In this document: positions 1 to 64,000 of the stretch, piece by piece
Layout: the number at the start of each line of letters is the position of its first letter
Position numbering within the stretch: the stretch's first letter is position 1
Assembly (NCBI GenBank): GCA_965261085.1
Contig: OZ253442.1
Span: 4,203,821 to 4,267,820 of the forward strand
Reading direction: 5' to 3'
Origin: a bacterium
GTDB lineage: Bacteria > UBA8248
Length of the DNA stretch: 64,000 nt
Program-made: the position numbers and the translations under genes
The notes under the pieces: generated by a model
What the model was told of the DNA's origin: nothing
The model's database searches: none
Seen by the model: only the letters and a program-made list of their open reading frames with translations

Positions 1-791
1 GTCATCAATTCCTGAATCTGGGCCGCTGCCAAGTCTGCTGATTTTTCCTGAAACGCCTCAGGCTCGTTCTCATACGGCGCGAGAGCGTCGACGACACTCC
101 CGGGCACGCTCGCCCCGCATTTTTCCGCAAAACGCTGAACCTGCGCCACATCCCGGATGGGCAGGATGCCCGGCGCAAGGGGTACGCGCACGCCTCTTTT
201 TTTCATCTGCTCCAAAAACCGCTCCCAGACCCCCGCCTCAAAGAAGAACTGGGAAGCCGCGTAATCGGCCCCCTCGTTCACTTTCCGGACGAAGTAATCC
301 ATGTCCTCGTCCTTATCGGGCGTTTCGGGGTGGCCTTCGGGATAACAGGCCACGCCGATGGAGGAGAATCCGCCGAGAGCCTTAAGCCAGCGCACCAGAT
401 CTGCGGCGTAGCGGAATCCGCCGGCCACGGCCTCATCGCGCGTCATTTCTTCGGGGATATCCCCCCTGAGCGCGAGAATATCGCGCATCCCGTTTTCCTG
501 ATAAACCGCCATCAAACGCGAGATTTCGGCCTCGTTCGCACCCACGCAGGTGAGATGCGCCACCACGCGCCCCGGGTAGCGCCTCTCCAGTTCGAGCACG
601 AGTTCGAGCGTACCCTCTTGCGTGGAGCCACCCGCCCCGTACGTCACCGAAGTAAAGGCGACGTCCATCACCTCCTGAATCGCGGCCACCTCGCGCAGCG
701 CGCGCTCCACGGCCTTCCGGCCCTTGGGCGGATAGAGCTCGATGGAAACGCTGACCTCATGAGAGCAGATGCTCTCGATAATCGCCGACAA
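1..791 (-). CDS. metF: 5,10-methylenetetrahydrofolate reductase (3' end runs off the window; absent from the ORF track)
   Basis: Manual translation from TTG 791 (AGGAG RBS upstream): SIELYPPK...FTSVTYGAGGST...VAHLTCVG...ILALRGD, typical MetF motifs. Confidence 0.9.
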   Translation of the reverse strand, partial: MSAIIESICSHEVSVSIELYPPKGRKAVERALREVAAIQEVMDVAFTSVTYGAGGSTQEGTLELVLELERRYPGRVVAHLTCVGANEAEISRLMAVYQENGMRDILALRGDIPEEMTRDEAVAGGFRYAADLVRWLKALGGFSSIGVACYPEGHPETPDKDEDMDYFVRKVNEGADYAASQFFFEAGVWERFLEQMKKRGVRVPLAPGILPIRDVAQVQRFAEKCGASVPGSVVDALAPYENEPEAFQEKSADLAAAQIQELM

Positions 792-844
792 TCCACTACT
801 CCTGCGCGACGCCCTCACCCGGGCGCCGGGAGAATGAGAGACGT

Positions 845-881
845 AAAAAAACGGGCGCGGGGCAAATCCGCCCCGCGCCCG
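845..881 (-). terminator. Intrinsic terminator after the sodA-prx operon
   Basis: CGGGCGCGGGGC/GCCCCGCGCCCG stem with 6-nt loop; the A7 run on + gives a U7 tail on -. Confidence 0.85.
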
Positions 882-910
882 GCAACACGAAATTCAAAAA
901 CGAGACTAGC

Positions 911-1372
911 CTATAGACCCTCGATAGCCGCGAAGAGTTTCTCATCGTCCGGCTTCTCGGGCGGAGCGGCCGTCTCCTCCATGTAGGCGACGTTCCCGTC
1001 TTTGTTGACGAGAACCACCGCGCGGTTGCTGAAGCCCTTGGCATTCAGCAAACCGTAGGCCGCACACGTTTCCTTGCCGAAGAAATCGCTCAGCAGCGGA
1101 AATTCGATGCCGTATTTCTCAGCCCAGGCGGCGTGCGCGAAAGGGCTGTCCACACTGATGCCGATAACCTCGCAGTCGGCGGCGTCGAATTTCGCCTTCT
1201 CCGCCTGATAGGCGGGCAACTGTTCGCTGCACACGGAGGAGAAATCGAACGGGTAGAAGCAAAGAAGAACGTTTTTCTCTCCGCGAAAATCACTCAGCTT
1301 CACCGTATCCCCCTCGGCGAGGGTTCTCGGCAGTTCAAAATCTGGTGCTGCATCACCTACGCTCAAAGCCAT
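911..1372 (-). CDS. Peroxiredoxin (AhpE/BCP-like, AhpC-TSA family)
   Basis: [17 protein letters not shown] peroxidatic motif, GISVDS, PLLSD, RAVV. Confidence 0.9.
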
Positions 1373-1384
1373 GATATCGCCCCC

Positions 1385-1972
<588 letters not shown>

Positions 1973-2223
1973 TTCGTTTTCTCCTTGATGGGAATGGGAT
2001 GTTCCTATTCACATGGTAAAAATAAAACCAATGAAGCCGCGGCCTCGTAAATCCTCCCAAAAACCGCCAAATCAGGTGAGCGGCGAATGACGAGACGCTG
2101 CGGAGAAGTTTTCATTTTTACGCAAACTTGAATCTCTGCTCCTGGTTCACAAGAGGCCGCATTCTACTTTTAGGGATTGGCCCGCGTCAAATCTCATCCT
2201 GAAGGCATCGGCCCGCCTTTTGC

Positions 2224-3123
2224 CTATTCGGGCGCGTCCATTTTCTGGATTTGGTCGAAATCACGGTAGAGAAGCGATAAATCCTCTTCGATCATTCCCC
2301 GCGCGACGGCTTTTTTCAAAAACGAGAGCGTGCCTTCGGCCAACTGGACGTCCGCGCCGCGCTTTTTCCCGATGCCGACGGCGATGCCGACATCCTTTTG
2401 CAGGTTGTAGATGCGCGCCTGCCCGTTCCAAGTGCCCGAGAGGATGTTGTTCGGAAAGCGGTGGCGGCTGGCGTAGCTATAAGCCGTCGATGCGTTGAAG
2501 ATGTCTATCATGTCCTCGACGCGCATTCCGAGGCGCTCGACGAGACGCGCTCCCTCGCAAGTCGCCAGGAACATCGTGTGGAGCACCATGTTGTGGATGA
2601 GCTTCATGGTGTGGCCGGAGCCCTGCGCTCCCAGGTGGAAGGTGTTCTCGACGAAGGGTTTGAGGTATTTCCTCGTGCGCTTGAGAAGCCTCTCATCTCC
2701 GCCGATCATGAGCGTCAGCTTCCCCTCGAGGATGCCGGCCGGCCCGCCGCTCATCCCTGCATCGAGATAGCCCACCCCCCCGCGCTCGGCGCGCTTCGCG
2801 AGACGCTTCGTCTTCGCCGGGTCCGAGGTCGTGAGGTCGTAGACGACGAGCCCTTTTCGCGCGTTTTTGAGCAGGCCGTCTTTCCCTTTGAAGCACGCCG
2901 CTATCTCGTCCGATGAGGGCACGACGAAGAAAACGACCGCGCAGGATTTCGCTATCTCACCGGGCGGTGCGATAGTTACGCCCTTTGTTTTCTCGAACGG
3001 CCTGCGCGCGGCCTCTGAGACGTCCCAGACCATCAGGGGCATCTTCGCCCCGATGAACCTCTGCGCCACGGGATTCCCCATGCGTCCCAAACCGATGACG
3101 CCTACGCTGTTTCGTTTCGCCAC
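2224..3123 (-). CDS. NAD(P)-dependent beta-hydroxyacid dehydrogenase (3-hydroxyisobutyrate DH family)
   Basis: GLGRMG Rossmann motif, DAGMSGG, catalytic K in MKLIHN. Confidence 0.85.
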   Translation of the reverse strand: MAKRNSVGVIGLGRMGNPVAQRFIGAKMPLMVWDVSEAARRPFEKTKGVTIAPPGEIAKSCAVVFFVVPSSDEIAACFKGKDGLLKNARKGLVVYDLTTSDPAKTKRLAKRAERGGVGYLDAGMSGGPAGILEGKLTLMIGGDERLLKRTRKYLKPFVENTFHLGAQGSGHTMKLIHNMVLHTMFLATCEGARLVERLGMRVEDMIDIFNASTAYSYASRHRFPNNILSGTWNGQARIYNLQKDVGIAVGIGKKRGADVQLAEGTLSFLKKAVARGMIEEDLSLLYRDFDQIQKMDAPE

Positions 3124-3160
3124 GTAACACCTCGGAGGAATATCCGGACAATGGATTCTT

Positions 3161-3237
3161 TGGAGCCGACGACCGGAGTTGAACCGGTGACCTGCTGATT
3201 ACGAATCAGCTGCTCTACCTGTCTGAGCTACGTCGGC
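3161..3237 (-). tRNA. tRNA-Thr(CGT)
   Basis: Reverse complement GCCGACGTAGCTCAG...CTGATTCGTAATCAG...GGTTCAACTCC...GTCGGCTCCA; cloverleaf with encoded CCA. Confidence 0.95.
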
Positions 3238-3421
3238 TGAAAGAGCATGGAACCCTGGTGAGGCTCGCGTTCCCCATGAGGGTGGTATTGAACACGCCGC
3301 TCCCCCCTTCGTCAAGCCGTGAGGCGGCGAGACGGCGCGAAATTTGCGATTTCCCGCCACTTGTGGTTTCATTCGGAGGCTTGACTTGCGAGACGACGCA
3401 TCGTAAACATCTTTTCTCTTT

Positions 3422-3497
<76 letters not shown>

Positions 3498-3505
3498 CAA
3501 ATCAC

Positions 3506-3525
3506 CCCGAACCCCGTTCGGGTTT
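3506..3525 (+). terminator. Possible terminator hairpin after tRNA-Lys
   Basis: CCCGAAC-CCC-GTTCGGG followed by a short TTT. Confidence 0.5.
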
Positions 3526-3606
3526 CATGCAATTTCTCACAGGAACGGCCCCTCCCCTCCATCTTTTCGGTGGGGACGGCATCCTCCCCGGAAGGCGGGC
3601 CGGTTC

Positions 3607-3735
3607 GTGAGCCGTGGCGCCACCGAGGATGAGATATTCGAGGCCGTGCAATGCCTGATCTTTCCCGCAGGCGGCCCCTCGCTGATGATGGGTATCAAGT
3701 GCCTGCGCGCCGTCCTGGAGGAGCGCAAGACTTAG
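3607..3735 (+). pseudogene. 3' remnant of a carboxymuconolactone decarboxylase (CMD)-family gene
   Basis: Frame reads GATEDEIFEAVQCLIFPAGGPSLMMGIKCLRAVLEERKT*; no recognisable 5' half. Confidence 0.6.
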
Positions 3736-3769
3736 GACTCATTTTTTTCATATCCCTAGGGGACACCGC

Positions 3770-4507
3770 ATGGACAGAAGCATCTGGGCGACCTGGTACG
3801 ACCTGCCGAAAGAAGATGAAGAAGAGTACAACGACTGGCTCCACCACACGCACATAAAAGACGCGCTCAAACGCCCCGGCTACATGTGGGCGGCCCACTA
3901 TGAACTCGTGGACAGGGAATCGCCCAAATCAAAGAAAAAAGACCACTTGGCCTACACGGACGACCCCTCGATCCCCAGCGGCACGGAGTTTCTGCTCCTG
4001 TTCGGGGCGGCGAGCGCGGAGGTTTTCTTAAGCCCCAACCCCGCCCAACTCGCGGAGACGTACTCTGATGAGACGAAGGCGATGACCGCCAAGAGAATCG
4101 GCGAGCGCACCGGCATATTCACCGAAGTCGACAGGGTGAACGGCCCGGACGCAGCCACCCGCGCGGTGGGCGGCGTGCCCGCGCCGATAGTCCAGATGGG
4201 CACGTTCAACTGCTTCACGCCCGAGGACGATTTTGATCTCAGTTCCTGGTACGCGCAGGACCGCCTGCCCGCGATGAAGTACATGCGCGGCTGCGTGGGC
4301 ACGCGCAAGCTGGTCTCCGTGGCGGGATGGGCGAAGCACTCCATCTTTTATGAATTCGCCTCGCTCGAGAAAGTCCTCGCGCACTTCCCGCGCGCGGACA
4401 AGCTCTTCCCCGGCGAGAACGACTGGTCGTATCACGTATGCCAGCGCCTGCTCCATGCGCCCGGCTCGCCCACTCGCGGCAAGCGCATCTGGCCGCCGGT
4501 GGAATGA
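3770..4507 (+). CDS. Hypothetical protein with two putative dimeric alpha-beta barrel (EthD/DUF4286-like) repeats
   Basis: EEEYNDWLHHTHI...PGY and FDLSSWYAQDRLP...GC patterns; GGGG RBS. Confidence 0.6.
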   Translation: MDRSIWATWYDLPKEDEEEYNDWLHHTHIKDALKRPGYMWAAHYELVDRESPKSKKKDHLAYTDDPSIPSGTEFLLLFGAASAEVFLSPNPAQLAETYSDETKAMTAKRIGERTGIFTEVDRVNGPDAATRAVGGVPAPIVQMGTFNCFTPEDDFDLSSWYAQDRLPAMKYMRGCVGTRKLVSVAGWAKHSIFYEFASLEKVLAHFPRADKLFPGENDWSYHVCQRLLHAPGSPTRGKRIWPPVE

Positions 4508-4523
4508 GTAAGGGGGCGTAAGA

Positions 4524-5204
4524 ATGAGTTATATGAAACCCATCCCCGTCGAGGAAGCGGAAGGCGAAGCCACGAAACTATTCGCAGGCGTGACGAAGAT
4601 GCTCGGCCGCGTGGCGAATTCCTTCGCCGTCATGGCCTATCAGCCCCACGTCGCCAAGGTCATACTGCCGCTCACCGTCACGCTCATGCGCGAGGGGCTG
4701 GGCACGGTGCTTCCCACCAAAATCAAGGAAATCTCAGTCATCAAGACGAGCCACCTGAACGGGTGTGAATACTGACTCGGGCACAACACGGCGCTCGGTC
4801 GAGACGCCGGGGTCACCGAAAAGCAAGTGCGCGAGATCTGCTCGGACGCCTATATGGACTCCCCTACGATGAGCCCAAGAGAGAAAGCCGCCGTCCTGTG
4901 GGCGGAGCACGTGACGCGCAACACCGCCAAGACGCGCGACGACGTGTTCCAAGAGGTGAGGCGTCATTATGATGATCGCGAATTCGTCGAGCTCACCATG
5001 GTCATCACCTATTTCAACATGAGAAACCGCTTTCAGGACGCCCTGCGCATTCCGCTGGATGAACCTAAAACGATATCGGGCATCACCCTCGGGCGCAGGC
5101 AGGACCCCGAAAACCTCAAAACCTATCTCGAAGAGGTGGCGGCGGAGTGGCCCGAGAGTTTTCCGGGGCCGGATGAAGACGATAAAGGGGAGCGTCACGC
5201 ATGA
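4524..5204 (+). CDS. AhpD/CMD-family protein with in-frame TGA (4773-4775), probable selenoprotein, 226 aa
   Basis: ORFs 4524..4775 and 4827..5204 share one frame; reads TSHLNGCEY-U-LGHN...MSPREKAAVLWAEHVT...FNMRNRF. Confidence 0.85.
4789..4809 (+). promoter_or_regulatory. Putative bacterial SECIS element
   Basis: CGGCG-CTC-[GGTC loop]-GAG-A-CGCCG hairpin starting 14 nt after the TGA; the loop starts with GG. Confidence 0.7.
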
Positions 5205-5644
5205 GCGAGAAGCCCGATTTCGTCTGGGAGAATTTACAAGTCGGCATGACCATCGGTGAGCGCAGCCTCACGGTGACGCAAGAGATGGTGGATGCGCACT
5301 GCGACGCCGTGGGCGCAAAGCGGGAATGGTATGCGGGCGAATCGCCCGCAGGCGGGTCCATCGCGCCGCCGATGATATTCATCAACGACCTGCTCGCCAT
5401 TTATGATGAGAACTACAAGCGCTTCGGCACCATCCACGCGAAGCTCGGCTACCGCTTTCACCGGCCCGTGCGAGTCGGTGAGACGGTGCGCCAGAAAGTC
5501 ATTGTCAAGGACTTATACGTGAAGCGCGAGAAGGGCTGGATAGTGAGCGAACTCAGCGTTGCGAACGAGGCGGGCGAGTTGCTCTTGACCTCCTCGCACA
5601 CGTCGGTCTTAAGCCTCACGAGAAAGCACCAGGATAATGACTGA
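5201..5644 (+). CDS. MaoC/hotdog-fold protein, probably the non-catalytic subunit
   Basis: IAPPM, IHAKLGYRFHRPVRVGE; lacks DxxxxH; ATGA overlap with upstream gene. Confidence 0.75.
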   Translation: MSEKPDFVWENLQVGMTIGERSLTVTQEMVDAHCDAVGAKREWYAGESPAGGSIAPPMIFINDLLAIYDENYKRFGTIHAKLGYRFHRPVRVGETVRQKVIVKDLYVKREKGWIVSELSVANEAGELLLTSSHTSVLSLTRKHQDND

Positions 5645-6068
5645 CTCACTACTTAAAAACATGGAAATCGGCGACGCTCTGCCCGAGCGGACACACAAAG
5701 TGGACTGGGAGGATATTCTCAAATTCAACCGCTACGTCACCGGCGGCGTGGATACCAAGAACATTCACACCGACGATGAGGTGGCCCGAAAGGCGGGCCT
5801 GCCCCGGGCGGTGGCGACGGGCCGCCACCCGGTGTCCTTCATCACCGAACTCATGGTCGATCATCTGGGCATGGGCTTCATCACGGGCGGAGAGATTGAT
5901 GTCTCCTTCGTGAAGCCTATTTTCCCGGGCGACGTTTTAAGCCTTTCGGCGACGCTCAAGGAGAAATCTTCGGACGATGGCGCGAAGAACTATCTGTTCG
6001 ACGTTTCGCTCACGAACCAGGACGGCGCCGCCGTCACGCTCGGCACCGCCGGCGGACGCATCAACTAG
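5637..6068 (+). CDS. MaoC-family dehydratase, catalytic type
   Basis: DTKNIH (D-x4-H) motif, FVKPIFPGD. Confidence 0.85.
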   Translation: MTDSLLKNMEIGDALPERTHKVDWEDILKFNRYVTGGVDTKNIHTDDEVARKAGLPRAVATGRHPVSFITELMVDHLGMGFITGGEIDVSFVKPIFPGDVLSLSATLKEKSSDDGAKNYLFDVSLTNQDGAAVTLGTAGGRIN

Positions 6069-6079
6069 CCTCAGGCCCC

Positions 6080-8185
6080 ATGAACGCACGAAAATCCCTA
6101 AAAAGCCTCTTTCACCCGAAATCCTTCGCCGTAGTGGGCGCAGCCTCGAACCTGAACCGCTTAGGCGGTATCCCCCTGCGTCTCACGATGAAATACGGCT
6201 TTCCCGGCCCCATCTACCCCATCAACCCGAGGCGTGAGGAGATAGCGGGGCTTAAGTGCTATCCCGACATCGCCTCTCTGCCGGAAGCGCCCGAATTCGC
6301 GCTCATCTGCACGCCGAGAGAAGACGTGCTCCCCGCCCTCGCACAATGCGCGGAACGCGGAGTAAAGGCCGCCGCCGTCATCACCTCCGGCTTCGCGGAA
6401 ACGGGCGCAGAGGGAGTCGCGCTTCAAGAGAAGATTCTCGCACTTCGCGACGCATCGGGGATGCGGGTGCTCGGCCCCAACTGCATGGGCGTGGTGCACG
6501 TGCGCTCACGCCTCATGGCCACGTTTACGATATCCATCAGGGATGACGACCCGCTCATTCCAGGGGCCGTGGCCATCGTCACCCAGAGCGGGGCCATGGG
6601 GGCCTGCATGCTCACGGGCTTTCAGGAGAGTGGTTCAGGCATCAGCAGCCTCGTGAGCCTCGGCAACGAGGTGGACGTTGATTTCGCGGAATGCGTCGAA
6701 TACTTTCTGGACGACCCGCACACGCGCGTCATTTGCGGGTATCTGGAATCCGTGCGCAATGGCAAGCGTTTGAAACGCGCCGCCCGGCGCGCCTTGGAGC
6801 TTGGGAAACCCATCGTCCTGCTCAAGGGCGGTAAGACCGAAGAGGGAGCCCGCGCCGCGCGCAGCCACACCGCCGCCATCACGACCTCAAGCGATGTTTT
6901 TGACGCCTTCGCCGAACAATACGGCGTTCAGGTGCTGGGCTCCATGGATGAGTTCATCGAAATAGCGGATTTCCTCGCGCGCACAAAGCCGATTCAAGGA
7001 AACGGGGTGGGGATTTTAAGTTTCTCGGGCGGGCTGGGCGCGCTGGCCGCAGACTTAAGCACGGACGCAGGTCTCAGGCTTCCCGTCCTCGGCGAGAAAA
7101 CGCAAGAAAAGCTCGCTGCCGTGCTGCCCGACTACGCGCCCAAGGACAATCCGGTGGACCTCGTATCCCTAATGGTCAGCCAACCCGAGAGCCAGCCGCT
7201 CAAAACCGCAGGGGAAGCGGTGGCATCGGATGAGAGCGTAGACGCCCTGCTCTTCCTCATGGGCATTTATCACCACGTGGGCGAGCAGATAGCCGAAGAA
7301 GTGAAGGCGCTGTTCAAATCCTCGGAAATCCCCATCGCCTTCGCCTGGCTCACGGGGCCGCGAGAGTACATACATGCGCTCAGGAAAGCCGACGTACCCG
7401 TTTTTGGCGATTATTCACGCGCGATTCGCGGCCTGGAATCCCTCTTATCCCTCGAACACGCGCGCGAGACCGCCTCGTCTCAGCACTTCTCGAAAAACCA
7501 CACAAGGAAGGAGGCGGCCAGGCGAAGCATAAAGCGGGGCCGCGCATCGGCCGATGGTTTTCTGCCGCCTGAAACCTGCGCCGAAATTTTGGACCTCTAC
7601 GGTATCCCGAGACCACGGGAAATTCTGGTCGATACGGCGGATGAAGCACGCAAGACGTGGGAGGAGTATCAAACCCCCGTTGCGCTCAAACTGGTATCGG
7701 AGAGCCTCTCGCACAAGACCGAGGCGGGCGGCGTGATCCTGTATCTCGATACACCCGAGGAGGTGCTGGCCGGAGCCGAAAAATTGCTTACTCTCACGGA
7801 TGACGCGCGCCTTCTGGTGCAGGAGATGGTCGGAGGCGGCATAGAGCTTCTGGTCGGCATATCGCGGGATGAGACGTTCGGGCCGTGCGTCACGGCGGGG
7901 CTGGGCGGGGTGTATGTGGAGGCGCTGGGCGACGTGGCCCGCCTGCTGCCGCCTTTTGACGCCGCACAGGCCGAAAGGGCGCTATCGGGCCTTCGCTCGC
8001 GCGTCATATTCGATGGCTTCCGGGGCGGTCCCAAAGTTCAAATCTCGCGCATATCCGATATAATGGTCAAAATATCGAGGCTGGCGCTGGAGTTGAGACA
8101 CGAGATCGCCGAGATGGACCTGAACCCGCTCATCGCCACGGCTAAGGGCTGCATCGCCGTGGACGTTCGGATAAAAAGGACCTGA
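6080..8185 (+). CDS. ADP-forming acyl-CoA synthetase (fused alpha-beta, acetate-CoA ligase family)
   Basis: PKSFAVVGAAS, GPNCMG, QSGA, SLGNE, SHTA phospho-His, NPVD, HKTEAGGV ATP-grasp, DLNP. Confidence 0.9.
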   Translation: MNARKSLKSLFHPKSFAVVGAASNLNRLGGIPLRLTMKYGFPGPIYPINPRREEIAGLKCYPDIASLPEAPEFALICTPREDVLPALAQCAERGVKAAAVITSGFAETGAEGVALQEKILALRDASGMRVLGPNCMGVVHVRSRLMATFTISIRDDDPLIPGAVAIVTQSGAMGACMLTGFQESGSGISSLVSLGNEVDVDFAECVEYFLDDPHTRVICGYLESVRNGKRLKRAARRALELGKPIVLLKGGKTEEGARAARSHTAAITTSSDVFDAFAEQYGVQVLGSMDEFIEIADFLARTKPIQGNGVGILSFSGGLGALAADLSTDAGLRLPVLGEKTQEKLAAVLPDYAPKDNPVDLVSLMVSQPESQPLKTAGEAVASDESVDALLFLMGIYHHVGEQIAEEVKALFKSSEIPIAFAWLTGPREYIHALRKADVPVFGDYSRAIRGLESLLSLEHARETASSQHFSKNHTRKEAARRSIKRGRASADGFLPPETCAEILDLYGIPRPREILVDTADEARKTWEEYQTPVALKLVSESLSHKTEAGGVILYLDTPEEVLAGAEKLLTLTDDARLLVQEMVGGGIELLVGISRDETFGPCVTAGLGGVYVEALGDVARLLPPFDAAQAERALSGLRSRVIFDGFRGGPKVQISRISDIMVKISRLALELRHEIAEMDLNPLIATAKGCIAVDVRIKRT

Positions 8186-8192
8186 CGAGAGG

Positions 8193-8633
8193 ATGCGCAT
8201 GAGCAAGAGAATCACGCCCGAAATCCGCGCCCTGGTGGGGCGAAAGCACGGCCCCTACAGAGTAAAAGTCGAGCAGGGCGCGATCGAAAAATTCGCAGAC
8301 GCCATCGGCGACCCGAACCCGGCCTACCGGGGAGTCGACGCCATCGCGCCCCCCACCTTCCCGACCACCTTCAGGACAAAGGACGCCTTTCCCGATCTGC
8401 CGCCTGATTTCGGTGACGTGGGCCTCCACGCTTCGCAAGCCTATGAGGTGGAGCGACCCATCCGTGCGGGCGATGAGCTGGATGTTTCCTTCACCATCTT
8501 GGGCATCACCGAAAAATCGGGCCGCACGGGCGATCTGGTCTTCGTAGAGCGAGAATACGAATTTCTGGACGCGCGCGACGGCTCCCGCGTGGGCGGGGGC
8601 AAGTGGGTATCGCTCAGGCGATTCAGGAACTAA
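8193..8633 (+). CDS. MaoC N-terminal/HadA-like hotdog protein
   Basis: FADAIGDPNPAY, APPTF, LHASQAY. Confidence 0.85.
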   Translation: MRMSKRITPEIRALVGRKHGPYRVKVEQGAIEKFADAIGDPNPAYRGVDAIAPPTFPTTFRTKDAFPDLPPDFGDVGLHASQAYEVERPIRAGDELDVSFTILGITEKSGRTGDLVFVEREYEFLDARDGSRVGGGKWVSLRRFRN

Positions 8634-8643
8634 AGGAGAGGCG

Positions 8644-9045
8644 ATGCGCTACAGACATGGCGATAAACTCCCCGAACTCGTAAAGGAACCCGTATCGCGG
8701 ACACAGCTCGTGAAATACGCAGGATCCAGCGGGGATTACAACCCGATTCACTATGACGACGAGGCGGCGCGGGCGGGCGGTCTCGAGGGCGTCATCGCCC
8801 ACGGGATGCTATCGATGGGCTTTTTGGGGCATTTCATTGAGAACACCTTCGGCGCGGGAAGCTGCAAAAGGCTCGAAGTCCGCTTTCAGGGCATGGTGAA
8901 GCTCGGCGAGGTCATCACCTGCCGGGGCGTCGTCACCGACATCACGCAAGAGAAGAACCGATCATACGCCACCTGCGAGATCGAGGCGGTAGACTCAAGC
9001 GGCCGCGTCGTCACCAGGGGCTGCGCCCAGGCCTGGCTGGACTGA
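8644..9045 (+). CDS. MaoC/HadB-like dehydratase
   Basis: YAGSSGDYNPIH, IAHGM. Confidence 0.88.
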   Translation: MRYRHGDKLPELVKEPVSRTQLVKYAGSSGDYNPIHYDDEAARAGGLEGVIAHGMLSMGFLGHFIENTFGAGSCKRLEVRFQGMVKLGEVITCRGVVTDITQEKNRSYATCEIEAVDSSGRVVTRGCAQAWLD

Positions 9046-9073
9046 ATCCATAGAATAGAAAGAGAGGAATTCC

Positions 9074-9817
9074 ATGAGACTGAAAAACAAGAACGCCATC
9101 GTCACCGGCGCCGCCCAGGGCATCGGCCGCTCGGTTTGTGTGCGCTTCGCAGAAGAAGGGGCGAAGGTGCTCGTCGTCGACATGAACGAGGAGGGCGGCG
9201 AGGAGACGGCGCGCCTGATTCGAGAGGCGGGCGGCGAGGCCATCTCCCACAAGGCCGACGTGAGCAAACTCCAGGAAGTAGAGGGCGCGCTCGACGTTTC
9301 CGAAGCCGCGCACGGCCCCATCAACGTCATGGTGAACAACGCAGGCATCGTGCGCGCGGCCATGCTCCACAAGATGACCGAAGAGCAATGGGACTCCGTG
9401 ATCGCCGTTCACTTGAAGGGCACCTGGACGGGAATTCACGCGGCGGCCAAGCGCATGATCCCCCGAAAAGAGGGCCGCATCATCAACGTCACCTCCGGCG
9501 CGGGGCTTCGCGGCACCATCGGCCAGATCAACTATTCCTCCGCCAAGATGGGCATCGTCGGCGCGACGCAAAGCGCCGCGCGCGAACTGGGACGCCACAA
9601 CATCACCGTGAACTGCGTCTCGCCCGCGGCCATCACCCCGATGACGGAGACGATTCGCACCGATGAGCGCTTTGAATCCAAATACCTGGAGCGCATCTGC
9701 CTGGGCAGGTGGGGAGAACCCGAGGAGATGGCGGCTGGCTTCGTGTTCCTCGCATCGGACGAGGCGAGCTACGTGACGGGCATCGTGCTCAGAATCGACG
9801 GCGGGCTGGGGATGTAG
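9074..9817 (+). CDS. SDR family oxidoreductase (FabG-like 3-oxoacyl reductase)
   Basis: TGAAQGIG, NNAG, YSSAK. Confidence 0.9.
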   Translation: MRLKNKNAIVTGAAQGIGRSVCVRFAEEGAKVLVVDMNEEGGEETARLIREAGGEAISHKADVSKLQEVEGALDVSEAAHGPINVMVNNAGIVRAAMLHKMTEEQWDSVIAVHLKGTWTGIHAAAKRMIPRKEGRIINVTSGAGLRGTIGQINYSSAKMGIVGATQSAARELGRHNITVNCVSPAAITPMTETIRTDERFESKYLERICLGRWGEPEEMAAGFVFLASDEASYVTGIVLRIDGGLGM

Positions 9818-9863
9818 GCTCTGGATTCCGGAATTCGCCGGGATGACAAGCAAAGGGAATATC

Positions 9864-10089
9864 ACTCCCCCCTTGAGGGGGAGTCGCAGAAGCCGAGCCC
9901 CTTTGGGCGAAGGCTGATGCGGTGGGGGGCAAGGTTCTAAAATAAAAGCTCCCCCCACCGGCACGACTGCGGGCTTCGCCCTTGCCTTGCCGACTCCCCC
10001 TCAAGGGGGGAGTAATTTCGCATATCTCGTTTTATCGTCTCGACGACATTCCCTCCCTCATCGGTCGGGAATGACCCTCAAGGGGGGAG
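9864..10089. repeat. Palindromic REP/MITE-like element with 23-bp terminal inverted repeats plus an extra right arm
   Basis: ACTCCCCCCTTGAGGGGGAGTCG (9864-9886) is the exact reverse complement of 9991-10013; related copy at 61313-61486. Confidence 0.8.
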
Positions 10090-10232
10090 CAAAGGCGAGC
10101 GGACACACAAGTCCTCCCTTACGAGACAACCACCACCCCCAAAATACTCACCCCCATCTGGCGTCGCCACCACGGGACTGATAGAATCGCCCCGGATGCG
10201 ACCCCGAAAACAACGAAACGGAGGAACCGCCC

Positions 10233-11261
10233 ATGAAGGCCATGATCCTCAAACAATTCGGCCAGCCCCTCGCCTACGAGGAAGCGCCCGAACCCAAGAT
10301 CGGCCCACACCAGGTTCTGGTGGAATCGAAGGCGAACGGCCTGTGCGCCACGGACCTCAAAATCGTGGACGGAAACGTCAAGTCGGCCCCCACGCCCTTG
10401 ATGCTCGGCCATGAGAATTCGGGAATAGTGCTCGAAGTGGGCTCGGAGGTCGATTCCTTCTCTCCGGGCGATCGCGTGGTCGTCGTGAGCAAGCAGACCT
10501 GCGGGCGCTGCCGCATGTGCCGCCTGGGCCATGAGGAGATGTGCCTGAACTCGCCGGGACGCTTAGGCATCGAGATAGACGGCGGCTTCGGCCAACTCGT
10601 CGCGGCCTCTGAGCGAAACCTCGTCAAAATCGGGGACAACGTATCGCTCGCAGCGGCCTCCCTCATCGGCGGGACGCTCGGCTCCCCGCTCCACGCCATC
10701 CGCATGGCGCGGCCCGAACTAGGGGAGTGCGCCGTCATCTTCGGGGTCGGGGGACTGGGACTGCACGCTCTTCAACTCCTCCGCCACCTGGGCGCGAACA
10801 TCATCGCCGTGGACGTGAAGGACGAAAAACTCGCCAAGGCGCGCGAACTCGGCGCGTTCGAGACCGTGAACGCGATGGAGACCGACCCGGTCAAGGCCGT
10901 GATGGACATCACGAACGGATTCGGGGCGGACATCGCGCTCGAGATCGTCGGCGGTGCCGCCGTGCCGCCCGTGCTCCAGCAGTGTCTCGACCTGCTCCGG
11001 CCCGGCGGACGCCTCATCGTCCTGGGCTACGTCTTCGGCCAGAAAATGGAAATCGAACCCGCGCAGCTCATTACCAAGTGGATACAGATCATCGCGTCGC
11101 ACAACCACACGGTGCGCGACGTGACCGATGCCGCGAGCCTGGTGAACGATGGCCGCGTGCGCGCCGTCATCACCGAGGAGGCGCCTATGCCCGACGCCAA
11201 TGACGCCCTGGCCGCCCTGCGCGCAGGCGACCCGGTGGGCCGCATCGTGCTCACCTGGTGA
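10233..11261 (+). CDS. Zinc-dependent alcohol dehydrogenase (MDR family)
   Basis: GLCATD, GHE, CGRCRMC...C structural Zn site, GVGGLG. Confidence 0.9.
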   Translation: MKAMILKQFGQPLAYEEAPEPKIGPHQVLVESKANGLCATDLKIVDGNVKSAPTPLMLGHENSGIVLEVGSEVDSFSPGDRVVVVSKQTCGRCRMCRLGHEEMCLNSPGRLGIEIDGGFGQLVAASERNLVKIGDNVSLAAASLIGGTLGSPLHAIRMARPELGECAVIFGVGGLGLHALQLLRHLGANIIAVDVKDEKLAKARELGAFETVNAMETDPVKAVMDITNGFGADIALEIVGGAAVPPVLQQCLDLLRPGGRLIVLGYVFGQKMEIEPAQLITKWIQIIASHNHTVRDVTDAASLVNDGRVRAVITEEAPMPDANDALAALRAGDPVGRIVLTW

Positions 11262-11366
11262 GTTGGGGCGCGTTTCAGGAATCGCTATCACGGGGCAACA
11301 ACCAACCAGATGAGACCATAGGACCAAGACCGACAAAATCTTTACAACGCATCCGCAGGAGGCAAC

Positions 11367-12758
11367 ATGGCGTATCGAATCGAAACGGACAGTATGGGCG
11401 AGATCGAGGTCCCCGAGGACAAATACTACGGCGCGCAGACCGCGCGCTCGCTCGTTCACTTCAAGATAGGCGGCGACCGCTTCCCTCGTGAGATCATCCG
11501 CGCGCTTGGCATCTTGAAGAAAGCCGCGGCCATGACGAACGAGGAACTGGGAATCTTAAGTTCCGATAAGGCCGCGCTCATCATCCAGGCGGCGGATGAG
11601 GTGATCGCGGGCGATCTGGACGAGCATTTCCCGCTCGTCGTCTGGCAGACCGGCAGCGGAACGCAGACGAACATGAACGCGAATGAGGTCATCGCGAACC
11701 GCGCCATCGAACTCACAGGCGGCGAGATGGGTTCCAAAGACCCGATCCATCCCAACGACGACGTGAACAAGGCGCAGTCCTCGAACGATACTTTCCCCAC
11801 GGCGATGCACATCGCAGCGGGGGAGCAGATGACGAAGAAACTCATCCCCGCCGTGGAAGCGCTTAAAGATACGCTCGCGGCGAAGGCGAAGGATTTCGAG
11901 ACGATAATCAAGATCGGCCGCACGCACCTGATGGACGCCGTTCCCTTGACGCTGGGCCAGGAATTCTCGGGCTACGCTCAACAACTCGAAAACGGCATTG
12001 CGCGCGTCAAGATGTCGCTGGACGGCATCTATGAGCTGGCGCTTGGCGGTACGGCGGTGGGCACGGGCTTGAACACGCATCCCGACTTCGCGGACAAGGC
12101 CGCCGCCAGAATCGCCGATATGACGGGGCTTCCCTTCCGCTCGGCGCCCAACAAGTTCGAGGCCCTCGCCGCGCACGATGCGGTCGTCTTCGCGAGCGGG
12201 GCGGTAAAGACCCTGGCGGCGTCCTTGATGAAGATAGCCAACGATATCCGTATGCTGGCCTCGGGCCCCCGGTGCGGCGTGGGCGAGCTCCTCATCCCCG
12301 AGAACGAGCCAGGAAGCTCCATCATGCCCGGCAAGGTGAACCCCACCCAGAGCGAGGCGATGACGATGGTGTGCGCCCAGGTGATGGGCAACGACGTGGC
12401 CGTGAACATAGGGGGCGCTACGGGGCATTTCGAATTAAACGTCTTCAAGCCCGTGATGATCTTCAACCTGCTGAACTCGGTGCGCCTGCTGGCCGATGCG
12501 TGCGTATCGTTCAACGAGCATTGCGCGGTGGGCATCGAACCCAACCGGCCGGCGATAGACGCATACCTTCAGAACTCACTCATGCTGGTAACGGCGCTAA
12601 ACCCCGTCATCGGGTATGACAACGCGGCCAAGGTGGCGAAAAAGGCCTTCTCAGATGGCGGCTCCCTGCGCGACGCGGCTCTCGCGCTGGACCTGCTCAC
12701 GGGCGAGGAATTCGATGCGGCGGTAAAGCCCGAGAACATGATCGGGCCCAAGGGGTGA
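11367..12758 (+). CDS. fumC: Class II fumarate hydratase
   Basis: [39 protein letters not shown]. Confidence 0.97.
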
Positions 12759-12768
12759 AGGTGTGCTT

Positions 12769-13545
12769 TTATAAAGAGAGACAATCCTCGATAAAGCGCG
12801 ATATCCTTTCTCGATTGGCGGTGAGACTCGAAAACTGATTTTCACAGACATCGCTGAAACGCGCCAACACCTTGCGATTGATCGATTCCTGATCTTCGAA
12901 GATCGCAAGAGAACGAAAAGACATGTCCCATTTCTCGAACTGAAGTAGTGTGATCGTAGCGTCGCGGACCTTGTCGTCATTTGACAACGCATGAATAAAG
13001 AGCGGGCGAGGCATGCCGTTAACACGGCAGTCTACAGAATATCTGCCTTCCGGATCGCGCTCTGGATCAAACCAATCGAAATTTCTCCGTTCTTCGAGCA
13101 TTGATACGGCGAGAAAATTTCGGAAATCATCGTTGAAAGTGGAACGGACTCTCTCTCGTGACAAGTAGGACACGTCGGCGATTTTGAGAATACCCTGCAC
13201 AAAAGAGAAAAGCGCGTCCCCGTATTGTTCGTCCGGTACGGGGAGGATGAGTTCTCCATCACGATCTTCGATCCGAAAAGCAGAGAGTGTGTTGGTGATG
13301 ATTTTCTGGCGTGTCCCACGTTGAAGATCGGTTTCGTCAATGTCGTAGGTGAGGTGCATGAAAGTATGCGCCTCGTCCGACAACACCCATGCCAGCCCTT
13401 CCCGTTTCAAAACGACCGCAAGATGATCTCCATCCTCGAATAGAAATGGTGTAAACACACGAAATCGCTCAATGCCTTCTGCAATGAGCCGGATCTCTTG
13501 AGACACTTTTTCATGGAAGTCGCGTTCAATCGTAGCGATAGACAT
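12769..13545 (-). CDS. DUF1828/DUF1829-like protein with a possible PD-(D/E)xK-like C-terminal domain
   Basis: TPF..DGD, LSDE..T N-terminal pattern and YSVDC C-terminal pattern; recognised by eye. Confidence 0.65.
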   Translation of the reverse strand: MSIATIERDFHEKVSQEIRLIAEGIERFRVFTPFLFEDGDHLAVVLKREGLAWVLSDEAHTFMHLTYDIDETDLQRGTRQKIITNTLSAFRIEDRDGELILPVPDEQYGDALFSFVQGILKIADVSYLSRERVRSTFNDDFRNFLAVSMLEERRNFDWFDPERDPEGRYSVDCRVNGMPRPLFIHALSNDDKVRDATITLLQFEKWDMSFRSLAIFEDQESINRKVLARFSDVCENQFSSLTANRERISRFIEDCLSL

Positions 13546-13547
13546 AT

Positions 13548-14030
13548 TTAAACCTCCCGAAAAAGACCGAGTTGATCGTCAGTGGGAGCGCCGAGATTCA
13601 TGTCCTCAATAAAACAGCGAAGCGCACTACTATAATCCCCGTATTTGTTAGTTATTTCCGCATAAGCGTCCTCACGGGTTCCCATTTCCTGATATCGCTC
13701 CGTGGCCATATGAATATGGAATCCGTAAAAGCTGTTGCTTTCTATATGATTCTTATGTTCGTGGCTCTTCCCGTTATATCGTTGCAGGCGAAAGAGTTGA
13801 CTTGATTTCGGCACGCGCACTGCTAGGATAATCGAGAAATCGAGAATATTCACCATACTCCGCCGGAGAATGACACGAAACTCGTTGCCCACATCGCTTG
13901 TGAGATCGAGTTCCCGCTCTTCATGACCCCGTTTTGGACGAAGACGCATCTGGTCACGCCATTTTGGTGGAAGGGGTTTCCGTTCGGCAATAAGCTCCTC
14001 GATTTCGCTATCGGAATACGTTCTCGACAT
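13548..14030 (-). CDS. DUF6978-like hypothetical protein
   Basis: RYNGKSHEHKN...FHIH motif; its stop is 2 nt before the DUF1828-like start; TATAAT on - at 14126-14131. Confidence 0.55.
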   Translation of the reverse strand: MSRTYSDSEIEELIAERKPLPPKWRDQMRLRPKRGHEERELDLTSDVGNEFRVILRRSMVNILDFSIILAVRVPKSSQLFRLQRYNGKSHEHKNHIESNSFYGFHIHMATERYQEMGTREDAYAEITNKYGDYSSALRCFIEDMNLGAPTDDQLGLFREV

Positions 14031-14184
14031 GTGAAATTCCCATCCAGATCAGCCTGCCTGTCATATCCATCGCGTTTCGTCCTAAGGATTTTTCGATAGT
14101 CTGTCTACCAAAATACCCCGTTGCCATTATACTGTCATCCGGTAGCGCAATTCACGAACCGTGGGCGAACCCCTTCACCCCAAT

Positions 14185-14244
14185 ACCCTCAAACGCCGCC
14201 GGTATCTGCTGGACGTCCTGGATGATATCAGGCGGCGGGTCTTC
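14185..14244 (-). pseudogene. Inverted remnant of an LLM oxidoreductase 3' end
   Basis: Reads EDPPPDIIQDVQQIPAAFEG versus KDLPPDLIQDIQTIPAAFTG at 17291-17350; 16-nt exact match. Confidence 0.75.
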
Positions 14245-14287
14245 CCCTACGAGAAGCGGTTCACGATTGGCGGGTCTGGACGTTCGT

Positions 14288-15421
14288 TTACGAAACCAGG
14301 CTTAAGAGCCGCTCCCAGAGGTATTCCGCGTCCTCATCGGTGAGCGGGTCGGGCGAGATGTAGATTTCCGATTCGCCCGATACGCCTATCTGTATCCGCA
14401 CCTCGCACTCCCAGAGCGCATCGGCGACCTCATCGCGCGATTTCCCGAGTGATTTCTCGTCGATTTCGATCACGACTTCCGGCAAATCCTGCCCCAGGGT
14501 GTTGGGGCGTCTGAGGCGGGGCGAGAGTCCTTTCATCCCGGTTGTGCGTTCCATGAAGAACTCGCACCACCGCTCATTGTGGGCGTACTGGGCGGTCTCG
14601 CCGGCGTCCAGATAATGCGCAAGCGCCGCGAGCAGGCCCACGATGACGTCGCGTCCCGCCTTCATGGGCCGGCCGATGGCGTACCTGGGGCTTCCCATCA
14701 TGGCGCAGGCTTCGATGATCTCCTTTTTGCCCAGGATGATGCCTGTGTTCTGCGGCCCGCCGATGCTTTTTCCCCCGCTGAAGATGGCGGCGTCGGCCCC
14801 CAACTCCTTCGTGTAGCGCCAGAGATTGGAGGATGGGGGAAGCTGCGCCGCGGCATCCACGACCACGGGCACGTTTTTGCCGTGCGAAATCTCGATGATG
14901 GTCTCGAGCTTGAGGATGTTCCGGCCCGCATACTGACCCGGGAAATAGAAGACGGCCGCCGTTTTCTCGCCGATGGCGTCTTCGAGTTCCCAGGGGTGGG
15001 TCTGGCGGTGAGAGCCTATCTCCACGAGCCGCGCCCCCGCCTGGCGGATGTTGATGTCGTAATGGTTTCTCTGAAAGCGGTGGATGACGATCTCGTTCTT
15101 CAAGCCGTCCGTAAACGGGAGCTTGTCCATGAGGGCCGGATTTCCGCCCGTGATGCAGGCCGCCGCACTCAGCACGAGGCCGGCGGCGGAGCCGCTCGTG
15201 ACGTAGGCCGCCTCGTTTTGCGTCATCTGTGCGATGCGCGCGCCCGCTTTTGCGTGCAGTTCGGTCATTTCCACCTGGGCGGCGTTCGCCTCCTGCATGG
15301 CGGCCCATACCTCGGGCCTCAGCTTCGCGCCGCCCATGCGGGTCTGGCGGGTGCGCGCGCTGATGACGCGGCGGACTCCGAGGTTTTTGAGGAATTTGGG
15401 GTTTTGAGGGGATTCGTTAAT
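14288..15421 (-). CDS. SelA-like (DgaE-type) PLP-dependent enzyme; probable ATT start
   Basis: LGVRRVIS, VVVDAAAQ, FSGGKSIGGPQNTG (PLP lysine), IGRPMK; AAGGAG 7 nt upstream of ATT. Confidence 0.8.
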   Translation of the reverse strand: MNESPQNPKFLKNLGVRRVISARTRQTRMGGAKLRPEVWAAMQEANAAQVEMTELHAKAGARIAQMTQNEAAYVTSGSAAGLVLSAAACITGGNPALMDKLPFTDGLKNEIVIHRFQRNHYDINIRQAGARLVEIGSHRQTHPWELEDAIGEKTAAVFYFPGQYAGRNILKLETIIEISHGKNVPVVVDAAAQLPPSSNLWRYTKELGADAAIFSGGKSIGGPQNTGIILGKKEIIEACAMMGSPRYAIGRPMKAGRDVIVGLLAALAHYLDAGETAQYAHNERWCEFFMERTTGMKGLSPRLRRPNTLGQDLPEVVIEIDEKSLGKSRDEVADALWECEVRIQIGVSGESEIYISPDPLTDEDAEYLWERLLSLVS

Positions 15422-15432
15422 CGCCTTACTCC

Positions 15433-16182
15433 TTAGCCAGGGGTGGAGAATCCGAGTTCGCTCACGTTTTTGAGGATGGTCCATGAGGCGTCTTCCGTAT
15501 TTCCGCATAGGGAAAGGGTGTGAAAGCCCTCCTCCTTGCGGTAGAAGCGCCTCTCGATATCGAGTTTGAAAGCCTGTGTCGTCTCACGAGGCATGATCTC
15601 CAAATCAGTGGATTCCGGCGGCGCGCCATCCGTGCCGACGCCAAACAGGAGCGGCGAGGCGGCTCCCTCGTGCGCCACTTCTCCCTCGATTTCGAGATGG
15701 GCCGCCTCCTCTCCCCATACGAGAAAAGAAACGCTCATACCGGGCGATACCTCGCGCCACCCGCCCGGTGAAATCGCCGCATCCACGCGCAGGCGTTGCC
15801 TCCACTTGCGGGACTTTCGGTTGTGATGGCTCAGGATGAATTTTCTGTGCTCGGGCCTGTCCGCCCAGTGGTAGTGCCCGGGCCTGCTCTCATAGGGCCT
15901 TCCCATGCCGACGAGCAGGGCTGCCGGATCGCCGCGCATCACCTCTTCTCCGTCTATGGCTTCATGGTCCGTCGTCGAGGCGATGAGCTTCACGCGCTCT
16001 CGACGCTCATCCCACGTCGCGTAGACGTACTGCACCGTGTCGATTGGGGGCCGCGAGGTCACGTTGGGCGGCGGTTCCTGCAAGGTGCGCGGCCCCCCGC
16101 CGACGCGGATTTGCTCGCCTGCGTGGCGCACGAGTTCCAGTTGATGAAAGCCCCGGTATTCCAGACGGCATGGTTGGGACAT
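15433..16182 (-). CDS. Hypothetical protein
   Basis: 249-aa ORF with AGGAGG RBS; its stop overlaps the RBS of the next gene. Confidence 0.6.
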   Translation of the reverse strand: MSQPCRLEYRGFHQLELVRHAGEQIRVGGGPRTLQEPPPNVTSRPPIDTVQYVYATWDERRERVKLIASTTDHEAIDGEEVMRGDPAALLVGMGRPYESRPGHYHWADRPEHRKFILSHHNRKSRKWRQRLRVDAAISPGGWREVSPGMSVSFLVWGEEAAHLEIEGEVAHEGAASPLLFGVGTDGAPPESTDLEIMPRETTQAFKLDIERRFYRKEEGFHTLSLCGNTEDASWTILKNVSELGFSTPG

Positions 16183-16321
16183 GACGCCTCCTCCTGCACT
16201 CGGCTTGAGCATGTGCTCGATGCGGCCATGGTATCACGATGTGCCGCGGCTTGGGATCATGTATCATGCGCCGCGCAGCCTCCCGGGCGGCATCTTTTTT
16301 TCCACTTACAGGAGCTACGAC

Positions 16322-17368
16322 ATGCGCATCGTGACCACCCTTCCGATGGATGATCTGAAAAAAGCGGGCCCCGCCGCCCAGGCGCTCGAATCTGCGGGCT
16401 ATGACGGCGTGATGACCATGGAAAACGCGCACCACCCGTTTCTGCCCTTGGCGGTGGCGGCGGTGGCGACGGAGCGCGTGGAACTTCTCACCGCCGTGGC
16501 CATCGCCTTCCCGAGAAGTCCCATGGTGTGCGCGAACGCAGGCTGGGATTTACAAGAAGGCTCGGGCGGGCGGTTCGTCCTGGGCTTAGGCCCCCAGATC
16601 AGGGCGCATAACGTGCGGCGCTTCAGCGTGCCCTGGACGGCGCCCGCCGCCCGGATGCGCGAATACGTGGAATCACTGCGCGCGATATGGCGTTCTTGGA
16701 GAAACGGGGAAAAACTCGACTATCAGGGCGAACACTACCAGTTCACCCTCATGACGCCCGCCTTCACACCGCCCTCGAGCGGTGCGCCCATGGCGCCCGT
16801 CACCATCGCGGCGGTGGGGCCTGGGATGCTCAAAGTGGCGGGACGTACTTGTGACGGCGTAAGGCTCCACCCTTTCTGCACGAGAAAGTATTTCGAGGAA
16901 TTCTGCACGGGGAAGATTGAGGAGGGCTTGCGCGAGAACGAGATTTCGCGCGAGAACTTCGAGATCACGGGCGGGGGCTACATCGTCACCGGAGTGGATG
17001 AGGAGGCGCTGCGCCGGGGGATGGATGAGGTCAAAGTGCGCTTGGGCTTTTACGGCTCCACGCCCGATTACTGGCCGGTGCTCGAGATGCACGGCTACGG
17101 CGATCTGGGACGTAAACTCAGACAGATGACGCGCGAGGGCAAATGGGACGCCCTCGCGGATGAGATTCCGGACGACCTCGTGCGCCTTTTCGCCGCAGTG
17201 GGCGTGCACGGAGAGGTAAAAAAGGCGATAGAGGCGCGCTTCGGCGGCGGGGTCGATACCCTCTACGGGGGGATGCTGCCCACGGCGGATAAGGATCTGC
17301 CGCCCGATTTGATTCAGGATATCCAGACGATACCGGCGGCGTTTACGGGGTATGCCGAGAGGGCGTAG
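16322..17368 (+). CDS. LLM-class oxidoreductase (TIGR03617-like, putatively F420-dependent)
   Basis: ENAHHPFLPL, AIAFPRSP, GRFVLGLG, FYGSTP; GGAG RBS. Confidence 0.85.
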   Translation: MRIVTTLPMDDLKKAGPAAQALESAGYDGVMTMENAHHPFLPLAVAAVATERVELLTAVAIAFPRSPMVCANAGWDLQEGSGGRFVLGLGPQIRAHNVRRFSVPWTAPAARMREYVESLRAIWRSWRNGEKLDYQGEHYQFTLMTPAFTPPSSGAPMAPVTIAAVGPGMLKVAGRTCDGVRLHPFCTRKYFEEFCTGKIEEGLRENEISRENFEITGGGYIVTGVDEEALRRGMDEVKVRLGFYGSTPDYWPVLEMHGYGDLGRKLRQMTREGKWDALADEIPDDLVRLFAAVGVHGEVKKAIEARFGGGVDTLYGGMLPTADKDLPPDLIQDIQTIPAAFTGYAERA

Positions 17369-17435
17369 GGACAGGCCCCCGCAAACCCATCACGCCCCGG
17401 GACTGTCATGCTCCCAGGGTTGTCAACTACCCCCC

Positions 17436-20144
<2,709 letters not shown>

Positions 20145-20388
20145 CGTTCACCTCTTTTGGGCGGTAGCGCCGCTTCCCCCAAAAAAGCCACCGGGAAAGC
20201 GGACTCCGCCGCATCAAGCGCTCTTCGCGTCCAAAACCGGCCCCCGGTTAAGGGTGATTTCAGGCAAAAAGCCGTTATCCATGGAATCATACGGAATGAC
20301 GAAAAAACGAGTTTCACACGCGCTGGATGATACCACAGATGGAAGGATAGGAGGAGGGCGTTTCATCACCCGCCTGAAAAAGCGTATC

Positions 20389-20820
20389 TTAAGCCTCTTT
20401 CACCACCATGTAGGTGGCCGAGGCGAAACAGACGAGTTTTTCCGCATCATTGAGAATACGCATTTCCCACACCGAGGTTTTTCGGCCCAGATGCAGGGCC
20501 TTCGCCTCTCCGATGAGGGTTCCCTCCTTCACCGGACGGACGAAGTTTATCTTCATCTCCACCGTCACCACCTCCGTGCCGACCGGATAGCTCACGTAGC
20601 TGCCCACGCCGCCCACGGTATCGGCCAGCGACGCCAGCGCGCCGCCGTGAATGATCCCGAAGGGCTGAAAGAGCCGGGGCTCCACCGGCAGCGCGACGCG
20701 GGCGAAGCCCTTATCCGCTTCCAGCACCTCGAAACCCAGGAGGTCGTTGAAATTCCCCCGCCAGCGGGCCTGGAATACCCGCTCGACCTCCTCCCTCGTC
20801 CATGAGCGACCCATGACCAT
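20389..20820 (-). CDS. PaaI-family thioesterase
   Basis: QPFGIIHGGALASLAD, INFVRP. Confidence 0.9.
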   Translation of the reverse strand: MVMGRSWTREEVERVFQARWRGNFNDLLGFEVLEADKGFARVALPVEPRLFQPFGIIHGGALASLADTVGGVGSYVSYPVGTEVVTVEMKINFVRPVKEGTLIGEAKALHLGRKTSVWEMRILNDAEKLVCFASATYMVVKEA

Positions 20821-20952
20821 CCTTTCGAGCGCATATCGGCCTCACGGGAGGGATATGCGTGTGAAATTCATTTAAGAATTTATTGGCAAGTCGATAAAAT
20901 GGAAATATCCCGGGAAGGCCCGGGAACCTTCACGAAACGCCGGGGCTCCCGT

Positions 20953-21174
20953 TTACCTTTGAAGCAGGACCGCCAAGGCTTCGGTTGATTTCCGCAACGC
21001 TTCTCTGGAGTCTTGGCCCTGGGCGATGATTTCATCGAGCGCCTTCTCCCTTTGCCTGGTACCTTCCCGCATGGTGTAGAGGCCATACCAGATCAAGGCG
21101 CATTGCGTGATGCCCACGGCGAATTGCGCGATGCCTATCAGGTCTCCCGTATTGATCGGCTGCAAGTCCATCAT
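20953..21174 (-). CDS. Small single-pass membrane protein
   Basis: 73 aa; hydrophobic LIGIAQFAVGITQCALIWYGLY followed by a charged helix; GAGG upstream. Confidence 0.5.
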   Translation of the reverse strand: MMDLQPINTGDLIGIAQFAVGITQCALIWYGLYTMREGTRQREKALDEIIAQGQDSREALRKSTEALAVLLQR

Positions 21175-21348
21175 CTTTCCGCATCCTCTCTTTCCGGGTC
21201 CTCTGTACGGCATACTCGTGAACATTAGAACCAAAATGCGGGATGAGCGCAAGAGGATCGAAACCCTCCACACTCATACGACTTTCTCCACTTCATCCGG
21301 GCGGCGGCCTTATCCGTGAAAACAGATGAGGCCGATAACGCCAGAGGA

Positions 21349-21663
21349 TCAGCCGAAGATTTGCGTCGGCACGCGCCCCCAGGCGGACGGGTCGGTGAGG
21401 ATGTCACCGCCCTCATCCTCGTAGGAGAAAAACAGGATTTCCGTTTCGGTCTTCTTGCCCTTCTTCTCGAGACGCCGCACGGTGATGGTCGGCACGTGGA
21501 CGCCGAGTTGAAAGTTTTTCGCATGGCTCACCGAGACGCTCGCCCCGAACTTGGCGGCGCAGCCCTCGAGTTGTTCTCTCGTCGTCTTCACCCGGCCGTC
21601 CGCGAGGATTTCTCCGCCGAAATTCTCCGTGAGATCGACTACAAAAATATTCGGCTCCAGCAT
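21349..21663 (-). CDS. Hypothetical protein
   Basis: 104-aa ORF with host-like codon usage and GGGAG RBS. Confidence 0.65.
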   Translation of the reverse strand: MLEPNIFVVDLTENFGGEILADGRVKTTREQLEGCAAKFGASVSVSHAKNFQLGVHVPTITVRRLEKKGKKTETEILFFSYEDEGGDILTDPSAWGRVPTQIFG

Positions 21664-21716
21664 GATGGCGTATTCTCCCTTGAAACGTGATGAACGAAAC
21701 CCCGAAAAGTGTTTTC

Positions 21717-21806
21717 CGGGGTGTGCGAAAGCGCGGAGTCTATCAGAAAGGGGATGATGTGAAAAAGGGGGCCGGAGCGAAACGGCCAGTAGCAGCTTTC
21801 ATGAAA
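21717..21806 (+). repeat. Diverged 90-bp direct repeat, copy A
   Basis: Ungapped alignment to 22857-22946, 66/90 identical by manual count. Confidence 0.75.
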
Positions 21807-21908
21807 ACTGTACATCACTCTTGTTATTGCCGTCGCCTAACCTGCCCAGATAAGATAAATTCAGAGATTAGTACTTAGCTGAGCGATAAGCCTCGACAGG
21901 AGAATTTA

Positions 21909-22820
21909 ATGGATGTGTTTCGGAAAGAGCCTTTACCCGCCATATACACTGAACTAGGATTCGTGCGTAAATCGGCTCCTTTTATCCTGGTAGATTGCCC
22001 CGAGGACCTTTCGCGTCTTCGGCAACTCCAAAGCGTCGCTGCTGGTGAAGTCTGCGTTTCCGAACTTGAATGGCTCTACACATTTTTCGTAAAGGCCGAG
22101 TTGCCTGACGACATTCAAGCGCGCGATGGCTCTTCTGACGACGTTATCGAATGGCGCGTCTTCTACTGGAAACTTTGGGACGCCGAATCATTGGTGAAAG
22201 GTTCCAGGCCCACTGAAGCTATTAGTTATGAAAACGCAGGAATCAATGCTGATTTTCTCGACTCGCTCATACATCCCATATCTTGTCTACCTATGCTTCG
22301 GCAAACACAAAACTTGTTCGAGCCCGCCAATGGCAAGGACAAGGGATACGAATTGAAGTCAGAAATGGTTGCCGCCATTAAGAGAATTGAAAACCCACTC
22401 ATTGCTTCCATCAAACTCCCGGCAATGAAACAGGCAATAAAACAACGAAAACCAACCACAACTTCTAAATCGACCAAGACCTCCGGCAACCCGCAAGTCT
22501 CACCCAAACTCCGCGACGCTGTTCTACGGAATAACAATTATCGCTGCATGTTTTGCGGTAATGGCGCGTCAGACGGTGTGAAGTTGGAAGCACATCACAT
22601 TATTACCCGAAGCTTGATCAACAAACTACAACTTGATCCTACTCTTCACATAAATCCCGAAAACTTATGTGCAGCTTGCTTCAGTTGCAACCGAGGCAAA
22701 AGCGACAATCTGGCTACTGAAGACATCGAATTCTACCTTAATGTGTTCTCGAAGCCGGAACATCCGAATCACGGTCTGTTGCGATACATTACAAGGATTT
22801 CCGAATTACAAACATTATAG
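21909..22820 (+). CDS. HNH endonuclease with an uncharacterised N-terminal domain
   Basis: CMFCG...LEAHHI...NLCAACFSCNRGK; AGGAG RBS; AT-richer than left flank. Confidence 0.85.
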   Translation: MDVFRKEPLPAIYTELGFVRKSAPFILVDCPEDLSRLRQLQSVAAGEVCVSELEWLYTFFVKAELPDDIQARDGSSDDVIEWRVFYWKLWDAESLVKGSRPTEAISYENAGINADFLDSLIHPISCLPMLRQTQNLFEPANGKDKGYELKSEMVAAIKRIENPLIASIKLPAMKQAIKQRKPTTTSKSTKTSGNPQVSPKLRDAVLRNNNYRCMFCGNGASDGVKLEAHHIITRSLINKLQLDPTLHINPENLCAACFSCNRGKSDNLATEDIEFYLNVFSKPEHPNHGLLRYITRISELQTL

Positions 22821-22856
22821 AGACAAGTACCGGAGTAGCGATTAGCACGGGTTTAG

Positions 22857-22946
22857 CGGTGTATCCGAATGCGTGGAGTCTGGCAGAAAAAAGATGATGA
22901 GAAAAAGGGTGTAGGGCCGAAACGGCCCTCATCGGCGTGCATGGAA
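22857..22946 (+). repeat. Diverged 90-bp direct repeat, copy B
   Basis: See copy A at 21717-21806. Confidence 0.75.
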
Positions 22947-23050
22947 GAAACGAATTGTCAAATGTTCAGCGCAATTCCTCCTTTAGTATACTGAGTTTTG
23001 AAGATATGGGCGTTACAATGAAGAATGATACGCCTGACTGGTCAAGCTCA

Positions 23051-23578
23051 TTACCTTCTTTTTTTGCGTGATTTCCTTGGGCGCCTTTTCCTTGTTGTGC
23101 TCGCTATAAGCTCAAGTTCTTTGACAAAATCGATCCTGCGACTGGATGGTACCTGGAAGCTCATACAGGTCTTGCCCTGGTGATCCGTAACCGCGAAGTC
23201 GCCCCTTCCGATGATATCCATTCCTATCAAAATGGAAGAACCCAATATATCGCCATCAGTGACTCGTAAGCCGGAAAAGATTACCCCATTAGAGAGATGG
23301 ATATTCACCAGATACACACCAGCGATCCGCTCCCCGTTCGCGGTATAGATTTTCTGCTTGTCTATGGGCTGTAGGCCCAATACCGAAATCACTTCCTGGT
23401 TGATAACCGAGCCGGTAGCACCAGTATCCCATATGGCATTGACGCTTATTACTGAAGGTTTGGATTCTAACGAAGCGGGCTCATATGCTTCACTAACCTC
23501 GACGTCATCGTCTCTGAGAACTCTGGCCCTACCGTTAAATTGTAGTGTGAATGCCCGCGGAGAGTTATCGAGTGGCAA
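23051..23578 (-). CDS. Retropepsin-like (clan AA) aspartyl protease
   Basis: AIWDTGATGS and ILIGMDII motifs; basic C-terminal tail. Confidence 0.85.
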   Translation of the reverse strand: MPLDNSPRAFTLQFNGRARVLRDDDVEVSEAYEPASLESKPSVISVNAIWDTGATGSVINQEVISVLGLQPIDKQKIYTANGERIAGVYLVNIHLSNGVIFSGLRVTDGDILGSSILIGMDIIGRGDFAVTDHQGKTCMSFQVPSSRRIDFVKELELIASTTRKRRPRKSRKKRR

Positions 23579-23591
23579 GAAACAAAATCCG

Positions 23592-23837
23592 TTATATCGC
23601 TATTCGAGAATGAAATGTCTGGGTCGTTTCTTCTTCAGGTTTGAGGCATTGCCGGATGAGAAACGTGCCTGCGTCGTAGTGGCGTTTGGCGGTGGTGTAG
23701 GCATCCAGTTCCGATTCGTAGAAACCCTCTATCGACTCATCGTGTATCAACACGAATTCGCCGTGATGCTCCTCGGCAAGTTCTGCCTGGTGTTGTTGAA
23801 AATACATGATCTGTCTGTCCAATACCTGCATGGCCAA
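23592..23837 (-). CDS. DUF5678-like small protein
   Basis: YFQQHQAELAEEHHGEFVLI...FLIRQC; lies just upstream of the protease. Confidence 0.65.
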   Translation of the reverse strand: MAMQVLDRQIMYFQQHQAELAEEHHGEFVLIHDESIEGFYESELDAYTTAKRHYDAGTFLIRQCLKPEEETTQTFHSRIAI

Positions 23838-23975
23838 GACCCTCTATCAGACAGGCTCTTCTCAAAGAAAACAACGCCTTGTCTATAAGATTACATGCAA
23901 TACCCGAATTTTTGCAAACAATCACAGCTGCAGACACAATGAATTGCCGCTTTCCCGGAAGCCCCCCCAAAACCC

Positions 23976-24746
23976 CTACCAGTCCCAGAAAAGCGTATAC
24001 GCCCTTCCGGTGACGGGCTGGGTTTCGCGCCATTCCAGGCGGGTCTTGCCGGTTTCGTTCAGCATCCGGGGATAGACGCGGCGCTTGTTGAAGCTGTTCG
24101 ACGCCCCCTGGGATTCCTCCCGGCGCGCACCCACTATCTGGCGGCCGGGGGGGATGAGCACTTCGAGGTGAAACTCTTCGGTGGGATATTCCACGACGAG
24201 GGTGACCCATTCGTTTCGCGTGACGAAGGCGTCGCGCAGAACGAGTTCGTGGCGAAGCTCGAAGAGCGCGCCCGCCCGAATCGGCTCGGCCAGCGAGAGA
24301 CTGGCGGAATAATCCGCCCCCGCTTGCTTCTCGATCCGGTATTCCGCGGGCGTCCAGGGGGGGTCGGCTTCTCCTTCTTCGGCGAGACGGTAGGAATAGG
24401 CCACCCGCCTGTCGCCGCTGCCCGTGTGATAGCGCGTCCTCACCCGGGACAACTCCCGCCGGGCCAGACACCGGCGCACGCTCTCCATGCAGGCGCTTCG
24501 GCCCTCGGCGTCTTCTATCGTGTAGGTGCGTGTGTGGAGAAGCACGCGGTAGTCGTACTCGTCGTCTTCTCCCCCCTGCGCCGAGGGAGCGAACCCTGCG
24601 GAGAGGGCTTCTTCTTCGAGATGCCGGAGCCGCGCTTCGAGCGCATCCAGCTTCTCTGAAAGCTCTTCCTGGCGCTTGAGAATCGAAGAAATGCCGCCGG
24701 CCAGCTCTTGGAGCAGGTCTCCCGTTTCCGGATTTTCGTCCGCCAT
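23976..24746 (-). CDS. Hypothetical protein: N-terminal coiled coil plus beta-rich domain
   Basis: Heptad LSEKLDALEARLRHLEE; ends YTLFWDW; GAGG RBS. Confidence 0.7.
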   Translation of the reverse strand: MADENPETGDLLQELAGGISSILKRQEELSEKLDALEARLRHLEEEALSAGFAPSAQGGEDDEYDYRVLLHTRTYTIEDAEGRSACMESVRRCLARRELSRVRTRYHTGSGDRRVAYSYRLAEEGEADPPWTPAEYRIEKQAGADYSASLSLAEPIRAGALFELRHELVLRDAFVTRNEWVTLVVEYPTEEFHLEVLIPPGRQIVGARREESQGASNSFNKRRVYPRMLNETGKTRLEWRETQPVTGRAYTLFWDW

Positions 24747-24958
24747 TGTTCGTGCATCCCTCGCGTTTCGCCGCGACTTTCATGGCGCATTTGCACGTAT
24801 TTGCCGTATTCCTGTCTCACCAGGCAAAGGTATACCAACATACCGGGCGCAGAGGCAAGGAGCACGCCCCGGGCCTCGTTTTCCCGTCGATGAATATGTG
24901 AAAAATACGATAAATTCACATAGTTTTACGATAAATAAATAAAAGTTAAATAGTTGAT

Positions 24959-26113
24959 TTATATGGGATTAAGTTGTTTTAGTCGGCTTTCAGACACCAC
25001 GCGGCGGGCATCGGCCAGTTGTCCGCACGCCGCTAGAATATCGCTTCCCTTGCTGACGCGCGTGGTCGCCACCAGGCCGGCGGCCAAGAGTATGCGTCGG
25101 AATTCCTCGACCCGGCCATCGTCTGGCCGCTCAAAGGGGGCTCCCGGAAACGGATTCCAGGGAATCAGGTTCACCTTGCACTTGAGCCCCTCCAGGAGCC
25201 TTGAGAGCTCCTTAGCTTCTTGTTTCGAGTCATTTACCCCCAGGAGCATGACGTATTCAAATGTGATGCGGCGCCGTTCGCTGACCGGCAACTCTCGGCA
25301 TTCATCAATCAGCGCCCTTAAATTCCACTTGCGGTTGAGAGGCACGAGTTTCCCTCTGGTTTCATCATCCGCCGCGTGAAGCGATACCGCCAAACCCACG
25401 CCCGGAACGGCAAAGACGAAATCCCGAAGTCTCGAGACGACCCCCACCGTCGATACGGTAAGCCTCCTGGCGCTGACGCCATTTGCTTGCGGGTGCGTCA
25501 GAATTTTCACGGCCTTGACAGTGGCGTCGAAATTATCGAGCGGCTCGCCCATTCCCATGAATACGATGTTATGAAAACGCTCTCCCTCAGCGAGGTGGTT
25601 TCTCGCGGCGATGAATTGGCCTACGATTTCACCGGCCGTCAACTGCCTGACGAAACCCATCTTCGCCGTCAGACAAAACGCGCATCCCATCGCGCATCCG
25701 ACCTGCGTGGAGACGCAAAGAGACCACCGCATCACGCCATTTACGTTTCTCATCGGTATCCGGACGCTCTCGACTCGCGCGCCGTCGCGAAGCCGCCACA
25801 CATATTTTTCCGTGCCATCCGCACTTTTGCTCTCCTGGTCGAGTTCGATAGTCTCCAGGCGAGCCGTTTTCCCGAGTTTTGCTCTAAAACCCTTTGGAAT
25901 GTTGGTCATTTGAGAGAACTTGCTCACACCGTGGGCGTATAGCCATGAGAACATTTGCCGGCCTCTATAAGAGGTTTCCCCCATCTGCTCGCATAACGAA
26001 ACGAGTTCCTCTTCATCCATGCCGACAAGCCCAATTGACCCGGAGGACAGCGATCGATCTTCCCGACCTGATGCGATTTTCGGTGTCGCGTCATTTTTCA
26101 TAGATGGGCTCAT
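24959..26113 (-). CDS. rlmN: Dual-specificity RNA methyltransferase RlmN
   Basis: STQVGCAMGCAFC, MGMGEP, AACGQL. Confidence 0.96.
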   Translation of the reverse strand: MSPSMKNDATPKIASGREDRSLSSGSIGLVGMDEEELVSLCEQMGETSYRGRQMFSWLYAHGVSKFSQMTNIPKGFRAKLGKTARLETIELDQESKSADGTEKYVWRLRDGARVESVRIPMRNVNGVMRWSLCVSTQVGCAMGCAFCLTAKMGFVRQLTAGEIVGQFIAARNHLAEGERFHNIVFMGMGEPLDNFDATVKAVKILTHPQANGVSARRLTVSTVGVVSRLRDFVFAVPGVGLAVSLHAADDETRGKLVPLNRKWNLRALIDECRELPVSERRRITFEYVMLLGVNDSKQEAKELSRLLEGLKCKVNLIPWNPFPGAPFERPDDGRVEEFRRILLAAGLVATTRVSKGSDILAACGQLADARRVVSESRLKQLNPI

Positions 26114-26174
26114 GGTGTTATGGTTTGCCCGCTTCGCTTCTCGCTTGAATCATATCATGGTTATCCATTCGTGA

Positions 26175-26825
26175 ATGGAGAGTGCTCATATGGCCATACG
26201 CGCGCTTCTTTTAGACCACGACGGCACACTTGTCGACAGCTATGAGGGAATCGCCAAGTGCATGCGCCTCATGTGCCGTGATTTGGGCGTACCCGAAATG
26301 AGTGATGCGGAAATTCTCGCATCCATTGGTCCTACGCTCGAGGAAAGATTCACCCAACTGTGGGGAGAAGACATGGCCAACGAGGCAGTGCGCATCTACC
26401 GCTCCCATTACAAGGTTCATAATGTCGCAGGCACCTATATTATCCCTGGGGTGAAAAAAACACTCGAAACCCTCGCTCACCGGGGTATTCAGATGGCTTG
26501 CGTTTCGAACAAAGCATGGTTTTTCTGTAAGCAGCAATTAGAGCATGTCGGTCTTCTCCCCTACATTCTGAAGGTATTCGGGCACCACCAGGGATATGCA
26601 CCAAAACCGGACCCTGAAATGCTGTTCGCCGCCATCAAATCGCTCGAAGTGAAACCTGAAGAAGTCGTCATGGTTGGGGATACGGCGACAGACGTACAGG
26701 CCGCCAGAAACGCATCTATCCCTGCATGGATCATCAAAGGAAAATACTCCCAGTACCATGAAATAATAAAATCAAACCCAGATAGGTATTTAGAAAAAAT
26801 AGAGGATATTCTGGACCTAGTATAA
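26175..26825 (+). CDS. HAD-family hydrolase (phosphoglycolate phosphatase-like)
   Basis: DHDGTLVDS, SNK, KPDP, VGDT..D. Confidence 0.88.
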   Translation: MESAHMAIRALLLDHDGTLVDSYEGIAKCMRLMCRDLGVPEMSDAEILASIGPTLEERFTQLWGEDMANEAVRIYRSHYKVHNVAGTYIIPGVKKTLETLAHRGIQMACVSNKAWFFCKQQLEHVGLLPYILKVFGHHQGYAPKPDPEMLFAAIKSLEVKPEEVVMVGDTATDVQAARNASIPAWIIKGKYSQYHEIIKSNPDRYLEKIEDILDLV

Positions 26826-27029
26826 TTTGCCATCTGCCGCTTGCGCACTCGATCGCGGTTCCTTATCTTGTTTCGTCGAGAAAAGGAGAGATGCTTTCGC
26901 ATCAACTTCAATATCTCGCCAAAATTACTTCTATTTCGCGCAAGATATTTATCTTGCCCTTTCATCTCGTGGCCTTGAGTCTAAAGAGGAAGGCTCTCAC
27001 CCTATACTCATTCTAATACTCTCCTCGGA

Positions 27030-27788
27030 ATGAATCTCATGAACCTCATCATTGGCGCCCTGATTGCAATTTACATCCTATTCCTAATACTCGAACTAAA
27101 GGACTTGCGCCGTGGGCGAAGCAAATACACGTGGGCGCTTTCGAGACTCCCGCTGGCCGGAATTACTCTTGCCGCGGTATGGATGCTCCATGCGCAACCT
27201 CTTCCGTCTATAACGAAATCGATGCAGCTAAAAAAAATTCTATTCCTCACCCCAAAAATTCATCTCGATGAACATATGGAGACAACGACGAGCGGAAAAT
27301 TCGTGACCGAAGAACCTGGAATCTTTTGGTACATAGATCATTACTCCAGGCTCTATGAGGTCGACCCCCTGCTGGTGCGCGCCGTCATCGAAGTGGAAAG
27401 CAACTTCAATCCAAAAGCCGTTTCTCGCAATGGCGCCAAAGGACTGATGCAAATCAACTCGATTACAGCCAAACATTTGGGCCTCAACAATGTTTTTGAT
27501 ATCCGTGAGAACATCAAGGGCGGCGTGCGCTATCTACGATACCTACTTGAACTATATGATTGGGATTTGCATATGGCGCTGGCCTCATACAATGCGGGGC
27601 CCGCTAACATCCAACACTATAATGGGGTTCCGCCTTTTCAAGAAACACGCCGATACATCTCAAGGATCATAGAAGTATATGAGCGTCTCACAAGAACGAA
27701 GGAAGTCTTTAATGACACATCTCGACTTTCAGCCTTGCTCCGTCAATCGCCCAACGCTCAAACAAAACCAGACAGTGCAACTCGGTAG
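27030..27788 (+). CDS. Membrane-anchored lytic transglycosylase (SLT domain)
   Basis: VESNFNP, GAKGLMQ, YNAG, ETRRY; two N-terminal hydrophobic segments. Confidence 0.9.
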   Translation: MNLMNLIIGALIAIYILFLILELKDLRRGRSKYTWALSRLPLAGITLAAVWMLHAQPLPSITKSMQLKKILFLTPKIHLDEHMETTTSGKFVTEEPGIFWYIDHYSRLYEVDPLLVRAVIEVESNFNPKAVSRNGAKGLMQINSITAKHLGLNNVFDIRENIKGGVRYLRYLLELYDWDLHMALASYNAGPANIQHYNGVPPFQETRRYISRIIEVYERLTRTKEVFNDTSRLSALLRQSPNAQTKPDSATR

Positions 27789-27980
27789 GAAATCGTACTC
27801 CCATGCCCATAAACCATAAAGATTGGTTTCATTTGAATGAAGCTCAGGTATTTGAATTTTGTGGCAATGATGCATCATTATAAATTCAGACTGCCGAAAC
27901 CCGCGTGATTTCTATATTTTGAGAATTCAACGAAAGCCATTCGGACCCGATTCATTATAATCATAGCACCAGGAAATAGA

Positions 27981-28721
27981 ATGCCGACCAGAACTGCCTC
28001 ACCAACCACCCGAAAACGAAAAATCCTGACACTCGCGAATAGATTATTGTCTCGTTTCGGGAGGCCAAAGCACATCAAACAAAGTAATCTTTTAGATGCC
28101 CTGGTCGAAACCCTCCTTTCACAAAGCACGACCGACCATAACCGCGACCTGGCGTTTGATTCCTTGAAAAATACTTTTGCCAACTGGGATGATATCGCCG
28201 ACTCTCCTCAAACAGATATTGCTCGGGCAATCCGTTCCGCTGGTTTGGGTAATCAGAAAGCCGGGAGAATCCGAGATTTTCTCAGATGGATCCGCGAGGA
28301 TAGAGAACAACTCTGTTTGGAATTCTTGCATCATGAATCAGATGATTTCGCCGTGCAATATCTTACTCGTCATAAAGGCATCGGCATCAAAACCGCTTAT
28401 GTCACCTTGATGCTGGCTTCAAACCGGGATTTATTCCCTATCGATGTTCACATTCACCGGATCATGATTCGCCTAGGCATAATTGACGAGAAAACCACGC
28501 CCGAGAAATCTCACGCAGTCCTCGCTCCACTTATTCCAGAAGGGCGTGCTCATGAATTGCACATGAATATGCTGAGTTTTGGGCGAACCATCTGCACCGC
28601 TCGAAATCCGAAATGCCCTGACTGTGATTTGAAGCGAATGTGTCGCTACTACAAAGACAAGAACCCAAGGAAATCTAAAGGCGGAGAAATTCATCTTCCC
28701 AAAAAGCAAATCAGCCCATGA
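27981..28721 (+). CDS. nth: Endonuclease III-family HhH-GPD DNA glycosylase
   Basis: LSQSTTD, GIGIKTA, PIDVH, CTARNPKCPDCDLKRMC. Confidence 0.8.
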   Translation: MPTRTASPTTRKRKILTLANRLLSRFGRPKHIKQSNLLDALVETLLSQSTTDHNRDLAFDSLKNTFANWDDIADSPQTDIARAIRSAGLGNQKAGRIRDFLRWIREDREQLCLEFLHHESDDFAVQYLTRHKGIGIKTAYVTLMLASNRDLFPIDVHIHRIMIRLGIIDEKTTPEKSHAVLAPLIPEGRAHELHMNMLSFGRTICTARNPKCPDCDLKRMCRYYKDKNPRKSKGGEIHLPKKQISP

Positions 28722-29614
28722 ACTTGATCCAACTGGTCGGGCCGGGAGAGCTGTTTGCAATCGCATCTTCCATCACATTCTCCGTGGCGCAAACTTTTCT
28801 CAGACAAGGAATGAGAAGCGTATCCCCGCTCGCTACCGCCCTGATTGTCAATGGAATCGTAAGCCTGGGCGGCTTTGTTTTATCCATCCTGAAAGGCACA
28901 CTTTTTACTTCTAAACCAGAAACTATTCTATGGTATGCCGCTGTGGGTGCTACGGGTCCCACTATTGGAAGATATTGTTATCTGGTGGGCGTCTCCCGCA
29001 TGGGGCTCAGCCGCACCGTCCCCATATCCTCCGCCGCCCCAATTTGGGGAACACTTCTCGCAGTTCTATTCTTGGGTGAAGCACCAACAACCATGGTTAT
29101 ACTAGGCACTCTCGGCATCGTCGTCGGCGTATCCATTCTCGGCATACAAGATGACAAGTCTCAATCGTTCAAAAGCTGGTTTCAAGGAGCTCTGGTATTC
29201 CCACTCACCGCATCTTTGGCATATGCAGCAGCGCCCATCTTCGTCAAACTCGCGTATACCCATCAGGCGACGCCTATTGTCGGCATGGCCGTATCTTTTG
29301 CTACGGCCAATTGCATTCTTCTCCTCATCAAGCCAATCCTACCCGGCCAAAGAGAAATTAAGGGTGATAAAAGAGGTTTCATATGGGTAGGAGGGGCGGG
29401 ACTCATCGGCATTTGTAGTTCTTACATGCTTTGGACAGCTTTTACGATGGCGAGCGTATCTACCGCTCTCCCCTTGAGCCGTATCGCACCGATTTGGGTA
29501 ATGATTCTGAGCTATTTTTTCTTGGGCAAGCTCGAAATAATCAACCGAAAGACAGTTTTGGCCACGATTTGCGTTGTCATAGGCGGAGTGCTGATCACTG
29601 CTTTCAGGAACTAA
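28718..29614 (+). CDS. DMT/EamA-family transporter
   Basis: About 10 hydrophobic segments in two repeats, FLGE motif. Confidence 0.85.
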   Translation: MNLIQLVGPGELFAIASSITFSVAQTFLRQGMRSVSPLATALIVNGIVSLGGFVLSILKGTLFTSKPETILWYAAVGATGPTIGRYCYLVGVSRMGLSRTVPISSAAPIWGTLLAVLFLGEAPTTMVILGTLGIVVGVSILGIQDDKSQSFKSWFQGALVFPLTASLAYAAAPIFVKLAYTHQATPIVGMAVSFATANCILLLIKPILPGQREIKGDKRGFIWVGGAGLIGICSSYMLWTAFTMASVSTALPLSRIAPIWVMILSYFFLGKLEIINRKTVLATICVVIGGVLITAFRN

Positions 29615-29680
29615 CTCTCGTGAAGCGAGCGAAACCCCAAATTTCGTCCCGATGTCGAATCTCTACCGCCTCACGAAACC

Positions 29681-30928
29681 CTATCTTCCCGCCGCCGCCT
29701 CGGCCACACGCGGGGAGTAGACGATATCGTCCATTTGCGGCGGATCTTCCAGAAAACCTGCCGCTTTAAGTGTTAACACATCGTTCGTGCCGTCTGAATG
29801 CAGAAAACTCAAGGCATCACGCATGAGTTTCTCGATGGGGTTTTTCCGCATATACCCCGCTGCTCCCCATAGTTCCATGGCCGCCTGACAAACTTTTACG
29901 GCGGACTCGGATGCGAATACTTTGCTCAGCATCGCATTTTTCCGGTCCATCTCCTCAAGCTGGGTGGACCACGCCGTACGCCATAAATAAGAACGAGACG
30001 CCTCTATCTTCATCGCCATCCGCGCAAGCCTCACCTGCTGAAGCTGGTGGTCAAGCAAAGGCACGCTCCCTTGAATTCTGGCATGCGCATACTGCAAAGA
30101 AAGATCATATGCCCGTTGCGCAACACCCAAGACAGTGGCACCCGCTTGAATGTTACTTCCGTGTCTTATGAACAAATTGGCGAGAGCGGGCAAAGCTTGG
30201 CCCACTTCCCCGATTTGGTCCTCATCAGGAATTTCCACATCGTGAAACTCCAATGTGCCATTCTGAACACACCGCTGACCGAGCTTGTCCCACACTTCCG
30301 TGACTTCAAAGCCCTTGGCGTCAGAGGGAACCAAAAAAGCCGTGAGACTATTCATCATAGGGTTATTCTTATCTGTACGGGCTGCAATTTGATAAACTTT
30401 TGCGAGACCCCCATTCGAGATGTATCGCTTGGCGCCATTCAACATCCAGCGGTCTCCCTTTTTTTCAGCATATGTCTGTATTCCAGCACCGGGATTTTGA
30501 TTGGGCCATACATTGTCACTACCCGCCATGGGTTCCGTCCAAGCCGTCGCCAGAATACATTCATCATCATCCATTATTTTGGGGAGCCAGCGTTTTTGCT
30601 GTTCTTCATTCGCCATATTAGCAATCGACGTCATAATCTTCCAAGTCTGATCAAAGGCGACGGCAAGTCCCAAATCCCCATACGCCAAGGTTTCACCCAC
30701 AACGGCGCAGGAAAGCACATCGGCGCCTTCGCCTCCAAATTCTTTCGGGACGGTAAGCGTTCTAAGGCCTCGCCTTGAACCTTCTCTGATGACTTCCCAG
30801 TTAAAGGATTTTTCAGGGTCCTGTATGCTATCCGCGACCTCCGCGGCGGGAATCATCACTTCGGTAGCAAATCTTTTCGCAATATCTCTGAGTTCAGTCT
30901 GCCGGGGTGTAAGTTGGAAATCGACCAT
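29681..30928 (-). CDS. Acyl-CoA dehydrogenase family protein
   Basis: TEPMAGSD, LNGAKRYISNG, KLGQR, GAAGY...RDA. Confidence 0.9.
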   Translation of the reverse strand: MVDFQLTPRQTELRDIAKRFATEVMIPAAEVADSIQDPEKSFNWEVIREGSRRGLRTLTVPKEFGGEGADVLSCAVVGETLAYGDLGLAVAFDQTWKIMTSIANMANEEQQKRWLPKIMDDDECILATAWTEPMAGSDNVWPNQNPGAGIQTYAEKKGDRWMLNGAKRYISNGGLAKVYQIAARTDKNNPMMNSLTAFLVPSDAKGFEVTEVWDKLGQRCVQNGTLEFHDVEIPDEDQIGEVGQALPALANLFIRHGSNIQAGATVLGVAQRAYDLSLQYAHARIQGSVPLLDHQLQQVRLARMAMKIEASRSYLWRTAWSTQLEEMDRKNAMLSKVFASESAVKVCQAAMELWGAAGYMRKNPIEKLMRDALSFLHSDGTNDVLTLKAAGFLEDPPQMDDIVYSPRVAEAAAGR

Positions 30929-31058
30929 CGGTTTCATCCTCCAAAGAGAACACATGTCATGTCTATTTCATCGCGATGAAATTGTTGTGAATCATTATGC
31001 CAAGGAGAACCCGTGCTTGGGTTCCCGTGTTTGCTAATGCGCAGAATGGGAAAGCATT

Positions 31059-31457
31059 TTACTGAGCCGATACATTCTCGCATAACTCGATGCGAATGTT
31101 TCCGGGTCCCCTAACGTAGGCGATCATGCGCCCTCCAATACCACGGCGCACGGGCTCTACCATAATCTCCGCTCCTTTGTTTCTTAGCCATTCGACTGAT
31201 GCTTTCACATCCGGGACTCCAAACCCAAAATGGTCCAAACCCTGAACCAGTTCCGGCCCCACGGAATCTGGCGTTTCTTCAGGTCTGATGCCACGCGCGA
31301 ATATCACCAAGTGACCAATCTGAATCGCCGCATTGGGCGAGCCCTTGAAGTCCTCATCGTAGCGAATAATTTCAGCGTCAAACACATTCTGAAAATACTC
31401 GGCAAATGCCTTCACATCTGCACAAACGTAGTGAATATGATCAAAACCAAATTCCAT
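31059..31457 (-). CDS. VOC/glyoxalase family protein
   Basis: FDHIH, LDHFGF, GPGNIRIEL. Confidence 0.85.
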   Translation of the reverse strand: MEFGFDHIHYVCADVKAFAEYFQNVFDAEIIRYDEDFKGSPNAAIQIGHLVIFARGIRPEETPDSVGPELVQGLDHFGFGVPDVKASVEWLRNKGAEIMVEPVRRGIGGRMIAYVRGPGNIRIELCENVSAQ

Positions 31458-31477
31458 CAAACCCCTCAAATTTGAGA

Positions 31478-33187
31478 TTACGGCATGATAATGACGGGAG
31501 AATCTTCCGAATCAGTACTTTTTAAAGCCCCATCACCTTCGACATCTTCTTGTTGCATTTCCCCTCCCTCGCCCTGAGATTCCCGGACTTGGCGAATAAT
31601 TCGCTCAAACATCACATTGATGGAATACTGAACCATTTCAAGGAATAGTGACGTGGGTTCATCCGTATTCGTCCGCACTTCATCCGCTAGCGTCACGCAT
31701 TCACGGGCCATCGTTTCATCGCCCGCTTGATGAAAAATATATCCATTGTCTTCTAACTGGCCCGCGATACGCTCTCGCAATTCCTTGTCTTGAAAAATTT
31801 CTTTCGCTCCATTTTCCACTACCTGCAGAAGACGTTCTTTTTTCTGTCTTTCATCCATCGCCACTTGACTTTCCATAGACTGCAAAAACTCCTGAAAATA
31901 TGGCGCCACGCGCTCTTCATCCATCACCCAACTCCAAAAAGGTCGATGGGCGAACATGGCGCGCATCTCTACTCTCTCATCGCCTTGTACAAGAGAATTC
32001 ACCATTGCACGGACAGGGTGTTGTCCTTCCACGGGAAATACATCACCTTCCGCCAAGGAGTCGAGCATGAGTTTCGCGTGTGTAAAGCCACGGGGAAGCG
32101 GCGTTTCTCCCGCTTCATTTTCACGCTGACTGCGTTCAAGTAGCCAAATAGCATATCCGATAGGCACTTCCTGTGACGCCAAGGTGGGTATTTCTGAAAT
32201 TCGACGGAAAACATCGCGCAACTCTTTGGCGCTCATTTCCGCATCCGTGAATTCAACGATGCCTCGTCCCCGATGCAAACGCGCTTGTACAAGATACCTT
32301 CCACGTGGAACCCTGGAACGAGCAAGCCACAAAAGCATCTGCCCACGCCCGTCTACGGCGCTGACCACCGCATGAACATAGTCAGGATAATTAGTTCGTT
32401 GGGTGGTGCGAATACCCGTATCAGACAATTTTTCAATTTCTACGCCTTTGTTTTTCAACCGAAATATCGCTTTCCGAATTCGTGACAACGTGTCTTTGTC
32501 TTTGGTGGATTCCGAGAGCTTTTGAAGCGCAGTCGCGGCATCTTGCGTACCCATGTTTGCTAGAAGCTGAATGAAATATGAAGGTGGTAATGTTCCTTCT
32601 CGGACCATCGCTTCAGCCAGCACAAGCGGGCGTTTCTCTGAAACGTCAGCCGTGTTCTCGAAGCCATCACGCAATATCACTTCCTGTAAAAAAGAAGGCA
32701 GGTTTTTCAATAACGATACTATGGATATCGCGGAATCAACCGTGAGAAGCTTATTTTCCCTTAATTGATCAGAAATTCCCCGGGCTTGACTTAACATTTC
32801 CCCATCGAAACCAGTCGGCAATTCTACTTTCGCATCCAGCGTCCGAAGAGTATCGAAAAGCGCGGTGAGTCCTGATATCGACCAACGCATCGTCCGAATA
32901 AGAGCAACAAGTTTTGAAACGACGGATGGATCGCCCAACTCGCGTAGGGCGAGAAGCGTGGGGATACGACCCTCTGGTGTAGTGGAAGATAAATGGCTCA
33001 ATACACCGGCGATCCCAACCTCACCCATTTCCCTGATTTCATCTAAAAGAGGCGCAGGCGCCATGGCGCCCGGCGGAGCTGGCACCGTGAACGACGCTTC
33101 AAGACCAGCCGCTATGGCGGCGGCCCGAATTAAATCATCTTTTAAAAAAGATTTTTTCGAGGCTTTTATCCTCGATTTCTTTGCCAA
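31478..33187 (-). CDS. Hypothetical protein with HEAT-like helical region (start uncertain; ORF is open to 33253)
   Basis: LALRELGDPSVV, RIRKAIFRLKNKG; TTG 8 nt after AGGAG. Confidence 0.65.
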   Translation of the reverse strand: MAKKSRIKASKKSFLKDDLIRAAAIAAGLEASFTVPAPPGAMAPAPLLDEIREMGEVGIAGVLSHLSSTTPEGRIPTLLALRELGDPSVVSKLVALIRTMRWSISGLTALFDTLRTLDAKVELPTGFDGEMLSQARGISDQLRENKLLTVDSAISIVSLLKNLPSFLQEVILRDGFENTADVSEKRPLVLAEAMVREGTLPPSYFIQLLANMGTQDAATALQKLSESTKDKDTLSRIRKAIFRLKNKGVEIEKLSDTGIRTTQRTNYPDYVHAVVSAVDGRGQMLLWLARSRVPRGRYLVQARLHRGRGIVEFTDAEMSAKELRDVFRRISEIPTLASQEVPIGYAIWLLERSQRENEAGETPLPRGFTHAKLMLDSLAEGDVFPVEGQHPVRAMVNSLVQGDERVEMRAMFAHRPFWSWVMDEERVAPYFQEFLQSMESQVAMDERQKKERLLQVVENGAKEIFQDKELRERIAGQLEDNGYIFHQAGDETMARECVTLADEVRTNTDEPTSLFLEMVQYSINVMFERIIRQVRESQGEGGEMQQEDVEGDGALKSTDSEDSPVIIMP

Positions 33188-33347
33188 AACCACTTCTCCT
33201 ATAGTATTCGTTTCAAAATTTACATCATCAGTGGGTGCAGCGCGTACTGTCAAGACGATACCGAGGCGTGAGTTCCCCTCTTTTCACTTTTGCCAATCAC
33301 AACATATACGTGACACAATCGTTTATATACTGGTCTTGGGAGATAAC

Positions 33348-34337
33348 GTGAACTTTCGATTTGCCCATTGCGGTGATTTCCATCTCGGCTATGACTTCGA
33401 CTACCTTCCTGCTCGCAAAGCTGCAGCGCGTCAAGCCGATCTTCGGGTAGCATTTTTCCGCTCCGTTCGCGAGACACTCAAATGGGGCGCACAGGTATTC
33501 CTCATCTCGGGCGATTTATTCGATACCCCTCACCCAAGTGATCGTGACATCGAAATCGTCTCAAAAAATCTCTCGCATTTATCCAAAAAAGGGGTACGTT
33601 GTTTCGCCATTCCTGGCAATCATGATCCGATGCACCCAAAATCCGTATGGAACCGATCCGAAATTGCCAGTCATATCCATCTTTTCCATGGGGACCCTAC
33701 CATTGAGTTAAGTCAAAAAAACATCGTTGACCTCAATCTTACGATTGCTGGAATCCCTTGGGACCCGAAAGATGTCTTCAAACCACCTTTGCAGGAAATA
33801 CTCACTCAGAAACTCCATTTGAACGATAGATCCATCTTACTCTTACATGGCTCAGAAGCCACCCTCGCTTCTGAACACCCCGCATTCAAGGAACATACGT
33901 TCCAAGCAGAAGATCTGAAGCGTCTGCCCTTTGGGTATGTGGCGATAGGCCATTACCATAAACCCATGGATGTCGCCCGGTGGAGTGGCGGCGGCGCATG
34001 CTACAGCGGTTCGCCTGAAGGGTTGCGCTTTAGCGAGCACAATCTAGGTGACCGCTCTATGATCTTAGGGGAAATGGATGATAGGGGTTCTCTTGTTCAG
34101 GTGAAGCGAAAATCCCTCAATGCACGCACTATGAGAACGCTCTCATATTCATCTGGTGATGGGACCACGGCAGACGACTGGTTTCGGGCTATTGATGATA
34201 TGAGAAATCCGGATACCCTTTTGCGGGTGCGGGTGCCCAAACAACAAGGCTACCAACAAAGGAGAGCGGAAGTTCTCTTAACCTCCCTATGTAGTGATTT
34301 TTTCTATCTGGACATCGTCTGGGAATCGCCCTCGTGA
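33348..34337 (+). CDS. SbcD/Mre11-like metallophosphoesterase
   Basis: DFHLG, GDLFD, GNHD, GHYH, YSGSPEG; GTG start after GGGAG. Confidence 0.85.
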   Translation: MNFRFAHCGDFHLGYDFDYLPARKAAARQADLRVAFFRSVRETLKWGAQVFLISGDLFDTPHPSDRDIEIVSKNLSHLSKKGVRCFAIPGNHDPMHPKSVWNRSEIASHIHLFHGDPTIELSQKNIVDLNLTIAGIPWDPKDVFKPPLQEILTQKLHLNDRSILLLHGSEATLASEHPAFKEHTFQAEDLKRLPFGYVAIGHYHKPMDVARWSGGGACYSGSPEGLRFSEHNLGDRSMILGEMDDRGSLVQVKRKSLNARTMRTLSYSSGDGTTADDWFRAIDDMRNPDTLLRVRVPKQQGYQQRRAEVLLTSLCSDFFYLDIVWESPS

Positions 34338-35122
34338 GCAAAAACATTTGGTGCGATGTCGCTTTTGCTCACCCGGAAATTCCTGTGCGACTTAAAGATG
34401 CGTATCAAGCACGTGGGGAAAACACACAAAATATTGTATGTGTCGTGATAGACATATTAAGGGCCACTTCGAACATCGCCGTAATTTTGGAGAATGGATG
34501 TCCTGCCATATATCCTTGCGCATCTCCTGAAAAAGCGTTTGAATTGGCCGAAAAGCTACGGCTCCGACATGGTTCCGAAAAAATACTCCTAGGCGGGGAG
34601 CAAGACGGCAAACCCATTGAGGGATTTGACGGAGGAAATTCTCCTCTTGAATACTCACGCTGGAGAATCAGCGGAAAAACTTTGATACTCTCCACTAGCA
34701 ACGGAACCAAAACACTCTCCGCCGTAAAGAGTTGCGGGGAAATTTTCACTGCCGCTTTCGTGAATATTACCGCAATTGCCCGACGCGTAACGTCCATACT
34801 GCATAAAAACCCGAGCCAATCTCTTTTGATCGCCTGCTCGGGCCGCGAAGGAGGCTATTGCGAAGAAGATACAGTGGGGGCGGGAATCTTCTTGCATCTC
34901 TTGTCTGAAAGTTTAGATAGCCTGGAGTTCTCCGATACCGCTCGTGCAGCCCTCCAAGTCGCCAAAAGTGCTGAAAAAAACCTGGAAAAAATGCTTTTTG
35001 ATAGCTGCTGGGGAAAACACTTGTCCGTCTTAGGACTCGGAAATGACATATCCTTCTGTGCGCAGAAAGACATAACGAACATCGTTCCCAGACTAGATGA
35101 CGGGGTGATAAGGATTGCTTAA
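34334..35122 (+). CDS. comB: 2-phosphosulfolactate phosphatase family
   Basis: VIDILRATS, GNSP, STSNGT, EED. Confidence 0.85.
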   Translation: MSKNIWCDVAFAHPEIPVRLKDAYQARGENTQNIVCVVIDILRATSNIAVILENGCPAIYPCASPEKAFELAEKLRLRHGSEKILLGGEQDGKPIEGFDGGNSPLEYSRWRISGKTLILSTSNGTKTLSAVKSCGEIFTAAFVNITAIARRVTSILHKNPSQSLLIACSGREGGYCEEDTVGAGIFLHLLSESLDSLEFSDTARAALQVAKSAEKNLEKMLFDSCWGKHLSVLGLGNDISFCAQKDITNIVPRLDDGVIRIA

Positions 35123-35931
35123 GTTTCAAGCCCCTTTGGCAATATGCCTTCAACCAAAGCTTGTGCTTCCGGGGAATTCGCCCCAGGCTTCAGATGAAGA
35201 AAGAACTCCCGGTTTCCTTTTGCTCCCATAATCGTACTTAAAGCGATTCCTTGAGGGGCTAATTTCATTCGAAGACATTCATCCCAAATGCGAATGAGTA
35301 CTTCACGGTGAAGTGCGGGGTCGCGGACTATTCCTCCTTTCCCGACACGGCCTTTACCCACTTCGAACTGTGGTTTGATGAGAACGACTATCTCTCCACC
35401 TTCGCCTAGTAATTCATGAATCGGCCCGAGCACCTTCGTAACGGAAATGAATGAAACATCCATGACGCATAAACTTGGTCTTTCTTCTCCTGCCAGCATT
35501 CGAAAAGTCTCAAGTGTCAAATGCCTCGCGTTCACACCCTCCAAAAGGGTGACCCTAGGATCATTTCTCAATTTCCAGTCGATCAGACCTTTACCCACAT
35601 CTACCGACGTGACTCGGCGGGCGCCACGAGTGAGCAGCACATCGGTGAATCCGCCCGTCGATGCGCCGATATCCACGCAATTTCTCCCTTCCGGATGAAT
35701 AGAAAAAACATCCAGCGCGCCTGCGAGCTTTAGTCCCCCCCGGCTTACATAGGGACAAGCATCTTTTTTAAGGGTGATTGATGCGTCCAGCGGAAATGAA
35801 GAACCCGCCTTAGTGGCGGGTTTGCCGTCAACACTCACAAGGCCAGCTAAAATCAGACTGCGCGCACGTTCCCGGCTTGGGGCTAACGCACGTTCAACGA
35901 CTAATTTATCAAGCCTCTGTTTTCTTGCCAT
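35119..35931 (-). CDS. tlyA: TlyA-family RNA methyltransferase
   Basis: S4 domain, YVSRGGLKL, DIGASTGGF, KPQFE, GNREF. Confidence 0.95.
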   Translation of the reverse strand: MARKQRLDKLVVERALAPSRERARSLILAGLVSVDGKPATKAGSSFPLDASITLKKDACPYVSRGGLKLAGALDVFSIHPEGRNCVDIGASTGGFTDVLLTRGARRVTSVDVGKGLIDWKLRNDPRVTLLEGVNARHLTLETFRMLAGEERPSLCVMDVSFISVTKVLGPIHELLGEGGEIVVLIKPQFEVGKGRVGKGGIVRDPALHREVLIRIWDECLRMKLAPQGIALSTIMGAKGNREFFLHLKPGANSPEAQALVEGILPKGLET

Positions 35932-37843
35932 GGACCACTAAGTCGGCAGAATCAGGCTCGACTTTCATCAAATCACGAGCTGCTTGCGTAATTTCGCCTG
36001 ACGTGAGCCCACAATCCTCGCGCTGGAATTGAGGCGCCCCGTGCTCAATAAAACGGTCGGGAATACCCAAAACCGTTACGGAAACATCTCGCATGCCATG
36101 CGCCGCCAAAAGTTCCAAAACGCCGGCACCCATCCCGCCTATGCGCGTCCCTTCCTCGATAGTTACGACGCGCTTACATTGACTTGCGAGTTCTAAAACT
36201 TTCTCTTCATCCATCGGTTTGACAAAGCGAAGGTTCAAAACCGATGCCTGTATTCCGAGTTCCTCTAATTGCGCAGCGGACTCCATGGAGAGGCCCACCA
36301 TGGGACCCAAGGCAATGAGCGCCACATCATCACCGTCACGAAGCAGTTCCGCTTCTCCGACAGGAATCGTCTCGATATTTTCATCCATGGGGACTCCCTC
36401 ACCGGAACCACGCGCAAAGCGCAACGCAGCCGGCCCGGGATGTTCGATGGCTGTCAGAACCATTTTCTGAAGCTCATTTTCGTCTTTAGGCGACATGATA
36501 ATCATATTCGGCAAACACCGAAGATAAGCCAAGTCATAAGCACCCTGGTGAGTGGGCCCGTCATCACCCACAAGACCGGCTCGGTCCAGCGCAAAGGTGA
36601 CGGGCACATTCGTGAGGCAGACATCATGGATGATCTGATCGTAGGCGCGCTGTAAAAACGTACTGTAAATAGCGGCGACCGGCTTCATCCCCTCAAGCGC
36701 CAGCCCTGCAGCAAAAGTTACTGCATGTTGTTCACACATCCCTACGTCAAAGCAGCGATCAGGTAATATTTTTTGATAGTTCACTAGAGCCGTGCCCTCA
36801 AGCATGGCTGCCGAAATGGCCACTATCTTTTCATCTTTTTGGCTGAGTTTGATCATCGTATCGGTAAAAACTTTAGAATAGCCGGGAGGCCCAGGCGCTT
36901 TTTTGTGGAATTTACCGGATTCGGGGTCGAATTTCGTTACGCCGTGATAAGTGATGGGTTCTGCTTCACTATAGGGATACCCATGTCCTTTGCGGGTAAC
37001 GACGTGAACCAGATTGGGGCCATCTAAATTTTTCACATTTCTCAAAGTGGGAATCAGCAAGTCCAGCCTATGTCCATCAACCGGGCCGATATACCGAAAT
37101 CCCAACTCCTCGAACAAAATACCCGGCGCGATGATATTTTTCAGAGACTCCTCGATCCTGTCCATAAGCGTAACGGCATGGCTCCCCACCAAGGGAAGGT
37201 GACTGATTATTTTTTGTACTTCACCACGCACCTTACGCACCCGGTTCGCCCATTCGCCCGTCATGATTCGCGCCAGATATGAACACATGGCGCCAACATT
37301 ATGCGAAATGCCCATTTTATTGTCATTGAGAATAACGGTCAGGTTTCTCTTCGAATCACCGGCATTGTTGAGCCCTTCCATCGCCATGCCGGCCGTTAAA
37401 CTGCCGTCACCGATGACGGCGACGACCTGAAAATCCTCGCCCAGGAGATCTCGCGCCGTCGCCATACCCAGCGCAGCCGATATGGATGTGCCTCCATGCG
37501 CCACATTCAAGTGGTCATATTCGCTCTCACGCCTGTCCGGGAAACCAGCGATTCCTTCCCATTGTCTCAGCGTATGGAACTGATCCCGGCGTCCTGTGAG
37601 AATCTTATGCGTATAGGCCTGATGTCCAACATCCCAAATCAACTTGTCTTTCGGCGTATCGTAGAGATAGTGAAGCGCTACAATGAGTTCCGCAGCTCCT
37701 AAAGAGGCGCCCAGGTGCCCACCCGTATTCGATGTAACTTGAATGATCATGTCCCGAAGTTCATCCACAACTTGAGGAAGTTCGTCTTCCGGCAGTCGCC
37801 TCAAATCCGCCGGGCTATCAATGCGCTCGAGCAGTTCGCCCAT
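35909..37843 (-). CDS. dxs: 1-deoxy-D-xylulose-5-phosphate synthase
   Basis: GGHLGASLG, DVGHQ, GDG..N TPP motif, DRAGLVG.DG.TH. Confidence 0.97.
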   Translation of the reverse strand: MGELLERIDSPADLRRLPEDELPQVVDELRDMIIQVTSNTGGHLGASLGAAELIVALHYLYDTPKDKLIWDVGHQAYTHKILTGRRDQFHTLRQWEGIAGFPDRRESEYDHLNVAHGGTSISAALGMATARDLLGEDFQVVAVIGDGSLTAGMAMEGLNNAGDSKRNLTVILNDNKMGISHNVGAMCSYLARIMTGEWANRVRKVRGEVQKIISHLPLVGSHAVTLMDRIEESLKNIIAPGILFEELGFRYIGPVDGHRLDLLIPTLRNVKNLDGPNLVHVVTRKGHGYPYSEAEPITYHGVTKFDPESGKFHKKAPGPPGYSKVFTDTMIKLSQKDEKIVAISAAMLEGTALVNYQKILPDRCFDVGMCEQHAVTFAAGLALEGMKPVAAIYSTFLQRAYDQIIHDVCLTNVPVTFALDRAGLVGDDGPTHQGAYDLAYLRCLPNMIIMSPKDENELQKMVLTAIEHPGPAALRFARGSGEGVPMDENIETIPVGEAELLRDGDDVALIALGPMVGLSMESAAQLEELGIQASVLNLRFVKPMDEEKVLELASQCKRVVTIEEGTRIGGMGAGVLELLAAHGMRDVSVTVLGIPDRFIEHGAPQFQREDCGLTSGEITQAARDLMKVEPDSADLVVHGKKTEA

Positions 37844-37955
37844 ATCATCTCCCCCAGGGAAGTGATTTTAAAACTTATTTTGCACCATTACTCAAATGAC
37901 TCTGACTCTGGCATTCCACCTCTTTCAAAGGCTAACCAAGCACTATAGTCAATCA

Positions 37956-38873
37956 TCAAAACCTACGCAAGACAATAAAACGCGCTAAGGATTCCAGCTC
38001 AGGGGCTTGATTCGGGAAAATTTCAAGTGCTTGCAAAGCTTCCTCGCAAGTGGAGCGCGCCAGTTTTTTCGATGCTTCTATCCCGTATAAGGCGGGATAA
38101 GTCGCTTTGTTCAATCCCTCATCCGAACCCGTGGGCTTTCCCATGAGCGCTTCATCGCCTTCCACATCCAAAATGTCATCCACAATTTGGAACGCCAGCC
38201 CGATTTTCTCACCATACACACACAGCGCCCCCATCTGCGCTTCATCACCGCCGCCAAGGAGTCCTCCCAGGCAAACAGAAACTCTCAAAAGCGCTCCTGT
38301 CTTTCTCCTGTGGATTTCTTCTAGATGCGCCACATCGCTCACTCGGCCATCTGCCCTGATGTCCAAAAGCTGTCCCCCGACCATGCCCACAGCGCCTGAC
38401 GCCTCGGCGAGCATCCGAATCGCTTTTACATGACGCTCCGGCAAAATTTTTTCGCCCATTTCATCATTCGCCATCAATTCGAAAGCCAGAGTCTGCAATC
38501 CATCACCCCCGAGAATCGCTGCTGCCTCTCCATAAACCTTGTGGCTCGTAGGCATACCCCGTCTGAGATCATCATCATCCATAGCGGGCAAATCATCATG
38601 AATCAAAGAATAGGAATGAATACATTCGAGGGCGCACGCAGCGGGCAGAATCCATTCAGGGCTCCCACCTACAGCTTCACACCCGGCTACACAAAGCACG
38701 GGGCGCAAGCGCTTACCCCCTGCGAAAAGGCTATAGCGCATAATCTCGAAAATCTCAGGAGGCTCAGACGATTTTGGCACAAGACGATCGAGCTCTTCTT
38801 CCACACGTTTCGCCCAATCGTTCAGGTAAGCCGCCGCATCGATGCCACATGGAATCCCGGTTTCATTCATCAT
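37956..38873 (-). CDS. ispA: Farnesyl/geranylgeranyl diphosphate synthase
   Basis: GGKRLRP, DDLPAMD..RRG, FQIVDDILD. Confidence 0.93.
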   Translation of the reverse strand: MMNETGIPCGIDAAAYLNDWAKRVEEELDRLVPKSSEPPEIFEIMRYSLFAGGKRLRPVLCVAGCEAVGGSPEWILPAACALECIHSYSLIHDDLPAMDDDDLRRGMPTSHKVYGEAAAILGGDGLQTLAFELMANDEMGEKILPERHVKAIRMLAEASGAVGMVGGQLLDIRADGRVSDVAHLEEIHRRKTGALLRVSVCLGGLLGGGDEAQMGALCVYGEKIGLAFQIVDDILDVEGDEALMGKPTGSDEGLNKATYPALYGIEASKKLARSTCEEALQALEIFPNQAPELESLARFIVLRRF

Positions 38874-39126
38874 CTTCACCATCTTCAAATGGTTGCAATA
38901 AAAATGTTTCTTCCGACTCTCCCACGAGTTCCTCCACCCTTTTTTGCGCCGCGTTCAATTGCTCTCGACTATAGCGGAAGAGCTTCACACCCTCTTCATA
39001 TAGCGAAACGGCTTCTTCCAGAGAAGGCTCACCCCCATCGAGTTCCTCCACAATGGCTTCCAAACGCTCCAGCGCAGCTTCAAAGCTTTTTGGTTCCGGA
39101 TCGGGGGATTCATTTCCAGAATTCAT
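38863..39126 (-). CDS. xseB: Exodeoxyribonuclease VII small subunit
   Basis: SFEAALERLEAIV...LEEAVSLYEEG; lies between xseA and ispA. Confidence 0.92.
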   Translation of the reverse strand: MNSGNESPDPEPKSFEAALERLEAIVEELDGGEPSLEEAVSLYEEGVKLFRYSREQLNAAQKRVEELVGESEETFLLQPFEDGEDDE

Positions 39127-40523
39127 GGGCCCTCTCCTTCCGGGACGACTTGCTCTACTCGGCACAACAAGCAGCCCTCCGATAAACGAATCCGCACGGA
39201 TTCTTTTTCCTTCACATCACTGGCTTTTTTGAGCAAAGTGCCATCCGGGTCTTTCTGCACCAAACTATACCCCCGCGCCAAAACAGCGAGCGGCGATACT
39301 AATTCAAGGCGCCCAGCGGCGGTTTCGAGTACATCTCGCCTACGTTTCAGAAACAATCCACGCGCCGCGCGCAAACGCTTTACATTGCCCTCCAGCCTCG
39401 ATATAGAAACGTCGATTTTCTCTTTGGGCGATACCGCTCGTAGCTTAGGAGCTATTGTAGCCAAATACGCCCATCTCATTTGTTGTCGATGTCCGGCTTC
39501 TCTACCTAGACGCTCATAGAGGGCATCCACTCTCTGAGCTAATACCTCAAGCGGCGCCTCTGGTCTTCTGAAAGCAGGCTCCCTCAGTAATCGAGAGAAC
39601 CTGGCCTCTAGCGAAACTATTCGATCCTCCACTGTTCGGTGCATATTTTCAATAAAATTATTTATGTCTCGGGCAACACCCTGCCAGCCTCTGGCCACGC
39701 GCTCCGCCGCCGCCGTAGGTGTAAGCGCCGACTCATCGGCTGCCAGATCGCTAAGCGACGTATCGACCTCATGGCCTACCGCTGAAATGACCGGCGTCCG
39801 GCATCCGGCGACCGCCCGAACCACTTCCTCTTCGTTGAACGCCCACAAATCCTCCCGGCTTCCTCCGCCGCGGCCCATGATGATGAGATCTACGGGACAT
39901 TTCATATTTGCGAGGCTTTGGTCCACTTTTTGTATCGCCCCCGCGATAGAAGACGCGGCTTTTTCTCCTTGCACCGGTGTGTGAACGATGACGAGTTCTA
40001 CAATCGGCGCGCGCTCTTTGAAAACCCGCAACATGTCCTGGAGGGCCGCGCTTTCTCTGCTCGTCACCAATGCCACGCGATGGGGGCGTTCAGGAATCTC
40101 TTTTTTGCGTTCAGGACTGAATAGTCCCTCTTTTTCCAATCGTTCATGCAATTGACGAAAAGCGACCTCTAGCGCACCTTCTCCCAGGGGCTCCATCGAA
40201 AGCGCCGACACCTGAAAGCGTCCGTCTTTCTCATAAAGTGTCACCCGGCAACGGACCATCACGCGCATACCTACTTCCGGCTCAAAGCGCAAAAACCGCC
40301 TGCGGCCCGAAAACATCACGGCACTTACCTTGGATGTAGCGTCTTTTAAATCGAAATAGGAATGTCCCGATGGATAGGTACGCCAGGAGAAAATTTCCCC
40401 CTCGACTAAAACCTCACCAAATTCATCTTCCAGCAATTCTCGCACACGCGCGTTGAGTTGTGAGACGGTAAGCACCGCTGGCGTTGCGCGAGGCGTATTG
40501 TCACCCAGGAGGTCGACGCTCAT
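39123..40523 (-). CDS. xseA: Exodeoxyribonuclease VII large subunit (ORF is open to 40568)
   Basis: SGHSYF, RGGGSREDLWAFN, AVGHEVD, LARGY. Confidence 0.95.
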   Translation of the reverse strand: MSVDLLGDNTPRATPAVLTVSQLNARVRELLEDEFGEVLVEGEIFSWRTYPSGHSYFDLKDATSKVSAVMFSGRRRFLRFEPEVGMRVMVRCRVTLYEKDGRFQVSALSMEPLGEGALEVAFRQLHERLEKEGLFSPERKKEIPERPHRVALVTSRESAALQDMLRVFKERAPIVELVIVHTPVQGEKAASSIAGAIQKVDQSLANMKCPVDLIIMGRGGGSREDLWAFNEEEVVRAVAGCRTPVISAVGHEVDTSLSDLAADESALTPTAAAERVARGWQGVARDINNFIENMHRTVEDRIVSLEARFSRLLREPAFRRPEAPLEVLAQRVDALYERLGREAGHRQQMRWAYLATIAPKLRAVSPKEKIDVSISRLEGNVKRLRAARGLFLKRRRDVLETAAGRLELVSPLAVLARGYSLVQKDPDGTLLKKASDVKEKESVRIRLSEGCLLCRVEQVVPEGEGP

Positions 40524-40557
40524 CCGAAAATCCTCATCAGTTCCGCGTCTTCTCTCC

Positions 40558-41415
40558 TTACGACTCAAAAGAATACGCGCGAACCGTGTTCATCATCAGC
40601 ATAGCGACCGTCATAGGCCCCACCCCGCCCGGCACCGGCGTGATGGCGGAAACCTTTTCGAGCAAAGGTTCAAAATCACAATCTCCGACCAATTCCCCGT
40701 CCACACGGTTAATACCAACGTCAACCACGGTCGCACCTTGCCGCACCATATCCGCCGTCAAGAATTTCGGCCTCCCCAAGGCAGCCACTACGACATCGGC
40801 TTCTCTGGTGATCATGGGAATATCGCGCGTGCGAGAATGACACACCGTCACCGTGGCATTCTCATGCAACATCAAAATGGACAACGGAAGTCCCACAATC
40901 TTACTGCGCCCGATGATGACGGCTTTTTCCCCTTCCAGGCCGATATCGTAAAACTTCAAAATCTCGAGCACACCGGCAGGCGTGCAGGGCTTGAGCGTAC
41001 CTTGCTTAAGCGCCAGTTTTCCAAAGTTTTCTGGATGAAAGACATCGGCGTCCTTTTGCGGGGATACCTTGCGCAACACTTCTTCTTCATTCAAATGTCC
41101 GGGAAGCGGCAACTGCACCAATATCCCATCCACTTTTTCATCATGGTTCAACTCTTCGATAAGCGAGACGATATCCTCTTGTCTCGTATCCTCAGCCAAG
41201 TGATGATCGAAAGTCTGGATGCCGAGTTTCTTGGCCGAACGGCCTTTGATGCGGACATATACCTGAGAGGCCGAATCCTCGCCCACGAGAACAACAGCGA
41301 GCCCCGGAGGCCTGCCCATCCGGGGAAGCAGGGCATCAATGGAGGCTTTCAGCTCCTCCATCACCTTATCCGCCACTGGTTTACCTTTGAGGAGTAAGGC
41401 TTGTGCCATTTTCAT
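40558..41415 (-). CDS. folD: Bifunctional methylene-THF dehydrogenase/cyclohydrolase
   Basis: YVRIK, PCTP, GRSKIVG, TPVPGGVGPMT. Confidence 0.97.
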   Translation of the reverse strand: MKMAQALLLKGKPVADKVMEELKASIDALLPRMGRPPGLAVVLVGEDSASQVYVRIKGRSAKKLGIQTFDHHLAEDTRQEDIVSLIEELNHDEKVDGILVQLPLPGHLNEEEVLRKVSPQKDADVFHPENFGKLALKQGTLKPCTPAGVLEILKFYDIGLEGEKAVIIGRSKIVGLPLSILMLHENATVTVCHSRTRDIPMITREADVVVAALGRPKFLTADMVRQGATVVDVGINRVDGELVGDCDFEPLLEKVSAITPVPGGVGPMTVAMLMMNTVRAYSFES

Positions 41416-41462
41416 CCTTTGTCATCGGGCGCGCAGAAGGCGGATTTTATCGAAATTGGCGG

Positions 41463-42434
41463 CTAAACCAAAATTTTTCCGGCCTGAATGATCATCTGAT
41501 CATCCGCCCACACGGTGGGGTTGTCGAAAATCATGTCGATGTGAAGCGGGGCTTCGATATTACCTCCGATACTCCCGCTATCACCCACTGCCATGTGGCA
41601 AGTGCCCCATGTCTTTTTCGCCTCCCGCATTGTCTCCCGAGGCCTACATGCCGGATTCGTGCCAATCGCGAATTCAGCCACGTTCTTCGCCAAATCTCCA
41701 TTTTCATCCAGTAATTTCCAGAATCGATCCGCGGCGGCGCTTCCCGTGATGGATACAACTTTACCGTCCTTAATTTCAAGACGCATGGGCTCGGTGACAA
41801 AACCCAAATCTTTTCTCTCGATAGAAAAAGGATTCACCATGACGCCATTCGATGTACCCTCCAAAGGACTCATGGCCGCTTCTCCATCGGGACATGCCGC
41901 GAATTCTCCGGATTTCCTGGCCACGCCGATGAGAGGGAAGCAAGTTCTCCCTTCCAGGGAAAAGTGCATGTCGCATCCATCCGGCGTCGTGAATCGGCCC
42001 GTTTTGGCTTCGGTGTATATGTCGGAAATTATTCGGGTGACCCGGGCGACTTCGTCGTAATCCGCCAAGGCGCCACCGGCGACCATCATATCCTCACGCC
42101 ATCCCCACATGTCCAGAACGCGCGCGCCCTGCCTGAGCGCGTTCCTCGCTGTCTCGGTATGAATCGTGGCGAAGCTGGTCTGGAGAATCACCACATCAGA
42201 GGCCGCCATTGCCGCCCCCACGTGAGGCAGCGGGTCGATCCCTCCATTCATATGGGGGGGCATGTGCATGATGGATAGCTTGGCGCCCGCAGCGCTCAAA
42301 GCATGCGCAAGTGCTTCCGAGACTGAGGCTGGACGATCCGAATCCGTTACGAGAAGCACCAGTTCGCCCTCTTTCACGTCAAGAACCCGCTCTACGATTC
42401 GCCTGGCGGTAGGCGCCATATTAAACTTTATCAT
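41463..42434 (-). CDS. Aminopeptidase T/M29-like (NicX-like) metalloprotein
   Basis: PDGEA, AEFAIGTN, EAKKTWGTCHMAVG, HIDMI. Confidence 0.75.
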   Translation of the reverse strand: MIKFNMAPTARRIVERVLDVKEGELVLLVTDSDRPASVSEALAHALSAAGAKLSIMHMPPHMNGGIDPLPHVGAAMAASDVVILQTSFATIHTETARNALRQGARVLDMWGWREDMMVAGGALADYDEVARVTRIISDIYTEAKTGRFTTPDGCDMHFSLEGRTCFPLIGVARKSGEFAACPDGEAAMSPLEGTSNGVMVNPFSIERKDLGFVTEPMRLEIKDGKVVSITGSAAADRFWKLLDENGDLAKNVAEFAIGTNPACRPRETMREAKKTWGTCHMAVGDSGSIGGNIEAPLHIDMIFDNPTVWADDQMIIQAGKILV

Positions 42435-42625
42435 TTGATCACCCCTGCGTATTGGTAGCTAAAAATTGACGATGCCTCGATTGGAAATAAATCGATTTCC
42501 GACGAAACTCCCCTAGATTCATCGCATTATATGGGCCTATGAAACATAGTCGCAAGGGCGCGACTTGATGTGCGAAAATCAGTTGCAATTGATCGATCTC
42601 ACTTCACAATAAAGCGAGCAAAAAG

Positions 42626-43043
42626 ATGCAGACCCCCAGAAACCCTTATCTTACGGTGGACATCATCATCGGGTTCAAGAGCGAGATGGGCTATGCGGGC
42701 ATTGTGATGATTGAGCGGAAAAATCCTCCTCATTGCTGGGCGCTGCCGGGCGGATTCGTCGATTACGGAGAAACACTCGAAGCAGCCGCAGTTCGAGAAG
42801 CAAAGGAGGGAACCTCGCTCGACGTGAAGCTGGTTCGTCAATTTCATGCGTACAGCGACCCACGGCGCGATGCGAGACAACACAACGTCACGGTGGTAAA
42901 TATCGCAAGGTCTCCTCGGGGGGGTGGTCGCAGCACGAGATGATGCGAGGCGCGCAGGCGTTTTCAGTAAAAATTCCCTTCCTACCATGATTGTATTTGA
43001 TCACGCAGAGATACTAAGCGATTATTTTTCAAAGAAGTACTAA
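42626..43043 (+). pseudogene. Frameshifted Nudix hydrolase
   Basis: Nudix box [21 protein letters not shown](T); C-terminus (DDA...FDHAEILSDYF*) continues in the +1 frame after the G7 run at 42918-42924. Confidence 0.8.
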
Positions 43044-43150
43044 AAAAGTCACACTAAAGGCATGCCCAGATACATTGTGCTATCATCGATAAATGATGCG
43101 GGGGAACACATGTGTTTCCCCGATTTTCTTTGAAACAGGATTTGCATGAT

Positions 43151-43846
43151 ATGAGCGGACTCTTCGAAAGTCTCGGGCGTGGATTCGAATTGATTCAAAT
43201 AGATATCGCCGCCGTCATGGAGCGCGACCCCGCCTGCAGAACAAAAATGGAAGTGATTCTCTGCTATCCAGGTTTTCACGCTGTATGCCTGCATCGCATG
43301 GCTCATTTCCTATGGAGAAAGCACTTTCTGCTCGTTGCACGGTGGCTGAGTCACTGGAACCGCTTCATCACGGGTATCGAAATTCACCCGAGCGCGCAAA
43401 TTGGCGAGGGGCTTTTCATAGATCATGGAATGGGCGTCGTCATCGGAGAAACGACGCAGATTGGAAAAAACTGCACCATTTATCAAGGCGTGACTCTCGG
43501 CGGCGTGAGTCTAAAGAAAGAAAAAAGACACCCCACATTGGAAGATAACGTCGTCGTCGGCGTTGGCGCCCAGGTTTTGGGGCCACACATTGTCGGCGCC
43601 GGCAGCCGCATCGGCGCAAGCTCGGTCGTCATTTCAGACGTCCCTCCCGGCTGCACGGTGGTGGGTGTGCCCGCACGCATCGTCTACCGGGAGGGGCAAG
43701 GCAAAACGGATGATCTTCTCCCCGTTTCTTTTGAGCACCACGAATTGCCGGACCCCGTGGAAGCGGCCATTCAAGTCCTGAACCAGCGCATCGCAGCCCT
43801 TGAAAAAGAATTGGCCCAGACGCAAGAGCCGACGCCGGAAAAATAA
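43151..43846 (+). CDS. cysE: Serine O-acetyltransferase
   Basis: RDPA, YPG, IEIHP, IDHGMG, RHPT, GVPAR. Confidence 0.95.
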   Translation: MSGLFESLGRGFELIQIDIAAVMERDPACRTKMEVILCYPGFHAVCLHRMAHFLWRKHFLLVARWLSHWNRFITGIEIHPSAQIGEGLFIDHGMGVVIGETTQIGKNCTIYQGVTLGGVSLKKEKRHPTLEDNVVVGVGAQVLGPHIVGAGSRIGASSVVISDVPPGCTVVGVPARIVYREGQGKTDDLLPVSFEHHELPDPVEAAIQVLNQRIAALEKELAQTQEPTPEK

Positions 43847-43854
43847 GAGGCATC

Positions 43855-45024
43855 ATGAAAACCATCTATATGGACCACAACGCAACCACACCGACGCGTC
43901 CTGAGGTCTTGGCCGCGCTTCAGCCATACCTCGGCGAGAAATTCGGAAATCCAAACAGCATCCACCGATATGGCAGAGAAACCAGAATCGCGATCGAAAA
44001 CGCCCGCGACCATGCAGCGGCCCTCATCGGCGCTGCGGATAGTGATGAAATCTTCTTCACCTCCGGGGGGACGGAGAGCGACAATTGGGCGCTTCGGGGC
44101 GTCGTTTCCGCCGATCCAGGAGCAAGCCATATCGTCACCACAGAGATGGAGCACGAGGCCGTGCTCACGACATGCCAGATGCTGGAAGCGGAAGGGGTGG
44201 AAGTAACCTATGTGAAGCCGAATCAGAAAGGACGCGTTTCGCCTGATGATGTGGCCTCGGCGATTCAGCCGAACACGAAAATCTTGTCCGTCATGTGGGG
44301 CAACAACGAGGTCGGCACCATCCAACCGATTCATGAAATCGGCGCTATCTGCCGGGAGCGCGGGATATTGTTTCACACCGATGCCGTGCAGGCGCTAGGC
44401 AAGAAATCCATCGACGTAGAACAAGCCGGCGTGTCTCTGCTTTCAGCCAGTGGACACAAAATCAACGGCTGCAAGGGCACGGGCTTTTTGTATGTAAAAA
44501 AAGGAACCAAGATCGATCCTCTTATCGCAGGCGGCGGGCAGGAGCAAAAACTGCGCTCGGGCACGGAAAACGTCGTCGGCATCGTCGCCATGGGAGAGGC
44601 CTGTCGTATTGCGAAAAAAGAGGGACCCCAATTTGCGAAGAACATTTCCGCTTTACGGGATCGGCTTGAAAACGAAATTTGCGAACGCATTCCCGATGTG
44701 TTGGTCAACGGCGACACGGATCACCGGCTTCCCGGCACATCGAACCTAGGCTTCATCGGCGCAGAAGGGGAAACGCTCCTGATTCGTCTTGATTTAGAGG
44801 GCATCGCGGTGAGCACAGGAGCCGCCTGCAGCTCGGGTTCTCCGGAACCCAGTCACGTCTTGCTGGCAATGGATTTACCAAAAGAAACCGTACAAGGCTC
44901 GCTGAGATTCAGCCTCGGCTACGGGAACTCGGATGAGGACATCGACAGGCTGCTCGAAGTATTGCCGGAGTCCGTCCGCAAGGTTCGCGAGATGGCGCCT
45001 CGCCTGAAATCAACAAAAACATGA
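43855..45024 (+). CDS. iscS: Cysteine desulfurase (IscS/NifS type)
   Basis: YMDHNATT, SGGTE, HTDAVQ, SGHK, STGAACSS. Confidence 0.9.
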   Translation: MKTIYMDHNATTPTRPEVLAALQPYLGEKFGNPNSIHRYGRETRIAIENARDHAAALIGAADSDEIFFTSGGTESDNWALRGVVSADPGASHIVTTEMEHEAVLTTCQMLEAEGVEVTYVKPNQKGRVSPDDVASAIQPNTKILSVMWGNNEVGTIQPIHEIGAICRERGILFHTDAVQALGKKSIDVEQAGVSLLSASGHKINGCKGTGFLYVKKGTKIDPLIAGGGQEQKLRSGTENVVGIVAMGEACRIAKKEGPQFAKNISALRDRLENEICERIPDVLVNGDTDHRLPGTSNLGFIGAEGETLLIRLDLEGIAVSTGAACSSGSPEPSHVLLAMDLPKETVQGSLRFSLGYGNSDEDIDRLLEVLPESVRKVREMAPRLKSTKT

Positions 45025-45033
45025 GAAGAAGCT

Positions 45034-45417
45034 TTGGCTCCAAAAGACGATTATCACTATAACGAAACCGTGCTCGCCCACATTGCGGATCCGCACAACA
45101 TCGGCGCCCTCGAAGACGCAGACGCCCAGGGGAGCGGAACGAACCCCGCCTGCGGCGATGAAGTAACGCTCTATCTTAAATTCGAAGATGCCACGGTCTC
45201 GGACGCCAAGATGAAAATCCTGGGTTGCGGAGCGATCACCGCCGCGATGAGTTCGTTGACGGACCTGGTGCGCGGCAAGACCGTTGATGAACTCGCGCAA
45301 ATCACCGCTGAGGAAATCGCGGAAAGCGTCGACGGTCTCCCCTCTCATAAGCGCCACTGCGCCACTCTCGCCCGGCGGGTACTCCAGAACGCTCTAAAAT
45401 CGAAAGGCGCAAGCTGA
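45034..45417 (+). CDS. iscU: Fe-S cluster scaffold (IscU/NifU N-terminal type)
   Basis: ACGD, GCG, LPSHKRHC. Confidence 0.88.
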   Translation: MAPKDDYHYNETVLAHIADPHNIGALEDADAQGSGTNPACGDEVTLYLKFEDATVSDAKMKILGCGAITAAMSSLTDLVRGKTVDELAQITAEEIAESVDGLPSHKRHCATLARRVLQNALKSKGAS

Positions 45418-45423
45418 CCCCTC

Positions 45424-45885
45424 ATGAGGACATCACAACCGGTCAGAATCCTGGAACTCGACGGTTTCAAGGGTTGGGCATTGCGCGCCGATGAACATGC
45501 AACATCAGAGTACATCGGCCTTATACAGGCTCGCCTACTCAAGATTTGCGCGAATCTTCCCAGAACCGCTCCCGCTTACGGACTCGACCACGGAGACAAA
45601 GGTTATGAAGCCTGCTGGAAAGCACTTTCGGATCTGCCCATGCCCAAGGAACTCCATGAGACGAACTTTCCGGGCGGATGGCATGCCGTAGGAACACACC
45701 TTGGGGGATACGACACGCTTGGCGTCACATCAGGAAAGATGCTCACCCAATGGCTACCGCATAGTGGCTTCAAAAGAAGAGAAGGCCCGTTGATGTACCG
45801 ATACATTACCGACCCCCGCGAAACGACGGAGTCTGACATCAGAACCGAAATCTGCGTGCCCGTTCAGCCCGACCCGATTGAGTGA
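45424..45885 (+). CDS. GyrI-like small-molecule-binding protein
   Basis: THLGGYDTL, WLPHSG, TEICVPV. Confidence 0.75.
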   Translation: MRTSQPVRILELDGFKGWALRADEHATSEYIGLIQARLLKICANLPRTAPAYGLDHGDKGYEACWKALSDLPMPKELHETNFPGGWHAVGTHLGGYDTLGVTSGKMLTQWLPHSGFKRREGPLMYRYITDPRETTESDIRTEICVPVQPDPIE

Positions 45886-45924
45886 GCGACTGAAACAACG
45901 CGCGCATTTCCTATTTTTCGCTCA

Positions 45925-48894
45925 TCACGCCTTGCTGATTCGGCATAACAAACTCTTCATATTCGTTTGATCCGACACCGGATCTCGTTGCGCGAAATCA
46001 GTCAGAAAATTCACGGAGCGCCAAGGATGGTAGGGCTGCCGCTCTCCCCAACCGATGGGAACGTACACCGAGTCCTTTCTGATGCCTGCATTCACCCAAG
46101 CCATCGCCTCGATGGCGCCATGCATGGTCTCGACCTTTAGTTTCACTCCATCTTCGATTCCCAACTCTTGCGCTTTATGGGGATGTATCTGGCAATAGAG
46201 GTCCGGCCACATCTCTTGCGCCTGCCAGAAATAGTGCGTCCAGCTATGAAAATGCGGAGCAGGCGGCCGCCCGGTTATCAATATCGTTTCAAAACCTTTT
46301 CGGCGAAGCTCATCGCCGAGGCTTTCCTCATCCGGCTGAACGATTCTGGCGGTGCGAGAGCCTGTGGGCACCTTGCTGAATGGAGAGATGATCTCCAGAT
46401 CATCATCTTCGTGACCATATTCGAGATAGGGTAATTGCGACAGATTTTCTTTCTCGCTGTAAAACTCCGGCAGCGCGGATAATCCCACTTGCGCGAATTT
46501 ATTCTCCAATTCCTCCGTCCAGAACTCAAGCCGTCCGCTCGGCGTAGAAAAGCGCTTACCCTCGGGTTGCCCCGTGGCGGTCGTCCCTTCGAGGTAAAGC
46601 GTTTCCTGCTCGGGAGCATCTTCGCTTGCAACGGGGAAACGCACCCATCGATAGGGAACCGAGTGGAGTCTTTTTTGTGTGACTCCCCGCAAAAAATCAT
46701 TGTCGATACACATTTCATCCCAAAATTTCCCCGGATCCTTGTATTCCTCTTTCATGACGTCGCCGAACCCCAGGCGTTTCCCGAGTTCTATCCATATCCA
46801 TCCATCGGGTTTCGCCTCCCCCGGCGGGTCGATCATCTTATCTATCCACACAATCCTTCTGTCATCATTCGTGCGGCCCAGTTCTCCTTTTTCGATGCCG
46901 CCCGCTGCAGGCAACACATAATCCGCAAACGCGGAGGTTTCATTCGGGAACAATTCGATATGGACGATGAGATCGAGCGCCTTAAAAGCCGCGCGCGATT
47001 CATCCTGCCCCGGCCACTGCGCCAATGGATTGTTGCACGTGATGAGACCCTTAATGGGGTATGGCTTTCCTTTCCGCATGGCGCTCAGCCAACCGGCCGG
47101 GCTTCTGCGAACCATCGGTTTCTGAATTTCCGCTCTCCTGTTCTCCGGTGCGTTGACGGTGATGGGCGGACCCGCCGTCATGTTCACGTATGCTCCGCCC
47201 TTGCGGCCCCAATTCCCCGTTATGGCGGCCACGAACATCATCGCCCGGTTGGTTTGCACGGAATTGGTATGCTGATTGAGTCCCCGGCTACCAAAGATGA
47301 CACAGCCATCCGCCTTGGCCACATCCTCTGAAAGCGCGCGAATCTCCTCCGCGGATATACCCGTGATGGCCTCCGCCCAATCGGGGGAATATCCTTTGGA
47401 AAATATGAAATCGCGCCAGCGCTCCCAGCCCAGCACCCATTCATCGCAAAAACGCTGATCGTGCATACCTTTTGAGAGAATATGGTGCGCCATGGCCAGG
47501 CCAAGGGCCATGTCGGTGCCCGGACGAATGCCCAGCCATTTATCCGCCTTGCTCGCCGTCGCGGTGTACCTCGGGTCCACCACCACCATCCTGGTTTTGT
47601 TTTTGATGCGCCAGTCATTCACCTTGCCGAAGTAGACTGGCCGCGTCTCGGCCTGGTTGTCCCCGATATAGAGATACATCTGGGCGCTGCCGATATCTTC
47701 GGGCGTATAGCTGTTCCCGTTTCCATTGGTCCCGTGCGTCACCTCGTAGGCGACCACCTTGCCCGCCGCACAAAACGGGTCCGTCCCCTGCAGATTGGGG
47801 GTCCCCCACATCTGGCTGAACAAACGCACATAACCTTTTTGTGTAATCAAACCCGTGCGGGTCCCCACAAAAAGCGCCAGCGCCTCCGGGCCCCATTGTT
47901 CTTTAAGAACCTCGAGTTTCGCTGTGATCTCATCGAGCGCCTGGTTCCAACTGATGCGCTCAAATTCGCCCTCACCTCGGCGGCCGACGCGCTTGAGAGG
48001 ATATTGCAGGCGATGCTCATTGTGGTGCAGTTGAAGCGTAAACTGCGCTTTCGGACAGAGCTTTCCGTTCAGGACAGGATCCTCTTCGTTTCCCGTCACG
48101 TTGATGAGCTGATCCCCTTGAAAATGAAACTTGGCGGTGCAGCAGTTGAAACAAAAATTGCACCCCCCGGGCACGACACGGTCCGCCTTCAACGTCTTTT
48201 TATCGTGCAGGTAGGGGAAGTCAGGCCCTTTTTGCTCAAATACGTCATTCGCTCCAGGTGAATCCACAAAACGAGGCCGACTCGGTTTTTCGTATAACCG
48301 TGAGGCATCTTCCTGCTTCGCGCGGCCGTTTTCCCTTTCAATTTTTTCAAGATAGACCGTTTGCGGTTTCAGGAGGAAATGATCGTGATCCCGAGGATGG
48401 CGACCTTCTTCATCCGCTTTTTCAAGAAGCGTCTCCCTTTCTCCAAAAGAGATGGCGAAGCCCGGACAAATTTCAGCACAAGCAGGTTCCAATCCCTTTT
48501 CCCGTCTGTCCGGGCACAGATCGCATTTCACCGAATGATGTCCTTTGGCGTCATAGCCCATCGCGCTATAAGGACACGCCATGACGCATTCCCCACAACC
48601 CGTGCAAAGCGCTTCATCCACTTCCACCACGCCGGTATCGGGATCTTTCGTTATCGCCTTGGGGTAGACGGGACAGGCCCTCAGGCAAGCGGGGCGCTCG
48701 CAATGCTGGCAAGTCAGCGTGAGGAAATCGGGCGCTCCCGTGGAAGCATCCCCCAACCAGACCACCTTGTTACGGTATTCGCCGGGCCCCAGCCTGTGCT
48801 CCTGCTTACAAGCCGCCTCACAGCTTTTACAGCCAAAGCACCGTTCCAAATCTATCATCAAGGCTAGCTGACCCAAGACGCGCTCCTTGAACAC
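45925..48894 (-). CDS. Fused DmsB-type 4x[4Fe-4S] domain plus Mo/W-bisPGD oxidoreductase
   Basis: CFGCKSC..C, CQHC..C..C, CTGCGEC..C, CDLC..C..C; then CNFCFNCC...LCPKA, RLQYPLKR, DPR, RPGTD, ADYVLPA; no Tat signal. Confidence 0.9.
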   Translation of the reverse strand: MFKERVLGQLALMIDLERCFGCKSCEAACKQEHRLGPGEYRNKVVWLGDASTGAPDFLTLTCQHCERPACLRACPVYPKAITKDPDTGVVEVDEALCTGCGECVMACPYSAMGYDAKGHHSVKCDLCPDRREKGLEPACAEICPGFAISFGERETLLEKADEEGRHPRDHDHFLLKPQTVYLEKIERENGRAKQEDASRLYEKPSRPRFVDSPGANDVFEQKGPDFPYLHDKKTLKADRVVPGGCNFCFNCCTAKFHFQGDQLINVTGNEEDPVLNGKLCPKAQFTLQLHHNEHRLQYPLKRVGRRGEGEFERISWNQALDEITAKLEVLKEQWGPEALALFVGTRTGLITQKGYVRLFSQMWGTPNLQGTDPFCAAGKVVAYEVTHGTNGNGNSYTPEDIGSAQMYLYIGDNQAETRPVYFGKVNDWRIKNKTRMVVVDPRYTATASKADKWLGIRPGTDMALGLAMAHHILSKGMHDQRFCDEWVLGWERWRDFIFSKGYSPDWAEAITGISAEEIRALSEDVAKADGCVIFGSRGLNQHTNSVQTNRAMMFVAAITGNWGRKGGAYVNMTAGPPITVNAPENRRAEIQKPMVRRSPAGWLSAMRKGKPYPIKGLITCNNPLAQWPGQDESRAAFKALDLIVHIELFPNETSAFADYVLPAAGGIEKGELGRTNDDRRIVWIDKMIDPPGEAKPDGWIWIELGKRLGFGDVMKEEYKDPGKFWDEMCIDNDFLRGVTQKRLHSVPYRWVRFPVASEDAPEQETLYLEGTTATGQPEGKRFSTPSGRLEFWTEELENKFAQVGLSALPEFYSEKENLSQLPYLEYGHEDDDLEIISPFSKVPTGSRTARIVQPDEESLGDELRRKGFETILITGRPPAPHFHSWTHYFWQAQEMWPDLYCQIHPHKAQELGIEDGVKLKVETMHGAIEAMAWVNAGIRKDSVYVPIGWGERQPYHPWRSVNFLTDFAQRDPVSDQTNMKSLLCRISKA

Positions 48895-48901
48895 ATGCGG
48901 A

Positions 48902-49675
48902 CTACCACCTCGTCAGATGCCACCAGTATACCTCTCCCCCGCCGGAGACATAACCCGCAAAAAAAGTAACGGTGACGATGTGCCCCAGCATACCGAGGAT
49001 AAAGACGAACGCCAAAGCGATGTGAATCAACCGCCAATAAGCCTGCGCGGGAGACACGCCGGCGCGCATTCCCATCAACTTGTTTTCCCGGCCAATCAGC
49101 CGGGCATAAGCGAGCGTAAGGCCTGGCCTGGAGAACCAATGCTTGAGTCTCGGGGAAAAGGTGCCCTCATTCGCTCCCGGCTCGAGTCTGGACAAAAGGG
49201 ATTCTTTCTCCTGGATGAGACGGGCCATGCGCGCTCGGTTATCCGAGCCCAACGGAGAGAAAGATTCGTCTCTTGAAGCGAACGTGGCCGACATCCGCCT
49301 GGAGAGACGAACACGCGCCCACACGCCCAGAATCACCAGGGCAAAAAGCGCGACGAGCAGCAACGCCGGGGCATAGCGAAGAAACCCGCCCGAGTGGATG
49401 CTCACCAACACGCCGCCCAGGGTGGCCGTCACCACATGGGCGGAAAACCACCCAAGGGGAGAGCCGCCCACGCCTGTTCGTTTCGTGATCACGAAAACCA
49501 CGGAGACGCACAAGAGAACGGCCCCCGCAACGCCGACCAAATACAGCGTCGGGGAACCCGGCAGATGCCATTCGCTCGATAATGTATGCTGAAACGCGAA
49601 GAAGGTGACCAGAACAACCGCTGCCGCGAAGAGGAGATACGCAAGCAGCTTGTCGCCGATATCGAATCGTCTCAT
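48902..49675 (-). CDS. Integral membrane protein, probable di-heme b partner of the Mo enzyme
   Basis: About 5 TM segments; two His pairs, each 14 residues apart (HVVTATLGGVLVSIH, HIALAFVFILGMLGH); 7-nt gap to the Mo gene. Confidence 0.65.
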   Translation of the reverse strand: MRRFDIGDKLLAYLLFAAAVVLVTFFAFQHTLSSEWHLPGSPTLYLVGVAGAVLLCVSVVFVITKRTGVGGSPLGWFSAHVVTATLGGVLVSIHSGGFLRYAPALLLVALFALVILGVWARVRLSRRMSATFASRDESFSPLGSDNRARMARLIQEKESLLSRLEPGANEGTFSPRLKHWFSRPGLTLAYARLIGRENKLMGMRAGVSPAQAYWRLIHIALAFVFILGMLGHIVTVTFFAGYVSGGGEVYWWHLTRW

Positions 49676-49680
49676 GAAAA

Positions 49681-50160
49681 TCAGGGAAATTCTATTTTTT
49701 CGACATCCACGATTTCAAAATTCCTCACGCCACCGGGCAACTGAACCACCACCTCATCGCCCGGTTCTTTTTGCATGATCCCGCGCGAAAGTGGCGCACC
49801 AAAGGAGATAATTCCATTGGGGAGGTCACTTTCCTCCTCGCCCAATATCTTATAGGTAATCTCTTCATCCTTATCCAGGTCAAAAAGAGTGACTTTTGTG
49901 CCGATGGTGACCTTATCGCCAGAGATGGGGAGTTCTTCTATCACGCTCGCCTCACGGATCTTATCCATAATCCGGCTCACCTCGTTCTTCAGGTTGCCCT
50001 GCAACTCAATGGCCGCCTCCCACTCGGCGTTTTCGCTCAAATCACCCAAACTCGCCGCCTTGCCGATCTCTTTCGACACCTCATGCTTCAGGCGATGCCG
50101 AATTTCTCCAACCTTTCGCCTCAACCCCTCGAGGCTCGCTTTCGTTATGTAGTACGGCAT
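49681..50160 (-). CDS. greA: Transcription elongation factor GreA
   Basis: GDLSENAEW, IS..APL, GD.V. Confidence 0.93.
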   Translation of the reverse strand: MPYYITKASLEGLRRKVGEIRHRLKHEVSKEIGKAASLGDLSENAEWEAAIELQGNLKNEVSRIMDKIREASVIEELPISGDKVTIGTKVTLFDLDKDEEITYKILGEEESDLPNGIISFGAPLSRGIMQKEPGDEVVVQLPGGVRNFEIVDVEKIEFP

Positions 50161-50200
50161 CTCTTCCTCATCCACATGTGAAATAATCTAAAAATGCGCC

Positions 50201-51118
50201 TCAGGCGTCTTTAGCTGTTTTTTCTTTCAGTTGTTCTCGAAAATCATACCCGGTATCTTCCACAAACGCTTCGATCAGGCGTTTCGTGACGGGCCCTGGA
50301 ACTCGCGCGCCTGGCTTGAAGCTGTCGATTTCACGCACCGGCATGGCGCATATCGCGCTCGATGTGATGAAGTACTCTTCCGCCTGCGCCAAATCGTATG
50401 TCGTGATGTCTCTCTCTTCGACTGGAATTCCCAAACGCGCCGCCAATTCGAACACCGCCAGACGGGTCACGCCTTGTAATATATTTCTCTCCGGCGGCGT
50501 CCAGAGAACGCCGTCTTTCACCATGAAAAAATTGGCGGACGAGTTTTCCGCCACGTTCCCCTGAATGTCGAGCATCAAGGACAAAGAACCCGATGCGGCG
50601 GCATCGAGTTCCGCCAGAATCTGATTCATTTTGCTCGTCACTTTCGCTCTCGTCTCGATGCACTCGGGAGGATTGCGCCTCGTGGGCGTTATCGCCAGAC
50701 GCACGCCGTTCAAATAACGCTCCGAAAAAGATGCAACATTCACGGGTCTCCAAAATATGAATACGGAAGCGGACCCCGCCGCGTGCGCCGCCATGGAAGG
50801 ATCATCGAAACCACGGGTCACCCAATGGCCGACACGATACATGGCGCCTTCTTCGAGACGACATAAATTCGACTCCAGAGTAGCCAGCGTAGCCTGCTTC
50901 ATTTCCTCTTTTTCGAGGCCCACGCCGATGCGAACATATTTGAGTGACCGATAGAGGCGATCGAGATGATCATCGAGCCGATAGAGCTTTCCCGCAAAGC
51001 AAGGGGTGACCTCATAAACGCCGTCTCCCCAGAGAAAACCGCGGTCGAAGGGCGATATCCTGGCGTCTTTCTCCTCTATAATCTCACCATTGAGATATAC
51101 GAAACGCTCACCCGGCAT
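50201..51118 (-). CDS. Class IV aminotransferase (IlvE/D-amino acid AT-like)
   Basis: DRGFLWGDGVYE, HLDRL, ENSSANFF, ILQGVTR. Confidence 0.9.
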   Translation of the reverse strand: MPGERFVYLNGEIIEEKDARISPFDRGFLWGDGVYEVTPCFAGKLYRLDDHLDRLYRSLKYVRIGVGLEKEEMKQATLATLESNLCRLEEGAMYRVGHWVTRGFDDPSMAAHAAGSASVFIFWRPVNVASFSERYLNGVRLAITPTRRNPPECIETRAKVTSKMNQILAELDAAASGSLSLMLDIQGNVAENSSANFFMVKDGVLWTPPERNILQGVTRLAVFELAARLGIPVEERDITTYDLAQAEEYFITSSAICAMPVREIDSFKPGARVPGPVTKRLIEAFVEDTGYDFREQLKEKTAKDA

Positions 51119-51305
51119 CGGACATTCCTCCCATCCGCATCAATAAAGAAAGGCCGGCCCGAAGCAACGGGCGCAGCCGCATGTAAAATGAAATGTCATC
51201 CTACATACAACCATCTTACAAAGAAAATGCCAAAGGGCAAAATCGTTAAGGGATATTCCGCCTCCCGACAACGCGCCCGGACACGAGTTTTGCTTTCGGA
51301 ATTTC

Positions 51306-51770
51306 CTAGTTTAAGGCCTTGTATACCTCTCGCCATTTGTCCAGCACTTCATTGTGTTCTATCCAGTAGCCTGGCCACGGGTCTTTGTTGTCGCGTATGT
51401 CTTGTGACCATCCCCTAGAACGTTCGAGGAATTTCTTTAACACGTGATCTTCACCCGTATAAAATCTGATGGAGTTTTTCGATTGAATATCAAGGCTCGT
51501 CGTCGGCGCAACATCCCAAAAACGCAATCCGGGGAGGTTCTCCTCGAAACAGCGCCCATATACATTGTTTGTCCTGTAGATGATTTCATGCTGCTTTATT
51601 AGGGCTTTCTTCCTCTCCAACGATTCCCGATATGCTCTCGCCTTCCCTTTGCATTCCACGAAAACTTTCCTGTGCTCAGCAATGGTTCTTGATTCCCACT
51701 CTGCCATTTCCTCGATTGATTGACACCCTGAAATACCTAAAAGAACAGCAAGAATGACCATATGTTTCAT
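51306..51770 (-). CDS. Hypothetical lipoprotein
   Basis: Signal peptide with lipobox ISGC; AAAGGAG RBS; AT-rich. Confidence 0.7.
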   Translation of the reverse strand: MKHMVILAVLLGISGCQSIEEMAEWESRTIAEHRKVFVECKGKARAYRESLERKKALIKQHEIIYRTNNVYGRCFEENLPGLRFWDVAPTTSLDIQSKNSIRFYTGEDHVLKKFLERSRGWSQDIRDNKDPWPGYWIEHNEVLDKWREVYKALN

Positions 51771-51791
51771 GTTTTTCTCCTTTACAACTAA

Positions 51792-51968
51792 TCAATCGTC
51801 TATTCGAAAATTAAATTGATCTTCTGTTTTTGGGTAGGCCCTCACAAGGGCGCAATAAAAATGATTCCAATTCCCCGCTGGAGAAGCTCGCATCAACGCC
51901 ATTACTCCGACTAGATGCCCCCTGAGTTTTGGATGTCCGTATTCGGGAGTGAACCATTTGTTTTTCAT
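51792..51968 (-). pseudogene. C-terminal remnant of a P63C-domain (phage-associated) gene
   Basis: Reads WFTPEYGHPKLRGHLVGVMALMRAS..NW..F...L.RAYPK; 58 codons, absent from the ORF track. Confidence 0.65.
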
Positions 51969-52021
51969 ACCGAGGGATTGGGCGCCAGGTCAAAATTCTT
52001 TCCCGAAAAGGATGGATACGA

Positions 52022-53623
52022 TTATTCTTTCTTTCCCCAGCCACCACCGCCCGGCGTTTCAAGACGTACCTTGTCTCCAGGCTTCGCTGAAAACCGGGCT
52101 TTACCGGAGAATTGCTGATTCTCGCCTTCCCTGATGAGCAAATTCCGGCCTTTCATCCCCGGCTCCCCTCCTTGCAGGGGCCAAGGCGCTATTTCCCGCC
52201 TCTCCGTCATGAATGAAACGGTGGCGTCTCCCAGGAGTTCGATTTCTCGAACAATGCCGTCGCCACCCCTATTTTTCCCCCGACCCCCACTGCCCCGGCG
52301 AACGGTGTACCGGCTCACACGAAACGGGTAGGCATGCTCAAGCGCTTCAATCGGGGTGTTAAGGGTGTTGGTCAAATGGGTATGAATCGCATCCTCCCCT
52401 GCGCCCCATGGCCCCCCACCCATGCCGCCGCCCGTGGTCTCATAATAGGCGTATGGACGACCCTGCCTGGGTCCCGGGCGATGGTCTATTCCTCCTACAG
52501 TGAGGTTGTTCATCGTGCCGCAGGAAGCGGCGGGGATTTTATCGGGGCAGGCTTTCGAGAGAGCACCGAGTATCACGTCCACCATCCTCTGGCTCGTCTC
52601 CACGTTTCCCCCCGCAACAGCCGCGGGAAATTCCGCATTCACTACCGTGCCCGACGGCGCAATCACTTCAATGGGAGTCATGCAGCCTGAATTGTTCGGG
52701 ATATCATACGGCACCAGGCAGCGCAGAGCGTAATAGGCCGCCGTGCGGGCGATGGATTCCACGGCATTCACGCTTCCTTGCGTCTGTGGAGCCGAGCCGG
52801 TGTAATCGACGCGCATCCTGGAGCCGCGTATGGTGATTTCCACCCGTATCGGAACAGCGCCGCTGCCGAAACCATCATCATCCATGAAATCCTCGAAACG
52901 GTAACGTCCATCGGGTATGTCCCGAATCACCGCCTTCGTCAGACGCTCGGCATACCTTTGAAGCTCCACCGTATAGCGCAGCGTCTCGGCCAAGCCATGT
53001 CGCTCGATGATCTCCAGAATTCTCCGCTCACCCACGCGATTCGCCGCGATTTGCGCGGCGATGTCTCCCTTGCGCTCCTCGGCCGTACGCACGTTCGAGA
53101 GTATGAGGGCCAAAATATCTTCCTCCATCTCTCCCCGGCGCACGAGCTTCACCGGCGGAATCACCACGCCATCCTGAAATATCTCCGTCGTAATGCTCAT
53201 CGAACCAGGCGCGATGCCGCCCACATCCGCATGATGCGCCCGATTGGCCACGTAATAAATCAGTTTGTCTTTTCTTCTCTCCCTGACGTATACGGGCGAA
53301 ATCATGGTGATATCCGGCAGGTGGTTCCCCCCGTGGAAAGGGTCGTTCAACACGACTACGTCACCCGGTTCAAGCACCATCCGCTCGATGACGTATTCCA
53401 CGGACATCGGCATGGAACCCAAATGAGCGGGCAGATGCGCCGCCTGAGCCGCCATCCGGCCTTTTACGTCGAATATGGCGCATGAGTAATCTTTTCTTTC
53501 TTTGATATTCGGGGAAAAAGAAGAGCGGCACAGCGCCACGCCCATCTCTTCTGAGGCCGCAAACAATAGATTGCGAAAAACTTCCAGGAGTATCGGATCG
53601 TATTTACCCGCCATCGCGCTCAC
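52022..53623 (-). CDS. Hydantoinase B/oxoprolinase family protein
   Basis: SPNIKERKDYSC, NDPFHGGNHLPD, HHADVGG, TPGGGGWG. Confidence 0.93.
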   Translation of the reverse strand: MSAMAGKYDPILLEVFRNLLFAASEEMGVALCRSSFSPNIKERKDYSCAIFDVKGRMAAQAAHLPAHLGSMPMSVEYVIERMVLEPGDVVVLNDPFHGGNHLPDITMISPVYVRERRKDKLIYYVANRAHHADVGGIAPGSMSITTEIFQDGVVIPPVKLVRRGEMEEDILALILSNVRTAEERKGDIAAQIAANRVGERRILEIIERHGLAETLRYTVELQRYAERLTKAVIRDIPDGRYRFEDFMDDDGFGSGAVPIRVEITIRGSRMRVDYTGSAPQTQGSVNAVESIARTAAYYALRCLVPYDIPNNSGCMTPIEVIAPSGTVVNAEFPAAVAGGNVETSQRMVDVILGALSKACPDKIPAASCGTMNNLTVGGIDHRPGPRQGRPYAYYETTGGGMGGGPWGAGEDAIHTHLTNTLNTPIEALEHAYPFRVSRYTVRRGSGGRGKNRGGDGIVREIELLGDATVSFMTERREIAPWPLQGGEPGMKGRNLLIREGENQQFSGKARFSAKPGDKVRLETPGGGGWGKKE

Positions 53624-55639
53624 TCAGCTTAAGTTCTTCAATATCAGATTGCCCCAATCATCCACCCGGCATTCCCAGCCTGGAGAAACGACCGTCGTGG
53701 CGCTGAACTCGCACACCAGCGCCGGGCCCTTAAAGCGATTGCCACGAGAAAACATATCCCGCGCATATACCGAACCCTCGACTTCTCTTCCTGCAAAAAT
53801 CATTTTTCGCCTTCCCATGTGCGCATGAGAAATACTTTTGGGAGCTTTGGGAAGCCGCCTCATGGGCGGACGCTCCACCTCGCCGACGACCCGCACCCTG
53901 AGCGTCACGATCTCGATGGCGCTCTCGGGGCTCGAAGTGCCGAAGCGTTCATCGTGCAACCTATCAAACGCCGCTCTAAGACTCTTGCGAAGGTCCACGC
54001 CCGTCTCGGGTCGATAGGGAAGCGTTAATTCGTATGATTGCCCGAGATAGCGCATATCGATGAAGAACGAAAAGGCGGGTTTCGCGAAACCCTCGAATTT
54101 CAAGTTATCCCGCCCTTTTTTGAGCAAAGGTGCAAAATGACCAGCCAGAGATTTCTTGCTCAACCCCTCGAGCGGCAGCAGGACCGTTCTGGCATAGTCT
54201 TTCACCACGTCCGCTGTCAGCATACCCCGCGCGGAGAGAATCCCCGGGTCATTGGGAACGATGACGTGCGGAATCCTGAGGATCTCCGCCAAAGAGCAGG
54301 CGTGCATCGCCCCCGCGCCACCAAAGGAGATCAGGGCGAATTCACGCGGATCGTGACCGCGCTCCACGCTAATCAAGCGAATCGCGCGCGCCATGTGCTG
54401 GTTGGCTACGCGAATGACGCCTTCGGCCGCTTGCCGAGCGTCGAGGCGCAAGGATTTCGCCAGACGTGCGATGCCGACTTTCACCGGCTCCATGTCCAGG
54501 CCCATCCTGCCACCCAAGAATCGTTCGGGATCGAGACGACCGAGAAACAGATTCGCATCCGTGACGGTAACATCGCTTCCCTTCCCGTAGCATATGGGGC
54601 CCGGATCGGCGCCCGCACTCTGTGGGCCGACGGCCAGAGCCCCACCCGGATCGACCCGGGCGATCGAGCCGCCTCCCGCGCCTACCGTGTGAATGTCGAT
54701 GAGGGGAACCCGAATCGGACAACCGGCCACCTCTGTTTCCGCCGTGAAACCAATGCCGCCATGCAGCAAGGACACGTCCGTACTCGTTCCGCCCATATCG
54801 AATGCGATCGCATTTTCAAACCCCGCTCTTCTCGCCACTTCATAGGCACCCACAACGCCGCCGGCAGGCCCGGACAAAATGGTCCGGATGGCCTCCTCGC
54901 CCGCCATCGTGCTCGAGATGACGCCGCCGTTGCTCTGCATGATCCGCAAACGCGCCGAATCAAGACGTAATTCTAAATCCTTCAAATATCTATTCATCAT
55001 CGGAGATACATAGGCATTCACACACGTTGTGCTCATACGCTCGTATTCCCTGAATTCAGGAAGCACCTGGCTGGACATCGACACATGAATGCCGCTTCGC
55101 CGTACCGCGTCAGCCACTTTCTCTTCATGAGAAGGATTCGCATAAGAGTGCAGCAGGCAGATGGCGACGGACTCGACACCCGCTTTCTGGAGTTTTTGTT
55201 TCAGCGCTCTGATGGCTGAATCCTTTAAGCGAAGGAGCTCACCACCTTTTTCGTCCAGGCGTTCCGCCACGCCCATCCTGAGATTCCTCGGCACCAAGGC
55301 CGGGGGCCTGCGATACGCCAGATTGTAGAGTTCTTTTCGGTTTTGGCGGCCGATTTCGATCAGATCCTCAAAACCGGCCGTCGTCACAAGAGCGGTTTTC
55401 GCGCCACGGCGCGTGAGCAGGGCATTCGTCGCCACTGTGGAGCCATGGGTGATATCCATAGCGACGCCGTGACCCTCTAAAAGTTCATCCAACCCCTGGA
55501 GGATGGCGCGCTCAGGCGCGTCGGGCGTGGAAGGCACTTTATGAATTCGCACCCGGTCGCCATCGAACGAAATGAAATCGGTAAAAGTTCCACCCGTGTC
55601 GACGCCGATCCTAAGTGTTTTTTTTTCCCGCCCACGCAT
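53624..55639 (-). CDS. Hydantoinase A/oxoprolinase family protein
   Basis: DTGGTFTD, TVATNA, SGPAGG, DMGGTS, GAGGGS, SAGADPGP. Confidence 0.93.
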   Translation of the reverse strand: MRGREKKTLRIGVDTGGTFTDFISFDGDRVRIHKVPSTPDAPERAILQGLDELLEGHGVAMDITHGSTVATNALLTRRGAKTALVTTAGFEDLIEIGRQNRKELYNLAYRRPPALVPRNLRMGVAERLDEKGGELLRLKDSAIRALKQKLQKAGVESVAICLLHSYANPSHEEKVADAVRRSGIHVSMSSQVLPEFREYERMSTTCVNAYVSPMMNRYLKDLELRLDSARLRIMQSNGGVISSTMAGEEAIRTILSGPAGGVVGAYEVARRAGFENAIAFDMGGTSTDVSLLHGGIGFTAETEVAGCPIRVPLIDIHTVGAGGGSIARVDPGGALAVGPQSAGADPGPICYGKGSDVTVTDANLFLGRLDPERFLGGRMGLDMEPVKVGIARLAKSLRLDARQAAEGVIRVANQHMARAIRLISVERGHDPREFALISFGGAGAMHACSLAEILRIPHVIVPNDPGILSARGMLTADVVKDYARTVLLPLEGLSKKSLAGHFAPLLKKGRDNLKFEGFAKPAFSFFIDMRYLGQSYELTLPYRPETGVDLRKSLRAAFDRLHDERFGTSSPESAIEIVTLRVRVVGEVERPPMRRLPKAPKSISHAHMGRRKMIFAGREVEGSVYARDMFSRGNRFKGPALVCEFSATTVVSPGWECRVDDWGNLILKNLS

Positions 55640-56649
55640 CACCGTCTCCTGTGGGGCCAAGCTTGCGGATTCAATAAATCTGGAGGGCGCTTGCCGAGCA
55701 GATAGGCCTTCACATTTTTCTCCACGCGCTCTGAAACCGTTTTTCGGCCCAGATCGGTATTCGTCCCCAGATGCGGCATCATGACCACGTTCTTCATGCG
55801 CATGAGCCTTGGTTGCGGCTCGGGCTCATGCTCGAATACATCAAGCCCCGCTCCGCCGAGGCGGCCCGAGCGAAGCGCTTCGACCAGAGCCTCCTCATCC
55901 AGAATGGGGCCTCGGGCCGTATTGATTATCACGGCCCCTTTTTTCATGAGGGCGAACTCCTCCGCCCCAATGAAATGGTGCGTGGCGTCGTTTAAGGCCA
56001 GATGCACGCTCAAAAAATCAGACTCCCTGAGAAGCCGCCGGAAAGAGCGGTACGAGACGCCCACTTCCTCTTCCATCTCGGGGCTTTTCCTGTTTCGACT
56101 CCAGTACCGGACCCTCATGCCGAACGCTTTCGCCATGCGCGCCACAGCGCAGCCGATGCGGCCCAGACCGATGATCCCCAGGACTCTGCCGTTCAGGCCC
56201 CGGCCCTCCAACAACGTGGGCGTCCAGCCCTTCCATTTTCCCGTCCGGATGTAGGAATCCGCCTCCACCACGCGCCTGCTCACCGCAAGCAGAAGCGCCA
56301 TGGCGGATTCCGCCGTAGGCTCCGTAACGACGCCGGGCGTGTTGGTAGCCAGGACTCCGCGCTTCGTGACTTCTTCCATATCGATATTGTTAAACCCGAC
56401 TCCGCAGTTGGCGACCAGTTTGAGGCGAGGCGCCGCATTCAGGAAATCAGCGTCTATGGCGTCTCCCACCATCGAGATGAGAATATCCGCATGACGCACG
56501 GCGCGCCTGTAGCTGCCGGGGCTCGGCTTCACGTCTTTTGCGTGCATGATGAATTCAGTGGATTTTTTCAATTCATCGAAATGAGGCGGAGGAAACCTCC
56601 TGGAGAGAAATACGCGCGGAAGAGCGTCCAGAGATGCCTTGCCATTCAT
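55639..56649 (-). CDS. D-2-hydroxyacid dehydrogenase (glyoxylate/D-glycerate reductase-like)
   Basis: GVGFNNID, GLGRIG, NTARG, DVFEHEP, PHLG. Confidence 0.9.
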   Translation of the reverse strand: MNGKASLDALPRVFLSRRFPPPHFDELKKSTEFIMHAKDVKPSPGSYRRAVRHADILISMVGDAIDADFLNAAPRLKLVANCGVGFNNIDMEEVTKRGVLATNTPGVVTEPTAESAMALLLAVSRRVVEADSYIRTGKWKGWTPTLLEGRGLNGRVLGIIGLGRIGCAVARMAKAFGMRVRYWSRNRKSPEMEEEVGVSYRSFRRLLRESDFLSVHLALNDATHHFIGAEEFALMKKGAVIINTARGPILDEEALVEALRSGRLGGAGLDVFEHEPEPQPRLMRMKNVVMMPHLGTNTDLGRKTVSERVEKNVKAYLLGKRPPDLLNPQAWPHRRR

Positions 56650-56651
56650 TT

Positions 56652-57815
56652 TCACAACCGCTTTACGGCATCCGCGATGCGATCGATCGCCCGTTCCAGA
56701 TTCTCCACGCTGTTGGCGAAGCACATTCTCAGGTGATTGTCCGCATGAACGCCGAAGGCGGAGCCGGGCAAAGTCGCCACTCCCACCTCATCGAGAAGAT
56801 AATCGGCGAAATCATCCGCGCTCATGGGAACCTGACTCACATTCGGAAACGCATAAAAAGCGCCCTCAGGGTATTGGCAGGATATACCTTCCACTTCGTT
56901 GAGCCCTGAAATAAAAATATCCCGCCTGCGCTTGAAATCATCCATCATGGCGCGGCTCTCGGACTGATCCTCCAAAAGCCCCTTCGCACCCGCCAACTGA
57001 ATGAAAGGGGGCACGCAACTCACCGAGTTGGTGATGAGCTGGGCCAGCGGTTCGGCAAGCGTGGCGGGAGCGGCGATGAAGCCGAGGCGCCAGCCAGTCA
57101 TGGCATACGTTTTCGAGAACGTCTCGAGCATGATGGTGCGCGCTCTCATGCCCGGCAGCGTGCCCAGGGATACGTGTTCTCCCTCGAAAAGCATGTGGGC
57201 ATACACCTCGTCCGATAAAACGATGATGTCGTTCTCCACGACGATGTCCACAATGGCGTCGAGTTCATTGCGCGTCAACGTCCCGCCGGTCGGGTTGTGC
57301 GGATAGTTCAGGATGAGGAGACGGGTTTTGTCGGTGACCCGCGCGCGCAGATCGTCCGCCGTAAACCGAAAATCATTTTCCTCCAAAATCGGCAGTGGCA
57401 CGGGCTTCGCGCCCGCATAGAGCGTCACGGACTCATAGACCGGAAAGCCCGGATCCGGATAAATCACCTCATCGCCCGGCCCCGCCGTGGCCATGATGGT
57501 GTAGTACAAAAATGGCTTTCCCCCCGGCCCGACCACGATTTCGTTCGGCGAATAATCCCCGCGTCCATCGCGCCTGAGCCATTCGCAAGCGGCTTCTCGA
57601 AGCTCCAACACACCGGCGGATGGGCAATAGTGCGTCTGGCCCGCTTTTAGTTGCAAATACGCTTCCTCCACGATGCTCGAGGGCGTGTCGAAATCGGTAT
57701 CGCCAATTTCGAGGTGGATGATGTCCCGGCCCTGGCGTTCCATTTCACTCGCTTTGGCGAGAACCACGAACGCACTTTCTGTTTTGAGCAGTTTCATCCG
57801 ATTAGCCAAACGCAT
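56652..57815 (-). CDS. Class I/II PLP aminotransferase (aspartate AT-like)
   Basis: NYPHNPTG, DEVY, FSKTYAMTGWRLG. Confidence 0.92.
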   Translation of the reverse strand: MRLANRMKLLKTESAFVVLAKASEMERQGRDIIHLEIGDTDFDTPSSIVEEAYLQLKAGQTHYCPSAGVLELREAACEWLRRDGRGDYSPNEIVVGPGGKPFLYYTIMATAGPGDEVIYPDPGFPVYESVTLYAGAKPVPLPILEENDFRFTADDLRARVTDKTRLLILNYPHNPTGGTLTRNELDAIVDIVVENDIIVLSDEVYAHMLFEGEHVSLGTLPGMRARTIMLETFSKTYAMTGWRLGFIAAPATLAEPLAQLITNSVSCVPPFIQLAGAKGLLEDQSESRAMMDDFKRRRDIFISGLNEVEGISCQYPEGAFYAFPNVSQVPMSADDFADYLLDEVGVATLPGSAFGVHADNHLRMCFANSVENLERAIDRIADAVKRL

Positions 57816-57831
57816 TTTCCATCTCCGTTTC

Positions 57832-58437
57832 TTATATCGGCGAGCGAAGAGGCGCATTCGCCACAACACCACACCTCATAAGCACATTCAATACTTCCCT
57901 CACGGGCAGACCCACCACATTGGTGTAACTTCCCTCCACCCTGTCCACCAGGCTCCCGCCCAGACCCTGAATGGCGTATGCCCCCGCCTTGCCCATGGGT
58001 TCACCACTTCTTACGTAACGCCCGATGGTTTCTTCGTCAATTTCCCGGAAGGACACCTTCGTTGTGACCGCCTCCTCATGCCGGGAACCCGCCCCGAGGA
58101 GAGTGAACGCGGTTATCACCTCGTGCGTTCGCCCCGAAAGCATACGCAGCATACGCGAGGCGTCATCCGTGCTCGATGGCTTTCCTAAAATTTTTCCCTC
58201 CAGCACGACTACGGTATCGGCTCCGAGAACAAACACACCGGAATGCGCCTTCGCCACACAGCACGCCTTGGCCAATGCGCGACACCCGGCCTCGGCTTCG
58301 GCCCCAAGCCCTGGCGCAATACCCTCCTCCACGTCCGGGGGCGCTTGTACGACATCAAAAGCAAGGCCCGCATCTTCTAAAAGCCGTTTTCTGCGCGGAG
58401 AGCCCGAAGCCAGGATAAAATGTTGGATCTGTCGCAA
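57832..58437 (-). CDS. maf: Maf nucleoside triphosphate pyrophosphatase
   Basis: ILASGSPRR, GADT, GKP, KAGAY, NVVGLP; start codon uncertain. Confidence 0.9.
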   Translation of the reverse strand: MRQIQHFILASGSPRRKRLLEDAGLAFDVVQAPPDVEEGIAPGLGAEAEAGCRALAKACCVAKAHSGVFVLGADTVVVLEGKILGKPSSTDDASRMLRMLSGRTHEVITAFTLLGAGSRHEEAVTTKVSFREIDEETIGRYVRSGEPMGKAGAYAIQGLGGSLVDRVEGSYTNVVGLPVREVLNVLMRCGVVANAPLRSPI

Positions 58438-58456
58438 GAACCAGACCTGCGGAAGG

Positions 58457-59434
58457 CTAATTGTCTCGATCAACAATGTAGTCGGCGATGTCGCGCAACA
58501 CGTCGACATGGAAGGAGTCCGGCAAAATGGAGAGAGCCGCCTTTCCCGCCTCCACGTATCCCCGGGCCCTATCAAGGGTGTAGTCCACCGCTCCGTATTT
58601 GTTCATCAACTCGAGAACGTCATCCAAATCTTCCGTGCGGATCTCATCCGCGTGAACCACCAAGTGATTCAACCTCTCGAACTCCGCATCCGTGGCCCGG
58701 GCGCAAACCCTGAGCAAAGGCAGCGTCACATTCCCCTCGCGCAGATCCTCTCCCACGGATTTGCCTATTCTCTGCGCATCGCCCATGTAATCGAGAGCGT
58801 CATCGACTAGTTGAAAGGCGTACCCGATCTGAACGCCGAACTGATGGATCGCGTCCGCAATCGTGGGTGGGCTGTCGGGGATCAAGGCGCCGACCCGACA
58901 ACTCGCGGCGATGAGGGCCGCCGTCTTGCGGTAGATGACGTCGAGATATTCCTCTTCCTTCAGCCGGAGATTGTACATATTCACCAACTGAAGCACTTCG
59001 CCTTCAGAAAGAAGGGTGCAGGCCTCGCTCATGGTTTTCATGATCCGGGGGTCCGCGTCGGAGGCCATGAGCGAGAAACTCTTGGCGAAGAGGAAATCGC
59101 CCACCAAGACGCTCGTCTCATTACTCCACTTGGAGTTCGCGGATGGATTGCCCCGCCTCATTTGCGCATCATCCACCACGTCATCATGAAGCAGCGTGGC
59201 CGTGTGGATGTACTCCACTACACAACCCATCGTCGTGGCGCGCGGACCCTCATAGCCGCACGCCTTGGCGACGAGCACCAAGAGCATCGGCCTGATTCTC
59301 TTGCCGCCGGAGCCAATAAGATAATCACTCACATCGGGTATCAAGACGACGTCCGAATGAAAATTCGCCTGAATCGCTTCTTCCACATCATTGAGTTCAG
59401 AAGCGATTGAATCCACAATCTCAGAAAATTTCAT
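58457..59434 (-). CDS. ispB: Long-chain polyprenyl diphosphate synthase
   Basis: GGKRIRP, LHDDVVD..RRG, FQLVDDALD; GGAGGT RBS. Confidence 0.88.
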   Translation of the reverse strand: MKFSEIVDSIASELNDVEEAIQANFHSDVVLIPDVSDYLIGSGGKRIRPMLLVLVAKACGYEGPRATTMGCVVEYIHTATLLHDDVVDDAQMRRGNPSANSKWSNETSVLVGDFLFAKSFSLMASDADPRIMKTMSEACTLLSEGEVLQLVNMYNLRLKEEEYLDVIYRKTAALIAASCRVGALIPDSPPTIADAIHQFGVQIGYAFQLVDDALDYMGDAQRIGKSVGEDLREGNVTLPLLRVCARATDAEFERLNHLVVHADEIRTEDLDDVLELMNKYGAVDYTLDRARGYVEAGKAALSILPDSFHVDVLRDIADYIVDRDN

Positions 59435-59621
59435 TCCACCTCCGACCTGCGAGAGCCACCCCCCACTGCAGGGTTTCTTTCTCTCGACATTTTCCCCGAA
59501 AGCCGATCTCGAAAGCAACTCAACCTATTGAGGAGGCGCTTGAGTGTCAAGGCGATGAAACGCCCCTTTTCCTCAAGGCGAAGCTCGGCTATGTTGCCAG
59601 AAATGAAGCAATTATCCAACC

Positions 59622-60017
59622 GTGGGGAGAACTTTGATTTTGGGTAAAAAAATTCAAATCACCGCCGGCAATCTGAAAATGTCGGCGGAACTAACCGAGG
59701 GCGAAACCACGAACGCCTTGTGGGAGGCCCTGCCGATTACCGGTATGGCGAACGTCTGGGGTGAGGAAATCTATTTCTCGATTCCTGTGGAGGCGCCGTT
59801 GGAGGATTCTGCGCGCGAGGAGATGGAAGTCGGTGAAATCGCCTACTGGCCTCCTGGCAGCGCGTTTTGCATTTTCTTTGGCCGCACCCCGGCGAGCGTG
59901 GACGATGCGCCCCGCGCGGCCAGCCCCGTGAATCCACTCGGGAAAGTGGATGGCGACGCGAAAGATTTCCTCAACATCCGCTCAGGAGAAGAAGTTCGCC
60001 TGGAGAAAACACCGTGA
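59622..60017 (+). CDS. Cyclophilin-like fold protein (DUF369-like)
   Basis: WGEEIYF, GEIAYWPPG.AFCIFFG.TP; true start may be TTG 59634 or 59640. Confidence 0.8.
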   Translation: MGRTLILGKKIQITAGNLKMSAELTEGETTNALWEALPITGMANVWGEEIYFSIPVEAPLEDSAREEMEVGEIAYWPPGSAFCIFFGRTPASVDDAPRAASPVNPLGKVDGDAKDFLNIRSGEEVRLEKTP

Positions 60018-61267
60018 ACTCCGAGGGACCGAAAGACGGCTACATCCTCATTCATTACGACGAGATTGGGCTCAAGGGGAAAAATCGCCCGATTTTCATC
60101 GATCGTCTCGCCAAGAGGGTCGAGCGTGCGGCTTCTTTGTTTTGTGAAGCGAAAGTCAAAAAACGCACGGGAAGACTTATTCTGGAAACAACCGGCCTCA
60201 AAGATTCAGACGCTCTGATCGAGGCGCTCGGCAAAGTGTTCGGACTGGCCTATTTCGCCAGGGCGCAAAAAATTCCGCTTGACCTAGAAGCGGCGACAAA
60301 AACGGCGCTCGATATGATAGCTCCCCTAAAAATCAAAAATTTTCGGGTGCGAACCCGAAAATCGTTCCCTTCCACGCCCGTCAGCACGAGGGAGTGGGAC
60401 AAAACCATCGGCTCAAAGATTCAGGCCAGAAGACATCTTCCGGTCGATTTGGAGCATCCCGGCCTGACGGTCCACATCGAAGTCATTCCAAGAGAAGCCT
60501 GGGTGTACGTGGAGAAAATACCGGGTCCGGGCGGTCTGCCCATCAGCTCGCTCGGAAGGGTGGCGGCGCTCCTCTCCGGCGGCATCGATTCTCCACTAGC
60601 CGCCTGGCGCATCATGAAGCGCGGCTGCGAAGTGGTGTTCATCCATTTTCATGGCGTTCCCTATCTCAGCCGCGCATCCGCCGATAAAGCGGAAGATTTG
60701 GTCCAGGTCCTGAACAGCTACCAGTTGGGCAGCAGGCTGTATATGGTGCCGTTCGGAAACCTGCAAAAGGAGATCGTTCTCGCCACGCAGCCCGAATATC
60801 GCGTCGTCCTTTACCGCCGGTTCATGACGCGCATCGGCGAGCGAATAGCCAAACTCGAAAATGCCCGCGCCCTGGTCACCGGAGAGAGCCTGGGCCAGGT
60901 GGCGAGCCAGACGCTTCCGAATCTGGCCGCTATCGAGGATGCGGTGCAAATCCCGATTCTCAGACCCCTGATCGGCATGGACAAAGCGGAGATCATCGAA
61001 CAGGCGAAGGGAATCGACACGTTCGACATTTCCATTGAGCCCGACCAGGATTGCTGCTCGTTGTTCGTACCCAAACACCCGGCCATTCGCTCTCAAGCGG
61101 GCCACCTGCGCGGGATCGAATCACGCCTGCCCGTCAATGAAATGATCGAAAAAGTAATTCATGAAACAGAAATCATAGATCTCGACCCCGAAGGACGGAC
61201 GAAGAATTTTTCTTTCGCCCAAATTCATCCCGCGGCCGAGGAAGCACGCATCCTGCCGAATGCGTAG
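60014..61267 (+). CDS. thiI: tRNA 4-thiouridine synthase (THUMP plus PP-loop, no rhodanese domain)
   Basis: EIGLKGKNR, SGGIDS, GESLGQVASQT, DCC. Confidence 0.95.
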   Translation: MNSEGPKDGYILIHYDEIGLKGKNRPIFIDRLAKRVERAASLFCEAKVKKRTGRLILETTGLKDSDALIEALGKVFGLAYFARAQKIPLDLEAATKTALDMIAPLKIKNFRVRTRKSFPSTPVSTREWDKTIGSKIQARRHLPVDLEHPGLTVHIEVIPREAWVYVEKIPGPGGLPISSLGRVAALLSGGIDSPLAAWRIMKRGCEVVFIHFHGVPYLSRASADKAEDLVQVLNSYQLGSRLYMVPFGNLQKEIVLATQPEYRVVLYRRFMTRIGERIAKLENARALVTGESLGQVASQTLPNLAAIEDAVQIPILRPLIGMDKAEIIEQAKGIDTFDISIEPDQDCCSLFVPKHPAIRSQAGHLRGIESRLPVNEMIEKVIHETEIIDLDPEGRTKNFSFAQIHPAAEEARILPNA

Positions 61268-61312
61268 GGGTATCCGTTGGTGTCAAACGCGTCCCTCGTG
61301 AGTTATAAAATT

Positions 61313-61486
61313 ACTCCCCCCTGGAGGGGGAGTCGATGAAGCCGAGCATTTTATGCGAAGGCTGAATCGGTGGGGGGTATGATTCTAAAAAAGAAGCACC
61401 CCCCACCAGTTCGCTTGCGGGCTTGCGCCCTTAGCTCACTGACAATCCCTCATTCTTCAATCGGGATTGACCCTCAAGGGGGGAGT
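61313..61486. repeat. Second copy of the palindromic REP/MITE-like element
   Basis: ACTCCCCCCTGGAGGGGGAGTCG...AAGCCGAGC...GCGAAGGCTGA...GCGGGCTT...CCCTCAAGGGGGGAGT, colinear with 9864-10013. Confidence 0.8.
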
Positions 61487-61537
61487 GGTTTTCCTATCTC
61501 ATCGTTCGGGAATAACCTTCAAGGGTGGGAGCCCATC

Positions 61538-61563
61538 GGGCGACCACGGGGGGTCGCCCCTAC
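61538..61563 (-). repeat. GTAG-type REP palindrome
   Basis: Reverse complement GTAGGGGCGACCCCCCGTGGTCGCCC; similar unit at 63853-63877. Confidence 0.75.
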
Positions 61564-61667
61564 GGTGGGTGCGGCGTTCAATCATCATTCCGGCGCATGT
61601 TGGTGACAATCTACAGGTCGGCCAGAGCCGATGAGGGTGGTTATATTGCGGCGTCCGTGCTCCCGGC

Positions 61668-61838
61668 CTACAGTTCGGATTCCCGGACGTCCACGGAGAG
61701 GCATCCCTCGACCGCCTCGTAGAGATTGCTCAACAACTCCTCGAACGTATCTCCCTGCGTCGCACACCCGGGGACGGCCGGGACCTCGGCCCAATATCCA
61801 CCTTCTTCCGCCTCGTGAACGACTACCTTGAGTTTCAC
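61668..61838 (-). CDS. Short HicB-family antitoxin with no adjacent HicA
   Basis: EEGGYWAEVPAVPGCATQGDT.EE...EAV; GTG start after GGAGG. Confidence 0.8.
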   Translation of the reverse strand: MKLKVVVHEAEEGGYWAEVPAVPGCATQGDTFEELLSNLYEAVEGCLSVDVRESEL

Positions 61839-62044
61839 GGCTTCCCCTCCCTTCGCTCGACGTCGAGCAAAATCAGTAGTTTTCACCTTGAAGGCCAGGC
61901 CCGCAAGCGTTCGTCCGAGCTTATGCTGCGGCTCTCCACGACGCTCATTCAGGAGCCGCCGATTCACGCCTACGGTCGAGTGTATCACAATGACGGCCAT
62001 CCTCCCGAACGCGTAGGCAATCGCACGGACTCGCAGGTCTCCAT

Positions 62045-62085
62045 ACAGGCACGGGGGCCTAGGACAGGTCACGACCTGTCCCTAC
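62045..62085 (-). repeat. GTAG-type REP unit(s)
   Basis: GGACAGGTCACGACCTGTCCCTAC preceded by ACAGGCACGGGGGCCT; related units at 63760-63978. Confidence 0.7.
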
Positions 62086-62177
62086 TACGGAACCTCGCGT
62101 ATCGAGACGACCCGTAGGGGCGGTGTTTGATCGTCATTCCGGCGTATGCGGGCAAAGCGAACACCGGAAACTCTCCC

Positions 62178-62579
62178 CTACCCGGCTTGTTCCCTCTCCA
62201 TGTCCGCGGCCAAATCCCTTTGATCCACGAAATGCGTGTCCTGGTGCAGGTAGCCGGCGAAATTGTCCAACCGAATCGGCCCGGCAGCCTCGAAGGCCAC
62301 CGTGTCTTCCAGGTATTCCGCCTGATGCTCGGTATGCGGCGGCACGTACCAGACGTCGCCCGGCTTCAACACCGCCACCGGTTCGTCTCCACACTGCACG
62401 CGGGCGGAGCCGCTGATGAGACAGAAAATCTGCTCCGCCTCATGGTGATGTCTCCGCGTGGAATTACCGCCTTTCGCGTGAATATAGCTGATCATGCAGT
62501 GCTTTCCGCTCACGAGGCCCACTTCCACCCCCGGGAACGGCACCTTTACAGGTAGTTCGTCCCAATTCGTCACTGGCAT
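62178..62579 (-). CDS. Cupin domain protein
   Basis: HHHEAEQ and PPHTEH metal-binding motifs. Confidence 0.85.
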   Translation of the reverse strand: MPVTNWDELPVKVPFPGVEVGLVSGKHCMISYIHAKGGNSTRRHHHEAEQIFCLISGSARVQCGDEPVAVLKPGDVWYVPPHTEHQAEYLEDTVAFEAAGPIRLDNFAGYLHQDTHFVDQRDLAADMEREQAG

Positions 62580-62677
62580 TTTCGTCTCCTTGGCAAACGT
62601 GAACCCGTCGCCCCGGTTGAAGAGGACGACGGGTTATCGCGGACATCGGAAATCGCGACGCTTCGGCCGCCTCGCGC

Positions 62678-63586
62678 CTAGGCCTCCTGCATTCTCCTGA
62701 CGGCCTCGGCGGGCAGGGATTCGCCGCAGGCGGCGTTCTGCGCAGATTGCTCGGGCGTTCTGATGCCGGGAATCACGCAACTGACGTTTTCGTTCGAAAC
62801 GCAGAACCGAATCGCCGCCTGGGCCGGCGATATCCCCAGATTCTCCGCCACCTCGCGAACGTGGTTGAGCTGGTACTGGAACTTCCGGATGTTCTCAGGC
62901 GATAGTATGCCTTTTCTCCGGTCGCCCTCGGCGAACTCGAACGCCTCGTCGATACGCCCGGAGAGAAAACCCCGCTTCATCGGTACGCGGGAAATCACAC
63001 CCACATCCGCCGCTTTCGCGCGGGCGAAGGCGGGCGCCGCCTCCTGGCTGATGACGTTGTACTCCATCTGCAGGGTGGCGGGTTTGTCTTGCTCCACCGC
63101 GAGGTTGCATTCTTCCACCGTATTCACCGAAACGCCCCAGTGCTTGATTTTCCCGTCGTCTTTGGCTTTTTCGAGCAGCGCATAGCTGTCCTCGGCCGCC
63201 ATGTTGTCGACGTTGGGGTTATGAAGCTGATAGTAGTCGATCGCATCGACTCCCAGGCGTTTGAGGCTTCCCTCCAGACAACCGGCAATATAATCGGGCG
63301 TGAAATTGCGCGAGCCCGTCGTCATGTCGTTTCCGCCTTTGGTGAAAATCAGGATTTCACCGCGGTCGGAACGCTCGGTGAGGAATTTGCCGATGACCGT
63401 CTCGCTATGGCCCGCGCCATAGGCGTCGGAGGTGTCGATGAAATTCATGCCAGCGTCGATGGCGACGTGCAGCGCGCGGTTGCTCTCGTCATCATCCACC
63501 GGGCCGAACGCGCCCCCGATGGTCATTGCGCCAAACCCGATGGCCGTAACCTCCAAACCCGTGCGTCCGAGTGTTCTTCTCTCCAT
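62678..63586 (-). CDS. Aldo/keto reductase
   Basis: IDTSDAYG, SLKRLG..ID.YQLH, IPG. Confidence 0.92.
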   Translation of the reverse strand: MERRTLGRTGLEVTAIGFGAMTIGGAFGPVDDDESNRALHVAIDAGMNFIDTSDAYGAGHSETVIGKFLTERSDRGEILIFTKGGNDMTTGSRNFTPDYIAGCLEGSLKRLGVDAIDYYQLHNPNVDNMAAEDSYALLEKAKDDGKIKHWGVSVNTVEECNLAVEQDKPATLQMEYNVISQEAAPAFARAKAADVGVISRVPMKRGFLSGRIDEAFEFAEGDRRKGILSPENIRKFQYQLNHVREVAENLGISPAQAAIRFCVSNENVSCVIPGIRTPEQSAQNAACGESLPAEAVRRMQEA

Positions 63587-63627
63587 ACTCTATCTCCATA
63601 TAAAAATGAGGAAATTTTAAAAATCCC

Positions 63628-63978
63628 GTAGGGAAGTCCCAAGACTCCCTGGACGCTCATCTATAAAGACTAGCGATGGGATGAACGTCCGCGAAGATGG
63701 GCGCATCATATCTCTCTTCAGCCGATATCCGCAATCAAACCTGCTCATAGGCCTCAGAGGCCTCGGACAGGCACTGGGGCCTCGGACAGGTCACGACCTC
63801 GAACAGGCACAGGGGCCTGTCCGCTACGAACACCACGTAAACCGCCGGTTCCGTAGGGGCGGCCCCCCGTGGCCGTCTGTGGTATGTCTTCGACCGTGGT
63901 TTATCTCGGTCGATGAGGAAAAGAGCAAGGGCAGGTCACGACCTGTTGGACGACTACGAGAAGGGCCTTGTCCCTACG
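63628..63978. repeat. Cluster of degenerate GTAG-type REP units
   Basis: GTAGGGAAGTCCCAAGACTTCCC, repeated (G)GACAGG(T)CAC..(G)CCT units, GTAGGGGCGGCCCCCCGTGGCCGTC, TGTCCCTAC. Confidence 0.7.
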
Positions 63979-64000
63979 GGCCGCAATCCTAGACTCTCGA

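Follow-up and report, generated by a model that had tools for sequence, protein, structure and literature searches.

Gene content of the locus

The window analyzed here is a 64,000-nt stretch of bacterial contig OZ253442.1. According to the ORF list and the sequence, its plus strand carries a run of eight genes at positions 3770 to 9817, from a gene for a barrel-type protein to one for a short-chain dehydrogenase/reductase (SDR) (Table 1). Successive genes are spaced by 16, -4, -8, 11, 7, 10, and 28 nt, which agrees with the first-pass annotation of eight tight genes followed by a repeat and a Zn-dependent alcohol dehydrogenase (Zn-ADH) gene. This packing makes a single operon possible and co-regulation likely. 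Apart from one site within the ligase gene, no terminator-like sites were found on the plus strand between 3770 and 9817. In one RNA library, contigs cover 4389 to 4820 and short segments of other genes at a depth of 2 to 4, a weak signal that may reflect DNA carry-over. A thiolase or acyl-CoA dehydrogenase gene is absent from the cluster, as noted earlier, and none was found with Pfam and NCBIfam among the 16 ORFs scanned in positions 1 to 16000.

The 415-nt spacer between the SDR and Zn-ADH genes contains the palindromic repeat, an 18-mer of which has 85 exact copies in the genome; the repeat also shows a very high contig depth in one DNA run. The Zn-ADH carries Cys, His, and Glu residues that we take, from the ligand pattern, to be catalytic, together with a presumed four-Cys structural site. 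Behind it lies a class II fumarase gene, missing from the first-pass annotation, which follows the Zn-ADH gene in all relatives with both. The two genes past the repeat are a separate conserved pair. At the other end of the locus, the candidate relic has neither a start codon nor a complete ORF and shows weak similarity (31% over 39 amino acids; E value, 2e-6; pairwise BLASTP) to the CMD-fold protein whose gene precedes hotdog 1A in genus g5.

Table 1. Features at the locus, with positions in the window
Feature	Position	Strand	Evidence or remarks
tRNA-Thr (CGT)	3161..3237	-	ARAGORN; Rfam tRNA, 69.7 bits
tRNA-Lys (TTT), immediately 5' of the barrel/Sec-AhpD pair	3422..3497	+	ARAGORN; Rfam tRNA, 74 bits
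Candidate relic of ~40 codons, similar to the C terminus of a CMD-fold protein	3607..3735	+	Translation
Barrel protein, 245 aa, tandem ferredoxin-like (Dabb); family without Pfam model	3770..4507	+	Predicted model, Foldseek
AhpD-like/CMD-fold selenoprotein, 226 aa, motif C-E-Y-U	4524..5204	+	CMD, 40.4 bits; TIGR01926, 63.5 bits
UGA read as selenocysteine, residue 84	4773..4775	+	In-frame TGA, conservation, SelB and tRNA-Sec
SECIS-type hairpin, GGUC apical loop at 4797-4800, beginning 14 nt past the UGA	4789..4809	+	RNA fold
Hotdog 1A, non-catalytic (neither Asp nor His)	5201..5644	+	FAS1_DH_region, 33.2 bits
Hotdog 1B, predicted catalytic MaoC-type, atypical D-T-K-N-I-H	5637..6068	+	MaoC_dehydratas, 49.3 bits; HadB, 29 bits
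Fused ADP-forming acyl-CoA synthetase (ACD superfamily), 701 aa	6080..8185	+	Pfam CoA_binding, Succ_CoA_lig, ATP-grasp_5
Hotdog 2A, non-catalytic (D-P-N-P-A-Y)	8193..8633	+	FAS1_DH_region, 67.7 bits
Hotdog 2B, predicted catalytic MaoC-type (D-Y-N-P-I-H)	8644..9045	+	MaoC, 83.9 bits; HadB, 68 bits
FabG-like SDR	9074..9817	+	adh_short; FabG model NF004198, 272 bits (cut-off 296); acetoacetyl-CoA reductase model, 204 bits
REP/MITE-like palindromic repeat	9861..10092	.	26-nt inverted arms 9861-9886 and 9991-10016; third copy 10075-10092
Zn-dependent medium-chain alcohol dehydrogenase	10233..11261	+	ADH_N, ADH_zinc_N; best solved relatives are alcohol dehydrogenases, ~170 bits
Class II fumarate hydratase	11367..12758	+	TIGR00979, 793.7 bits, above cut-off

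The best solved relatives of the ligase are the Nitrosopumilus 4-hydroxybutyrate-CoA ligase 8wzu (299 bits) and 3-hydroxypropionate-CoA ligase 9y43, as well as DddX 7cm9 (246 bits). It shares their fused domain order and aligns over its full length (residues 10 to 698 against 8wzu), and the phospho-His position is conserved. However, it scores at most 299 bits to all of them, below each equivalog cut-off, and carries Val at the position of DddX Trp391, as plain ligases do (residues from PMC8163506). Homologues with about 36% identity occur on plasmids, where they share beta-oxidation-like clusters with genes for MaoC and SDR proteins, acyl-CoA dehydrogenases, and thiolases.

In each hotdog pair, Asp-x4-His is kept solely by the second gene (1B and 2B); the first-pass annotation had likewise given the motif to one member of each pair. 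The pairs resemble HadAB of mycobacteria, a (3R)-hydroxyacyl-ACP dehydratase, in having adjacent hotdog genes of which the first is non-catalytic and the second bears the Asp and His of a MaoC-type motif. They likewise resemble the hydratase-2 part of peroxisomal multifunctional enzyme 2 (MFE-2), with two hotdog units, a MaoC-type motif, and an SDR nearby; in MFE-2, the SDR dehydrogenase works on the same (3R)-hydroxyacyl intermediate as the hydratase. Family and motif comparison supports the proposed likeness to HadAB- or hydratase-2-type heterodimers with one catalytic member each. In contrast to HadA and HadB, the scores fall far under the cut-offs (20.7 versus 180 and 35 to 78 versus 203, respectively), and CoA esters rather than ACP esters are the likely substrates. 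Unlike in HadAB or MFE-2, two pairs flank a ligase, and the motif of pair 1 is unusual. For every named NCBIfam model, the hotdog proteins and the ligase score far under the curated cut-off. The family assignments support a CoA-dependent acid module composed of ligase, hydratases, and SDR. With its ADP-forming ligase, this part of the locus looks like a split (R)-hydratase/dehydrogenase module of the MFE-2 kind.

The AhpD-like selenoprotein and its barrel partner

The genome encodes SelB (384 bits, above cut-off) and tRNA-Sec (75.9 bits). TGA is retained at the residue-84 position in 20 of 20 orthologues examined and occurs in frame in 147 of 150 among the matches listed in relatives; homologues with CxxC also exist, as do entries with W where TGA was translated as Trp. 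Within the genome, 12 of 13 AhpD-like genes have TGA at the Sec position, and a GGTC loop lies 3' of the TGA in 9 of the 12 paralogues, with varying stem arms. Rfam gave no model match to the hairpin at 4789 to 4809. Judged by SelB, tRNA-Sec, the hairpin after the UGA, and the CxxC homologues, the AhpD-like gene does encode a CxxU selenoprotein, in line with the first-pass annotation.

The family to which this selenoprotein belongs has been known since 2005, and Zhang and Gladyshev predicted AhpD-like CxxU families using the Sargasso Sea and GOS data sets. Two such families are distinguished, "AhpD-like 1" (COG2128/TIGR01926) and "AhpD-like 2" (PF02627), and the GOS table counts 299 "AhpD-like 1" CxxU genes, among the commonest marine selenoprotein families (PMC2398784). 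The protein at this locus shares their CMD/AhpD fold, Sec as the second residue of the CxxU motif, Cys homologues, a hairpin after the UGA, and marine uncultured hosts (PMC2398784, PMC13188914). It differs in scoring under the curated cut-off of TIGR01926 (63.5 versus 81.8 bits) and of other AhpD (seleno)protein models, in being one of 12 Sec paralogues in a single genome, and in having a barrel partner. The AhpD passages of PMC2398784 and PMC13188914, a narrower scope than the full literature, make no mention of a barrel/AhpD pairing.

The sole Pfam hit of the barrel protein is DUF4286, below threshold (18.4 bits; cut-off, 25.8), and none of the 120 homologues listed, out of 409 found, has a precomputed Pfam domain. 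The predicted model (pLDDT, 92.6; pTM, 0.90) shows a tandem ferredoxin-like alpha+beta fold, with the anthrone-oxidase-like protein 5f9p as the best Foldseek match (TM score, 0.61). As in the tandem-Dabb proteins 5f9p, PenE monooxygenase (9kdp), and bacterial chalcone isomerase (4c9s), two beta-alpha-beta-beta-alpha-beta halves form an alpha+beta barrel; the EthD, NIPSNAP, and DUF4286 families are further kin of this fold, and Atlas neighbors of a homologue 70% identical to the barrel protein carry these three labels. However, identity to the tandem-Dabb proteins is only 7 to 13% (TM score, 0.43 to 0.61), no Pfam threshold is reached, and the family has invariant residues of its own, including His25, Arg113, Trp160-Tyr161, Arg165, His190, Tyr194-Glu195, and His229.

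Conservation and separability of the gene sets

The order barrel/Sec-AhpD/hotdog 1A is held in 20 of 22 genomes searched within the genus, and the three genes stay on the same strand even across an inserted restriction-modification pair. Two genomes of the same genus (G007 and G009) and three of another (G026, G032, and G036) have the hotdog 1A-hotdog 1B-ligase-hotdog 2A-hotdog 2B-SDR genes, with Zn-ADH and fumarase beyond, and no barrel or AhpD match of at least 45 bits in about 20 kb. In G007, the barrel is reduced to a 48-amino-acid remnant, and a DNA-methylase/TdeIII pair lies upstream of hotdog 1A.

Elsewhere, the barrel is accompanied by different genes. Three of the five barrel copies in the genome adjoin an AhpD-like Sec gene, and the other copies lie amid TctA/TctB, glyoxalase, and FGE-sulfatase genes, without CoA genes. 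Among 80 metagenome barrel loci, an AhpD-like gene lies no more than 220 nt away at 15 (TGA at the U position in 7, Cys in 8); at the other 65, the query used detected no adjoining AhpD-like gene, although 3 more loci have another CMD-fold neighbor. Many of these contigs are short, with 900 nt on both flanks at only 38 of the 80 loci. The pairing occurs in unrelated metagenomic lineages and other phyla, with Sec and Cys alike. Tripartite tricarboxylate transporter (Tct) genes, the usual neighbors of the pairs, occur at 16 of 27 metagenome loci scanned, and a hotdog or ligase gene at just 1 of 80, a locus 94% identical and from the same genus. The barrel/AhpD pairing is frequent, not universal, and the barrel is a steadier partner of the Sec protein than the acyl-CoA genes are.

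The first-pass annotation had joined the genes of the locus in one candidate selenium-linked pathway. The full set is found together only inside one genus, and its parts are found apart: the CoA cluster stands alone in five genomes, and barrel/AhpD pairs occur elsewhere without CoA genes. The view that the acyl-CoA pathway requires the Sec protein is thus not supported, and a selenium link to that pathway is mostly not supported. The AhpD stop codon and the hotdog 1A start overlap as ATGA (5201 to 5204), as described earlier. The idea built on this overlap, that downstream translation depends on selenium, is not supported as a built-in feature. Across 20 genomes, the junction is ATGA in 7, TGATG in 1, 41 to 299 nt in 4, 322 to 403 nt in 4, and about 1.87 kb in 4, the insert in the one of these examined (L049) being a restriction-modification pair of a methylase and EcoO109I. 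In addition, a Shine-Dalgarno sequence of its own, AAAGGGGAG at 5184 to 5192, precedes hotdog 1A by 8 nt, the usual spacing.

Interpretation of the locus

We read the stretch as juxtaposed, co-oriented, separable units, with a barrel/Sec-AhpD module set before a CoA-dependent acid module (probability of roughly 0.7); in this genome, the two are probably co-transcribed. The first unit (3770 to 5204) comprises the barrel and a CxxU AhpD-like selenoprotein, decoded via the SECIS hairpin just past the UGA. The second (5201 to 9817), a predicted CoA-dependent module, is conserved throughout the bacterial family. In it, the fused ligase may convert an acid, ATP, and CoA to acyl-CoA, the two MaoC-type hydratases, heterodimers that would pair a catalytic hotdog with a structural one, may interconvert 2-enoyl-CoA and (3R)-hydroxyacyl-CoA, and the FabG-like SDR may interconvert the latter and 3-oxoacyl-CoA. 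These steps would amount to the chemistry of MFE-2 in split form.

Three other explanations were weighed. That the eight genes form one undescribed pathway, with the selenoprotein acting on a CoA-bound substrate and UGA termination at low selenium stopping downstream translation through the ATGA, draws on the tight packing and overlap in this genome, on the gene order kept in 20 genomes of the genus, and on the catabolic rather than antioxidant neighbors of the Sec protein elsewhere. We consider it quite unlikely, given the CoA cluster without a Sec gene in five genomes, an ATGA limited to 7 of 20 genomes, the ~1.87-kb insert in 4, the Shine-Dalgarno sequence of hotdog 1A at its usual spacing, and barrel/AhpD pairs without a CoA gene at two other loci here and 14 metagenome loci. 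Alternatively, the barrel and Sec-AhpD proteins could serve general oxidative stress, reducing a hydroperoxide or disulfide with no dedicated substrate, in a lineage that multiplied AhpD-like selenoproteins; the catabolic and transport neighbors would then be incidental. TIGR01926 does class AhpD-like proteins with peroxidase-related enzymes, most of the 12 AhpD-like Sec genes in the genome lie away from barrel genes, and the family is very common in the sea, as the 299 GOS genes attest (PMC2398784). However, the recurrent pairing with a single unnamed family across lineages, as Sec or Cys, argues for a dedicated partner, as does the Tct enrichment (16 of 27 loci), and no AhpC, catalase, or similar gene lies beside the barrel/AhpD pairs examined, which leaves this explanation unlikely.

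A dimethylsulfoniopropionate (DMSP)/acrylate route would have the ligase form 3-hydroxypropionyl-CoA or cleave DMSP like DddX, a hotdog pair yield acryloyl-CoA, and a Zn-ADH-type enzyme reduce this to propionyl-CoA. The samples appear to be of the sponge-type marine kind, settings in which DMSP is common; among solved structures, the ligase is closest to a group that includes ADP-forming 3-hydroxypropionate- and 4-hydroxybutyrate-CoA ligases as well as the DMSP lyase DddX, and the ADH matches an acryloyl-CoA reductase model with 175 bits. Moreover, a distant DddX-like enzyme, identical to DddX at about 23% of positions, is active (PMC13543886). Against this, all scores lie far under the curated cut-offs, DddX Trp391 is replaced by Val and the Glu432/Phe435 region is unalignable (PMC8163506), and the ADH, with its complete set of Zn-ADH ligands, is nearest to alcohol dehydrogenases. 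The repeat divides the ADH from the cluster, the ADH and fumarase remain together in relatives that lack the ligase, and the second hotdog pair and the SDR are left without a role, so that such a route appears very unlikely.

Under the reading of juxtaposed units, the first-pass proposal that the Sec protein performs substrate chemistry keeps a weaker form: its neighbors are catabolic and transport genes rather than classical antioxidant ones, which makes substrate-linked redox chemistry plausible, whereas the reductive C-S or C-X cleavage suggested originally is unsupported. The barrel and AhpD-like proteins may act together, perhaps in physical contact, in a thiol/selenol redox step on an imported organic acid or during its breakdown. 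In this step, the barrel would bind the substrate or catalyze the reaction, and the AhpD-like protein would reduce a peroxide, disulfide, or similar group. The first unit would have been set before the second, beside the tRNA-Lys gene, in the ancestor of one genus, and later lost or separated from it in several genomes. The order of barrel, Sec-AhpD, and hotdog 1A in most genomes of this genus might, however, owe more to a true functional link specific to the lineage than to shared ancestry.

The selenoprotein gene and its surroundings

The window spans G000:C1:4203821-4267820 of a 4.27-Mb single-contig genome; positions below are those of the window unless stated otherwise. Eight plus-strand genes lie at 3770-9817 with successive spacings of 16, -4, -8, 11, 7, 10, and 28 nt. 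The first-pass annotation had reported this tight run, the catalytic asymmetry within its two hotdog pairs, and the ATGA overlap between the AhpD stop codon and the next start, and was correct in all particulars checked. The 415-nt spacer 3' of the last gene contains a 26-nt inverted repeat plus one further copy, and is followed by genes for a Zn-type alcohol dehydrogenase (ADH) and a class II fumarase (FumC). The spacer element is palindromic and REP/MITE-like. Its 18-nt core occurs in 85 exact copies in the genome (40 and 45 on the two strands), and the contig depth of the element is in the tens of thousands in one DNA run. A scan of the region returned one promoter-like and 14 terminator-like signals against 2.0 and 9.5 expected from shuffles, counts that are reported as not above the shuffles. 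A PLP enzyme of the DgaE family is encoded 9 kb from the selenoprotein gene; it is related to SelA but is not SelA itself, and its TIGR01437 score of 206 bits falls short of the cut-off.

Features of the locus in window coordinates, with their domain matches
Feature	Position	Strand	Match or remark
HIBADH-like gene	2224-3123	-	Pfam; just upstream of the eight-gene run
Putative relic	3607-3735		40 codons
Gene 1, barrel	3770-4507	+	245 aa; below-threshold DUF4286 match alone (Pfam/NCBIfam)
Gene 2, CMD/AhpD-fold protein	4524-5204	+	TGA interruption at 4773-4775 (Pfam/NCBIfam)
Hairpin after UGA	4789-4809		GGUC loop
Gene 3, hotdog 1A		+	FAS1_DH_region (Pfam/NCBIfam)
Gene 4, hotdog 1B		+	MaoC (Pfam/NCBIfam)
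Gene 5, fused ADP-forming acyl-CoA synthetase		+	CoA_binding, Succ_CoA_lig, ATP-grasp_5
Gene 6, hotdog 2A		+	Second FAS1_DH_region (Pfam/NCBIfam)
Gene 7, hotdog 2B		+	Second MaoC (Pfam/NCBIfam)
Gene 8, SDR		+	FabG-like (Pfam/NCBIfam)
REP/MITE-like element	9861-10092, 61314-61485		Palindromic
DgaE-family PLP enzyme	14288-15508	-	TIGR01437

Read with TGA as selenocysteine (Sec), the AhpD-like gene encodes 226 aa with C-E-Y-U at residues 81 to 84. The TGA is kept at the Sec position in all 20 orthologues examined, and an in-frame TGA is present in 147 of the 150 AhpD-like matches listed across 61 related genomes. Full-length homologues carry C-x-Y-C, or W where the gene caller took TGA as Trp, while many database entries consist of the post-UGA fragment only. 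The genome encodes both SelB (384 bits, above the cut-off) and tRNA-Sec (75.9 bits, above the gathering score). A hairpin placed as expected of a bacterial SECIS element begins 14 nt past the UGA; its energy alone is unremarkable (z = -1.07), and in an Rfam search of 1-16000 with E up to 1 no cis-element, SECIS or other, matched there, with two tRNAs alone passing. The same genome contains 13 AhpD-like genes, 12 with TGA at the CxxU position and only one with Cys, and in 9 of the 12 Sec paralogues a GGTC loop follows the TGA between arms of divergent sequence.

The protein scores 40.4 bits against PF02627 (cut-off, 23) and 30.2 bits against the AhpD core domain TIGR00778 (cut-off, 27.8). It misses the curated scores of the named AhpD (seleno)protein models TIGR01926 (63.5; cut-off, 81.8), NF053654 (75.4; 310), and NF041238 (30; 175), and is thus a member of the broad CxxU kind and of no named equivalog. 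PMC2398784 and a 2026 review (PMC13188914) rank CxxU AhpD-like families with the most abundant selenoproteins of marine origin. The AhpD-like selenoprotein of the window is real and of an already known kind. With it, one genome with 12 AhpD-like Sec genes is now documented, each of them split into two fragments by gene callers; examples in genome coordinates (G000:C1) are 44789-45448, 788077-788562, 2816485-2817036, 3470694-3471212, and 3984875-3985450. In the related genome G001, the orthologue (locus L047) contains another in-frame TGA some 90 codons past the Sec codon; this may encode an additional Sec, end the protein early, or be a sign of decay.

A candidate acyl-CoA module

The ligase encoded at the center of unit 2 (the hotdog, ligase, and SDR genes, 5201-9817) combines CoA-binding (PF13380, 87 bits), flavodoxin-like ligase-CoA (PF13607, 159 bits), and ATP-grasp (PF13549, 194 bits) domains in one chain. 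Over its whole length it can be aligned with 8wzu, an ADP-forming 4-hydroxybutyrate-CoA ligase (299 bits); its matches to 3-hydroxypropionate-CoA ligase and DddX are weaker. The phosphohistidine position is kept, the His in '...arsHtaa...' aligning with 8wzu, 9y43, 2csu, and '...nahsga...' of DddX, in which the role of His292 is described in PMC8163506. Assignment as a DddX-type DMSP lyase was considered but finds no support in the DddX residues: the protein has Val at DddX Trp391, where the alignment ends, and positions 432 to 435 are not aligned (the roles of Trp391, Glu432, and Phe435 are taken from the same paper). DMSP-lyase activity may nevertheless occur, because a functional DddX-like enzyme is also without these residues (PMC13543886).

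Hotdog 1B and 2B keep the catalytic D-x4-H, and 1A and 2A do not. This resembles HadAB, in which neighboring genes encode single hotdogs with Asp/His in one member alone. HadB similarity amounts to 29 bits for 1B and 68 bits for 2B. However, the scores fall far short of the cut-offs of all named models, with 20.7 and 23.5 bits for the HadA model (cut-off, 180) and 35.4 and 77.8 bits for the HadB model (cut-off, 203). The pairs are candidate HadAB-type heterodimers that may act on (3R)-hydroxyacyl thioesters. The SDR nearly reaches the FabG cut-off (272 bits against 296). On plasmids, homologues of the ligase with about 36% identity belong to clusters that resemble beta-oxidation gene sets and also contain genes for MaoC, SDR, acyl-CoA dehydrogenase, thiolase, and TRAP or TTT (tripartite tricarboxylate) transporters. 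Unit 2 reads as a putative partial (R)-specific beta-oxidation-type module, equivalent to multifunctional enzyme 2 in split form and equipped with a ligase. Among the papers searched, none was found to bring together an ADP-forming acyl-CoA synthetase, MaoC, and a hydratase in a gene cluster.

The alcohol dehydrogenase matches PF08240 and PF00107 and has Cys38, His60-Glu61, and four Cys at 90/93/96/104, which we take to be catalytic and structural zinc ligands. Since ADH stays next to fumarase also in genomes that lack the ligase block, the two are treated here as a neighboring pair outside the operon.

Separation of the selenoprotein gene from the acyl-CoA cluster

The first-pass annotation had joined the eight genes and the Zn-ADH gene into one candidate selenium-linked acyl-CoA operon whose downstream translation could depend on UGA readthrough. 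Three markers (AhpD, hotdog 1A, and the barrel) were traced through 60 relatives, and a synteny check was run. Hotdog 1A, a single-copy gene in the genome, was found in 32 of the 36 other family genomes and in only one genome outside the family, at about 30% identity; the barrel was found in 35/36 and in none of the 24 outside. The complete order barrel, Sec-AhpD, hd1A, hd1B, ligase, hd2A, hd2B, SDR, ADH, FumC was found at nine loci of the genus, taken as the surroundings of the best AhpD matches and one of them truncated by a contig end; synteny inside one genus is non-independent evidence. Conversely, five genomes, two of the same genus (G007 and G009) and three of another (G026, G032, and G036), have hd1A through FumC while about 20 kb around hd1A yields neither a barrel nor an AhpD-like match. 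G007 retains a 48-aa barrel remnant, with a methylase/TdeIII restriction pair upstream of hd1A (locus L124, 7461-9448). The proposed link to selenium is mostly unsupported: the markers separate beyond the genus and in two genomes within it, and the Sec gene is no fixed part of the acyl-CoA cluster. Four further genera showed the hd1A/hd1B pair alone. Two of their loci have a GAF-PAS histidine kinase of 1564 or 2310 aa between hd1A/hd1B and ADH-FumC, the position of the ligase block in the genus of the window. These are giant hybrid kinases with five to eight GAF domains, PAS, HisKA/HATPase, and receiver domains (L129, 10960-17892, in G030; L130, 8007-12701, in G027).

The interval from the AhpD stop to the hd1A start was measured exactly in 20 genomes of the genus. 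It is an ATGA overlap in seven and a TGATG overlap in one; gaps of 41 to 299 nt, 322 to 403 nt, and about 1.87 kb occur in four genomes each. The 1.87-kb insert of G006 (locus L049) encodes, at 10547-12293, a DNA methylase together with a co-oriented endonuclease of the EcoO109I type; from their equal length, those in G008, G013, and G015 are probably restriction-modification inserts as well. The junction is an insertion hot spot, with type II restriction-modification pairs placed exactly between, or replacing, the Sec-AhpD and hotdog 1A genes. Because the junction varies in this way and hotdog 1A has its own AAAGGGGAG 8 nt ahead of its ATG, translational coupling through UGA and ATGA finds no support as a conserved switch. 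Selenium-coupled translation through the overlap is possible in the strain of the window itself. RNA-library contigs give weak signs of expression. Sponge metatranscriptome runs X8 and X9 yielded contigs on the repeat, SDR-like, and fumarase-like stretches only, and X1 yielded short low-depth contigs; no contig crosses the 5201 junction, and the runs are silent on co-transcription. Only one RNA-library contig (4389-4820, depth 4) extends across both the UGA and the boundary between the barrel and AhpD genes, and it has one base missing at 4717, possibly through strain variation or assembly error.

Unit 1 (the barrel and Sec-AhpD genes, 3770-5204) sits after a tRNA-Lys gene and a putative relic similar to the 3' part of a gene of the CMD fold, for which the evidence is weak. 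In another genus, g5, the hotdog cluster is preceded by an intact CMD gene with two domains (locus L135, 6327-7193). The interval from the HIBADH-like gene to hd1A in the other genus contains genes for an epimerase, a two-domain CMD protein, a gamma-glutamyltranspeptidase, and an MDR protein. The differing gene content there and the restriction-modification insertions mark the spot as variable, which would fit insertion of the barrel/Sec-AhpD pair upstream of hd1A in the ancestor of the genus. The operon model, attractive as it was, over-read the locus: the selenoprotein is no fixed pathway component, and the stop/start overlap is no conserved selenium switch.

The barrel family and its partners

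The genome has five barrel copies, three of which adjoin an AhpD-like Sec gene (the window pair; 1023616-1025024, minus strand; and 1236139-1237563, in genome coordinates). Near the four copies outside the window lie TctA/TctB (two loci), glyoxalase, FGE-sulfatase-type, and ABC transporter genes; no CoA ligase or hotdog gene was found around them. The family has at least 409 members, with source labels including Nitrospinota, Chloroflexi, Dehalococcoidia, Rhodospirillales, and Deltaproteobacteria, and the 120 homologues listed are all without a precomputed Pfam domain and without a name more specific than 'hypothetical.' A scan of genome contigs with the single barrel protein returned 18 loci, all of the same genus at 84 to 97% identity, and no distant synteny.

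In a profile scan of metagenome contigs, 80 of at least 533 loci were kept. One reproduces the full window arrangement (94% identical); in the other 79, no hotdog or ligase match was found. An AhpD-like gene lies within 220 nt of the barrel in 15 of the 80, with TGA at the Sec position in seven and Cys in eight; this search used tblastn with one query and misses distant AhpD-like neighbors. Pfam was run on 123 flanking ORFs from 27 loci with at least 1.5 kb on each side, leaving out some short ORFs and the eligible loci L187, L219, and L248, two of which are near-duplicates of scanned loci; many contigs are short, and ORFs were picked by a simple longest-ORF heuristic. TctA, TctB, or TctC was found in 16/27 loci, and the scan added three CMD-fold neighbors. 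HIBADH-like, MDR, cupin, and luciferase-like genes also recur. Tandem arrays of two or three barrel paralogues occur in metagenome loci L172, L173, and L174 and in L162 to L164 (genomes G035, G031, and G028); in L172 to L174, a cupin gene and divergent TctB/TctA precede the array and a nitronate-monooxygenase-like gene follows it. What remains of interest at the locus is a module that recurs elsewhere, in which genes for the barrel and an AhpD-like protein occur with those of TTT transporters. Among the papers listed for TTT transporter with CMD/alkylhydroperoxidase, no title concerned the barrel module.

The structural model of the barrel is of high confidence (pLDDT, 92.6; pTM, 0.90) and has two ferredoxin-like halves. 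Foldseek matched it to tandem-Dabb proteins at 7 to 13% identity, including the anthrone-oxidase-like 5f9p (TM, 0.61), the monooxygenase PenE (0.57), the marine metagenome protein 2pgc (0.56), bacterial chalcone isomerase, and coproheme decarboxylase/chlorite dismutase. The family alignment has 31 invariant positions, among them several His, Arg, and Trp and one Tyr-Glu pair; the Atlas entry of a 70%-identical homologue carries fold-level labels only. These features suggest that the barrel may be an enzyme rather than a scaffold.

One speculative reading is that the barrel and its CxxC/CxxU AhpD neighbor form a widespread two-component enzyme acting on organic acids imported by tripartite tricarboxylate transporters. 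The acids would undergo cofactor-free oxygenation or isomerization, and the product would be reduced in a selenol/thiol-dependent step. Sponge-associated Nitrospinota would have multiplied the module and moved it to selenocysteine, and one genus would have joined it to a CoA-activating (R)-hydratase pathway, making the acid-processing route there genuinely selenium-dependent. We give about one chance in five to this as an undescribed system, Nitrospinota multiplication and one-genus CoA wiring included. AhpD-like selenoproteins are among the commonest marine ones and lack a known reaction, and no Pfam model covers the barrel family of several hundred. That the two so often adjoin, along with genes for carboxylate transporters, makes them a concrete pair for expression and assay.

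Follow-up and report, generated by a model that had tools for sequence, protein, structure and literature searches.

Organization of the locus

The window, that is, the whole 64,000-nt stretch of bacterial DNA that was analyzed, carries a putative AhpD-like selenoprotein gene situated between a 245-residue gene of unassigned family and a run of genes for hotdog-fold hydratase subunits and an acyl-CoA ligase (Table 1). The ORF listing contains an 83-residue ORF (4524–4775) and a 125-residue ORF that begins at GTG 4827 (4827–5204). Both ORFs share one frame, and translation with TGA as U yields a continuous frame of 226 codons whose only break is the TGA at 4773–4775, as the first-pass annotation of this DNA had recognized. 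The codons GGG TGT GAA TAC precede this TGA and CTC GGG CAC AAC follow it. The motif in the product is C81-E-Y-U84, a CxxU motif in which selenocysteine (Sec) would be the second redox residue, and the earlier placement of the TGA at the second Cys of the AhpD motif is thereby confirmed. All coordinates and distances given for the finding at that stage proved correct on re-reading of the sequence.

Table 1. Features of the locus and of the Sec pathway. Positions are those of the window, except for entries marked G000, which refer to the window's genome.
Feature	Position	Strand	Description
Upstream gene, 245 aa, family unassigned	3770–4507	+	Ends 16 nt before the start of the selenoprotein gene; no Pfam or NCBIfam match
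Shine-Dalgarno-like AAGGGGG	4510–4516	+	7 nt 5′ of the ATG; read from the sequence, putative function
AhpD-like selenoprotein gene (putative)	4524–5204	+	226 codons plus TGA stop; complete
Cys81 codon TGT	4764–4766	+	First residue of C-x-x-U; nearly invariant in alignment A4
UGA codon, U84	4773–4775	+	Putatively read as selenocysteine; second position of the C-x-x-C redox motif
His87 codon CAC	4782–4784	+	Invariant column in alignment A4
SECIS-like hairpin	4789–4809	+	8 bp; bulged A at 4804; apical loop GGUC at 4797–4800; present in the MFE fold
Terminator TGA	5202–5204	+	Overlaps the ATG (5201–5203) of the next gene
Downstream genes	5201–8185	+	Two hotdog-fold (MaoC/HadAB-like) hydratase subunits and an ADP-forming acyl-CoA ligase
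selA	G000, C1:1300825–1302210		579 bits
selB	G000, C1:1297998–1299884		384 bits; adjoins selA
selD	G000:C1:3459–4421	-	L011; 336 bits; one in-frame TGA
tRNA-Sec	G000		75.9 bits; ARAGORN: tRNA-SeC, anticodon tca
Further CxxU ORFs (L095–L105, examples)	G000:C1: 1024772, 45199, 3985070, 1237162, 788367	-, -, +, +, -	
Further CxxU ORFs (L095–L105, examples)	G000:C1: 2816790, 3470987, 2392660, 847042, 2333815	-, -, -, +, +	
Further CxxU ORFs	G000:C1: 1661547, 354196	+, +	

The order of these genes is kept within the genus, in 18 of the 25 loci listed, although some carry inserts of 0.1–1.9 kb after the selenoprotein gene. In the same 18 loci, all of them within-genus orthologs, the 245-residue upstream gene is adjacent and its product is 84–97% identical. 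None of the four neighbors was matched in the seven more distant loci of the 25 listed. For the 245-residue protein, the ESM Atlas gives weak hints of EthD/DUF4286 (0.90–0.91), and its conservation exceeds that of the selenoprotein in 17 of the 18 linked loci. None of the five neighbors examined is a peroxiredoxin or ahpC-like gene. The genetic link to ahpC that characterizes AhpD proper is therefore not seen among them, and the genomic context names no substrate. After the acyl-CoA ligase lies a second pair of small ORFs (8193–9045, forward strand), the second of which is HadB/MaoC-like, so the cluster comprises at least three hotdog-fold hydratase subunits. Two divergent tRNA genes lie just upstream of the cluster, at 3164–3237 on the reverse strand and at 3422–3494 on the forward strand.

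Residues and codons at position 84

Among 20 aligned database homologs, the column of U84 is occupied by Cys in 12, Trp in four, Ser in three, and Ala in one. When one genome per species was scanned, 80 loci were recovered, with 84 HSPs that include this column; 77 of these HSPs carry TGA, six carry TGC, and one belongs to a frame-disturbed copy. Many of these loci come from the same genomes as the six-frame search described below, and the two counts are not independent. The TGC forms are found in MAGs labeled Alphaproteobacteria/Rhodospirillales, Flavobacteriales, and Gammaproteobacteria. The pairing of Cys with TGA at this column, which had been proposed as a check, is thus found both in the proteins and at the nucleotide level. 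An in-frame UGA at a column where homologs have Cys is one of the criteria for a bacterial selenoprotein gene.

Four public full-length entries (P0014, P0017, P0019, and P0021) have Trp at the Sec column, in the context N-G-C-A-Y-W. These entries probably reflect a gene caller or pipeline that used another genetic code and translated the TGA as Trp.

Of 61 genomes searched in six frames, 47 gave matches, among them every one of the 36 genomes that belong to the same family. The ortholog set consists of the 20 best loci (the window's own and 19 others), one per genome and 66–93% identical. The TGA is present at the nucleotide level in all 20 loci and in frame at codon 84 in 19 of them, as the claim of a conserved Sec codon requires of homologs; the genomes compared are mutual relatives, so counts across them are not independent. 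In the 19 in-frame orthologs, the TGA stands between N-G/E-C-x-Y and L-G-H-N. The twentieth, L043, has the identical nucleotide sequence including the TGA, flanked by a deletion and an insertion of 1 nt each, which lie about 110 nt from one another. The terminal stops of the 20 orthologs are TGA in 15, TAA in four, and TAG in one. Since the terminal stop varies while codon 84 stays TGA, stops drift at the gene end but never at codon 84.

A hairpin directly downstream of the UGA codon

The hairpin that follows the UGA codon (CGGCGCTC/GGTC/GAG-A-CGCCG) has its first base at the 14th nucleotide after the TGA and the first G of its loop at the 22nd, and both distances agree with those given when this SECIS-like element was first pointed out. 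Considered alone, the hairpin is modestly better than chance, with an MFE of −27.1 kcal/mol over 71 nt, a z value of −2.15, and an equally good fold in 5 of 200 shuffles. Its conservation and covariation lend stronger support. Across 19 orthologs, 99.1% of the cells are paired and four pairs are compensatory (slid controls, 25–50%), and the observed values of three of the five measures were attained in 0 of 500 shuffles; all four compensatory pairs stem from one sequence, L044. In L044, which is the most distant ortholog, four pairs are changed on both sides, and the GGUC loop and a bulge are kept. The orthologous hairpin is almost invariant, synonymous sites included, and the changes seen are compatible with pairing. 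One of them, an A to G substitution in the stem that turns U-A into U-G, occurs in four of the 14 distinct ortholog sequences.

The paralogs provide more variation. At 31 paralog sites, which belong to this genome and to related ones, the stem has 8 bp, no bulge, and the same register, with 76.6% of the cells paired against 63.6 ± 2.0% after shuffling. Two-sided changes occur in seven of its eight pairs and amount to 38 cells, where 19.2 would be expected, a value reached by none of 500 shuffles (slid controls, 35–64%), and the inner five pairs are the best kept. Most Sec forms have 7–8 of the 8 pairs formed; the six Cys forms, with loops GGCA or GGCC, have at most 7, 5, 5, 5, 5, and 5 of 8. 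The covariation in orthologs and paralogs bears out the assignment of the hairpin as SECIS-like. It overlies the conserved peptide H-N-x-x-L-G-x-x-x-G, and the GGU of the loop is a Gly codon. More distant subfamilies have other hairpins at a similar distance from the TGA.

The SECIS element of E. coli fdhF also has a GGUC-type loop. Bacterial SECIS elements are stem-loops directly 3′ of the UGA with a G in a small apical loop, the loop criterion being that of PMC1088965, and the hairpin at 4789–4809 with its GGUC loop has this form. At gathering thresholds, Rfam returned two tRNAs and nothing else over the whole window, and a permissive scan of positions 4700–4900 returned four chance-level matches (E 2–3) to unrelated families. 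As no Rfam family covers the hairpin, Rfam neither supports nor rejects its identification as a SECIS element.

Selenocysteine machinery in the genome

The window's genome contains selA, selB, selD, and tRNA-Sec, all four of them scoring above their curated cut-offs, so the machinery that had been named as a check on the selenoprotein reading is present. The in-frame TGA of selD indicates that the selenophosphate synthetase itself contains Sec.

These observations bear on the possibility that UGA 84 is read as an amino acid other than Sec (Cys, Trp, or Gly), for example by a suppressor or recoded tRNA. The four database homologs with Trp at the column are compatible with such decoding, in that some pipelines translate contigs of this kind with TGA as a sense codon. 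However, TGA terminates the window's gene, its upstream neighbor, and 15 of the 20 orthologs, and accordingly TGA is not a general sense codon. The complete Sec pathway with its tRNA-Sec (anticodon tca) further argues against read-through with another residue, as does the covarying hairpin at a fixed distance after the UGA. To our knowledge, a need for such a hairpin at a fixed distance from the UGA is known only for the SelB route, as summarized in part of PMC9312934. We therefore consider decoding as Cys, Trp, or Gly very unlikely, and the UGA is better read as a Sec codon.

Conservation on both sides of the UGA codon

Comparison with the window's gene gave dN/dS values of 0.05–0.31 for codons 1–83 (18 comparisons) and 0.11–0.31 for codons 85–215 (17 comparisons with values, one dS being saturated); the frame-disturbed L043 was excluded. 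As judged from these ratios, both halves of the gene are under purifying selection. The 18 within-genus orthologs vary in 10 columns of a 48-nt alignment that begins with the TGA; eight of these columns are third codon positions, and this bias also covers the stretch between the TGA and GTG 4827. Codons 85–101, which make up that stretch, are conserved as protein and include the invariant H87.

A TGA acting as a true stop would leave either a pseudogene or an 83-residue product together with a separate 125-residue product starting at GTG 4827. Standard ORF calling yields exactly these two pieces, and for this ortholog group the public protein sets hold 12 C-terminal fragments of 125–141 aa (83–89% identity) and no full-length entry above 53% identity. 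The records thus look as the first-pass annotation had anticipated in stating that standard annotation would split the gene, with only the downstream fragment held in the public sets. In contrast, the TGA is kept in all 20 orthologous loci, down to 66% protein identity, and dN/dS is low on either side of it. Furthermore, codons 85–101, which would be untranslated if the second product began at GTG 4827, are conserved as protein with variation mainly at third positions, and a stop at this point would cut the CMD domain inside its active-site motif. Termination at codon 84 is accordingly extremely unlikely, and the two listed ORFs are more plausibly the halves of one Sec-containing protein.

A second in-frame TGA occurs in the ortholog L041 (genome G001), at codon 175, where it replaces the Arg of the conserved D-x-L-R-I-P-L. 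This TGA is either a nonsense mutation or an error and not another Sec codon.

Sequence support for the UGA codon

Contigs from four public runs were aligned to positions 4300–5400. Bridging contigs come from the RNA-library run X18 and from X1, X2, and X14, a set of runs that spans three studies. In the X14 contig, all five differences are listed away from the TGA. X1, X2, and X18 have no listed difference at 4773–4775, each of their contigs carrying one to six unlisted differences. Only X14 has all of its differences listed elsewhere, and the TGA is therefore strictly shown only in that contig. The X18 contig, of 432 nt over 4389–4820, bridges the TGA and the hairpin; only three of its nine differences are listed, and position 4717 shows a deletion of 1 nt at a depth of about 4. 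Since DNA can occur in RNA libraries, this contig is not counted as evidence of transcription.

That an assembly or sequencing error has turned TGC or TGT into TGA, the refutation raised at the outset, has a negligible probability: the assembly is a single contig of the metagenome type with an estimated contamination of 5.27%, and the same gene in a related long assembly (L043) shows indel noise, but the TGA stands in the independent run X14 and recurs in 19 other genome assemblies.

In genome G006, indels at codons ~63–100 (L043/L121) bracket the Sec codon and the hairpin, and between the indels the native reading continues in a different frame. The disturbance reflects indel noise of the long reads or, alternatively, a young pseudogene; the estimated contamination of that assembly is 16%.

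Predicted fold and family

The Pfam CMD model (PF02627), which describes the AhpD/CMD core, matches residues 60–128 (E 2.9e-10; 40.4 bits against a cut-off of 23), and the domain consequently runs across the TGA. TIGR00778, the AhpD core domain, is matched at 30.2 bits, above its cut-off of 27.8. Residues 2–178 cover 174 of the 178 positions of TIGR01926 ('peroxidase-related enzyme'; E 2.1e-17) with a score of 63.5 bits, short of its cut-off of 81.8. Among the NCBIfam models, NF053654 ('YciW-related (seleno)protein', GroundWater_YciW) is matched best, aligning over residues 2–178 with an E value of 4.4e-21. The CxxU chemistry and a full-length alignment are common to this model and the window's protein, but the score of 75.4 bits is far under the equivalog cut-off of 310, and the protein was not assigned to that equivalog. 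Two AhpD-type (seleno)protein models, NF041238 and NF041047, give weak matches of 30 and 16.6 bits.

An AlphaFold2 model built from 22 aligned sequences has a mean pLDDT of 87.6. C81 is located just before the helix formed by residues 82–94, and U84 lies in the first turn of this helix. A Foldseek search of the PDB with this model returned AhpD-like proteins first, with 30 matches at E ≤ 0.001. The top matches are mlr4105 (3c1l), Deinococcus radiodurans AhpD (6k40), 'peroxidase-related' proteins, and the debrominase Bmp8 (6ohi), with TM scores of 0.62–0.64 on the query for matches of ~180 residues. The shorter PA0269 (2o4d/2ijc), which is the nearest solved relative by sequence (E 1e-18), has a TM score of 0.53 on the query. 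The predicted fold is thus AhpD-like. The solved Cys-type proteins (PA0269, 6k40, 3c1l, and Bmp8) share the all-helical AhpD fold, and their N-G-C-x-Y-C corresponds to N-G-C-E-Y-U in the window's protein. They differ in having Cys at the position of the putative Sec and in lacking its extra C-terminal segment, and their identity to it is 16–30%.

E69, C81, Y83, and U84 align with Glu36, Cys48, Tyr50, and Cys51 of PA0269, respectively, which are described as proton-relay residues in part of PMC3141380. The invariant H87 is positioned one residue before the column of PA0269 His55. It therefore lies at +3 from U84 rather than at +4 as in PA0269 and Mycobacterium tuberculosis AhpD, and the analogy to the proton relay is imperfect. 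M. tuberculosis AhpD, an AhpC-reducing adaptor, likewise has a CxxC-type redox pair in the same helix-turn-helix motif, whereas its chain topology differs from that of the PA0269-type proteins, according to the same passages of PMC3141380.

The window's protein resembles most closely the AhpD-like CxxU family (COG2128/YciW, TIGR01926; 'AhpD-like 1' of GOS), with which it has in common the CMD domain, the CxxU motif with Sec in second place, a SECIS element right after the UGA, Cys homologs, and a length of ~180–230 aa. Relative to the TIGR01926 model, it adds a conserved C-terminal extension of ~45 residues (178–226) that includes the invariant W209. As had been noted for this locus, AhpD-like selenoproteins were already on record: part of PMC1088965 reports CxxU proteins of this kind (COG2128) in 2005, with 27 sequences from the Sargasso Sea. 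The 2008 GOS survey gives 299 members of 'AhpD-like 1' (PMC2398784), and in a 2026 review (PMC13188914) the family appears under TIGR01926. The gene is a further member of this selenoprotein family, known since 2005 and abundant in marine metagenomes, and it opens no new kind of system.

Proposed mechanism of UGA decoding and catalysis

Gene structure, conservation, Cys/Sec pairing, RNA structure, machinery, and fold have all been established computationally. Conservation, Cys pairing, the covarying hairpin, the machinery, and the fold support the full-length 226-residue Sec enzyme that had been proposed for the locus, and on this basis it is highly probable that 4524–5204 constitutes a single gene, encoding a 226-residue AhpD-like (CMD-superfamily) thiol/selenol oxidoreductase in which U84 is a genuine selenocysteine. 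The insertion of selenium itself, the catalytic chemistry, and the substrate are what we infer in the following model.

As the ribosome nears the UGA at 4773–4775, the hairpin at 4789–4809 with its GGUC loop would recruit SelB carrying GTP and Sec-tRNA(Sec), and Sec would be inserted at this codon in place of termination. The TGA at 5202, which is followed by no such hairpin, would terminate translation. In AhpD, the nucleophile is the second Cys (Cys133 in the M. tuberculosis enzyme). The fold and the motif suggest a catalytic role for C81 and U84 as a selenol/thiol redox pair. By analogy with the CxxC pair of AhpD, they may cycle between the selenol/thiol and selenenylsulfide forms and thereby reduce a substrate, candidates for which are a peroxide, a peroxiredoxin, or another oxidized or electrophilic compound.

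The main value of the finding is an annotation fix. Because the public sets contain only the C-terminal fragment of 125–141 aa, the active-site half of the protein and its selenium dependence are invisible to users of these records. In addition, the gene is a well-documented case of a SECIS element that lies within a conserved coding motif (H-N-x-x-L-G) and evolves together with it.

Expansion of CxxU genes in the lineage

The window's genome (4.27 Mb) contains 14 CMD-superfamily ORFs with CxxU, of which 12 were found with the present protein and two more with PF02627 (Table 1). Most of the 13 ORFs besides the window's gene have a hairpin at a similar distance after the TGA. At least one close Cys paralog is present in the genome as well, and relatives have 4–22 matches per genome. 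Relatives of this genome are labeled Nitrospinota or Tectomicrobia MAGs. By comparison, a table in PMC1976440 lists five AhpD-like selenoproteins and two distant AhpD homologs for the Olavius delta-1 symbiont, fewer than the 14 CxxU genes found here. The literature on AhpD-like, Nitrospinota/Nitrospinae, and UBA8248 selenoproteins that was searched describes no such expansion; the tables of BSepDB may contain it. Table 2 of BSepDB (PMC13326102, 2026) places three 'Nitrospinota/Nitrospinae' MAGs of the GTDB phylum UBA8248, with 54, 50, and 48 selenoprotein genes, in the top ten of selenoprotein-rich bacteria. The 14 AhpD-type CxxU genes bear on the heavy selenium investment made by some marine and symbiotic bacteria.

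Contigs nearly identical to the window occur in runs labeled sponge metagenome, and Bmp8, one of the fold matches, is a thiol-dependent debrominase. A speculative reading, which we regard as unlikely, is that the CxxU paralogs form several subfamilies, each with its own covarying SECIS element, and that they would act as substrate-specialized selenol reductases rather than as one redundant antioxidant. On this reading, and in light of the two observations above, some of them could be selenium-dependent reductive dehalogenases or detoxifiers of electrophiles from the host or the symbionts. If the dehalogenase reading were true, these proteins would provide a bacterial parallel to the Sec-dependent deiodinases.

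Several members of the group depart from the common pattern. In the CxxU copy at 2933007, just 60 codons follow the TGA and the HSPs fall in two frames; this copy is apparently truncated and possibly frameshifted. In the paralog L093 (genome G033), GGA (Gly) replaces the TGA, the SECIS-like hairpin is kept, and a TAG occurs in frame elsewhere, so that the sequence looks like a decaying copy. The database entries P0002, P0003, P0006, and P0023 (293–337 aa) have their start within the C-terminal half of an AhpD-like unit and run on into a second one, which lacks the first Cys. Genome G035 (L075/L076, on contigs C19 and C61) has three such AhpD-like genes in tandem on one contig. These entries and genes are AhpD-like units, arranged in tandem or fused, with alternation of Sec and non-Sec forms.
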